The position numbers were made by a program, and so were the translations under genes. Of a DNA stretch of 44,211 nt, positions 1 to 44,211 are shown piece after piece. Where the stretch lies: contig CAISXI010000325.1 in NCBI GenBank assembly GCA_903889425.1, positions 1 through 44,211 of the forward strand. Direction: 5' to 3'. How positions within the stretch are numbered: the first letter of the stretch is position 1; every line of letters starts with the position of its first letter. The stretch is from an uncultured Roseiflexaceae bacterium. Lineage in GTDB: Bacteria > Chloroflexota > Chloroflexia > Chloroflexales > Roseiflexaceae. The notes below the pieces were generated by a model. It was not told the DNA's origin and did not search any database. It saw nothing but the letters and a program-made list of their open reading frames with translations.

Positions 1-1749
1 ATTATTGCGCCGCATGACATGCGCACGATAACTCGGTACCGCCCAACAATCAGTGATAATCTGGTCACAGGACGCCAGGTCAGCGCCTGTTTCAAAGAGG
101 GGCACGATGTCGATACCGGCATTGGGCAAGTCGGTTACGCCGGCTTCACGGGCCAACAACAACACCGTCAGCACATCAGACGCACCACGTGTCATGCTGA
201 CAATCACGGTTTGGATGGTGCCGGGGGATAATTGCTCGTTGAGGGTGGTAATAGTCCGGAAGGTGTCGATGATTTCGTTGGTGGCTTCGCTGTAGGGTAA
301 GCGCGCCGGGATTAAGGGGCGTTGGGCGTGTAATTCGTGACTCAGTAATGCAGTCCGGGTGGATTCATCACAGGCCAAAAAGTCGGCGTGGACTCCGGCA
401 TGTGCCAAGATTTCGGCCATGGCACTACTATGGCGTTCGCTATGCTGACGGATGTCGAGCGAGGCAAAGCTCAAGCCAAATACATCGACTTGGCGCATCA
501 GGTCATGGAGCGAACCATTGGCAACGGCGGCACCCGCATTGGCCACGAGGGAATCGTACATGACCTGCAGGTCGTGGCGTAAGGCGCTGACATCGGGGTA
601 GATGTCAGCCCGCACTGGCGTCAAATTGAGCGGCCAAGTCGGTTGCACGGTTTGGGTGACGTGGAGCGTCTGGCGCAAGCGTTCGGCAATCAACAAGCAT
701 TTGCGCCGGTAGGGTTCGTGCGGGTAACGGTTCACCAATTCTTGGGCAATAACGGGGAATAATTGTGCGTCGTGTACGAGTGATGCGAGCAATTCGGGTG
801 ACACGGTGATTTGGCGATTAGATTGGCTCATCCGTCGGCTAATCCGTTCGAATTCTCCAATATAAAACTCGATGGCGGCACTCCGCATCAAGCGCACGGC
901 AGCGATGGTGGTTTCGGGGCGCACAAACGGGTTACCGTCACGGTCGCCACCCATCCACGAGCCAAACTTCAACAATGAGGGGACGCGCCACTGTTGGTCG
1001 GGGTAGGCACTTGCGAGGGCGTACTCGAGGTCGCGGTAGAGGGTGGGGATGAGGCGGACAATGCTTTGTTCGAAGTAATACAAGCCGTTTTTGACTTCGT
1101 CAATTACCGTAGGACGCACGACCCGCACATCGTCACTTTGCCACAACCCGACGATTTCTTCTTGGACTTGCGCAAGTACTTGGGGGTCATCACTCAACGA
1201 AAAATCATGGCCGAGGGGGTCAAGGAGATTGGCTAGACGGCGTAGTTTATCGAGTGTGGTGCGCCGGCGGGCTTCGGTAGGATGGGCGGTAAAGACGGGG
1301 CGGATACAGGCTTGCGCCAGCCATTCATGGACCTGTGTCGCAGTCGCCCCTTGGGTGGCCACGCTGTGAATGGACTCGGCAACAGATTCGCTCCGCAGAT
1401 GATGAGCACGCCGCATTTGGCGCGCCCGTTCAGCAAGCACCCAGATGCGTTGCAATTGTTCTGACAAATTGACCAGCGCAAAATACGTACTGAATGATTT
1501 CACGAGTGTATTGAGCCCATTGACGTCAAGCCCGGCAATGTGTTTTTGTAATTCACGGGTGCGGGCTGGCGACGGATGAGCACGCAGCTCTTTGCTCAAA
1601 CGGCGGACCAATTCTTCACTGGCAAAGGCATCGGGACCTGCTTGGGTTTTGATTACATCACCCAACAAATCACCCAAAAAATGAATTACCGCCGATAGGC
1701 GATCCCGCCCACCGCGGTCGTGTGACTGGGGCATATTGGGACGCTCCAT
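1..1749 (-). CDS. ppc: phosphoenolpyruvate carboxylase, N-terminal 583 codons (3' end lies beyond the window start)
   Basis: Absent from the ORF track because no stop falls in the window. My minus-strand translation from ATG 1749 reads MERPNMPQSHDRGGRDRLSAVIHFLGDLLGDVIK... and stays open to position 1. It carries PEPC signatures VFTAHPTE (about 1270-1295) and GSWMGGDRDGNPF (about 925-965). ATG at 1734 is an alternative start. Confidence 0.9.
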   Translation of the reverse strand, partial: MERPNMPQSHDRGGRDRLSAVIHFLGDLLGDVIKTQAGPDAFASEELVRRLSKELRAHPSPARTRELQKHIAGLDVNGLNTLVKSFSTYFALVNLSEQLQRIWVLAERARQMRRAHHLRSESVAESIHSVATQGATATQVHEWLAQACIRPVFTAHPTEARRRTTLDKLRRLANLLDPLGHDFSLSDDPQVLAQVQEEIVGLWQSDDVRVVRPTVIDEVKNGLYYFEQSIVRLIPTLYRDLEYALASAYPDQQWRVPSLLKFGSWMGGDRDGNPFVRPETTIAAVRLMRSAAIEFYIGEFERISRRMSQSNRQITVSPELLASLVHDAQLFPVIAQELVNRYPHEPYRRKCLLIAERLRQTLHVTQTVQPTWPLNLTPVRADIYPDVSALRHDLQVMYDSLVANAGAAVANGSLHDLMRQVDVFGLSFASLDIRQHSERHSSAMAEILAHAGVHADFLACDESTRTALLSHELHAQRPLIPARLPYSEATNEIIDTFRTITTLNEQLSPGTIQTVIVSMTRGASDVLTVLLLAREAGVTDLPNAGIDIVPLFETGADLASCDQIITDCWAVPSYRAHVMRRNN

Positions 1750-2116
1750 AACATAGATTTATTTGTCTGAATTATAGCATATACAACCCAAAAATTACGC
1801 TGGCGATGCCATACATTGTCAATAAAACAATACCTACGCCTATCTATGTCGGGTGTTGATGATTTGGCGGTACATTGATACACCCAAGCACCAAAATCAT
1901 ACAATTATGCGGTGGGGTTCGTCGGTTTTGCATTTTTTGCACACCGTCACTCATTCAGCGCATACGTTAAATAGGCAATCCCACTGCGAGCGATTTCCTT
2001 GATTTGGTTGGAACAATACAAACATATCCATGTATTTTTCTTGTTGTTTGATGAACAGTACCCGCAAATTAACATACCGATATCATTGACGTACCATCTC
2101 AATTTTTTGTGATAAA

Positions 2117-2125
2117 TGCTATACT
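2117..2125 (+). promoter_or_regulatory. putative extended -10 promoter element (TGcTATACT) for the SBP operon
   Basis: The sequence tgctatact lies 45 nt upstream of ATG 2170 in an AT-rich intergenic region. No convincing -35 was seen. Confidence 0.35.
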
Positions 2126-2169
2126 AGATACAAATTCAATTTAGTATTTCGTACAGAAAGTAGCGATGT

Positions 2170-4992
2170 ATGCGTCGTCATTTCACACCACTATGGTACT
2201 GGTTCACAATAATTACACTGCTTGTGTCATGTGGCAACAGTAGCGGCAATACGTTGCCTACTATCCCCGCCGGCGAAAATCCCACTGACACCAGCGTAAA
2301 CGGGACACCAACGAGTAGCGATGCCGTCACCATTACCTATGCGTCATGGGACTACGAACGCGATACCTATGTTAATCTCGCCAAAAAATTCAACGAAACC
2401 TACCCCAACATCAACATCGTGATTGTTTCGCTCGATGACGTAACCCAATTACCGCCAGACAAAACAGGTAATTATCCGCCTGATTCAACCATCAGCATGT
2501 TGCGCCGCATCGCAAGCATTGCAGATACTGCCCCAGCCTCATGGGTCACGCAAGAATCCATTGGCACGCCCTTGGTACTCGATATAAAGCCCTATATGGA
2601 TGCCGACACCGGGTTTGATCGTACTGATTATTACCCCGGTATCCTCGAACGTTATACCCAAAACGACAGCATGTATACACTGCCACGCAGTATCAGCATC
2701 CAGTCGCTCTCCTATAACCAAGATATATTTAGCGCCGAAAACATCCCAACTCCAGCCCAAAGTTGGCAATATAGTGACTTATTGGCTACCGCTGAAAAAC
2801 TCACCAAAAAAGAAAACAATACGATTACCCGCTATGGTTGGTACGACAATGGGAGTAATTATGTCTTGCTTTATTTACTCGAAGAAGCAGGCGTTGACAT
2901 CATGTCAATGAAACCAAACGAACTCAAAGCCAATGATTCACGCATCATCGACGCATTCAAAAAATACGCAGATCTGGTTAATCGCGGCGTTGTCTATGCC
3001 CAGCCAATGTATGCCATGGCCGATGCAGGCATGGCTGATAGCAAACTGGCCGGCCCCGGCAATCCTTCCGACCCCACTCAAATGGTACGGGACGGCAAAA
3101 TCGCCATCTGGAACGAAGGAGTTCTTTTTACGGGCGACCCGACGAGTCCTGCCCCTGCATTTACCGTAGGTCATGCCGTACAGCCCTTTACCGCCGCGAG
3201 TGATCTTAACCTTGGCAGTGAAGGCTACATGATTAGTGGTGGCACAAAAAATCCCGCTGAAGCATGGACATTTATCGAATGGTTGTCACGCCAAGCCGTC
3301 ACAACGATGAGTGGCCCAGTCTATCCCGGCTACCTCAATGCCCGCAAATCATTGGATGCCCAACAAATCGCCAGTGAATCTGATGACAAACAACGGCAAT
3401 CTAACTATGAATACACCTTAGCGAATTTGCCAGTGCTTACAAACTACCCCAACCAAGACTATACGGTAGCCTACAGCATACTCGGTAGCACCTCCATGTT
3501 ATTTGAAAATCCCCCCAAAACAGCTGAAGAAGTATTGGCTGCAACGGTGCAAAATATAGCAGACAATTATATTAATGCGAATTCACCATACATGACACCA
3601 AGTCCGACCCCCGATATCCGCCCGATTGTGGTTGCAACACCCGAAGCCCAAGTTGCCAGCGCGGATCAAACCACGATATCATTTGCTTCATATGGGTCGT
3701 CGCTCACTGATATGCGCCGCGCCCTCAAAAACTTCAAAACCCAAGAGCCAGGAATTTTCGTCAAACTCATCCAAACCGACAATATCACTACGTCCATGAC
3801 CATTAGTGAGGCCGCCAAACGGAGTGATTGTTTCTTGTGGAATCAAGGCATACCGGTGGCGGATCAAGATATCGCCACACTCGCCGACATGCAACCGCTC
3901 CTTGATGCGGATCCAAACATCAAAGTGAGTGAAGTCCCCCAAGCGTTACTTGATATTTATCGCAATAATGGACGATTAATTGGCTTCCCGCACAACTACA
4001 ATACCCGTGGCCTGGTGTATCAACCAACGCTCTTTAGTACCGTGGGTCTCACGCCACCAACGGCAGAGTGGACCCCCGATGACTTCCTCAAAGCGGCCAA
4101 AGCACTGACCGCCAACGGCGTATTTGGCTATTCCAACATGGGCAACTACACCGGTGATTTATCATTTTGGGTCAATCGTTTTGGCGGATCATTAGTACAA
4201 GGCACCGGCAAAGATGTCCGGGCCAATTACAACGACCCCAATACCATCAAAGGTATCGAATGGTGGCTTAAACTTGCCAGCGAACACCGGGTAATGCCCA
4301 AACCGGCGTTTGATTATCGCCGTGATGTGAGCAATACCAGCGCTGATCTAAGCTGGGAATTGCAATCGCAGGGGAAAATCGCCATGTGGCTAGATACCAG
4401 CCTTGGGTCATATGACCCAGCGACTGCACCAACCGACCCTGCATACAAGCCACTATTTTTGGCGGCAATGGCACCACCACCGCTTGGCACGATCGGCTTG
4501 CTCTCTAGTGACATGACCATGTTCGGGTATCACATCTCGGCCACGGCGGCCGACCCACAAGGCTGTGTACGGCTCATCGACTACATGAGTCAGCAAGCAA
4601 ATGTCAACGCCTACGGCAATATCCCGGCACGCACCACCCTAGCCCGCGATACCTTGTTCGAAGAACAAAACCAGTATGTATTGCCATTACGCGACGCATT
4701 GGAACCACTCATGCAAAAGCCACTCAAAGTAACCACCGATAGCAATTCACAATACATGGTAGAGCAATACTGGTTAGTTGAGGCCCTTGATACCGTTTTG
4801 AACAAAAAAGCTGATTTAACAGGCGCCCTCGCCAAAGCCCAAACTGCCACCAATGCCTACCTCGATTGTGCCGCCAAAATCATCCCCAATACGCCTGCAG
4901 GCAAAGGTGACACCAATGCGACCTGTGCCAAGAAGGCCGATCCAAGTTACATGGGATATATGACCGATGAAGCCATGCCTGCAACACGGTAA
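2170..4992 (+). CDS. extracellular solute-binding lipoprotein with two tandem binding-protein modules (940 aa)
   Basis: ORF track. N-terminal signal with lipobox LLVSC. Two consecutive modules open with similar strands: VTITYASWDYERDTYVNLAKKFNETYPNINI and TTISFASYGSSLTDMRRALKNFKTQEPGIFV. Family-1-like ABC substrate-binding character judged by eye. Confidence 0.75.
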   Translation: MRRHFTPLWYWFTIITLLVSCGNSSGNTLPTIPAGENPTDTSVNGTPTSSDAVTITYASWDYERDTYVNLAKKFNETYPNINIVIVSLDDVTQLPPDKTGNYPPDSTISMLRRIASIADTAPASWVTQESIGTPLVLDIKPYMDADTGFDRTDYYPGILERYTQNDSMYTLPRSISIQSLSYNQDIFSAENIPTPAQSWQYSDLLATAEKLTKKENNTITRYGWYDNGSNYVLLYLLEEAGVDIMSMKPNELKANDSRIIDAFKKYADLVNRGVVYAQPMYAMADAGMADSKLAGPGNPSDPTQMVRDGKIAIWNEGVLFTGDPTSPAPAFTVGHAVQPFTAASDLNLGSEGYMISGGTKNPAEAWTFIEWLSRQAVTTMSGPVYPGYLNARKSLDAQQIASESDDKQRQSNYEYTLANLPVLTNYPNQDYTVAYSILGSTSMLFENPPKTAEEVLAATVQNIADNYINANSPYMTPSPTPDIRPIVVATPEAQVASADQTTISFASYGSSLTDMRRALKNFKTQEPGIFVKLIQTDNITTSMTISEAAKRSDCFLWNQGIPVADQDIATLADMQPLLDADPNIKVSEVPQALLDIYRNNGRLIGFPHNYNTRGLVYQPTLFSTVGLTPPTAEWTPDDFLKAAKALTANGVFGYSNMGNYTGDLSFWVNRFGGSLVQGTGKDVRANYNDPNTIKGIEWWLKLASEHRVMPKPAFDYRRDVSNTSADLSWELQSQGKIAMWLDTSLGSYDPATAPTDPAYKPLFLAAMAPPPLGTIGLLSSDMTMFGYHISATAADPQGCVRLIDYMSQQANVNAYGNIPARTTLARDTLFEEQNQYVLPLRDALEPLMQKPLKVTTDSNSQYMVEQYWLVEALDTVLNKKADLTGALAKAQTATNAYLDCAAKIIPNTPAGKGDTNATCAKKADPSYMGYMTDEAMPATR

Positions 4993-5001
4993 TAGGATTG
5001 T

Positions 5002-6607
5002 GATGAAATTGACTTTTCTTTCCAAATTATTGTTGGGGTGTGGCGTTGCACTATGTGTGAGTGCCTGTAGCGGCGGGCAGCCGGCGATCCAGGCCACCCC
5101 CACCCCTTTACCCGAAGACCCTGGGTTAACCGAGCTCACCTACACCGTAGACCAAGGCGTCATCGAACGCGTCATCGAAGAAACCGCCCGGGTCGTCCCG
5201 GTACAATCCAATACCCTCAGCTTTGGACGTGACGGCGTCGTGAGCAAAATCTACGTTGCCAGCGGCGATGCAGTTACAAGCGGGCAACTCCTCGCAGAAC
5301 TAAAGCAAGACGAAGTCGATGACGAATTGCGCAAAGCCAGCGATGATTTGGATGCCGCCAATCTCGCCTATACGACTGCAGTCAAACTCAATACCAAGCT
5401 CATCGATTCCAAACGCAAAGCCGTCACCAACGCCCGTGATGCACTCAATTTGTTGTTGCCAGGGGGTGACAACGATGTTATCAACGCAGCCCAAAAAGCC
5501 CTCGACGAAAAACAACGCGCAGTACGCACAACTGACGAAGATACCGCCACCGCCGCCGATGATGCGACCTATGCAATTACCACCGCGACCAATTCCTTGA
5601 TCGACACCCAATTTTCCTATAGCAAAGCCTATTGGAACCTCGATTGGGTGAATCGCTATGGCACCGACCCTGCCAATCCGTTTATTCTTGTGAATGGTAA
5701 ATACATCCCCAATGTGCTTGATGCCGAAGGACGTTACAACTACGAAAAAGCCTTTTTAGGCGCCACTGATGCCTTACGGAGTGCCGAAAAAGCAGTCCAA
5801 GCCGCCCAACGCACCGCCCAACGCACCAAAGAAGAGCGCCAAATCAAACTAGATGATGCCAATGCGGACTTCACCAAAGCCCAAAAAGATCGTGATAAAT
5901 TGCTGGCAGGAAGCGATAATGCTGATCTGCGTGATGCCCGAACCACGCTCGAAATCGCCGAAGCCGAACTCGCAAGCGCCATGGCAGACACCTTGAGTAG
6001 CGAAAAGAAAACCGTCGATGCGGCCAAACGAGCCTTTGACAAAGCCCAAAAAGCCGTTGCCGATGGGCAAATTATTGCCACCCAAGCAGGTACCATTGCG
6101 TCAATGGCGATTTTTGAAGGCACCAGTGTAACGGCATTTATACCCTCAATTGAAGTCGCTGATCCCACCCAGGTTGAGTTTTCGGCATCACTTAGTCCAG
6201 ACAACATGAAACTACTCAGCGAAGGACAAGCAGTCGAAATTCGTCCAGTGACGCGACCTGACTTGGTGCTATCTGCGGTTATCCGCCGCTTACCCGCACC
6301 GTACGGCCAAAACGGCGGGGCGCTCGGTGACCCCGACCAAACTACTCGCTTCACCGTAATCGACAACAAAGGCTTTGTATTGGTGGCAGGGGATACTGTC
6401 GCCAAGGTTACCATCATCCTCGAACGCCACGAAAACGTCTTGTGGTTGCCACCTGAAGCAATCCGCACCTTTGGCGAACGTACCTTTGTCATACTCCGTG
6501 AAGCAGACCAAGACCGGCGTGTAACCATCGTTACGGGCATTCGCAGTGACCAACAAGTCGAAATCCTCAAGGGGTTGCAACTTGCTGATATTGTGGTTGG
6601 GCAATAA
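5002..6607 (+). CDS. HlyD/membrane-fusion-protein-type periplasmic adaptor lipoprotein with a very long coiled-coil insert
   Basis: Signal and lipobox MKLTFLSKLLLGCGVALCVSAC. Split lipoyl-like halves (GVVSKIYVASGDAVTSGQLLAEL ... GQIIATQAGTIASM) flank an A/K/D/E-rich helical region of about 250 aa. C-terminal beta-domain-like VLWLPPEAIRTFGERTFVIL...VEILKGLQLADIVV. ATG 5002 is preferred over the in-frame ATG 4967, which overlaps the upstream gene. Confidence 0.75.
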
Positions 6608-6609
6608 CC

Positions 6610-9384
6610 ATGAATGCACGTTGGCACGCCGTCCGGTTATTGTTGACTGCCACTTGGCGCCGGACAATCCACGCGCCAGCGGCCACGGTGGCGCTCTTGG
6701 TGGCACTTACATTACCGCTCACCCTCGGGTTATTGGTCCCGAGTTATGCCGATGCCGCTGGGTTGCGCATTCTCAATGATCAACTTGCAAATCAAGCCCG
6801 CCAAACCCAACGCCCCGCCATGTCACTGCTCTTTCGCCATGTCCGCGGCAGCAAAGCCGCGCCATGGCGGACGATTTTGGCTGCTGATAATTTGGTCGCC
6901 CAAAACGCCGCCCAATTCTTAGGCATACCGCTCCAGCGCATTACCCGCCACATTCGCACGATTCCGTTGCAAATCATGCTCGTTGACGGTCAATCCGACG
7001 GTATTACGCTCGGAAATGCCGCAATTGCCACACTCATCGGCGTCGAAGATCACATGCGTGTGGTGGGTGGCCGGCTACCCAAACCAACGACCAACCAAAC
7101 CGAAGCCATGATTTCACTCAATAACGCCAATGCACTTGGCCTCAATGTGGGCGACACGATTGTCGCAAGCACTGCAAACGGCAAACAAAGCATACCCATC
7201 ATCATCGTTGGCTTATGGAAAGTGCTAGACCCCACCAGTCCCGATTGGTTGTATGACCCGAGTACACTTGACTCATTGATATTGGTCGATGCACAGAGCA
7301 TGCAAACCCAAGTCAGTGCGGCATTCCCCGATGCCGTCGCCCAAGCTGCCTGGTATTTGCAACCTGCAGCGCTGGCACTTGGACCCGGCGATATCGGCAC
7401 ATTCGAAGCACGCATTCGCACCCTGGCCCAAGAACTAGCCAAAGTCCCCGCCAAACTCGAACGAAGCCCTCTCGAAAGCTTCCACACAGCCCAAACCACC
7501 ATCACCGCCCTCACCATTCGCACCGGAGCCGTAGCTGCGCCGATTGCGTTGCTGGCGTTGTTTTTTGTGGTGCAACTCGCCACCATCAACTACGAGCGTC
7601 GCCGTGACGAATACGCCTTGCTCCGTAGTCGTGGTGTATCAGTGCTCTGGATGGCCGGGGTAAGTATGATTGAATGGCTGTGTTATGTCACATTAACAGC
7701 CATCATTGCGATTCCGAGTGCTATTTTTGCCACCCAAATCATGTTGCGCACCCAGTCGTTTTTGCAAATCACCACCATAGCCACACCACTCAGTGGGCTC
7801 CCAAGTAATGCGTTTGTTGGTTTCGCGGCCATTGCCTTGATTATTATCGGCTTGGGAATTCGCCCCGTAATCATGTCTGGGCGCAACACCCTCAGTACCA
7901 GTGGCAAAAGCCGTCGCAGTGACCAGCTCCGCTCTGTCGCCCGCCTCTTAATCGAAGTCTTGGTTGTGGCAGCAGTCGGTTATGGCTATTATCAATTGCA
8001 ATCGCAACAATCGCGCGAAGGGGATTTGTTTTCGAACCCACTCACCCTTGCGTTACCCGTGATTACCACGCTCGGAATCGCACTCATCGCCAATCGCATC
8101 ATCCCCTTACTGCTGGTTTTGGCAGAAAAAATCAGCCGGCGCGGTGACAACATTGCGCCAATTCTGGCGCTCCAGAGCCTCGCACGCCGTCCAGAGCGCC
8201 TACAAACCACCATCCTCTTACTCACGCTGACGCTCGGAGTCGGTGGTTATGTGGCGTCAATGGCAGCTACCGTCGACAAAGCCAGCCTCGATGGCTTGCG
8301 CTATCGCATCGCTACTGACACCCAATTCATCGAAACTGCGGCCTCACGCACGACGGCCAGTACTAGCGGCGAACGCTATTTACTCACGCCACTCGGTGCT
8401 CACAAAAAAATCCCCGGTATCCTCGATTATGCCCCGGTGGGAATTTATGCTGCCCGTATCAATCTCGGTGGCAAACAAATCGATACCAACTTGATTGGGG
8501 TAGACAGACGACGCTTCCCAGCAGTAGTGCCCTACTTCCAAGATGAATGGTTGGGCAACAATAACGCCCTCGGTATCTTGATGAATCAACTCGCCCGCAC
8601 GCGTGATGGGGTCATCATTAGCCAAAACATCGCCGGCACCAGTGCCATCGGTGACCGAATTGCAGTTACCTTGGTGGTCGACGATATCGAACAAGAAACG
8701 CGCATGCGGATTGTAGGCATCGTCACCGGTTGGCCCGGCCAATATGCCGACGACCATCCCTTTGTGGTAACGAATCTATCGTTTATTAGCGACGAAATCG
8801 GCTTCATGCCCCCCAGCGATGTGTGGGTGCGACGTGACATCACCGTGTCACTCGACGATCTCTATGCGGCTGCCCGCTCTGCCGCCATCCCCGTACTCGA
8901 CATCATCGACCTTGAAGTGGCCCGCTTACAAGAATTTACCCGCCCCGAACGCCAAGGGCTGTTTGGGATGTTGAGTGTGGGCTTCGTGGCAGCCACCGGG
9001 TTGAGCATCATGGCTATTTTTGTGAGTGCCCTGGCGACCCTCAGACAACGCTCAATCGAGTTAGGGATGCTCCAAGCGATGGGTATGCCGATGCAAAGTG
9101 CCCGGAGTGTCATTATCATCGAACAAAGCATTGTGACTGGCAGTGGCATCATTTGTGGTTTGATTGCGGCAATCGGCACTGCCCGTACTATTTTGCCGTA
9201 TATCAAAGCAGGCGTCGCCCCTCACCCCGACGTCCCTAGCAATCAGCCGCTCACTGCATGGGGGACATTGTCGGTGATGGTACTGATCTACGCAGTCGCC
9301 TTAGCAGGCACCGCACTACTCGCATTCAACACCGTACAACGCCTGCGTATCGCTGATGCGGTCAAGCTCGGTGACGAAAACTAG
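6610..9384 (+). CDS. ABC-transporter permease of the FtsX/MacB type with two FtsX modules (924 aa), no fused ATPase
   Basis: ORF track. N-terminal TM helix followed by a large extracytoplasmic region. Two hydrophobic bundles, the first followed and the second preceded by an FtsX-like motif (YERRRDEYALLRSRGVS and LRQRSIELGMLQAMGMP). The start lies 2 nt after the adaptor gene stop. Confidence 0.8.
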   Translation: MNARWHAVRLLLTATWRRTIHAPAATVALLVALTLPLTLGLLVPSYADAAGLRILNDQLANQARQTQRPAMSLLFRHVRGSKAAPWRTILAADNLVAQNAAQFLGIPLQRITRHIRTIPLQIMLVDGQSDGITLGNAAIATLIGVEDHMRVVGGRLPKPTTNQTEAMISLNNANALGLNVGDTIVASTANGKQSIPIIIVGLWKVLDPTSPDWLYDPSTLDSLILVDAQSMQTQVSAAFPDAVAQAAWYLQPAALALGPGDIGTFEARIRTLAQELAKVPAKLERSPLESFHTAQTTITALTIRTGAVAAPIALLALFFVVQLATINYERRRDEYALLRSRGVSVLWMAGVSMIEWLCYVTLTAIIAIPSAIFATQIMLRTQSFLQITTIATPLSGLPSNAFVGFAAIALIIIGLGIRPVIMSGRNTLSTSGKSRRSDQLRSVARLLIEVLVVAAVGYGYYQLQSQQSREGDLFSNPLTLALPVITTLGIALIANRIIPLLLVLAEKISRRGDNIAPILALQSLARRPERLQTTILLLTLTLGVGGYVASMAATVDKASLDGLRYRIATDTQFIETAASRTTASTSGERYLLTPLGAHKKIPGILDYAPVGIYAARINLGGKQIDTNLIGVDRRRFPAVVPYFQDEWLGNNNALGILMNQLARTRDGVIISQNIAGTSAIGDRIAVTLVVDDIEQETRMRIVGIVTGWPGQYADDHPFVVTNLSFISDEIGFMPPSDVWVRRDITVSLDDLYAAARSAAIPVLDIIDLEVARLQEFTRPERQGLFGMLSVGFVAATGLSIMAIFVSALATLRQRSIELGMLQAMGMPMQSARSVIIIEQSIVTGSGIICGLIAAIGTARTILPYIKAGVAPHPDVPSNQPLTAWGTLSVMVLIYAVALAGTALLAFNTVQRLRIADAVKLGDEN

Positions 9385-9474
9385 TCACATCAATCAACTC
9401 CCACAATACCACCCTGCATAACGACACGATACCCCGCAAATACCCGCTATTGAACACTGCAATTTATTGACATA

Positions 9475-9509
9475 GCAATCCCCCTGTATGATACATACAG
9501 GGGGATTGC
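9475..9509. terminator. bidirectional hairpin between convergent genes
   Basis: Perfect 16-bp stem gcaatccccctgtatg / catacagggggattgc with a 3-nt loop. It lies between the FtsX stop (9384) and the stop of the minus-strand gene (9527). There is no strong T-tract. Confidence 0.55.
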
Positions 9510-9526
9510 CGTGATGCACAACCAGC

Positions 9527-11326
9527 TTAGTAGTCGGTCAAATCATTGTACGCCGCACTATCTGATTCCACCGACGTGTTATTGTCTTGGACATCAGTTT
9601 GCGTTTCAAATTCGCCGTCATCATTATAGTCATATTGGAAATCCATTGAATCGTCTTCGCTATCGATTGCATCAATATCGAATGCGACATCAACATCTGC
9701 GTCGATCTCAATATCATCAGCAGAATACGCATAATCGCCTTCTTCATCTGATATGATGACGTCCAAATCAAAGTCGCCGTCAACATCTCCGTCGAAGCTA
9801 AATTGATCGGTCTCTTCATCAAAGAGCATGTCAAATTCGCCGTCTTCTGAGATATCAACATTCGAAAGTTGGGTTGCTGACCCTTTCAGGTTGGCGTTTT
9901 TTTCATCACCAACAAAAATATCCGGGGTGGTTTTGACTGCGCTCTTGATTTTCAGTGACTTGATCGTGTTACCAAAAAAGATCTCACTCTTTTTGGTCGC
10001 TGATACTGCCAATTTGTCGATCGTAAGCACTTTGCCGTTATCAAATGCACTCACCGAGTATTGATATTTTGGATCATTGTTCATCTGCAAAGTAACACTG
10101 ATGCCATCAGGGATGCGGAAAATCGGTTGCCCTTTTTCTTCCCATAACGTAGGTGCACTTTTGAACACGCGTACCGATGCGCCTTCAATTTCGTTAATCA
10201 ATTCCCCATCGAGATACCCAATCCGCTTACCGTCTGGGGTCACAAATAAGGTAGAGCCTTTGACCGTGCGATCGGCAACGACATCACCAACCGTCGACAC
10301 AATAAAGGTCTTGGTGCTTTTGAGGCCGTTTTTACCACCACAAAAGTCACATTCTTGTGGTTGCATGCGCGGTGCTGATGGGGTGATTTCGAGCTGATCA
10401 CCGGTATACAATGAGCTCTCTTCATCGGGGTTAGTGGATGCTTGATACGACCATGTTTCTTCTTTGAGGTCGACCTCAATGGTACGCAATTCGTTAGGCC
10501 AATTATTATCATAAATATTCAGGCCAGTTTTGCCATTGCCCAGATCCGTAATCGACACGGGTGTGACGGCATGACCGCCACTACCATCAGCCATGTAAAT
10601 TCCGATGGTATAAAACACATTGGCGTTTTGCCCTTGGCCCAGCGAGGCAGACAACAATTTGAGAATATCACTCGGCTTACCCGTAATCATATTGCTCATG
10701 GTTGGTTCTGTGCTCTGGGTAGCCCACCAATAGGCTATTTCTTGTTGGAGCGGCGTATTGCCATCAAGCGGCAATTCATTGGTCGTCGCAGCCCCAAAGG
10801 TATTGGGGTCTTCGATTTTGTGGAACATGTGCAGGCTGGCAACAGCCATGCCTTCACAATGCCCACCATCCATCGCCTCATTGATTTCTTTCATCCATTG
10901 GCGTGCCGGGGATGTGAGGGTGCATTTGCCATCTTTGATACGCGTACACACATTATCACCAAATAAGCGTTGCATATCATTGGCTTTGAGATTTGAGACA
11001 CCAGTATCATTGCCGTAGTTTTCAAATGAAAACCCATCTTTATCGACCAAGAAACCACTATCCGCAGCAAATTTGCCACCTGCAGCGGGGACTTTGGTTG
11101 GTTTTTTCTTGGGCGTGGTGGGAGCGAGCGCGGCATCACTTGATTCTGATGAACTCCCTGACGAATCATTTTCAACGACCACTTCAGTGTCGTCTACCAC
11201 TGGTTGATTGGCCGTTGTATCAGTACCATCCCCCATGAATGCATTCCACAGGGCAATCACGATAATAATTAAGACCGAAGATACCGTAATTTGTTTGGAT
11301 TTGCTACGATTTTTGTTTGACACCAT
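9527..11326 (-). CDS. membrane-anchored exported protein, paralogue of the next gene; conserved Cys/His/Asp motifs (putative papain/transglutaminase-like fold) and a polyacidic C-terminal tail
   Basis: ORF track, 599 aa. N-terminal TM ITVSSVLIIIVIALWNAF. Shares with its neighbour the blocks DGFSFENYGN, DMQRLFGD, GHCEGMAV, PLQQEIAYWWATQ, SGGHAVTPV, IYDNNWPNE and CDFC. The last 110 residues or so are dominated by D/E. Confidence 0.85.
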   Translation of the reverse strand: MVSNKNRSKSKQITVSSVLIIIVIALWNAFMGDGTDTTANQPVVDDTEVVVENDSSGSSSESSDAALAPTTPKKKPTKVPAAGGKFAADSGFLVDKDGFSFENYGNDTGVSNLKANDMQRLFGDNVCTRIKDGKCTLTSPARQWMKEINEAMDGGHCEGMAVASLHMFHKIEDPNTFGAATTNELPLDGNTPLQQEIAYWWATQSTEPTMSNMITGKPSDILKLLSASLGQGQNANVFYTIGIYMADGSGGHAVTPVSITDLGNGKTGLNIYDNNWPNELRTIEVDLKEETWSYQASTNPDEESSLYTGDQLEITPSAPRMQPQECDFCGGKNGLKSTKTFIVSTVGDVVADRTVKGSTLFVTPDGKRIGYLDGELINEIEGASVRVFKSAPTLWEEKGQPIFRIPDGISVTLQMNNDPKYQYSVSAFDNGKVLTIDKLAVSATKKSEIFFGNTIKSLKIKSAVKTTPDIFVGDEKNANLKGSATQLSNVDISEDGEFDMLFDEETDQFSFDGDVDGDFDLDVIISDEEGDYAYSADDIEIDADVDVAFDIDAIDSEDDSMDFQYDYNDDGEFETQTDVQDNNTSVESDSAAYNDLTDY

Positions 11327-11376
11327 GAGTTCCTTTCATAATCACCATGCACATACTACCAACCAGAATTACCCTG

Positions 11377-13746
11377 TTATTCGCGTAATTCTCCAATACC
11401 ATCATCCTTCGACAAGACCGCTGTAGGCGGGACGTATTGACGAACCGGCCAAGAATCGTCCGCATTTTGCGTAGGTACTGGCGTTTTGTCTATCGGCATA
11501 CGGTCAGTTTGCTCTTCGTTGCTGACAATCGGCGATGGCGTGATTTTTTGTTCATCACCAGTATCTGGCGTATTATTGCGCGTCGTGTCACCACTATCAT
11601 TACCATCACCGTGATCACCGCGGTCACGCGTAGGGCGCGGGCGCCCACCGTCACCAACGGGTGTAGGACGCGCGCGGTCATTATCACCACCGCCGCCGGG
11701 TGTAGGACGTGTGCGGTCATTATCACCACCACCACCGGGTGTAGGACGCGTACGGTCGCCATCGTCGTCGTCGTCGTCACCGCTACCCGGCGTAGGACGT
11801 GGGTTATCATCGCCACCCGGGGTTGGTCGTTGGGTATCATCGCCACTCGGGGTTGGGAGGGTGGTACCATCACCGCTCGGTGTCGGGCGGATGGTATCAT
11901 CACCGGGGCTACCTCCACCGATATCAGTGGGGGTCAAACCAAGCGTACTCGTAATCACCCGGGTTGCGTCGTCTGACGATGATTCTCCACCGCCATTATT
12001 TTTGGATGAGCCATCGCCATTCGACGAATCATCCTTGCCATCCCCTGCAGTTGATGAATCATCGGTCGGCATCAATCGGGTTGGCAATAGTTTGGTTTGG
12101 GTAGGGCGGGGGGGATTACGGCGAGCCACTGGCGTCGCAGATGGCATGACGATCGTCACAGTTGGTGAGATCGAGATATCTTGGACTAGCTCCGGGGATA
12201 GCGCATCGATAATCGGAGCCAACGACTGGTCATCCGTGGTGACAGTTGTTTGTGAAGAAACCGGCTCAGGCTGATTGGCGTCAGCCGCTGACACTTGGAC
12301 TTGTGCCGATTGGCCGTCACTGGTGAGCATTGCCAACGTCTTGGTTTGTTTATTTGCCGACGCAGCAACTTTGGCCCCTTTTTGCAAGACAATGCGCTTG
12401 ACAGTCATTTCGACATTTTGGTCGGCGTCACTATAACCCACATAGATATCAGGGCTCGATTGGGTACCACTCGCAATAGCCACCGTACTACCCACTTGGT
12501 CAAGTCGAATTTCGCTGGCAACAGTGGCATCAACGAGTAGATTTTGCAGGGCAACTACTTTACCTTTGCCAAACGCGGTCACATTAATTGGTACGTTTTG
12601 CAGGCCGGTAATCCGCAATGACCCATTCACACTCGCAGGCACCGACAACATCGGCATCCCAAGTGGAGACCATTGATCGGGGGCACCACGCAAAAAGCCA
12701 ATCTGGGCGTTGGGGATTTCGTTGTAGACTTTGCCTAGCACAATCCCAACCCGCCGCCCCAACCCATCCACGAAATATGCCGAGAACTGTTGGCTAATGG
12801 CCGTTGCTGCGGTAGCAGACGAAGAGAAAAAGAACGTCGTTAAATCATCAACACTTTGGGCAACTGGATTACTTGGACAAAAGTGACAGACTTGTTTTTG
12901 TAAGCGTGGTGCAGCAGCGGTTAATTCGAGTGTTTTGGAGGTACTATCACCATAATAAGTGCGTGGCACACCATCGACATTCGTCGCCGCATACGTCCAT
13001 GTATTTTTGACGGTATCAACGGTTATTTCACGTGTTTCGTTGGGGATGTTGTTATCGTAGATTTGAATCGCCACATGCGTCGCATCAATATCACGGAGCC
13101 CAATCGGCGTTACCGTATGCCCGCTCATAAAATCGGCTTGATAGATACCAATGGTGTATAATTGCGCCACATCGGCATCTTTGTGTAACCCAGCCCGTAA
13201 CATGGTGACTGCTTCGATGGGATCGGTAATCACGCGATGCGCCCGGGTAGGGAAGGTGGCTTGGGTGGCCCACCAATAGGCGATTTCGCGTTGGAGCGGC
13301 GGATTATCCGCTAATTGCAACGCGGCCACACTATCGCCGCCAAACATTTTTGGGTTAATTACGCCATAATAAAAATATTGGCTCAACACCGCCATGCCTT
13401 CGCAATGGCCGGTTTGCATGGCACGGTTGATTTCTTCCATCCAAATCCGAGCTGCCGGAATCAACGTACATGATTTGCTGGCAACCATACAGACCGCATC
13501 ACCAAACAAGCGTTGCATATCGCTATTGGTGAGGTTACTAATATCTGCGTTGGCACCATAATTACGAAACGAAAACCCATCACGTTGTGGATCAAACCCA
13601 ATTTGCACCGAGGCAAATTGCGCATTGGCATCGGTTGAAAATTGTACGGCCGTTGGCACCACCGTCGTAGCTGGTGTCGCACAGCTAGCCAGTAGACCAC
13701 ACATAAACAATATTAAAATGACGGTGCGTCGCCCCATAACATGCAA
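11377..13746 (-). CDS. exported lipoprotein, paralogue of the 9527-11326 gene; same Cys/His/Asp motifs and a long P/T/G/D/R-rich repetitive tail
   Basis: ORF track, 789 aa. Lipobox LLASC. Blocks DGFSFRNYGA, DMQRLFGD, GHCEGMAV, PLQREIAYWWATQ, SGHTVTPI, IYDNNIPNE and CHFC. Tail repeats RPTPGGGGDNDR. Lies 50 nt upstream of the paralogue on the same strand. Confidence 0.85.
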   Translation of the reverse strand: MHVMGRRTVILILFMCGLLASCATPATTVVPTAVQFSTDANAQFASVQIGFDPQRDGFSFRNYGANADISNLTNSDMQRLFGDAVCMVASKSCTLIPAARIWMEEINRAMQTGHCEGMAVLSQYFYYGVINPKMFGGDSVAALQLADNPPLQREIAYWWATQATFPTRAHRVITDPIEAVTMLRAGLHKDADVAQLYTIGIYQADFMSGHTVTPIGLRDIDATHVAIQIYDNNIPNETREITVDTVKNTWTYAATNVDGVPRTYYGDSTSKTLELTAAAPRLQKQVCHFCPSNPVAQSVDDLTTFFFSSSATAATAISQQFSAYFVDGLGRRVGIVLGKVYNEIPNAQIGFLRGAPDQWSPLGMPMLSVPASVNGSLRITGLQNVPINVTAFGKGKVVALQNLLVDATVASEIRLDQVGSTVAIASGTQSSPDIYVGYSDADQNVEMTVKRIVLQKGAKVAASANKQTKTLAMLTSDGQSAQVQVSAADANQPEPVSSQTTVTTDDQSLAPIIDALSPELVQDISISPTVTIVMPSATPVARRNPPRPTQTKLLPTRLMPTDDSSTAGDGKDDSSNGDGSSKNNGGGESSSDDATRVITSTLGLTPTDIGGGSPGDDTIRPTPSGDGTTLPTPSGDDTQRPTPGGDDNPRPTPGSGDDDDDDGDRTRPTPGGGGDNDRTRPTPGGGGDNDRARPTPVGDGGRPRPTRDRGDHGDGNDSGDTTRNNTPDTGDEQKITPSPIVSNEEQTDRMPIDKTPVPTQNADDSWPVRQYVPPTAVLSKDDGIGELRE
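11659..11910 (-). repeat. in-frame degenerate tandem repeat (two near-identical 39-bp units, then 30-45-bp variants) encoding RPTP-G/S-G-D-D units
   Basis: gggtgtaggacgcgcgcggtcattatcaccaccgccgcc (11659-11697) is followed by gggtgtaggacgtgtgcggtcattatcaccaccaccacc (11698-11736). More diverged units continue to about 11910. Confidence 0.8.
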
Positions 13747-13956
13747 CTCCTTATATATAGGTACTATAGCATCGTCTACGCCTATTGGTCAATTATTTGC
13801 ATACCCAAACAAACATACGCTCGTACGGACAGCATCTGCTCTGGTCTAGACGGCACATATGGCTGTTTTGTTCCATGACAGCGTCACGTACTTTTATAAT
13901 TCCCACATTGCCATATTTTGTGTAAGAATAGACACACGATTAACAAAGGAAATCAA

Positions 13957-15924
13957 ATGAGCAACGAACGACTCGAATCCCTCATAGGTGGCTCACCTGC
14001 CCTATTTGACATCATCTCAAAAGCCGCCGGCCCCAGTGGTGAGCTCCCCCTCACCGAAGATATGCTCCGCGATAGCCCCAGTGGTGATTTGTTTGGCTGG
14101 ACCCAAAACGTCGGCATGGGCTGGGAGCCAGCCGAGCTCACTCGCACCCAAGTACTCATCCTCAGCACCCAAGGGGGCATCCGCGAAAACGATGGCAGAG
14201 CCATCGCACTCGGCTACCATACGGGGCATTGGGAAATAGGCTTGCAAATGCGGGCTGCTGCCGAAACACTACGGGCCAACAACGCCATGCCCTTTGCAGG
14301 CTATGTCACCGACCCCTGCGATGGCCGTACCCAAGGCACCGAAGGGATGTTCGACAGCCTGCCCTATCGCAATGACGCGGCTATCGTATTTCGCCGACTC
14401 ATCCGCTCACTCCCCACCCGCCATGCCGTCATCGGTGTGGCCACCTGCGACAAAGGGCTGCCCGCCATGCTCATCGCCTTGGCTGGCACCCCCAACCTGC
14501 CCACCATCCTCGTACCGGGTGGCGTCACCTTGCCCCCTACTGATGGCGAAGACGCCGGCAAAGTGCAGACCATTGGAGCACGCTTCGCCCAAGGCGAATT
14601 GTCGCTCCAAGAGGCCGCCGCCCTCGGCTGCCGGGCCTGTGGCTCCCCCGGCGGTGGCTGTCAGTTCCTCGGTACTGCCGCTACTGCCCAAGTGGTTGCC
14701 GAAGCGTTGGGAATTGCCTTGCCCCACTCAGCCCTGGCCCCCTCGGGACAACCGATATGGCTTGAGTTAGCGACTGCGTCTGCACATGCCGTCCTCGCCC
14801 TGCAGAAACGCAAAATCACCACCAAGCAAATCATTACACCGGCCGCAATCCAGAACGCCATGGTGGTGCATGCCGCCTTTGGTGGTTCGACCAATCTGCT
14901 GTTGCACATCCCCGCAATTGCCCACGCCGCCGGCCTGCCGCGCCCGACGGTACAAGACTGGGAACGCATCAATCGCCAAGTGCCACGCCTCGTCGACGTG
15001 CTCCCCAACGGCCCACGCAACCATGTCACCGTCCAAGCCTATATGGCTGGTGGCGTGCCCGAAGTAATGCTCCACTTACGTGATTTGGGATTGCTCGATA
15101 CGTCGGTACTCACGGTGAGTGGCGAAACACTCGATAGTGTGCTTGACTGGTGGCAACATTCCACCCGCCGCGCCACGGTGCGCCAAATGCTCCGCGAGCG
15201 CGACGGTGTCGATCCCGATGATGTGATTATGTCACCCAGCCTAGCCCAAGCCCGCGGACTCACCTCGACCGTCACCTTCCCCCAAGGCAATCTGGCCCCC
15301 GAAGGCTCGGTCATCAAAAGTACCGCCATCGATGCGCGGGTGGTGGATGCTGATGGGGTGTACCGCAAAATCGGTCCGGCCAAAGTCTTTTTGCGCGAGC
15401 GTGACGCAGTGCGGGCCATCAAAGGCCAAGGCGACAAACAAGTGGTCCCCGGCGACATCATCGTGTTGATTTGTGGTGGGCCGCTTGGGACGGGTATGGA
15501 AGAAACCTACCAAGTCACGTCAGCGCTCAAACATCTCCGTTGGGGACGCGAAGTGGCGGTGATTACCGACGCCCGCTTTTCGGGGGTGAGTACCGGCGCC
15601 TGTATCGGCCATGTGGGACCTGAAGCCTTGGCTGGCGGACCGATTGGCAAAGTACGCGATGGTGACATGATCGAAATCATCGTTGACCGCAATAATTTGG
15701 TGGGCAGTGTCAATTTGATTGGCGAAAACAACGTCGCCGTTGATTGGCAAACCGGCGCTACCATCCTGGCTGCCCGTGGCATGCGTACTGACTTACAAGC
15801 CCATCCCAATTTACCCGACGACACTCGTTTGTGGGCGGCGTTGCAACACGTCAGTGGCGGCACTTGGGGTGGCTGTGTCTATGATGCCGACAGCATCATC
15901 GCCCGCCTGAACAACCCGCAATAA
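13957..15924 (+). CDS. yjhG: IlvD/Edd-superfamily dehydratase of the YjhG/YagF D-xylonate dehydratase type
   Basis: Near end-to-end resemblance, from memory, to E. coli YjhG. Shared blocks: [17 protein letters not shown]...[122 protein letters not shown] 13957 is preceded by aaagga; the track's TTG at 13918 is less likely. Confidence 0.9.
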
Positions 15925-15931
15925 CATAAAA

Positions 15932-15966
15932 AATCGGGGTGTGGCAGAAGTTGCCACACCCCGATT
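15932..15966. terminator. bidirectional intrinsic terminator hairpin
   Basis: 15-bp stem aatcggggtgtggca / tgccacaccccgatt with a 5-nt loop, between convergent stops 15924 (+) and 15982 (-). The flanking A-run gives a U-tract for the minus-strand transcript. Confidence 0.7.
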
Positions 15967-15981
15967 ACTTCCCAGCTCTAT

Positions 15982-16941
15982 TTAGCGTTTGGAGGCACGA
16001 TAGCCGGCTTGCTCGGCTGCTGCAGGGGTATCAAAACAAATCACCGCACTATTGCGGGTCATGGCATAAAAGGCCCCTGTGGGCAGATGATAAATCATCG
16101 TTTTGGCGTTGGCTTTGACTTGCCCGTCTTGACACGGGAAGCTCGGCACGGGGGTCTCTGTTAATGCCGCCGTGATTTGCACCACTTGCACAATCACGAC
16201 TGCCGTCGGCGTGCTATTGACGGTATCAGTCACCGCCACTACTTGGGTTGTGGTAGGTGCAGATGCGACGGGTAGGGGTGTCACACTTGCCGTATGCACC
16301 ACACTGCCGCCCTTAGTGCGGAGCGTTGGGGCGGGGATGGTTGCCGTAGGTGCAGCTGCCGCCTGTGCCGGGATGAGCTGCCAAAAATAGATTCCAATTA
16401 CGAAGATAGCAATCAGTAAACTCGCACCAGCAATCATATAGAGCACCGGTGATTTGGTTGGTACTTGGACAGGGACTTGATACCGTTGCATACGCATTTC
16501 GTCACGCAAGGCGACTACTCGATCGACGTTACTCGCCCGGATAGCAGTCAACAAGCGGGCAATATTGTCGGCGAGTCGGTCTACATCATCGGCCGAAAGT
16601 GGGGCTTGATGCGCCCAACGATTACGAATCGTGCGTAGTTCAAACAGCAGACTGCGCTCGTTGGGCGTTAATACCCGACTAAACGTCGAATCCCAGTGCG
16701 CCAAAATCACGCGTACCAAGGCAGTCGCATCGAGTTGAGCCTGTTGACTGTCAACAGGCAAGCGCACCTCGGGAGTATTGCGGAGCACACTATACCACTC
16801 GGTGCCATGGGTTGTTTTGAGCACCGCCATCACAAATGGGGCATATCCCTGGCGGAATTCCGCGAGGAGTTGATCTATTTGAATGCGTCGCACCGGATCA
16901 CTGGTCATACCAAGCATCTCCTCGTGGCGATGATACTGCAC
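15982..16941 (-). CDS. single-pass membrane protein: cytoplasmic Swt1-like HEPN domain, TM helix, T/P/A/V-rich linker, C-terminal sunset-like domain
   Basis: ORF track, 319 aa. HEPN Rx4-6H motif in LLFELRTIRNRWAHQAPLSADDVDRLADNIARLL (codons at 16606-16626). TM VLYMIAGASLLIAIFVIGIYFWQLI is preceded by R/K residues, placing the N-terminus inside. The C-terminus CQDGQVKANAKTMIYHLPTGAFYAMTRNSAVICFDTPAAAEQAGYRASKR resembles the sunset domain consensus. The likelier start is ATG 16908 (MTSDPV), 9 nt after gaggag; the track start at 16941 is GTG. Confidence 0.8.
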   Translation of the reverse strand: MQYHRHEEMLGMTSDPVRRIQIDQLLAEFRQGYAPFVMAVLKTTHGTEWYSVLRNTPEVRLPVDSQQAQLDATALVRVILAHWDSTFSRVLTPNERSLLFELRTIRNRWAHQAPLSADDVDRLADNIARLLTAIRASNVDRVVALRDEMRMQRYQVPVQVPTKSPVLYMIAGASLLIAIFVIGIYFWQLIPAQAAAAPTATIPAPTLRTKGGSVVHTASVTPLPVASAPTTTQVVAVTDTVNSTPTAVVIVQVVQITAALTETPVPSFPCQDGQVKANAKTMIYHLPTGAFYAMTRNSAVICFDTPAAAEQAGYRASKR

Positions 16942-17003
16942 ATCACATCAATTGTCGGTGTAGTGATTCACGGCTGTGCAGGGAGTTTTTTTCAATACAT
17001 CCA

Positions 17004-17900
17004 TCATACACTCTGCTCATGAAAACGATTACGAAACGCGGCATACACGGGAGTCATTGGGGCAATATCGGGTATCGCAAAATCGATAATCGCAAATGCG
17101 CGTGTGGCGCGGGACTCTAACGCCACTTGAAAAGCGGTGGCAATTAATTCCGGAGTGTGACCAAATTCCCCCGTCCCCCACGCACCAAGAATCAACACAT
17201 TGGCATTGGTCGTAGCTGCCGCTTCGATGATCCGGGTTGCACGGCGTGCCATTTGGAGCGGGATTTCGGCTTCACGCTGCGGCATATATAACTGCACATT
17301 CGTGGCATGCACCGCTGCGGCACTAACCATAGCATAGTGCAACGGCGTTTCGAGCAAATCACCTTCATGCCCACGAAATACCGGTACGTGGGGAGTAACA
17401 ATCACGGTATCGTCATAAAATGGATTGGTGCGATGGGTACGATTGCGATACCACGAATGGGAGCCGAGGCAATGCATTAATCCAGATGACCGTGCCAAAG
17501 CAGCTTCTTGGGATTGCACGCCGTGCAACCACCCACCACCCAGATTGCGCGGGTTGGTAAAATTCAACACCGCCACCCGATAGCCCCGCCGTTGCCGCGC
17601 ATGTGCGACCATTAATGCGGTTTGATTGTGGACAAAGGTCATTGCTTGCGAGTATTTGGCTGTCCCTTGTGGAATCACCGAATCGGGTCGAAACGTCACC
17701 ATCTGCGCATGCGCTTGGTGTAACGACTCTTGTATATCGTGCTCCGTACCCGCTTCGGTAATATAACTTCCGCGCGTAATAATTTGCTGCGTCGCACGGC
17801 CAACCATTTCTGCCGCATCTATATCCATTAAAAAATCTTCTTTGGTAAGCACCGGAAGACTCAATGTTAACTTACGCCGCATACTTACTCCGACATTCAT
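17004..17900 (-). CDS. TIGR02452/DUF2263-type macrodomain protein (bacterial PARG-like)
   Basis: ORF track, 298 aa. Blocks VAVLNFTNPRNLGGGWLHGVQSQEAALARSSGL, TPHVPVFR and VLILGAWGTGEFGHTPELIA match the family pattern LNFAS..PGGG....G..AQEE / LGAWGCGVFGN as I remember it. The alternative start ATG 17882 (MRRKL) has a better SD (ggag). The stop lies 62 nt upstream of the HEPN gene on the same strand. Confidence 0.8.
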   Translation of the reverse strand: MNVGVSMRRKLTLSLPVLTKEDFLMDIDAAEMVGRATQQIITRGSYITEAGTEHDIQESLHQAHAQMVTFRPDSVIPQGTAKYSQAMTFVHNQTALMVAHARQRRGYRVAVLNFTNPRNLGGGWLHGVQSQEAALARSSGLMHCLGSHSWYRNRTHRTNPFYDDTVIVTPHVPVFRGHEGDLLETPLHYAMVSAAAVHATNVQLYMPQREAEIPLQMARRATRIIEAAATTNANVLILGAWGTGEFGHTPELIATAFQVALESRATRAFAIIDFAIPDIAPMTPVYAAFRNRFHEQSV

Positions 17901-17952
17901 TGAAGTGATCCCACATGGCTCGCCCCGGTTACACTATAAACTGCATCATATC

Positions 17953-17988
17953 GTTTTCTCACGACCACATATGTGGTCGTGAGAAAAC
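17953..17988. promoter_or_regulatory. 36-bp perfect palindrome, candidate shared operator between divergent genes
   Basis: gttttctcacgaccacat|atgtggtcgtgagaaaac, exact reverse complement and centred on catatg. It lies between divergent starts 17900 (-) and 18042 (+). It abuts the TGgTATAAT element on the plus side and lies just upstream of a tatagt -10-like hexamer (17933-17938) on the minus side. Confidence 0.6.
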
Positions 17989-17990
17989 TT

Positions 17991-17999
17991 TGGTATAAT
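17991..17999 (+). promoter_or_regulatory. extended -10 promoter element TGgTATAAT for the HDAC-fold gene
   Basis: tggtataat lies 43 nt upstream of ATG 18042. The SD gaggggg sits 8 nt before the ATG. Confidence 0.5.
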
Positions 18000-18041
18000 T
18001 AACGTATTACGCTAGATTATATTGTAGAGGGGGAAATTCAA

Positions 18042-18923
18042 ATGTCAAATTATCGAATTTTTTACCATCCCGACACCATAAGCACGACCCATTCATTTGA
18101 TACCACGCGCAAAGGAGCAGATGTCGCTGAAGCATTAGCAAGCCAAGGATGGCTGATTAGTACACCGACGCCGTTGAGTGTCGCTGAAGCAACGCAAACA
18201 CATAGCGCAGACTATGTCGATGCGATAGTACGTGGGACACCCCGTGATTTAGCCAAATCGCAAGGATTTCCGTGGGATGCGCAGATGTGGCACTCAGTAG
18301 CTGCCCAAAACGGGGCCTTGCGCGATGCAGTCCTGAGCGCCATCACGGGGATACCGGCATATGCAGTAAGTGCAGGGTTCCATCATGCCCGGAGCAATCA
18401 CGGAGCGGGGTTTTGCACCTTAAATGGGTTGGCGATAGGGGCAGATATTGCCTTAAAAAACGGTGTCCGCAAGGTGTTTATCCTCGATGTAGATGCCCAT
18501 TGTGGCGGTGGCACCTATAGTATGGTACACGATTATGCACACATCGTACACCTTGACTTATCTGTGCATCACTATGACCAATACCCACCCACGTCACCGC
18601 ACCAATTATTGTTTGTCAATCATGCCAGCGATTATCTCACACGCCTGCAACAGCTACTGAGCTATGCAGAAGTTGATTTACAGGCTGGTGATCTGGTGAT
18701 TTACAATGCCGGAATGGACCCCTATGAAGGCTGTGACCTCGGCGGGATGCCTGGCATAGATGGAGTGCTCTTGCAACAACGGGAAGCGCTGGTGACGGCG
18801 TGGATTCGTCGGCACCAACTGAACGTGGCAGCGTGTCTGGCTGGTGGGTATAACGGTGCGGATTTCTCCCATCAAGAACTCATCGCCATGCACGTCATGA
18901 GTGTCACGACGCTCTTGCAGTAA
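18042..18923 (+). CDS. histone-deacetylase-family (arginase/deacetylase fold) Zn-dependent deacylase, compact 293-aa form
   Basis: Catalytic blocks read directly: SAGFHHARSNHGAGFCTLNG (His-His pair), ILDVDAHCGGGT (Asp and His metal ligands), YNAGMDPYEGCDLGG (Asp ligand), LAGGYNG (catalytic Tyr). Confidence 0.85.
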   Translation: MSNYRIFYHPDTISTTHSFDTTRKGADVAEALASQGWLISTPTPLSVAEATQTHSADYVDAIVRGTPRDLAKSQGFPWDAQMWHSVAAQNGALRDAVLSAITGIPAYAVSAGFHHARSNHGAGFCTLNGLAIGADIALKNGVRKVFILDVDAHCGGGTYSMVHDYAHIVHLDLSVHHYDQYPPTSPHQLLFVNHASDYLTRLQQLLSYAEVDLQAGDLVIYNAGMDPYEGCDLGGMPGIDGVLLQQREALVTAWIRRHQLNVAACLAGGYNGADFSHQELIAMHVMSVTTLLQ

Positions 18924-18941
18924 GCGTAATTGCAACAGTCC

Positions 18942-19778
18942 TTAGTGGTAGTATGTGTGACCGGCAAATTGATACCAAAACGGCGAGACGTGGGATTGGG
19001 TGGGATTGATATCCGGTATGGCAAAATCAATCACAGCCAGTCCCCGTGGATTGATCGTGGTCAAGGTTTGGGCAAATAACTGGGCAAGCAATTCGGCATC
19101 ACTCTGCATCGAAATGTTTACGACCAGCACATTGGCACCCAACCCACTAGCCGTCTGAATGACGTGAGTAAACCAACGCTGAAATTTGCCCGGGTCAATG
19201 TGCAGAAACGGTCCTAGCCGCTGCGGATAATTGAATTGCGTGGTAATTGCATCGACATACCACGGCCGTGCCAGTAAATCACCCACATCAGTGCGAAATA
19301 CCGGCAATTGTGGGGTGACTACGAGCGCATCATCAGCATTTTCACGTTGGCGATACAAGCCGTTTTGGATGACACAATCGGCAATCCCTGATGCAAACAA
19401 TAACGCGTTGTCCGGCATGCGGGCAGCAATAGTCGCAGGATGGCACAACCACAACGGCGTAGCATTGACCAAGGCCACACGGTAGCCACGCCGATACCAG
19501 GCCGCGGCCACGGTCAATGCGGTCTGATTGTGGACCATTGTGACTGTTTGTGGGAAAGAACGCCGTGGCGACAACAATGCATCCACAGGGATCCGGCGCG
19601 TAGTAGCCCGCGTTTGGGCATGCGCCTGTGCAATCGAAACGGTGGCTTGATTGGCGGTCATATACCATCCCCGTGCGACGATTTCTTGCGTGGCAAATAC
19701 CAAGCGTTGTTGCACAGTAGAGTGTATGTTGATCGAATCAACGTCAAGCGGGGGCAAATGAAGTGCAGGAACATTCAT
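18942..19778 (-). CDS. degenerate TIGR02452-like paralogue lacking the GGG...QEE and GAWGxGxFG loops (probable pseudoenzyme)
   Basis: Collinear with the 17004-17900 protein: ATQEIVARGWYMT, MVHNQTALTVAAAWYRRGYRVALVN, TPQLPVFR, LAVIDFAIPDINP. The catalytic loops are replaced by ATPLWLCHPATIAARMPDNALLFAS and VLVVNISMQSDAE. ATG 19778 has the SD gaggg. The track's longer ORF to 19997 runs through the upstream terminator hairpin. Confidence 0.75.
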   Translation of the reverse strand: MNVPALHLPPLDVDSINIHSTVQQRLVFATQEIVARGWYMTANQATVSIAQAHAQTRATTRRIPVDALLSPRRSFPQTVTMVHNQTALTVAAAWYRRGYRVALVNATPLWLCHPATIAARMPDNALLFASGIADCVIQNGLYRQRENADDALVVTPQLPVFRTDVGDLLARPWYVDAITTQFNYPQRLGPFLHIDPGKFQRWFTHVIQTASGLGANVLVVNISMQSDAELLAQLFAQTLTTINPRGLAVIDFAIPDINPTQSHVSPFWYQFAGHTYYH

Positions 19779-19961
19779 ATCACAGCCCTCATATTCAGTA
19801 ATTTCCCAAACCATTTTCAATTTCTGGGCATATCTTGTTTTAGCACGGAAAAAACGAATTATTTTCGGCATTTTTGACGAATTAGGATAATAGTTATGCT
19901 CAGGTGCCAATGATAGCAACACACCGCGATAAACAGCGTGCGCCGTAATATCAGGGAATAA

Positions 19962-19993
19962 GCGAAAGGAGCCGGTACACCGGCTCCTTTCGC
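19962..19993 (-). terminator. terminator hairpin downstream of the fasciclin gene
   Basis: 14-bp stem gcgaaaggagccgg / ccggctcctttcgc with a 4-nt loop, 36 nt downstream of the fasciclin stop (20029) on the minus strand. Confidence 0.55.
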
Positions 19994-20028
19994 TCACAAA
20001 CCATTAAGATAACACTAACGAGTGCTAT

Positions 20029-21423
20029 TTATTCTGGCAACAGCACAGTGTCGATTACGTGAATCACGCCGTTGGTGGTCATGACGTCAGTAATGATTAC
20101 TTGGACGTTTTTGTTCAGGTACACTTTGCCATCTTTGACCGAAATGGCGATCGATTTACCAGCGAAGGCAGTGTCTGCCATCTTGCCATCGAGGGTAACC
20201 ACATCGGCGGCCATCACGTTGCCTGAGACTACGTGGTAAAGCAACACATTCTTGAGGGTCTCGAGGTTCTCTGGCTTGAGCAGGTTTTCGACGGTGCCAG
20301 CGGGCAATTTGGCGAAAGCCTCGTCAGTTGGCGCGAAAACGGTAAAGGGTCCTTCGCCTTTGAGGGTATCTACCAGCCCAGCAGCCGTCACCGCAGCTAC
20401 CAAGGTAGTGAAGCGACCATCGGCTACTGCGGTATCAACGATGTCCGCAAGCTTGGCTGGGGGCAACAATACCGTATCGATTACGTGGATCACACCGTTG
20501 GTGGTCACGATGTCGGTGATAATTACTTGCACGTTTTCGTTCAAGAAAACATTACCATCTTTTACCGAAATGTTGACGGCGCTGCCAGCAACAGTGTCGG
20601 CCGTTTTGCCATCGAGGGTGACCACATCAGCTGCCATCACGTTGCCTGAGACTACGTGGTAAAGCAAGACGTTCTTGAGGGTCTCGAGGTTCTCGGGCTT
20701 GAGCAAGTTTTCGACGGTGCCAGCGGGCAATTTGGCGAAGGCTTCGTCGGTAGGAGCAAAGACGGTGAAGGGTCCGGCGCCTTTGAGGGTATCGACCAAA
20801 CCGGCGGCCGTTACTGCAGCCACTAAGGTGGTGAAGCGACCATCGGCTACTGCGGTATCAACGATATCCGCAAGCTTGGCTGGGGGCAACAATACCGTAT
20901 CGATTACGTGAATCACGCCATTGCTGGTCACGATGTCGGTGATAATCACTTGCACATTTTCGTTCAAGAAAACGTTGCCGTCCTTTACCGAAATGTTGAC
21001 GGCGCTGCCAGCAACAGTGTCGGCCGTTTTGCCATCAAGGGTGACCACATCGGCGGCCATGACATTACCAGCGACTACGTGGTAAAGCAACACATTCTTG
21101 AGGGTCTCGAGGTTCTCCGGCTTGAGCAAGTTTTCGACGGTGCCAGCGGGTAATTTGGCGAAGGCTTCATCAGTAGGAGCAAAGACGGTGAAGGGGCCAG
21201 CACCTTTGAGGGTGTCTACTAGCCCGGCGGCCGTTACAGCCGTCACCAGGGTGGTGAAACGACCATCTGCTACAGCGGTGTCAACGATATCCATGGCAGC
21301 GGGGACAGCAGTAGCAGGAACGACTGTTGCCGTAGGTGCGGCGGCAGGGGCGGCGCCACAAGCGGCCAAAACAAGCGAAGTGAACAACAATACGAACAGC
21401 GAACCAATTTGCAAACGTTTCAA
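20029..21423 (-). CDS. lipoprotein with three tandem fasciclin (FAS1) domains
   Basis: ORF track, 464 aa. Lipobox LVLAAC. Three units of about 141 aa carry FAS1 hallmarks (FTTLV..V..AGL...L...[34 protein letters not shown]). TTG start, 5 nt after ggag. Confidence 0.9.
20032..21294 (-). repeat. three in-frame tandem 423-bp units (the last is 417 bp), one per FAS1 domain
   Basis: Plus-strand shadow ORFs restart at 20252, 20675 and 21098, a period of 423. Direct comparison of the units shows scattered, mostly third-position differences. Confidence 0.9.
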
Positions 21424-21511
21424 CGCAGCTCCATTTCATCCGGGTGATTATTTACCCAAGACTAACAATACTTGTACATACTTCATAAAATTTATCGTAC
21501 ATACATTAGTA

Positions 21512-21539
21512 ACTATATGCAAAAAGTGTATATAGTCAA
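21512..21539 (-). promoter_or_regulatory. sigma70-like promoter for the fasciclin gene (TTGACT - 16 nt - TATAGT)
   Basis: The minus strand reads ttgact atatacactttttgca tatagt, about 90 nt upstream of the TTG start at 21423. Confidence 0.45.
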
Positions 21540-22004
21540 GCGTTTTTGGGCTCTATAATCAAACGCTCATGCAGTGATAAACATGGTTAAGGATATTGTT
21601 CTCACCAAAAAACAGGTGCATTCCCTGTCATTTTGGAGAAACGGTAGCAAAGAAATAAATGTATTCAGGCTGTTTTGAACGGCTATAGTAACAAAAAATC
21701 TGTGCTTGCGGTAGCATTTTTATTAATTGTCTAGTTACCACAACCAACATTGAAAGAAAAAAGTGTATCAAAATTGTATTCATAAACAGTTTTTATTCTC
21801 ATCGCATAATCATCATATACTAAGCAAAGTAGACAGTTCACTTTGCGAATGCGCCCCCTCAATTACCTCATCTAATCGAAAACGAACATCATACGCGGTC
21901 ATCGGCGTACGCGTGCGACCGCTACTGTTATCACAGGAATGTCGGTGTACGTGCGAGCACGGGGTTACGTCATGCGGTGTAATCGTTATACCGTAGCCAC
22001 AAAA

Positions 22005-24269
22005 TTACAATTTGACCCACCAAGGCACTAACGAGGGTGGCGCCTTGCGTTTGGATTTACTGGTAGTGCTGTTACGTACTGGCGCCGGCCAATCACGTAT
22101 TTGCGGGTCGTTGATTATGTCATCTAACTGAGGTTGATTGGGTAAATAGTGTGTGAGTTGTTGGCGCAATACCGGCGATGCTCCATTGCGGATCAATGAA
22201 TCGTGTAGGTTGCCCAACGGCTTGCCACGATGGGCTGCCACCACATGATGCATGATGGCCACTGTCGGTTTAAGGTGCATTTCTTCGACAAAGCGCGATA
22301 CTTCGGGGATGGTGCTATTGGCTAGATCACCGGCGCGCGGACTGAGCGACACGCCGATATAGACTTCGCGCTTGGCGCGGGTGATGGCCACATAAAACAA
22401 CCGCCGTTCGGTTTCGACTACGCTCCCGCCGCGGGTGGGCGGCGTAGCGCTCTTGGTTTTGTCCCATACCGTCAATTCTTCGCTGAGTAACACGGGCATA
22501 TAGCCTTCGTGGGCGCGTGGGATAAATACATAGTCGTATTCGAGGCCTTTGGTGCGGTAAATGGTGGTAAACAATATTTGGTGCTCGAGTGGTGCACTAA
22601 AAGTATGATCAAGCCCTGCAAAATGGGTCACAAAATCACCGACAGCTAGCCCAGTACCCCGCGCATAGCCGATGAATTGATTGACACAATTAATGCGATC
22701 ACTTGAATCAGCGCCATTACCATAATAATTATGGAAATGTTCCATGTAATTAGTGCTATCGACGATGATTTGCAAGGCCTGATGGGCCGGCTGGGAGGTA
22801 CGCCACAATTCATCCACCCGCATCAATACGGTGATGAGTTGACTAATCCGCTCGCGACCAGGGCGGTTGAGTGGCGATTGAGTAGGATTGGTGAGACCAT
22901 GGAGTAATTCCCCCAGTGACATGCCATAGCGTTGGGCATCAGTGAGTGATTTTCTGATGGTATCGAGGGCCAAATAACGGTTGGGCAGGTTGATAATCGC
23001 CATCAGCACCCGGCCGATTTGCTCATCGACCAAATCGTGCCATTGTTGGCCAGCCTTGAGGTAATCGACCAAAGTAGCAATTTCACGCCGCTCAAAAAAG
23101 GGTTTTCGCCCCAACACACGATAAGGAATTTTGCGGGCGAGGCAGGCGGCTTCGAGCCCTTGCAATTGACTAAACGCCCGCCCCAGCACTACCACTTGGC
23201 TGGGGTCTTGGGTGCGTTGCACCAATGTCACTAACTGGTTACACAGCATGGTGTCGAGTTCGCTGGTTTGTTCGGCCTGCTCATGCACCATAAAGACATC
23301 AGTGTGATGCAACACATTATGTGCAGTAAGCGGTTTGGCGACTCGACTGCCGTTGCGACTAATCACGTTGAGGGCAACTTGGGCGAGGAGCGGCCCAAAC
23401 CGGAATGAATGTGACAAGGTGTAGTCGATGACTTGCTTGCCAAACACCTGACCCGTCATGGTCTGCAACATATAATCGGGGCGAGCACCACGCCACTCGT
23501 AGATAGTCTGATCATCGTCACCCACCACCATTACATCGGTATGGGGATTGACGAGGAGCTCGATGAGGCGTTGTTGGCCGGCATTGACGTCTTGGTATTC
23601 ATCGACAATCACGTAGCGCAGATGACTGGTGATTTGATGACGAAACAAGGGGAAGTCGGTGAGAAGCGACACTACAATCGGCACAAAATCATCAAACCCA
23701 ACAGCATGGCGTTTGTGTCGCTCGGCTTCAAAACGGATATAGACATCGACCAAGCCCGGTTCGCCGCTACTGGTGGCATGGTCGCGGTCGGGAGGGATGA
23801 GTTCACCCTTCCAGAGTCCGATGGCCATCAGCGCCATTTCAGCGTCGATGGTATTGAGAGGCAACACGCCTTCTTTTTCGAGGGCTTGGATTGTGCGATT
23901 GGCGAGGATACGACCCATCTCGCTGTCGTCAGCGGTCCACAATTCTTGGGGTTCGGGCATCAGTCCCACTTCGACGGCCCGGCGCATGATTTTGAAAGCA
24001 AACGAGTGAAATGTGTCGACACCGGGGTGTGTCGACTGATCAATACCGATATCGAGAAGCTTGGTGGTAAATTGTTGGCGCGCCAGCACGTTGAACATCA
24101 CGATTTGGATAGCGTGGCGTGACGTACCAGATTGAAGTAGTTGATTGACCCGATGCGCCATGGTGGTGGTTTTGCCAGAGCCAGCCACCGCCAACACCCG
24201 GGCATGGAAGCCAGTGGGATGAGCGACGACGGCCTGTTGTTCGGAGGTGAGTTGGTGCATACTATTCAT
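22005..24269 (-). CDS. UvrD/Rep/PcrA-type superfamily-1 DNA helicase
   Basis: ORF track, 754 aa. Walker A AGSGKTTTMAHR, motif II YVIVDEYQDVN, motif III VVGDDDQTIYEWRGA, motifs V/VI TIYRTKGLEYDYVFIP and ERRLFYVAITRAK. Confidence 0.9.
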   Translation of the reverse strand: MNSMHQLTSEQQAVVAHPTGFHARVLAVAGSGKTTTMAHRVNQLLQSGTSRHAIQIVMFNVLARQQFTTKLLDIGIDQSTHPGVDTFHSFAFKIMRRAVEVGLMPEPQELWTADDSEMGRILANRTIQALEKEGVLPLNTIDAEMALMAIGLWKGELIPPDRDHATSSGEPGLVDVYIRFEAERHKRHAVGFDDFVPIVVSLLTDFPLFRHQITSHLRYVIVDEYQDVNAGQQRLIELLVNPHTDVMVVGDDDQTIYEWRGARPDYMLQTMTGQVFGKQVIDYTLSHSFRFGPLLAQVALNVISRNGSRVAKPLTAHNVLHHTDVFMVHEQAEQTSELDTMLCNQLVTLVQRTQDPSQVVVLGRAFSQLQGLEAACLARKIPYRVLGRKPFFERREIATLVDYLKAGQQWHDLVDEQIGRVLMAIINLPNRYLALDTIRKSLTDAQRYGMSLGELLHGLTNPTQSPLNRPGRERISQLITVLMRVDELWRTSQPAHQALQIIVDSTNYMEHFHNYYGNGADSSDRINCVNQFIGYARGTGLAVGDFVTHFAGLDHTFSAPLEHQILFTTIYRTKGLEYDYVFIPRAHEGYMPVLLSEELTVWDKTKSATPPTRGGSVVETERRLFYVAITRAKREVYIGVSLSPRAGDLANSTIPEVSRFVEEMHLKPTVAIMHHVVAAHRGKPLGNLHDSLIRNGASPVLRQQLTHYLPNQPQLDDIINDPQIRDWPAPVRNSTTSKSKRKAPPSLVPWWVKL

Positions 24270-24275
24270 GGATTA

Positions 24276-24284
24276 ATCATAGCA
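24276..24284 (-). promoter_or_regulatory. extended -10 element TGcTATGAT placed for a leaderless helicase mRNA
   Basis: The minus strand reads tgctatgat taatcc ATG. The A of the start codon is 7 nt downstream of the hexamer, and there is no SD. Confidence 0.4.
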
Positions 24285-24342
24285 TGGAGGGGAGGTTTTT
24301 TCAGGGGGAGTAGGGAGAAAAAACAGACAAACAAGCATAATC

Positions 24343-24380
24343 ACGTCCCCCACCGCTGACTATCAGCAAGTGGGGGACGT
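24343..24380 (-). terminator. terminator hairpin after the RCC1/LamG gene
   Basis: 11-bp stem acgtcccccac / gtgggggacgt with a 16-nt loop. On the minus strand it is followed by the T-rich gcttgtttgtctgttttttctcc. It lies 16 nt downstream of the stop at 24396. Confidence 0.5.
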
Positions 24381-24395
24381 AACATGTAGTTTTCA

Positions 24396-27300
24396 CTAGC
24401 GGTGGTAAAAGGAGGAAAGATCCGGCCAAATCACGTTACTGACTTGTGCTTGGGCGGATTTTGGCAGCGGGTATGGGGTAGCTGATCTGGTTGGGGTTGA
24501 TGGTATCGGATACGCGGTCACCGTCCTCGTGGAGGTCTTGGTGGCAGTTGGCGCTGACTGGGTCAATACAATACTCGTCTGGCTAGCCCGTACTGCAAAC
24601 CATGTAGCAGTCAACGTCTGCACATAGAATGTCGGGCTTTTGCGAAACAATGCAGTCGCTGTTTTGGCGATAGCAGAGCGGGTAATCATCAATGGCGTGC
24701 GCGTAATCGATGGCGTATTTGTTTCACCATTATTCGGGGTAACCGTATACGTAATCGTAGCAGTCAAGGTTTGTGTAGCCGTCTGCGTTGCTGTGGCAGT
24801 ATTTGTACGGGTATTTGTCGGCGTACTCGTATTGGTCGCCGTATTACTCGTTGTCGGGGTATTACTGGGCGTCAGTGTATTGCTGGGCGTCAGCGTTTTG
24901 CTCGGTGTCAGCGTTTTACTGGGCGTCAGCGTTTTACTTGGTGTCAGCGTTTTACTTGGTGTCAGCGTTTTGCTGGGCGTCAAACTCGGAGTCAACGTCA
25001 TCGTGCCGGGCAGATAGGCGACAACTATTGTTAGCGTGGCCGGAATACGGGTTTTGGTTTGCCACGTGGCCGTTTTGGTGGCAGTCAATGTCACCGTAAA
25101 CGTCGGTGATTTTGTGAGCGTGGCACTGGTCGTAGCGGTCAATACCACACTACTCGGATTGGTGTTGTTGTACAGCATCCCAATTGTGGCATGTGATAAC
25201 GGCGCTGCATAAAGGAGCAAATCATCGAGTTGACCTTTGAAGCCACTCCCCGCTTCTGGTGCGCGTCCCACAAACAGGGTGCCACTATCACTGTAGGTGG
25301 CGGTGATTATTTGCGGGGTTTGGGCGTCTACTGACAGACCTAATTTGCCAGCAATTTTATCAAACCGACAGACATAGAAATGCCAATTGGTGTCACTCGC
25401 AATGCTCCCATTGATCTTTGTAGCTCCAATTGCACAGTATGGCTTATTATCACTATTAAAGCCGGCAGTAAAGCGTTTGGCTGCGGTCGTCCCGTGTACG
25501 ACTACGATATTGTTGCTACTATCGCTGCGTTTAGCCCAATATGCCACCGTAAAGCCGTTGGTGAATAGTGGGTTTTCACTCAGTTGCATTTGTTCGGTGC
25601 CGGTAAAGACCAATGCTTCGTCGTCATGACTGCCAATCACTACTTCCCCACATGCATTGGTGCCGGTACAGAGTAAGCGGGTACGATTGGGGGCCAGGCT
25701 TTGGAACGCAATATTATCGAAATTCACATCAACGATCCGATCCCCAGTAGGCAGATTGGTACCGTCTTGGAGTTGGCTATCGGTCAATGCAACTTTGTGG
25801 ATGACGATGTCATCGAGGCTCCCTACCAAACCACTGGCATTGTCATTGCGCCGCCCAATCACGACTGGTGCCGCAACACCACTAAATGAGGCGCTAGCGA
25901 CATCACTCGCAACAACGATGCCATCACGATAAAGCTTGCGGACTAAGCTTGTTTTATCAAAGGTACAGGCGTAGTGGTGCCAATTATTATCGGTATACCA
26001 GCTGGTAGTGCGGAGATCATTACCATAAAAGCTACAGTAGATACGATTTTCGGTATCCATACCCATCGTAAAATATTTACTTTGGGCAAAGGTAGTACCG
26101 ATACTCAGCGCAACATCATTGGTATTGACCCGGTCACGCCGCATCCAATAGCTTACCGTAAAGGATGTCCCCGTCAAATTAATCGTCCCTGTACTATTGA
26201 GCTCATCGCCACTTGTGTCGTTAAATCGGGCAGCCCGCTTGCGCATACCATTGGGGTCGCTTTGCGGGCACGCAGTGCTGGCCGCACAGGTATATGGGCC
26301 AGCGGCGCCTGTGTATTGCGTGACCAAGGCACGGTCATTCATGCTAAACCAACCAATTTGGTTTGCCACAATGGCCGCATCACTCGGTCGCATCGTCAGG
26401 GTTGGAATCAGCTGCGGGGACTGGGTGGGGATGCGTGTAGGCATAGTAGTACCTACGACTGGCACATCCTTGGTCAGCGCCACAACGATACCTGCGCCGG
26501 CACGGATTGCTACCACATTGCGGTTGGCATTCAAGGTAGCGAGTTGACTACTCGTCCCACTCGGCACATCCCCCCATGCCACGAGCGTCCCATCGTCACG
26601 TAGGGCAATACTCGATTGGTCACCGGCGGCAATTGCAACGACACGCGACTGTGCGAGGTACGGCACATCGGCTTGACCGCTGTCGTGTTGCTCGGCACCC
26701 CAGGCCACGACCCGACCGTCACCACGTAGCGCGAGCGCGTGGTAGCGACCAGCAGCGATTTCGACTACTCCACTTGCCAGATTGGGGGGAGTCAACAATC
26801 CTTCATCGTTCGAGTTGGCCCATACTTGGACCAGCCCATCGTCACGGAGTGTTACCGCGAAATCTGGACCGGCGGCAATATGGCGAACCATTGCTGGCGA
26901 GGTGATAGCAAAGCGATTTGACCACACCTTACCGTCACCCCGCAACAGGACGATATGGCCATCATTAGCGCGTAATTCATTGATATTGCGGGCAAAGGAA
27001 GGAGGGATGACTGGGGCATTTGTCCCCCACGCAATCACGGTATGATCGCGTTTGAGGACAGCACCAAATTCATCACCAAGTGCAACAGCCTGGACATTCA
27101 CCGTCACCGATACTGGCAATGTTTGCCCTGAAATACTTGCCGATTCATTGAGGGTTAATGAGTTGTCGTTATGCACAATGGCAATCGTATCGGTCGTCAC
27201 TGCCACATCACTGATATCGGTCGCACTTAAGGCAGGAATATCTCCCAGTGGCCAGGTACTATTGCCGTCATAAGTTGGCAATGTGCCAAATACTGGCAAA

Positions 27301-29270
27301 TTAGGAATTTTGCTATATGGCGTATTTGACGGCGTCGGCACGGCTGTATTGCTCAGTGCAATGTTTGTCGATAATGCCGCACTAAAATCACTCCCACCCA
27401 CCACCAGAAACGGATTGAGGATATTTGTGGGGGCAATGGTTTGCGAATTGGTGTTCAATCCCCACCCTTGGATAGTGCCAGCGTTACTCACGCCAAGCAA
27501 GTGATAATTCCCAGCACCAATCCGTTGAAATGCGGTGGTAGGAATCGTTTTTTGACCAAATCCATCGTCACCATACACTCGGACTTGACCATCAGCCAGC
27601 AACACCATGCTATCTGCATTGCTTGCCGCAATATCAACGGCATTCGTGAGTGCAGGGATTGTGGTTTGCCCGCTATCATTGCGTCCCCACGCCACCACCG
27701 AGTTATTTCTCAACAGGGCCACGGTATGCCAACCAGCAGCCACCACTTTGGCAACCCCCATCAAGCTTGAAGCAGCCGTTTGCCCATAGCTATTATCACC
27801 CCAGCTGACAATGGTACCGTTTTTGCGGAGTGCCACCACGTGGCGAATCCCAGCACTCACTTGCACTACATCGGTGAGACTGGCAGGAATCGTCGTTTGC
27901 CCATAGGTATTGTCCCCCCACGCCACGAGGGTGCCATTGGCACGCAACGCCAATGAAAAATTCGCACCCGCAGTGACGGCAACGACTCGTAACGGGTCAG
28001 TCGCCACACGGGCGGTAGTCAGACTACTCGGCACATTAATCTGATTGGCGTCGTTATCCCCCCAAGCGACGACTTTGCTATCGCTCCGAAGCGCCACGAT
28101 ATGTCGACTACCCGCAGCAATACTTATCAATCCTTGGGTTGCCGATACAGGAATGGTCGTGATGGCACTACTGCCACCCCACACACTCAACTTACCGATG
28201 GTATTTAATTCTTGGGGTAACCGGATACTCAGTGCCGGTATGGGGGTATTTGTACTGACACTCACAGAATTTATCGTTGATTGTAGTGCGATACCCGCAT
28301 TATGACTCGGATGAACACCCAATTGAAGCACACGATTGGGTATGGAGCTGGGAATACTCGCCCCATCGTGTGGCAACGCAGTAATCAGACCATTGCGTTG
28401 TACAATTACAATTCCCCATTTGGCAACAACCAATGATTGCATTGCACTCATATTCGCGATACGCAGACAAGGACAATTACTCGTCACCGTATCCATCGTT
28501 ATCGTCGCCGCCGTCGGGGTGATATCGGCGATATCACCCCACACCACCAGCTCGCCGGTACTACGGACTGCGCCATAGACATTGCCACGGGCAAAAATCG
28601 CCGTAATATCATTCGCCACCATACTCGGTAACGCTGGCCCGCCCCATTGGTATAGACTTCCGGTACTATCGAGTGCGAGGGTGCTATCACTGCCAGCCGC
28701 TACGGCAACAATTATTTTGCCAGTAAGGTCACTAGGAATCGTGCGTTGACTTGCAATACCCGCCACTACCACCGTGCCGTTGGCCCGGAGCAACGCAGTA
28801 TGCCGATCACCAGCGGCGATGTGCACCACATCGGTGGGTAATGAAACGGTTGACGACAATACGTTGGAAGTAGCATCACCCCACAACACCACCGAACCAT
28901 CACGTTTCAAGGCGACACTATGTGAGATGCCGACACTGATTTGAATTACATCATTGAGATTCGCAGGAATCGTTAATTCGCCCTTGCGATTGATGCCCCA
29001 ACCAATCACGTTGCCGCTCGTCGTGAGTGCCAAGGCATGACGTGCGCCCATGGCGAGTTGTGCCACATTGGTAATCGCCCCTGCGGGGACTGCATGTAAG
29101 CCTGAACTCGCATTTCCCCATGTGGTCACCTGGCCAGCCACGACCGGTACTTGGCGTTGTGGCGTGGGGAGACTAATCAGCCGGTTTTGGGTGGTGGCTA
29201 TCTGCACGCCACCGATTACAATCGAAATCACGAATGCGGCAATAATGGCAATTGAAAGGTGCTGTTTCAT
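24396..29270 (-). CDS. giant exported protein: signal anchor, multi-propeller RCC1-repeat region, two LamG (concanavalin-like) modules, Thr/Pro/Ser-rich tail (1624 aa)
   Basis: ORF track. N-terminal TM LSIAIIAAFVISIVIGGV. At least 15 RCC1 blade signatures (VIGWGINRKGELTIP, VVAWGDNDANQINVP, LVAWGDNTYGQTTIP, IVSWGDNSYGQTAAS, VVAWGRNDSGQTTIP ...). LamG_3-type endings GSLDDIVIHKVALTDSQL and GQLDDLLLYAAPLSHATI. Tail with TLTPSK repeats. Confidence 0.9.
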   Translation of the reverse strand: MKQHLSIAIIAAFVISIVIGGVQIATTQNRLISLPTPQRQVPVVAGQVTTWGNASSGLHAVPAGAITNVAQLAMGARHALALTTSGNVIGWGINRKGELTIPANLNDVIQISVGISHSVALKRDGSVVLWGDATSNVLSSTVSLPTDVVHIAAGDRHTALLRANGTVVVAGIASQRTIPSDLTGKIIVAVAAGSDSTLALDSTGSLYQWGGPALPSMVANDITAIFARGNVYGAVRSTGELVVWGDIADITPTAATITMDTVTSNCPCLRIANMSAMQSLVVAKWGIVIVQRNGLITALPHDGASIPSSIPNRVLQLGVHPSHNAGIALQSTINSVSVSTNTPIPALSIRLPQELNTIGKLSVWGGSSAITTIPVSATQGLISIAAGSRHIVALRSDSKVVAWGDNDANQINVPSSLTTARVATDPLRVVAVTAGANFSLALRANGTLVAWGDNTYGQTTIPASLTDVVQVSAGIRHVVALRKNGTIVSWGDNSYGQTAASSLMGVAKVVAAGWHTVALLRNNSVVAWGRNDSGQTTIPALTNAVDIAASNADSMVLLADGQVRVYGDDGFGQKTIPTTAFQRIGAGNYHLLGVSNAGTIQGWGLNTNSQTIAPTNILNPFLVVGGSDFSAALSTNIALSNTAVPTPSNTPYSKIPNLPVFGTLPTYDGNSTWPLGDIPALSATDISDVAVTTDTIAIVHNDNSLTLNESASISGQTLPVSVTVNVQAVALGDEFGAVLKRDHTVIAWGTNAPVIPPSFARNINELRANDGHIVLLRGDGKVWSNRFAITSPAMVRHIAAGPDFAVTLRDDGLVQVWANSNDEGLLTPPNLASGVVEIAAGRYHALALRGDGRVVAWGAEQHDSGQADVPYLAQSRVVAIAAGDQSSIALRDDGTLVAWGDVPSGTSSQLATLNANRNVVAIRAGAGIVVALTKDVPVVGTTMPTRIPTQSPQLIPTLTMRPSDAAIVANQIGWFSMNDRALVTQYTGAAGPYTCAASTACPQSDPNGMRKRAARFNDTSGDELNSTGTINLTGTSFTVSYWMRRDRVNTNDVALSIGTTFAQSKYFTMGMDTENRIYCSFYGNDLRTTSWYTDNNWHHYACTFDKTSLVRKLYRDGIVVASDVASASFSGVAAPVVIGRRNDNASGLVGSLDDIVIHKVALTDSQLQDGTNLPTGDRIVDVNFDNIAFQSLAPNRTRLLCTGTNACGEVVIGSHDDEALVFTGTEQMQLSENPLFTNGFTVAYWAKRSDSSNNIVVVHGTTAAKRFTAGFNSDNKPYCAIGATKINGSIASDTNWHFYVCRFDKIAGKLGLSVDAQTPQIITATYSDSGTLFVGRAPEAGSGFKGQLDDLLLYAAPLSHATIGMLYNNTNPSSVVLTATTSATLTKSPTFTVTLTATKTATWQTKTRIPATLTIVVAYLPGTMTLTPSLTPSKTLTPSKTLTPSKTLTPSKTLTPSKTLTPSNTLTPSNTPTTSNTATNTSTPTNTRTNTATATQTATQTLTATITYTVTPNNGETNTPSITRTPLMITRSAIAKTATALFRKSPTFYVQTLTATWFAVRASQTSIVLTQSAPTATKTSTRTVTAYPIPSTPTRSATPYPLPKSAQAQVSNVIWPDLSSFYHR
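24861..24993 (-). repeat. in-frame 18-bp tandem repeat, about 7 units, encoding TLTPSK/TLTPSN
   Basis: On the plus strand, ggcgtcagcgttttgctc / ggtgtcagcgttttactg and similar units follow head to tail. Confidence 0.85.
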
Positions 29271-29281
29271 GATGTGCCTCC

Positions 29282-32200
29282 TTAACGGCCACTACTTGCG
29301 GGCGGTGCAACGGGACTCGAATTGGATAACAGCGGCGTATATAACCGATTAAAGGTTTGATTACTCGTAAACGTACCCGTGTATGTTTGCGTCCCTTGCG
29401 TATTTGTGGCAGTCAAGGTGTAACGGTAGCGCCGGCCTGGAATCACTCCCGTAAAGACCGCTGTCCCGGTATTGAATGAGACCGCCGCATTGACTTGTTG
29501 TGATTTGGTTTGTGTTGCCGTTTGATTCACCGTAATCACTTGTGCAGGCACATCAAAATTACCATTTGTCTGATAGATCTCGATTCCTGACAACGCGAGC
29601 ACTTCGTTTGTGCCTTCAAGCTGTAGTCGTACATACTTGCCGGTAATCCCAGGTGGCAGATCCAATACCATATTCACATCAACAGTATCAGTGACATAGT
29701 GCCAATTCCAATCTGCGCTACTGAATGTCGTATTAGGATTATCACTGACCATCACATGCAATGATGTGGTTGGCAACAAACTAATGCGGGGGCTACCTAT
29801 TATGATTTGATTCACCGGTACAGACGTTGCACCGAGCGGATATTGCCACCAGGGATTCGTTTCTAGAGTGGAAATGAATGACGTGGCGGAATTATTATCC
29901 GTAACATAATCAACATTACTCCCCTGGACAACACTCGATGCGGTGGGAGATTGCCCCATTTGCACCAAATCAGTACCACATTCGTCGGCTGGAGTACAGT
30001 ATGAGTAGTTGAGGGCGACGGCACTCGCACCACCTTGTTTCACAAAATCTGTCTCACCCCAGGCCACGACCTTGCCACTACGCGTCACCGCAGCACTCGA
30101 TGCACCACCTGCTGCCACAAAGATTACATCTGACAAACCTTCAGGAATAATCGTTTGACCTGCAGAATTTTCACCCCAAGCGACCACTGTTCCGTCTTCT
30201 TGCAAGGCCACGACATGTTCGGCCCCAACAGCGATTTGTGTCACTGTTTTGATGGTTGACGGGATGGCAAGATGGTTGTTGATGGGACTACCCCACGCCA
30301 CCACGGTACCGTCGTTGCGTAACGCCACACTAAAGTCTACACCTGCTTGCACCTGTGCTACGCCATACAAGGCTTTCGCCGGAATCGTAATTGGGTAATT
30401 AGGGCTGCTTGGGTCACAATATGCGGGGGGATCATTATCTGGATCATCAAGATCTTCACACACATCATGCCACCATGCGATAACCTTACCTGTACTCAGT
30501 AACGCCACATTATGCCGATACCCCGCATCAACACCAATGATTTTCCCGTTTTGATATGTGGTATTCAGTACAACTGTTTTGACCACGTGTGGATCGCCTT
30601 CAGGTCGGTAATATTCCGTAACCCGCCCTGCACGATCTAAGGTGAGCAAGTAATTATCCCAGGCATATTGTTCGGCAATCGAGAATTGCACCACATTGGT
30701 TATCGGAGTAGTACCGGCAATTTCATTCGATGTCAACAGATGATCAGGATCAGTATCAATCGGCCACGTATACAACACACCGTCATGATCAAGTGCTGCC
30801 GCAATGTCGTTATTCATGTCCAGCTTGGTAATCTGCTTGGTTTGAATAGCCGCAGGAATTGCCGTCTGCAAGACGGTATCACTCGTACCATCATCCTTCC
30901 AGCCCTGTACCACTGTGCCCGTATACGGCGTAGTGATGCTACTATCGAGTGCGATTTGGGCATTCACTGCGGTCACCGCATACCCTGTATCTAATTTGTA
31001 GCGAATCGTTTGTTCATTGGCATTGAGACTACCTGTGACTTGGATATCACGCATACTCGGCAGTGTTTTCACCGGCACATTGATGGTGTATTCATCACTT
31101 CTTCGTAGATTGCCCACCGCATCACGTACTACAAATTGCACTCGGTAATTGCCAGGAGCATACGTTGTCGTGTCGAGTGGCATATTCCACGTATAGGTGC
31201 GTAATGCCCGATTCAGTAGGTAATTGAGGCGCTTGACATCATTACTCGTTGCATCAACTGGAGTTAGCGCAATCGTGGCAACTTGGGACGTACCGGCATA
31301 GACATTGGCCGTCAACGATTGGATTTGCCCACCATCACTAATCGTCCCTTGGAATGGGACGCTGGCAGTGCTTGGTAATACCGTCACGGCATTTTGGAAG
31401 ACCGTGATACTTGGCGCAACGGTATCAATCCGAATCGTCGTATTTTGCGCATTACTCACGTTGCCAGCAACATCCTTGGCCCAGAATTGGATGCGGCGGG
31501 TAACGTTATCTTGATTGGCAGTATTGGCGAGGGTATATGTCCATGGCGCATTGACGCTTTGGTCATTGGTTGCACTTGTCATTACCAACTCAGCACCCGT
31601 AATATTCCCATTCGTCCCGTTGCTGGTACGATCACAGGCTAGCAGCGCCCATGTACCATTCCCCGGTTCGCTGGCAAAATCTGCCAGCGTGCCATCTGGT
31701 TTCACAAGTTTATACGTTGCACCAAGTGCAGTCGTCCCTGTCAGTGTGGTACTACCAGCCACGGCGGTATCAGCAAATGTGGCACGAATATTGACTCCGG
31801 CACCGCGGTCGGTATTCAACAAGGCCACCCGCGTACCACTCGGCGATTCGAGCCATACGTCAACTTCGTTGGCCGCACCATGGGCAATAGATGTATTGAC
31901 CGTCAATGCCCCAATCCGACTGGTACCTGCGGTAGTGACGTTAATCGGATACCGGGTATATCCTTCTAGATCTGTCGTGGCACAGGGTTGCGCGGCAATT
32001 GCCATAGTGGTAGCCACTGTCGTTGTGTAGGTTGTCGTGGGACGGATTTGGCTCGTAGTTGAGGCAATCGCACAATTTGCTTGTTGCTCATCACACACCA
32101 TCATGTCGGCAGTACTCGTGGTGTCACTCAACAAACCACTTATTTGAATAGTTTTACCACCGACATACGTCGCACCGAGCAAGTTAATTGACGCGGCATC

Positions 32201-35200
32201 AAGTTGGAAGATTGGCTTGTCGCGATCTATTTGGGCGCTATACCAGGCACTCCACGGACTCAATTGATTGTAGGTATCACTTGCACGCACCCGATAATTC
32301 ATCGTTGTAGCTGTACTTGGTACCGTAATCGCACACCGCCATTGTCCAGCAACTGCAGCACCACACCCGATAGCAGTCGTCGTACCGCTATCAAAGCGAT
32401 ATTCAAGTTGGACATTAGGAACCGTAGAATCATCCTTCACGCTACCCGTAAGTACCACATTACCGGTACGGACTACTTGTTGGTTGTCGGCGTGAATCAG
32501 CGTCGGTGCTTGGGTATCGATACGAATACCTGCATTGAGCCATTCAATGGTACGTGCCGTACTATTGAGTGCGGTAGCGCTACTATCATCGGTGATGCGC
32601 ACTTCGATTTTGGCTACCGTACTCGTTTTCATACGATCAGCATCCGATGGTTGCGATTTACGGGGGTCAATTTTGGCGCGTACTATCACTGATTGGGTAC
32701 TATTCGCGGGGATACGATCAATTTTGACGACTTGGTAATCGTAGTAGTTAGGATTGGCGACGGTATGATAATCATACACATTCCCACTAATAATCCCGGT
32801 GGTTGCCCCTGCATTCACTGTCCCAGTCAACCAAATACCACCATAGGTCCGTACAATGCCATACAACGGACGGGTCGGACGATTGCTGGTGTTTTGGATT
32901 TGTAGCGTATACGTGACAACTGAATTATCACCAACCACTGGTGTTTGTTGGCTCACCAAAGTATTGGCGAAGCCTGCCAAAATCGCAGAACCGGCTGTGG
33001 TTGTGTCAGCAAGTTGACTGACTGTTTTGCACCAACTATCACTGGTCAACACCGCACACATTGCCTGAGTTTGCATGATGGCATTGGCGATGGCATCGGG
33101 GTCGGTATTGGCAAAATTATCGATAATTGTGCGTTGATAAGTACCACCGGGTGTACTAGTCAGACTCGACACTACTTGGGTGGTGTCAGGGTTGGCCGCA
33201 TCTTTGCGTGGGCAGACCCCATCACCAAGGGTAGACCAACTATATCCGTTGAGCAACGGTGTCAAGACGATTTTGTCCGTTCCACGATCAAGCCGGGTCG
33301 GGTTGGTGGTTGGGAATACGGCCCATGGCAACAAGGCTGTTTTGGCGCTTGCAAACGCCACCATCCCAAATGGTTGACCAATGGCATAGTTGATTTGACT
33401 GAATGGAATCCGCAAATCTGTCTGATTAATACTATTTTGGGTGCCATAACGGAATTCTGGCAGCATTGATGCTCGCACCCAACTACTCGTCCCACTATCC
33501 CACCGCAACAGCGTAACCGTGTCGCTAGATTGCACGTGAATCACATAGTCGGCACCTTGGATAGTCGTGGCCCGTGGTTGTGCTTGTTGGGCATTCAGCA
33601 GGCGAGTCGCCCAACTCGCGGCACTGTTACTCAAACCGATGCTACGACCTGCCATGTTGACAGGCAAAGTCACAAAGGCATCACCAAGCGCCACGCTGTC
33701 AGACAGCGTCTGGGTGTATTTGCTAGGGCGATAGGGTTGGACAGTCCCACCGTCAACGCTATCGAGGTAAATAAACAAATCACCGTCGACATTCCAATCG
33801 GCTCCTTGCCAATTGATGCGCAGATTCTGACTATCCCATGTGGTAGTAAACCGTTGCAGTCCTTTGACGTTGCTTTCGCCGAGGGTAGCACACCCATTTC
33901 CGAGCCAGCCACGATAAATTTCATTTGTCGTGGCGATTTGGGTATAGTCGGGGGTTACCGCACTATCGACATAGACGATGGGTAATGCAGTAACGCCTTC
34001 ATTCCCGATACTATCGCGTAAACGGAGTGAGGGTACAATCCGGCTCCCTTCACGCGTCAGCATAGCAGGGCTGCGATTACCCAACGTCACACTGGTGGTC
34101 AATGATTGTGTATCGGTGATGGTTTGGACGGTATATTCCAAAACTTTGAGTGGTACTGATACCAAATCACGTAGTTGTGTCCAGCCCACATGCAAATCGA
34201 GATTATTGGTGCGCGTCACCGGTATATTTGCGGTAATCGGGGTAATCACGCCATTCACAGCTGCGTTGGTCGCTCCATTCACCACCACCGGGGGGTCGTT
34301 GTCGATTTGAATAAACGTATTCAAGATAGTAGTATGTTGGGCACTGTCTGTGGCAATAATCGACAACGGCAACGTCGGCGTTATGACCCCAACAGTACCT
34401 TGAACAATGGCTTCGGGATAAAACACACTGACATTGGTGACATCACCAACTCGGGCATCTGAATTCCCGATTTGGCTGCCCGTCAAGCGATTAATTGTCT
34501 GTATGCTCACCAAATCACTGACATCGGTAATTACTAGGCGTGCCGTAATAATCCCGTCAATGATGCGATTGAAACCAATGAACTTATCAATCAACGTAAT
34601 TTGGGGTGCTACATTATCGACAAAGAATGTATAGACCGGCGTTACCGTCTGCTTTGGGGTAATCACATCACCCGCGAGCAAGTTTTGGAGATTATCAGTG
34701 GTTAAGGCATCAGAAAAGACTGCGATGTCATCCACCATGACATTGGTTGCCGCACTATTAAGTGGCGCTGCACCCAGTACCAATGCCGCATTGGTAAACA
34801 GCCCTGGACCAGCCATAGATTCAACCAATGCGCCATCGAGATAAATCATTACGGTACTAGAATCAGTTACCACACTTGATACGACCGTAAGCAAATGCCA
34901 CGCAGTATCGGGAATCGACACTGGACTCGTTTGGGTAATCCCACTGGTATCAACCAACGAGGTATTGATCTGATTACCCGCACTATCGTAATCAAACCAC
35001 AATTTCAACGCTGGATCACTTCCGGTGAGCGGAGCAATGGTAGCAATCCGGCCTGACACACCATTACTAGGGATTTTGATCCGCATACTCACCGATCGAG
35101 AAGTTTCCATCGTTTGGGTAATGGCATAGCCCATGCGAATCCCATCGGTTGCACTACTCAACTGAAGTGCATTCCCGGTGAACCCGCTAACAATTGCCGG

Positions 35201-38200
35201 GCAGGTAATCCCCGGCGCAGTATTGCCGGCAATACAACTGTCACTGCCAACGGTATGGAGCACATCCGTAATTGGCAATGTTGCCTCGATAATCGGTGCA
35301 TAATATTGCGTTTTGGCCGTCAACAGGTTATTAAAGTTGTTAATCCCCTGTACGGTGTGACTCGTTTGGGATAGCCCAGTTAATGTAGTATCCGTTTCCA
35401 CTGCCGCCAGCGGATCACCGCTGGGGGCAGTCCAGACTGTTTGCGGCGCATTACCATCTATTTTCATTTGAATGGTTTGGACACCACTCGGTGCTTCGGC
35501 ATGGAATGTCAATGACTGCGTCGTGGTGGTATAGGCATTGGTGACATTGATAATCTGCACGCTCCCTTGCGCCGGGGCTGTACGTGACAACCGCAAGGTG
35601 TTTCGTGAGCGTGGCGCCTGTTCCGTACAATTCCCTGCTTGGTCACACAAGCGCGTCTCCAAGCGGCGGTCAGTCACGACAAATGCCTGTAATTGACTGG
35701 CTTGGCCACTATTGGCCATCGTCAAAATACTATTGTTGCTACTCACCACCCGTTTGACATTGGCGTTGGTAATCAAGGTATCACTGCGCAACGTCGGAGT
35801 AATGGAGTCAGTACTAATCATACTCAAGCGGAAACGATTGGCATTTGAGCTATCAGCACTCAATGCCACGACATCCCCACCAAGGTAGGGGGTCACATCC
35901 AAAATACGATACGGCGCTACATCTTCAGTACTCGTTGGAACGATGTGTACGTAGTTACTTTGCGCGACAATCGGATTAATCAGCGTCGCTTGCCCAGCAG
36001 CAATCGACGAAATCACCGGCACAATCCGCATCGTATTTGGCGAGGTTGGTTGCATCCCTTCGGTATAGGGTTCATCATCGTCAAGCACAATTGCCGTCGT
36101 GTCTTTGAATATCACACGATTGAGGTAACTACCCGTACGATATGACGATTTATACTGCATCGTGCCGTTCGGGTTGACTTGCCAAAACGCGACGCCACCG
36201 ATACCCTGTGCCAAAGCCACAATATCGTAGCTCGCATCCATATCGTAACTTGTAACCGAGGCATCGAGCGAGGTACTGGTGATTTGGGTAGGTTGGTCGG
36301 GATTCGATACTTGCACACTAATAATCTGTTGCGGCGTACTGTTGACTAACAGCTGCAAGAAATTATCTGTGTATACACTTGCATCATAATAACTCGTCAA
36401 CGCACCATCTTGGAGCGTTGCCCCCGTAGCAAGTGGGACTGCGACACTGCCACGTAGTGTCAGCGTACTGTTATTGGTGGGAATATCAAAAATTGTGATA
36501 ATTACCCTGTTGGTCGGCGTATTGCTCGTACTTAATGCATAAAGTCGATTTTTATTGCGACTCATCAACAACTGTAGCACTGTACCCACTACTGGTAGCG
36601 AATTTTGCACGAGGTTGACGGTGTTTTGGGTATCGATGACACTTACGGTATTTACCCCACCGGCATAGGCATACCGTGACCCGAATACAATGCTCTTGGT
36701 GGTACTAATGGGTTGGGCAAGTTGTTGCACCACATCTGGCGTGTCGCCATAGACACACCCGCCATCGAGGTGCGTTGGCTCAATGAACGATCCGTCAAAG
36801 GCACTGCTCCGTACGCGGTACCACAATGACGTCGCCACCGAAAGCGTTTTTTCAAAACGTGACCCACACGGTGTTTGCAAGAGATTGACATTGAGATTAC
36901 GTTCGTCGATTTGCACGGTATAGCTGTACAAATTCGTATTTGCGATGGGGATTTCACGAGCTTTAACGTCGGGCGCACGGGTATCGATACGGCCATCCCA
37001 CAATGTTTGCTCACCCACACCCACGCGGGTATTATCATTGCGGTCCGTGGTAGTGCTTTGAATTTTGGCATCAATCTCGAGCCCACTCGGCAATTGTCGT
37101 TGCCAACTAAAGCCATCTTCACGGGCTGTCAACGCACTTGCGCGCCAGCTCATCGCCCCCAGCGTGGTGATGTTCACCGAAGTCAAGTCATGCCGGTACA
37201 GCCGGAAGTCGTCGATGCTGGCCGTCGTGCTGTTTAAATTCAGTACCAGTGCCTGATTGATTTCAATTTCAGGCAACGCTAATACTTGGTTTGGTCCTTC
37301 GATTTGGACACGTACAAAGCGACCCATGGTACCGTACGGTAATTGAAGTACCGTAATAGCCCCAAGATCACCAGGAATAAATGTATGCCAGACCGCACTA
37401 CTATCGGCCGTACTGTAACTCGTGTTGGCATCATTACTCACGATGACATGCAGACGATGCAATGTAGTTGCGCTATCGGGAATATTGCGGATGACAATTT
37501 GATCAATCCGGACTGGATCTGTACCTAGCGGGTATTGCCACCACGGGTTTGTTTCAGAGTTGGTGGTAAATACCGTGGTCGCATTACTATCTGCGGCATT
37601 GTCGCGATTACTGCCGGTTGCAGTGCTCGATGCCGTCGGTGATTCACCAGTCTGTACTAATTTAGTCAGGTTATTAGTAATCGTGTCATTACCACCCGTT
37701 GCCACCGTACCCGTTATCACGTTTTGACCATCCACCCACAAGGCCATGGTTTTCCCATCAGAATTCATCACCACATGCATAGGTGTCGTAGTCTGGGTAA
37801 TCACATCACCCGTGGTAATGCTTTGGTTCCAATGGCTGAATTTCAGCTTAGCGCCGATTTTTTCGAGCACAAATGCGCCGTTTGCCCCAGAGGCACTCCC
37901 CTCACGATTACGGGCAATCACGCCACTACTCGACGTACTATTAAACTTCAGCCATGTCGAAATGCTCCACGGCTCGTTGGGATTGACCCAACTCAAGCCA
38001 CGGCTATCGATGTGATTGACCACCGTCGTCGCACCGCTATTCAAGGCGCCACTTCCCACCAGACCTGGGGTGGCTTGGGTGTTGCGGTAATTGGATGGCT
38101 GGGCAAACAACGAATCATCGGGTCGCGTGCTATCCGCACTGGTATCGATTGTGTCAAAGGTTTCGAAATACACTGGGCCGTTGCCAAAAACCAATGACCG

Positions 38201-41200
38201 TAATTGATTCATATTGAATGCCGTCGTAAACACCCCGACATCATCAATCATGGCACCTTTGGCTGCCACAAATTGCCGTACAGCACCGAGGCTCAAATTG
38301 GCGTTTTGGAGCAGTCCTTGAATGGTAGCGCCCCCTACTTGGGCATTATCGAGATACGCCGCCACCGTTGTGGTCGTCGTCAGCGCGTTGGTGACGAGAC
38401 TTATGGTATGCCATTGATCATCAAGGATGGTCATCGGCAACACCGTGGCAATAGCAGCAGTATCACTAATGGTGGTGCTGACCTGTTGGGTGATTGCGTT
38501 GTAGTTCATGGCAATGCGTACTGCCGCACCACTCACATTCGGGGCAATCGTCAGCAGTCGGCCACTTTGGCTGCCAGTCGGAATTTTGACACGCAGGCTA
38601 TACGTTTTGCCGGTATTTTGCGTTTGCGTAATGGCATAGCCCATATAGACGCCATCGGTTTCTTTGCCGAACTGCATGGCATTGCTAGTAAACCCAGCCA
38701 CAATCGTAGGACACGAGATCCCTGGCGCCGTCAAGGCACCATTACACACCGCACTCTTGAGTGAACGCATCACATCAACCACCGGCAACACACTCTGGTT
38801 GAATGGCACGAAATAGTCAGTCACGGGGGCGAGGTTATCGTTTTCGGCAAAGCCATCATCGCGTACCGCAAAGCGTGTTTGGTGCAGGGTGGTGCCGCTC
38901 CCATTGGCGACATCTTTGCCGATGAGATCACTCGGTGTCAAGAAGTTGGATGACACCATAATGTTGTCGAGGTAGCCACGGAAGGGGTCTTCCACAGCCG
39001 CAGAATTCATGCCAGAACGAATCGCCCCGATCAACAAATCATCGGCTTCGGCAGGAGTATCAGCATCGACAAACGACGTTTGCACCAATGGCAACATAGC
39101 GGTATAACTGGTACCAACTTGCAGACCCATTTTGCGGTCAGCTTCGGTATAAATCAGGTTGTACCAGGTATCTTTCACGAGTGGCGGAGTGCTAATGGTT
39201 TTGTTGCCACGGTAGACCGACACCGTATAACCGGTACCGTTGAGCATCTTTGTGGCCTTGACACGGATGCGTGGGTTACTCGCGATACCACTACTCAACA
39301 ACGTGCCTGAATCATTTATTTTGAATTGCATGGCAATACTAAACACGTTATCAATCGCCCCAGTGGCATTGTGCACACTAATAAATTGATTCGTGCCTTC
39401 AATATTGAAACGGGCAATCCGTTGACCGTTCGTCATGTCGTAGGCAACAGTGGGACAGGTACTACAATCACTGACATAGCGGGTATTGGCGCGATTATCG
39501 AACTCTTTGTCACCATCATCAGACTCGAAATCGAGCTTGACCCGCAAGCCACGTTGCAAGGCAGGACGTCCGTCATACAGGTCTGACACACGCCCAGTAA
39601 TGCTGTTATTGGTCAGGTTACTCGGACCCACCAAATACAAATTAGCCGTGAGCGGAGAGGGGTTGACGATGACGTCGTGCGGGGGTGCACTGTCGATTTC
39701 GATCGGGTTTGCCGTCCCTGCCAACGCCAACGTGGCCTGATTCCCCATTTGGTCTTTGACATTTACATCTAAGAGGTAAAATCCATTGGGATTCGCCAAC
39801 GGAATCGCCAAATCGCTCTGCCACTTACCATTGACGACTGCCGCCGGTGTCGATTTCACAATCGTCGAACCATTGACGTTTTTGAGGGTCAGTGCCACTT
39901 CTTTGACACCACTCCCGGCATAATTCCCCGAATTTCTCAATACCGGATCACGCACGTCAATCCGCAGGCGTAGCAATTGGGTGTTGCTGCCAACCTCGCT
40001 GGTGGTGGTGTAGGGGACGGTAGTAGGAATACCAGCAATCGACATCTTAGGCAATAATAATGTCGCCGTCGGTGCAGTGGTGTCAATAAACACGGTGCCA
40101 CTGCCAATCGCCGCAGTCTGACTCAAGCCACGATTACTGACGGCGTCATAGACGGTCGTCGTAACATCGTATCGGCCTTCACTATTACTTGGCAAAAACG
40201 GACAGTAGGTGACTGCTTTGGGGTCAGCCTTGTCATTAATGGTATCGCTACAGACCGGAGTGCTTTTGAGCTCGATGCCACTCACTATGGTATCGACCCG
40301 CGATATAGCCGAGGTGGCATCGCTGGCACTGATTTGGAACATCTGGCCCGTCCCTGGGGCATATTCGGGGGTGGTCACCGTCACGACGGGATTATCGGCA
40401 TCGACCGTTACACTACCCATCGCCGTATTGACCATGCTCTGGGCATATTGCATGCGTGCGCTGGCAAAGTGGTAATAGCCGGGGAGGCTGCCTGGCGTCA
40501 ACGAGATATCATCAATATCGCCAGTAAATAGATTTACCGGATTGCCATTGGTATCGATTCGACCACCGATAAACATACGATAACTTGAATTAGGTGTCAC
40601 ATTAAAACTGGTGTTCCTATCAAGGTCACTGGCCCGGTCACTGCCGTTGAGATAATACTTAAGGGCTCCACCATTATTCCAACTCATGCTAAGCACATTC
40701 CATGTCATGGGCAGTGGAGTATTGGCGGTATAGGTAACTAGATTAGAAGCATTATCTTTTGCCGTAATCTGCAACTGGCGCGCTGAATTTATCTCAACCT
40801 TTAAGCCGATATCACCACTAGGCGTCCCATAATAAAACACTGTCCCGGCAGCTTTGGGTTGGAGCGTTAGTTGCATGGTGCCACCCACGTCGTTCGACAT
40901 TGCAGACATGATGCTATTGGGGTTCTTGACTTCGAGGATCGACGTCGTGCCATTGAAGCTGGCAGCCAAACCGTTTTGGCCAGCGACCCCAAACATTGGA
41001 CACGTCGCCGTAGCAAACACACCGATACAGGTTGCCGCCGCACTATACCGGGCAATGCCATTCCGCGTTTGATTGCTCTTGGGCGAGGTCAGCGTACCAA
41101 GCACGGCAGTACTATTGTCTGGGAGGCGGGTTTGTTGGACGTTGTAATCTTCGAAATCCAACGCCCAATTCGGTTCCATCGTCAACGGTTTGCTCGGAGT

Positions 41201-44200
41201 AGGCACAAACACGTTATCAGAATCTTTACTCACCGTCAGATTATCGAGATAACCACTATAGCCATAGCCGATTTTGAGGTCACCAATTGGGTCATTTTGC
41301 TGTTCATAGATATGGGTAAGCGCTGCAGGGTTCGATGCCAAATTACGACTGGTAAAGGCACCACCATTCACGGTAATGCTTTCACTATTCAAATCTGTTT
41401 GCACGGTAATGCGTGACCATTGCCCGAGTGGTACGACTTCAGTCGAAATCAACACTGTACTCGGCCAATCATAGCGGCGATATGCGGGGTCGGTAACGTT
41501 GATCAACTTGTGCGGGAGATTAGGGATCTTACTATCCCACCTAAGAATATCGGACCCTTCAAATCGCTGATTCACCGCATGTTTGACAGTGATATGGCCG
41601 GTAGCATCCAAACCAATTTCCATCAATTTATGATCAATGATTCTGCCACCATATGCAGTCGGTTTAATCCAAAAGTCAAACTTGGCCGGAACTTGCGACT
41701 GACCTGCAGGTGTGCCGCCTGTCAAAAATTTCATAAACTGGGTATCGGCAGGTACTGTCAACCATTGGGCAGAATCAATACTATAACTACGTGTCCGTCG
41801 ATAACAATTTGAGTATGGTTTTAGTGGTATATTTGCAATATAAAATTGAGGATGAAAATTATGTAGAAAAGCTCGAACCTCTCTCGAAAAAGGAAAGTCA
41901 CATACCGTATTTGCGGTAGGCAGTATCTGCGCCGGGTTCCACCAATACCAAAATCCATGACCAGGAGTTCCACTCGGAGGATTCGTAGATTCTTTAGGCA
42001 GCTCATTTTTGGGCGTACTATTAAACCACAGCGCATTCCCCGTCACCCCTGGCACACCACTTTGAGGACAGGTGCCGGGTTCACAATTAACCACGATGTT
42101 ATCGGTACGTGGCATGTTAATAATATCTCTAAAGTTGCTCGACAGCGCTGGCTCATCGAATGCCAATTGCATTTGGGTGGTAGGTCCAGCCGTACTATCG
42201 TGCTCGAAATCAAGATCACTCTGGACGACTTTGACGCGTGCCTCGGCATTATATGTCAGCACATCAGTGCGAGGCGTGATACCACTTACACTCGTGCCTT
42301 GGCTCCCCAGCAAACTACTCGCAATCGCACTAATGCTGGCATCATTCAAGACTGTTTTGTAGATACGGAAGTTGACCAGATACGGCGACTGCCCAGCCAA
42401 CGCCGAATGAATGGTAACCGGATCTTGCAAAGACAGCGTTTGGTCATTTAATACCGCACTCATCGGGGCATTCCCTGATTGATACAGCGTAATCCGGTAT
42501 TGTTTGAGCTTGGGCATCATGGTCAAACTCAACACTGCTAACCCAGGGGTAAGTTCACGTGAAATCACCGCAGCCACATTGGGGTCGGTAAAGAACATCA
42601 GCCGTGGGCGACATGAATCGTCCAAACCCAAGCGTGTGCCACCATTCGTTGAGGTCAGGATGGGCAGATAGGCACAATTACTGGGAACTTGGATTTTGCT
42701 TACAATGGTGAAATCTTGTTGATTCAACAATGATTCATAGCCACTGGGGAGGTTCTTTTGAATAGTTGCGGGTTCGCCAACAACCGCAGCGGCCATCCCT
42801 TGGAAGATGGGATTGGGTGACCATGACGCCCGCGTGAGCTTCACTTGTTCGGCGCCACCAAAAACCGAGGCATCTTGGTCAACAGCACCATCATTGCCAC
42901 TGGGATTGACACAGACAATCAGCAAGGCATCGTCACACCCTTGACCCCATGCCAAAATTTGATTTTCGGTGAGCGCATCGCTATATATTTGCACATCGCG
43001 AATCGTCCCCGTCGCATTGAGATTTTGAGCGTTGTCTGAGCCCACATACAATGCAGAAACATTGCTTGCGCTCCGCGTGCCGATAAAATAATCCGGATAG
43101 TATATTCCATTAAACGAATACCCACTAAAATTCGCCAGCAACACGCCGGTGGGGCCTTGCGTTACGGCGATACCATTCACATAGATGGTAGCTACTGATT
43201 TCGCCACCCGATAGGTCAGCTGATACCAGGTATTGTTGCTCAATGCGGTCGGTGCCACAATATCAGTGCTCCCCGGCATACTGATTGACGGCTTATTGTC
43301 GGTTAACCCCAACCGAAACGTGCCCTGATCATTGGCTATCAATGTACGTTTACTGAGTGATGCGGTACCAGTGAATCGGAACCGCAAACCAATCGTAAAA
43401 TCACTATTATCAAGTTGTTGCACCACCTGTGTGGGAATGTTCAACCGTGAAAAATCACTATTTTGACCAAATTCCCAACCATCACTGTTGTAGCGTGGAC
43501 AGGTCGCTTGGGTACCACCAGTGCTATTGGTACATTCAATGACATAGCTGTTTGTAGAAACATCCGTAAAGATTTTTGTTGTTGTGCTCGTATCGGGTTC
43601 ATCTAGCTTCAGACATAATATCGCACCCATATACTGACATCCTTGAGCGAGATAGCGAGTCGCCCCAGTCTGGGCAGGATCAACTATCCCTGGCACCGTC
43701 AGCGTGTTTTGGAAGGTGTTGGCAGCATTGGCAGCCATCGCAAATGGGACAAGATCACGCTTGGTTACTACATTTGTATTGCCACTTTGAGACGAAAAGG
43801 TAGTATATCCCTGTAAACTACGACCAAGTAATTCGTTTTTGAGGCTTGCTTGGAGCGTCACCCGGTCACCAGGGCGGACCACATTATCGCTACGATTTGA
43901 CAACCTACCCAACTGCAGTTGATTAACTTCACTTGCCGTTAATGCCGTATTAAAGAGTACGACATCGTCCATACCCCCAAAGAAACGTGCGAAATCGAAA
44001 CAACCATCACAGCCCATCGACATCACGCCACTGGTAATATTTTTGAGCAGGCTAGCTGAACCGATTGGTGTATGAATCTGTGTTTGCACCCCATTTATGT
44101 AGATTTTGATAAATTTCCCGTCAGAAACCAGCGCTACATGCGTCCATTGATTGTCTGGTACCCCGCCATTACTACAAATCGAAGATACAGAAACACAAAT

Positions 44201-44211
44201 TCCTCTGGTAA
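29282..44211 (-). CDS. giant multidomain surface protein, over 4975 aa, 5' end beyond the window: about 9 or more LamG_3 modules, Ig-like domains, two galactose-binding-like (F5/8 type C / F-type-lectin-like) domains, a proprotein-convertase P-domain, an RCC1 propeller
   Basis: ORF track gives 4935 aa from GTG 44089. My translation stays open to 44211 and reads ...NQWTHVALVSDGKFIKIYINGVQTQ..., a LamG core strand, so the real start is off-window. Domain motifs are listed in the findings. The stop TAA (29282-29284) overlaps the SD TAAGGAGG of the next gene. Confidence 0.9.
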   Translation of the reverse strand, partial: TRGICVSVSSICSNGGVPDNQWTHVALVSDGKFIKIYINGVQTQIHTPIGSASLLKNITSGVMSMGCDGCFDFARFFGGMDDVVLFNTALTASEVNQLQLGRLSNRSDNVVRPGDRVTLQASLKNELLGRSLQGYTTFSSQSGNTNVVTKRDLVPFAMAANAANTFQNTLTVPGIVDPAQTGATRYLAQGCQYMGAILCLKLDEPDTSTTTKIFTDVSTNSYVIECTNSTGGTQATCPRYNSDGWEFGQNSDFSRLNIPTQVVQQLDNSDFTIGLRFRFTGTASLSKRTLIANDQGTFRLGLTDNKPSISMPGSTDIVAPTALSNNTWYQLTYRVAKSVATIYVNGIAVTQGPTGVLLANFSGYSFNGIYYPDYFIGTRSASNVSALYVGSDNAQNLNATGTIRDVQIYSDALTENQILAWGQGCDDALLIVCVNPSGNDGAVDQDASVFGGAEQVKLTRASWSPNPIFQGMAAAVVGEPATIQKNLPSGYESLLNQQDFTIVSKIQVPSNCAYLPILTSTNGGTRLGLDDSCRPRLMFFTDPNVAAVISRELTPGLAVLSLTMMPKLKQYRITLYQSGNAPMSAVLNDQTLSLQDPVTIHSALAGQSPYLVNFRIYKTVLNDASISAIASSLLGSQGTSVSGITPRTDVLTYNAEARVKVVQSDLDFEHDSTAGPTTQMQLAFDEPALSSNFRDIINMPRTDNIVVNCEPGTCPQSGVPGVTGNALWFNSTPKNELPKESTNPPSGTPGHGFWYWWNPAQILPTANTVCDFPFSREVRAFLHNFHPQFYIANIPLKPYSNCYRRTRSYSIDSAQWLTVPADTQFMKFLTGGTPAGQSQVPAKFDFWIKPTAYGGRIIDHKLMEIGLDATGHITVKHAVNQRFEGSDILRWDSKIPNLPHKLINVTDPAYRRYDWPSTVLISTEVVPLGQWSRITVQTDLNSESITVNGGAFTSRNLASNPAALTHIYEQQNDPIGDLKIGYGYSGYLDNLTVSKDSDNVFVPTPSKPLTMEPNWALDFEDYNVQQTRLPDNSTAVLGTLTSPKSNQTRNGIARYSAAATCIGVFATATCPMFGVAGQNGLAASFNGTTSILEVKNPNSIMSAMSNDVGGTMQLTLQPKAAGTVFYYGTPSGDIGLKVEINSARQLQITAKDNASNLVTYTANTPLPMTWNVLSMSWNNGGALKYYLNGSDRASDLDRNTSFNVTPNSSYRMFIGGRIDTNGNPVNLFTGDIDDISLTPGSLPGYYHFASARMQYAQSMVNTAMGSVTVDADNPVVTVTTPEYAPGTGQMFQISASDATSAISRVDTIVSGIELKSTPVCSDTINDKADPKAVTYCPFLPSNSEGRYDVTTTVYDAVSNRGLSQTAAIGSGTVFIDTTAPTATLLLPKMSIAGIPTTVPYTTTSEVGSNTQLLRLRIDVRDPVLRNSGNYAGSGVKEVALTLKNVNGSTIVKSTPAAVVNGKWQSDLAIPLANPNGFYLLDVNVKDQMGNQATLALAGTANPIEIDSAPPHDVIVNPSPLTANLYLVGPSNLTNNSITGRVSDLYDGRPALQRGLRVKLDFESDDGDKEFDNRANTRYVSDCSTCPTVAYDMTNGQRIARFNIEGTNQFISVHNATGAIDNVFSIAMQFKINDSGTLLSSGIASNPRIRVKATKMLNGTGYTVSVYRGNKTISTPPLVKDTWYNLIYTEADRKMGLQVGTSYTAMLPLVQTSFVDADTPAEADDLLIGAIRSGMNSAAVEDPFRGYLDNIMVSSNFLTPSDLIGKDVANGSGTTLHQTRFAVRDDGFAENDNLAPVTDYFVPFNQSVLPVVDVMRSLKSAVCNGALTAPGISCPTIVAGFTSNAMQFGKETDGVYMGYAITQTQNTGKTYSLRVKIPTGSQSGRLLTIAPNVSGAAVRIAMNYNAITQQVSTTISDTAAIATVLPMTILDDQWHTISLVTNALTTTTTVAAYLDNAQVGGATIQGLLQNANLSLGAVRQFVAAKGAMIDDVGVFTTAFNMNQLRSLVFGNGPVYFETFDTIDTSADSTRPDDSLFAQPSNYRNTQATPGLVGSGALNSGATTVVNHIDSRGLSWVNPNEPWSISTWLKFNSTSSSGVIARNREGSASGANGAFVLEKIGAKLKFSHWNQSITTGDVITQTTTPMHVVMNSDGKTMALWVDGQNVITGTVATGGNDTITNNLTKLVQTGESPTASSTATGSNRDNAADSNATTVFTTNSETNPWWQYPLGTDPVRIDQIVIRNIPDSATTLHRLHVIVSNDANTSYSTADSSAVWHTFIPGDLGAITVLQLPYGTMGRFVRVQIEGPNQVLALPEIEINQALVLNLNSTTASIDDFRLYRHDLTSVNITTLGAMSWRASALTAREDGFSWQRQLPSGLEIDAKIQSTTTDRNDNTRVGVGEQTLWDGRIDTRAPDVKAREIPIANTNLYSYTVQIDERNLNVNLLQTPCGSRFEKTLSVATSLWYRVRSSAFDGSFIEPTHLDGGCVYGDTPDVVQQLAQPISTTKSIVFGSRYAYAGGVNTVSVIDTQNTVNLVQNSLPVVGTVLQLLMSRNKNRLYALSTSNTPTNRVIITIFDIPTNNSTLTLRGSVAVPLATGATLQDGALTSYYDASVYTDNFLQLLVNSTPQQIISVQVSNPDQPTQITSTSLDASVTSYDMDASYDIVALAQGIGGVAFWQVNPNGTMQYKSSYRTGSYLNRVIFKDTTAIVLDDDEPYTEGMQPTSPNTMRIVPVISSIAAGQATLINPIVAQSNYVHIVPTSTEDVAPYRILDVTPYLGGDVVALSADSSNANRFRLSMISTDSITPTLRSDTLITNANVKRVVSSNNSILTMANSGQASQLQAFVVTDRRLETRLCDQAGNCTEQAPRSRNTLRLSRTAPAQGSVQIINVTNAYTTTTQSLTFHAEAPSGVQTIQMKIDGNAPQTVWTAPSGDPLAAVETDTTLTGLSQTSHTVQGINNFNNLLTAKTQYYAPIIEATLPITDVLHTVGSDSCIAGNTAPGITCPAIVSGFTGNALQLSSATDGIRMGYAITQTMETSRSVSMRIKIPSNGVSGRIATIAPLTGSDPALKLWFDYDSAGNQINTSLVDTSGITQTSPVSIPDTAWHLLTVVSSVVTDSSTVMIYLDGALVESMAGPGLFTNAALVLGAAPLNSAATNVMVDDIAVFSDALTTDNLQNLLAGDVITPKQTVTPVYTFFVDNVAPQITLIDKFIGFNRIIDGIITARLVITDVSDLVSIQTINRLTGSQIGNSDARVGDVTNVSVFYPEAIVQGTVGVITPTLPLSIIATDSAQHTTILNTFIQIDNDPPVVVNGATNAAVNGVITPITANIPVTRTNNLDLHVGWTQLRDLVSVPLKVLEYTVQTITDTQSLTTSVTLGNRSPAMLTREGSRIVPSLRLRDSIGNEGVTALPIVYVDSAVTPDYTQIATTNEIYRGWLGNGCATLGESNVKGLQRFTTTWDSQNLRINWQGADWNVDGDLFIYLDSVDGGTVQPYRPSKYTQTLSDSVALGDAFVTLPVNMAGRSIGLSNSAASWATRLLNAQQAQPRATTIQGADYVIHVQSSDTVTLLRWDSGTSSWVRASMLPEFRYGTQNSINQTDLRIPFSQINYAIGQPFGMVAFASAKTALLPWAVFPTTNPTRLDRGTDKIVLTPLLNGYSWSTLGDGVCPRKDAANPDTTQVVSSLTSTPGGTYQRTIIDNFANTDPDAIANAIMQTQAMCAVLTSDSWCKTVSQLADTTTAGSAILAGFANTLVSQQTPVVGDNSVVTYTLQIQNTSNRPTRPLYGIVRTYGGIWLTGTVNAGATTGIISGNVYDYHTVANPNYYDYQVVKIDRIPANSTQSVIVRAKIDPRKSQPSDADRMKTSTVAKIEVRITDDSSATALNSTARTIEWLNAGIRIDTQAPTLIHADNQQVVRTGNVVLTGSVKDDSTVPNVQLEYRFDSGTTTAIGCGAAVAGQWRCAITVPSTATTMNYRVRASDTYNQLSPWSAWYSAQIDRDKPIFQLDAASINLLGATYVGGKTIQISGLLSDTTSTADMMVCDEQQANCAIASTTSQIRPTTTYTTTVATTMAIAAQPCATTDLEGYTRYPINVTTAGTSRIGALTVNTSIAHGAANEVDVWLESPSGTRVALLNTDRGAGVNIRATFADTAVAGSTTLTGTTALGATYKLVKPDGTLADFASEPGNGTWALLACDRTSNGTNGNITGAELVMTSATNDQSVNAPWTYTLANTANQDNVTRRIQFWAKDVAGNVSNAQNTTIRIDTVAPSITVFQNAVTVLPSTASVPFQGTISDGGQIQSLTANVYAGTSQVATIALTPVDATSNDVKRLNYLLNRALRTYTWNMPLDTTTYAPGNYRVQFVVRDAVGNLRRSDEYTINVPVKTLPSMRDIQVTGSLNANEQTIRYKLDTGYAVTAVNAQIALDSSITTPYTGTVVQGWKDDGTSDTVLQTAIPAAIQTKQITKLDMNNDIAAALDHDGVLYTWPIDTDPDHLLTSNEIAGTTPITNVVQFSIAEQYAWDNYLLTLDRAGRVTEYYRPEGDPHVVKTVVLNTTYQNGKIIGVDAGYRHNVALLSTGKVIAWWHDVCEDLDDPDNDPPAYCDPSSPNYPITIPAKALYGVAQVQAGVDFSVALRNDGTVVAWGSPINNHLAIPSTIKTVTQIAVGAEHVVALQEDGTVVAWGENSAGQTIIPEGLSDVIFVAAGGASSAAVTRSGKVVAWGETDFVKQGGASAVALNYSYCTPADECGTDLVQMGQSPTASSVVQGSNVDYVTDNNSATSFISTLETNPWWQYPLGATSVPVNQIIIGSPRISLLPTTSLHVMVSDNPNTTFSSADWNWHYVTDTVDVNMVLDLPPGITGKYVRLQLEGTNEVLALSGIEIYQTNGNFDVPAQVITVNQTATQTKSQQVNAAVSFNTGTAVFTGVIPGRRYRYTLTATNTQGTQTYTGTFTSNQTFNRLYTPLLSNSSPVAPPASSGR

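Follow-up and report, generated by a model that had tools for sequence, protein, structure and literature searches.

Macro-TM effectors of type II Thoeris systems are macro-domain sensors in a defence that relies on NAD-derived signalling. The locus analyzed here would resemble them in that a macro domain reads an ADP-ribose-derived ligand without hydrolysing it and steers a membrane-associated effector, but neither a TIR domain nor another signal synthase was found in the ORFs scanned, and the cluster is not mobile; moreover, its macro domain is derived from PARG and resides in a protein separate from the effector.

Bacterial-type PARGs (DUF2263/TIGR02452; T. curvata 3SIG) work on ADP-ribosylated RNA and DNA ends, and that of D. 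radiodurans (DrPARG; DRB0099) is encoded within a ligase-PARG-HD/Pnk repair operon induced by DNA damage (PMC11833690). A protein of our locus belongs to this family, with about 33% identity to the solved PARGs, and shares with it a macrodomain with the diphosphate-binding GAWGxG loop and, as in D. radiodurans, a position near nucleic-acid repair genes. It differs through the absence of the GGG-X6-8-QEE signature (QEA in the protein studied here, as in the 3SIJ chain) and through its partners, which are HDAC, HEPN, UvrD, and AddAB genes instead of a ligase and Pnk. Class IV/cluster 5 deacylases (human HDAC11; V. cholerae HdaH, 9GKV) include the best solved relative of our HDAC-fold protein, HdaH, described as a lysine de-decanoylase by Graf et al. 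(2024; PMC11532494). The Zn site and catalytic set of the class are intact in our protein, and it carries SAGFHH and AGGY where other classes have the RPP and XGGY motifs. Its identity to the known members is low, and none of them has been described in a pair with a macrodomain or HEPN gene.

Anantharaman et al. (2013; PMC3710099) predicted membrane HEPN proteins to be stimulus-gated RNases; in these, a cytoplasmic Abi2/Swt1-type Rx4H HEPN domain is joined through one or more TM segments to a small domain that is external or terminal. The HEPN protein of our locus has the same general build; in contrast to the three groups of that study, its N-terminal HEPN domain is followed by a single TM helix and, beyond a long low-complexity linker, by a sunset (Ada-N-like) domain, and the protein is tied to a PARG-like/HDAC gene pair. 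HEPN_Swt1-DUF499 ATPase proteins (the Ava_2192 family of R-M/defence loci) have a HEPN domain of the same Pfam family (30–40% identity), but they are soluble proteins of about 1100 aa fused to an AAA+ ATPase and are spread over many phyla and viral contigs, with neither PARG nor HDAC genes nearby.

Genes and proteins of the cluster

The window, i.e., the whole 44,211-nucleotide stretch of DNA from an uncultured Roseiflexaceae bacterium that was analyzed, contains the following features.

15932–15966, minus strand: hairpin with 15-nt perfect arms, between convergent genes
15982–16941, minus strand: HEPN(Swt1)-TM-sunset gene; longest ORF 319 aa
15985–16119, minus strand: C-terminal sunset domain (aa 275–319; NF051437), Ada-N-like small alpha/beta fold
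16378–16449, minus strand: predicted single transmembrane helix (aa 165–188), from the AF2 model and a conserved hydrophobic segment
16540–16869, minus strand: HEPN domain (aa 25–134) with RNxWAH (Rx4H) motif, R106–H111
17004–17900, minus strand: PARG-derived macrodomain gene, TIGR02452 family, eroded catalytic signature
17502–17540, minus strand: signature region GGGWLHGVQSQEA (aa 121–133), Ala replacing the catalytic second Glu
17901–18041, no strand: control region shared by the divergent PARG-like and HDAC genes, 141 bp
17953–17988, no strand: 36-bp perfect palindrome, conserved core CCACATATGTGG at 17965–17976
17994–18012, plus strand: TATAAT -10-like box (17994–17999), followed by ACGTATTACGC (18002–18012)
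18042–18923, plus strand: HDAC-fold Zn-deacylase gene, class IV/cluster 5-like (PF00850)
18942–19778, minus strand: pseudo-macro gene, a degenerate PARG-like paralogue; longest ORF 18942–19997, start at 19778 supported by homologues
19961–19994, no strand: perfect hairpin with 16-nt arms, between the fasciclin stop and the pseudo-macro start
22005–24269, minus strand: UvrD/Rep/PcrA-family SF1 helicase gene (PF00580, PF13361), conserved neighbour of the cluster

A preliminary description had proposed a four-gene unit, and all four open reading frames were found (15982–16941, 17004–17900, and 18942–19997 on the minus strand; 18042–18923 on the plus strand); the domain assignments held in profile searches as well. 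The HEPN gene product matches HEPN_Swt1 (PF18731; 3e-24) and the sunset profile NF051437 (2.6e-13). Since Met12 is nearly invariant and is residue 1 in most orthologues, the true start is most likely the ATG at 16908; the gap between the macro and HEPN genes, initially given as 62 nt, would thus measure about 95 nt. Across loci, it ranges from 78 to 190 nt, without overlap. Residues R106, N107, W109, A110, and H111 are invariant among 17 HEPN family members, and the domain is modeled with a pLDDT above 90. The position of the hydrophobic segment is conserved and Arg/Lys residues cluster on its N-side only, which points to an N-in/C-out topology. A variable, Pro/Thr/Ala-rich linker (aa 190–266; AF2 pLDDT below 50) follows the TM helix and leads to the sunset domain, predicted to be extracytoplasmic. 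This domain has a weak Ada_Zn_binding match (7e-4), and its AF2 model (pLDDT 76) resembles the N-Ada structures 1wpk, 1u8b, and 1zgw (prob 0.96–0.97, TMq 0.62); it conserves only two Cys residues.

The PARG-like protein matches TIGR02452 (1e-52) and PARG_cat_microb (9e-30), as well as the TcPARG and DrPARG structures (E about 1e-31). Its residues Q131-E132-A133 align to the QEE of 3SIG and the QEA of the 3SIJ chain. The GGG-X6-8-QEE signature is found in 138 of 145 outgroup representatives but in none of the 16 members of the module, in each of which it is degraded, and in differing ways; the member from locus L091 reads QAT and has an acidic residue at neither Glu position. Most module members keep the GAWGxG diphosphate-binding loop, the exceptions being L091 (GGWGIA) and P0202 (STWGCG). 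The closest canonical PARG relative (P0201) lies in an unrelated genomic context. Macrodomains had been said to reverse or read ADP-ribosylation; because the signature is lost in every member, reversal is unlikely to occur by the canonical mechanism, and the protein probably binds ADP-ribose without acting as a glycohydrolase.

The HDAC protein matches Hist_deacetyl (PF00850) at 1e-27 and, among solved structures, VcHdaH (9gkv) best, at 6e-28. The catalytic set (HH pair, D-x-H, D, and GGY) is conserved in every orthologue; judged by these residues, the active site is intact. Its stop codon and that of the converging pseudo-macro gene are separated by 18 nt, as first reported. The pseudo-macro protein matches TIGR02452 at 1e-8 only, which is under the cut-off, and is devoid of the GGG loop, QEE, and the diphosphate-binding GAWGCG loop. 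Apart from itself, its nearest relatives are the PARG-like proteins of the module. The gene represents a macro-gene duplicate, older and more decayed, that survives in some lineages, including the one studied here. The paralogue is thus as degenerate as had been stated, but the same loss of the catalytic signature extends to the PARG-like protein itself.

Control region and hairpins

The 141-bp divergent region and its 36-bp palindrome were verified. Of 14 independently retrieved loci, 11 contain the palindrome core CCACATATGTGG, in each case exactly once and between the PARG-like and HDAC genes; it had no occurrence in 1.02 Mb of unrelated loci. The CCACAWWTGTGG motif is likewise restricted to this intergenic region. 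Directly 3' of the -10 box, ACGYNNNACGY was present in all 12 PARG-HDAC intergenic regions analyzed (about 46-fold over the locus background). On these grounds, the palindrome is a probable operator, and positions 17994–18012 probably comprise the HDAC promoter and a second operator. ACGYNNNACGY, a short motif, also lies upstream of UvrD or AddB at 5 of 10 loci, which represent two subclades only.

Both hairpins said to bound the unit as terminators exist, but a T-tract accompanies just one of them. At 15932–15966, the T-tract TTTTATGTTA follows a terminator-like site that the terminator scan reported on the minus strand, so the HEPN gene is likely to have its intrinsic terminator here. The hairpin at 19961–19994, just downstream of the fasciclin stop codon, has no T-tract and was not flagged by the scan.

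Distribution and genomic neighbourhood

Sixteen contigs, the window and 15 others, carry the PARG-like/HDAC pair intact, and all of them belong to one Roseiflexaceae-like clade. Synteny in other genomes was therefore observed as anticipated, but the recurrent unit is this divergent gene pair and not the set of four genes. Of the 15 loci with sufficient flank, 14 have the HEPN-TM-sunset gene (it is missing from L089), whose family was seen in no contig without the pair; the pseudo-macro gene is limited to four lineages. The cluster was not found around more distant HDAC or PARG relatives, and HDAC relatives at about 45% identity have neighbours unrelated to it. While the pair remains contiguous, its flanks rearrange, with the pseudo-macro, fasciclin, and dehydratase genes and the position of UvrD varying. 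The clade is a shallow one, with 82–98% identity for the neighbouring xylonate dehydratase, so that shared descent, and not functional coupling, could account for part of the kept gene order. Cassette proteins diverge much faster than their neighbours (47–50% identity vs. 82% for the dehydratase); such divergence is also compatible with conflict genes.

Neither integrase nor transposase domains were detected in the ORFs scanned, no tRNA genes were found, and the GC content is homogeneous. Viral contigs and plasmids were searched for two of the proteins, and neither the HEPN protein at full length nor close relatives of the PARG-like protein were found there. The cluster is vertically inherited at a fixed chromosomal position in a single clade of uncultured freshwater Chloroflexia, with no sign of horizontal spread.

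A UvrD orthologue adjoins the module in L001, L005, L009, L013–L016, L091, and L105. In L004, addB-addA begins 115 nt beyond the HDAC gene in the same orientation, and the distance is shorter in L011 and L012; these genes probably form an operon in the three genomes, while AddAB was not found within the 44 kb of the window. Despite local rearrangements, UvrD-like and/or AddAB-like genes adjoin the cluster in all loci with sufficient flank, so the role in DNA damage that had been raised as an alternative to phage defence fits better. No gene nearby encodes a transcription factor or a "writer" of ADP-ribosyl or acyl groups; in agreement with the reported lack of a cognate transferase, a Pfam scan that covered the majority of ORFs with 180 aa or more on the likely coding strand found no ART, SIR2, or TIR domain.

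Proposed role and alternative readings

Our first choice, put forward tentatively, is a vertically inherited, co-regulated stress or nucleic-acid-damage response cassette in which the HDAC would be an eraser, the pseudo-PARG a binder, and the HEPN protein an RNase. Phage defence by abortive infection, in which one or more dead PARG-like proteins would detect either a signal derived from ADP-ribose or the product of a phage ART and then license the membrane HEPN RNase, with the HDAC-like enzyme resetting or modulating the response, is unlikely in comparison. The intact Rx4H motif, the potential of pseudo-enzyme macro paralogues to act as sensors or decoys, the fast divergence of the cassette proteins relative to neighbouring genes, and the frequency of HEPN families in defence contexts (PMC3710099) would suit it. 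Nevertheless, the restriction to one shallow clade, the fixed position, and the lack of mobile-element or defence-island features argue against a typical phage-defence system, as do the vertical inheritance and the lack of hits to the full-length HEPN protein or close PARG-like relatives in viral contigs and plasmids; no signal generator (TIR, ART, SIR2, or cyclase) was present in the window ORFs scanned, and L089 dispenses with HEPN. As had been supposed, the cluster matched no known system in PADLOC, which returned for the four proteins only PDC-M34B, at an insignificant E = 0.05.

We consider it equally doubtful that the HDAC, PARG-like, and HEPN proteins act independently and are neighbours by descent only. 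The shallowness of the clade, the unrelated neighbourhoods of HDAC relatives at about 45% identity, and the loss of HEPN while the rest of the cluster remains are in keeping with it; yet the pair stays contiguous although the flanks rearrange, the HEPN-TM-sunset family is confined to contigs with the pair, and the shared intergenic region with its two conserved motifs argues for common control.

Immunity against interbacterial toxins, with the PARG-like protein clearing the ADP-ribose that ART toxins attach to RNA or DNA and the HDAC removing acyl groups added by acyltransferase toxins, is improbable. Canonical bacterial PARGs do protect against the RNA-ADP-ribosylating toxin RhsP2, and the HDAC active site is intact, but mutating the catalytic Glu that is Ala in the window abolishes PARG activity (PMC11833690), and the decay of the signature affects all 16 members, including both Glu positions in L091. 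By analogy with HEPN-MNT, the adjacent, co-oriented HEPN and PARG-like genes and the intact HEPN motif might suggest a toxin restrained through binding by the PARG-like protein, but the non-overlapping gaps of 78–190 nt, the lack of MNT or another known antitoxin family, the membrane anchor of HEPN, the retention of the PARG-like gene in L089 without HEPN, and vertical rather than mobile inheritance make this a poor prospect too.

In the stress or nucleic-acid-damage cassette that we favour, the genes would be expressed jointly with the break-repair helicase-nucleases. The cytoplasmic deacylase would serve as the catalytic "eraser", the pseudo-PARG may bind an ADP-ribose(-like) ligand or adduct as an adaptor or regulator and not as a hydrolase, and the HEPN protein would cleave RNA at the membrane in a signal-gated manner. 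In line with the preliminary description, we found no literature that unites HEPN, PARG-like, HDAC, and pseudo-macro domains; the combination of an HDAC11-like deacylase with a PARG-derived protein and, usually, a membrane HEPN protein has not been described before. For this clade of Chloroflexia, a vertically inherited stress or nucleic-acid-damage cassette, whose mechanism we infer, is the likeliest reading, ahead of a mobile defence system.

Gene layout and domain assignments

The four genes of the cassette, the 36-bp palindrome and the 18-nt gap between the stop codons of the HDAC and pseudo-macro genes were all found where the preliminary description had placed them. As listed for the window, the features are:

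15932-15966: perfect hairpin with a T-tract on the minus strand
15982-16941, minus strand: HEPN-TM-sunset ORF
17004-17900, minus strand: PARG-like ORF
17901-18041: PARG-like/HDAC intergenic region (141 bp), with the perfect 36-bp palindrome at 17953-17988
18042-18923, plus strand: HDAC ORF
18942-19997, minus strand: pseudo-macro ORF
19961-19994: perfect hairpin just past the stop codon of the adjoining fasciclin gene

Homologues indicate that the pseudo-macro gene starts at 19778, and by the same kind of comparison the HEPN gene probably starts at Met12 (16908). Terminators had been proposed on both sides of the cassette; both hairpins are present, but only the one at 15932-15966 possesses a T-tract, and since this lies on the minus strand, the element appears to be the HEPN gene's terminator.

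Profile searches bore out the four domain assignments. The HEPN protein matched HEPN_Swt1 (PF18731; 3e-24, 85.9 bits, cut-off 27.5) and, at residues 275-318, the sunset profile NF051437 (2.6e-13, 49.8 bits, cut-off 27), while the HDAC protein matched Hist_deacetyl (1e-27). For the PARG-like protein (17004-17900), we obtained matches to PARG_cat_microb (9e-30), TIGR02452 (1e-52, 179 bits, cut-off 50) and PF10021 (104 bits, cut-off 23.5). The pseudo-macro protein (18942-19778) stayed under both cut-offs (TIGR02452, 1e-8 and 34.9 bits; PF10021, 16.7 bits) and its diphosphate-binding loop is deleted, in keeping with its description as a degenerate macro paralogue.

The HEPN motif of the Rx4-6H type reads R106-N-R-W-A-H111, with RNxWAH invariant in 17 sequences. 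In the AF2 model, a confident helical HEPN domain is followed by a helix (residues 165-188), a disordered linker (190-266) and a small alpha/beta C-terminal domain. Because Arg and Lys residues cluster solely on the N-terminal side of the helix, an N-in/C-out topology is predicted for this protein, whose architecture differs from all three groups of membrane HEPN proteins defined in 2013 (PMC3710099). Foldseek comparison of the full model with the PDB returned generic helical bundles and one sensible match, that of the C-terminal domain with N-Ada. Taken by itself (pLDDT 76), the sunset domain resembles the N-terminal DNA-binding domain of Ada (probability 0.97, TMq 0.62, E about 0.1), and PF02805 (N-Ada Zn-binding) scored 20 bits on it, under its cut-off of 23. 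While N-Ada has a four-Cys Zn site, C270 and C302 are the only conserved Cys residues in the sunset region, and the Zn(Cys)4 site is therefore not retained in an otherwise similar fold. A genome scan with the HEPN alignment mostly retrieved proteins unrelated to the module: 72 of 80 loci encode HEPN_Swt1-DUF499 proteins. These proteins (Ava_2192 family; about 1100 aa) carry an N-terminal Swt1-type HEPN domain fused to a DUF499 ATPase and occur in genome loci from many phyla (L017-L088) and in viral contigs (L094-L101).

A PARG-like protein with an eroded signature and a deacylase with an intact active site

The PARG signature is GGG-X6-8-QEE with E114/E115 (PMC8120803), and mutation of the main catalytic Glu abolishes PARG activity (PMC11833690). 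This catalytic residue is the second Glu of the signature (E115 in TcPARG, E112 in DrPARG). Among PDB entries, the window protein best matches chain 3sij, identical to wild-type T. curvata PARG (3sig) except for QEA in place of QEE. The window protein itself reads GGG-X7-QEA (Q131-E132-A133), with Ala133 in register with residue 115 of 3SIG/3SIJ. An intact GGG-X6-8-QEE was found in none of the 16 module members in the signature comparison, whereas an exhaustive search gave 145 outgroup representatives, 138 of which have it.

State of the PARG catalytic signature in PARG-like proteins (L, retrieved loci; P, protein handles)
GGG..QEA: window, L001, L009, L010, L011
GNG or GSG..QEA: L004, L012
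QSD: L005
QEH: P0200
QEA with altered loop: L089, P0202
QAT: L091
GGG loop deleted, YPE or YRE: L013-L016, P0199

The QAT of L091 ruled out the idea that the QEE position always keeps one acidic residue or more. The nearest relative with a canonical signature (P0201) is 43% identical and resides in an unrelated genomic context. Most PARG-like orthologues retain the diphosphate-binding loop (GAWGCGxFGN) as GAWG(T/C)G, with GGWGIA in L091 and STWGCG in P0202 as variants. The assignment as a PARG-like macrodomain thus stands at the level of the family profile but not at that of the defining catalytic signature, which canonical bacterial-type PARGs possess and the module proteins have lost. We infer that the PARG-like protein would act as a binder of an ADP-ribose-type ligand and not as a canonical glycohydrolase.

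The motifs of the deacylase (GFHHA, LDxDAHxGGGT, YNAGMD and LAGGY) are kept in all 11 aligned module orthologues; they comprise the catalytic His-His pair, the Asp-x-His and Asp Zn ligands and the catalytic Tyr (GGY), all of which are conserved. Its closest solved relative and top PDB match is V. cholerae HdaH (VcHdaH, 9gkv; 6.4e-28), with class I and II HDACs at 1e-13 or worse. VcHdaH, a lysine de-decanoylase of cluster 5b, is classed with HDAC11 (cluster definition, PMC11532494), and on these PDB matches we assign the module HDAC to cluster 5/class IV, ahead of class I, class II or ApaH.

The PARG-like/HDAC pair occurs in the window and, later look-ups included, in 15 other contigs; beside HDAC homologues at 50-98% identity, a PARG-like gene is always adjacent and divergent. 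HDAC homologues of about 45% identity (L006, L007 (Hoyosella), L008 (Planctomycetes) and L092) have neither an adjacent divergent PARG-like gene nor any PARG or HEPN gene as neighbour; this HDAC subfamily as a whole thus does not share the pairing. The upstream partner genes of these distant relatives are unrelated to one another. In L092 (879-2801 and 5585-7229), the gene for the outgroup HDAC (45% identity) and the one upstream of it, weakly similar to the UDG superfamily, overlap, and an Inositol_P/ADP_ribosyl_GH fusion protein is encoded 3.5 kb away; this may be another deacylase/ADP-ribose-hydrolase neighbourhood.

Among loci with enough flank, the HEPN gene is present in 14 of 15. It is cleanly absent from L089 (1952-4960): there, about 70 nt separate the PARG-like gene from the dehydratase gene that comes next, and the HDAC gene, the pseudo-macro gene and the CCACAAATGTGG operator are retained. 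With 68 clusters, HEPN-TM-sunset is a small family, and every cluster with a named source derives from a Chloroflexales or Roseiflexaceae MAG; of 185,579 species genomes scanned, eight contain the full-length protein, and all eight carry the trio. The pseudo-macro gene, always convergent on the HDAC gene, is found in four lineages (window, L005, L089/L090 and L091). From these counts, the conserved unit is therefore the PARG-like/HDAC pair, then HEPN, then the paralogue. Synteny in other genomes, on which the proposal of a module depended, hence holds for the pair, but not for the pseudo-macro gene beyond four lineages nor for HEPN in L089. The cluster is limited to one uncultured freshwater Chloroflexia clade, and viral contigs and plasmids yielded nothing but HEPN-domain-only or distant canonical PARG matches. 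The public titles of L011, L012 and L015 ('uncultured Klebsiella sp.', 'Thermoflexus hugenholtzii JAD2') do not fit what these contigs contain: all three clearly belong to the same Roseiflexaceae-like clade and are probably mislabelled at source.

Intergenic motifs and break-repair neighbours

The core of the window palindrome, CCACAWWTGTGG, is present in exactly one copy per locus, always between the PARG-like and HDAC genes, in 11 of 14 independently retrieved loci, and did not occur in 1.02 Mb of unrelated loci. It is missing from the subclade formed by L004, L011 and L012. Since the sequence itself is conserved, beyond pairing alone, a putative protein operator is favoured over an RNA hairpin; an Rfam scan of 15500-22500 found no family at gathering score. 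No credible second site was detected upstream of UvrD or AddB with up to two mismatches. An exact 20-mer operator scan of metagenomes recovered the PARG-HDAC intergenic region twice more (L105, L106) and revealed no further regulon member; its match in L104 is an unrelated terminator hairpin in an AT-rich contig. No regulator gene lies near the cassette. The conserved core is, as we take it, unlike LexA, RDRM and DriD-type operators, and we therefore claim no regulator.

A second motif, ACGYNNNACGY, follows a -10-like box in all 12 PARG-HDAC intergenic regions (about 46-fold above background); 5 of 10 loci, within two subclades, also carry it upstream of UvrD or AddB. In L005, it consists of three tandem heptads (7922-7942; ACGTAAT ACGTGAT ACGTTAA), a pattern that points to an operator built of repeats at a 7-bp period.

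Wherever the flank is long enough, the cassette is bordered by UvrD-like and/or AddB/AddA-like genes. The arrangement of these genes relative to HDAC varies: beyond UvrD, beyond pseudo-macro or directly downstream of HDAC. In the last of these, addB-addA is co-oriented with HDAC and lies 115 nt behind it in L004 (6061-9918) and closer in L011 (about 7998-8933) and L012 (about 8057-8952), so that HDAC-addB-addA is probably an operon in these three; they form the same subclade that lacks the palindrome. We infer an expression link between the cassette and the break-repair genes.

Where relatives have AddAB, the window has a pair of giant RCC1/LamG genes along with a fasciclin gene. The fasciclin gene (20029-21423, minus strand), situated between pseudo-macro and UvrD in the window lineage only, encodes three near-identical fasciclin domains behind an N-terminal lipoprotein-like signal. 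The giant ORFs (24396-29270 and 29282-44089, both minus strand; 1624 and 4935 aa) contain RCC1 repeats, Laminin_G_3 and F5/8-type C domains; in the close relatives L001 and L009, addB-addA stands there beside UvrD, which points to an insertion or rearrangement in the window genome. GC content is uniform across the window and tRNA genes are absent; the ORFs scanned showed no integrase or transposase domain.

Known systems and possible roles

The best-supported reading, which we advance tentatively, is that the cassette is a vertically inherited, co-regulated stress or nucleic-acid-damage unit. In such a unit, the deacylase would be the catalytic component, the pseudo-PARG a binder or adaptor, and the membrane HEPN a gated RNase.

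A defence or abortive-infection system with macro sensors is an unlikely alternative. As had been surmised, the cassette does not correspond to a known defence system: none of its four proteins matched PADLOC-DB v2.0.0 at E <= 0.01, with PDC-M34B alone appearing at E = 0.05. For the neighbouring helicase, matches were confined to generic GajB/UvrD ones, and a GajA partner was not identified among the ORFs scanned.

Synteny by descent, with no functional coupling of the genes, is doubtful to the same degree. The neighbouring 'IlvD-like' gene (13918-15924, plus strand) encodes a YjhG/YagF-type D-xylonate dehydratase (1151 bits). This enzyme is 82-98% identical across the clade and serves as a yardstick of its shallowness. 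Between the window and L014, identity is 82% for the dehydratase, 60% for UvrD, 50% each for HDAC and HEPN, and 47% for the PARG-like protein; judged by these comparisons, the clade is shallow and the cassette fast-evolving.

Eraser-type immunity against interbacterial toxins is improbable and is weakened by the loss of the catalytic Glu from the PARG-like protein. DarTG, SirTM-macro and DraTG systems carry the cognate transferase in the locus, whereas the absence of ART and SIR2 reported at the outset persisted: Pfam scans covering the majority of window ORFs with 180 aa or more on the probable coding strand detected neither, and precomputed Pfam calls for related loci showed none either. A toxin-antitoxin-like pair is just as improbable: HEPN-MNT pairs have an adjacent MNT antitoxin, whereas the HEPN gene here is neighboured by the PARG-like and xylonate dehydratase genes, with no NTase domain, MNT nucleotidyltransferase or other known antitoxin beside it.

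To return to the stress or nucleic-acid-damage unit, the constant AddAB/UvrD adjacency and the probable operon in three genomes predict that the cassette is co-expressed with these genes after DNA or RNA damage. Every cassette domain belongs to a known family, and the combination is a new arrangement of known kinds; in agreement with the view that it was undescribed, HEPN, PARG and HDAC occur together in no searchable paper. Its interest is limited by the narrow distribution in an uncultured clade. The PARG-like proteins constitute a natural clade of PARG pseudo-enzymes in which the nucleotide-binding loop is kept and the catalytic loop lost; if they act as readers, they would extend the known bacterial uses of macrodomains. 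The tight, co-regulated pairing is also a concrete genomic lead on the substrates of bacterial class IV/cluster 5 deacylases, the physiology of which is little known. A far-reaching reading, which we rate below defence and descent but above the eraser and toxin-antitoxin alternatives, is a new signalling/effector system: an ADP-ribose-derived ligand or adduct, e.g., on damaged or toxin-modified nucleic acid, would be recognised by one or two PARG-derived pseudo-enzymes that control the membrane HEPN RNase, with the HDAC11-like deacylase as co-regulated catalytic partner and transcriptional wiring to AddAB/UvrD break repair. If true, this would be the first functional link of a classical Zn-deacylase to macrodomain signalling in bacteria.
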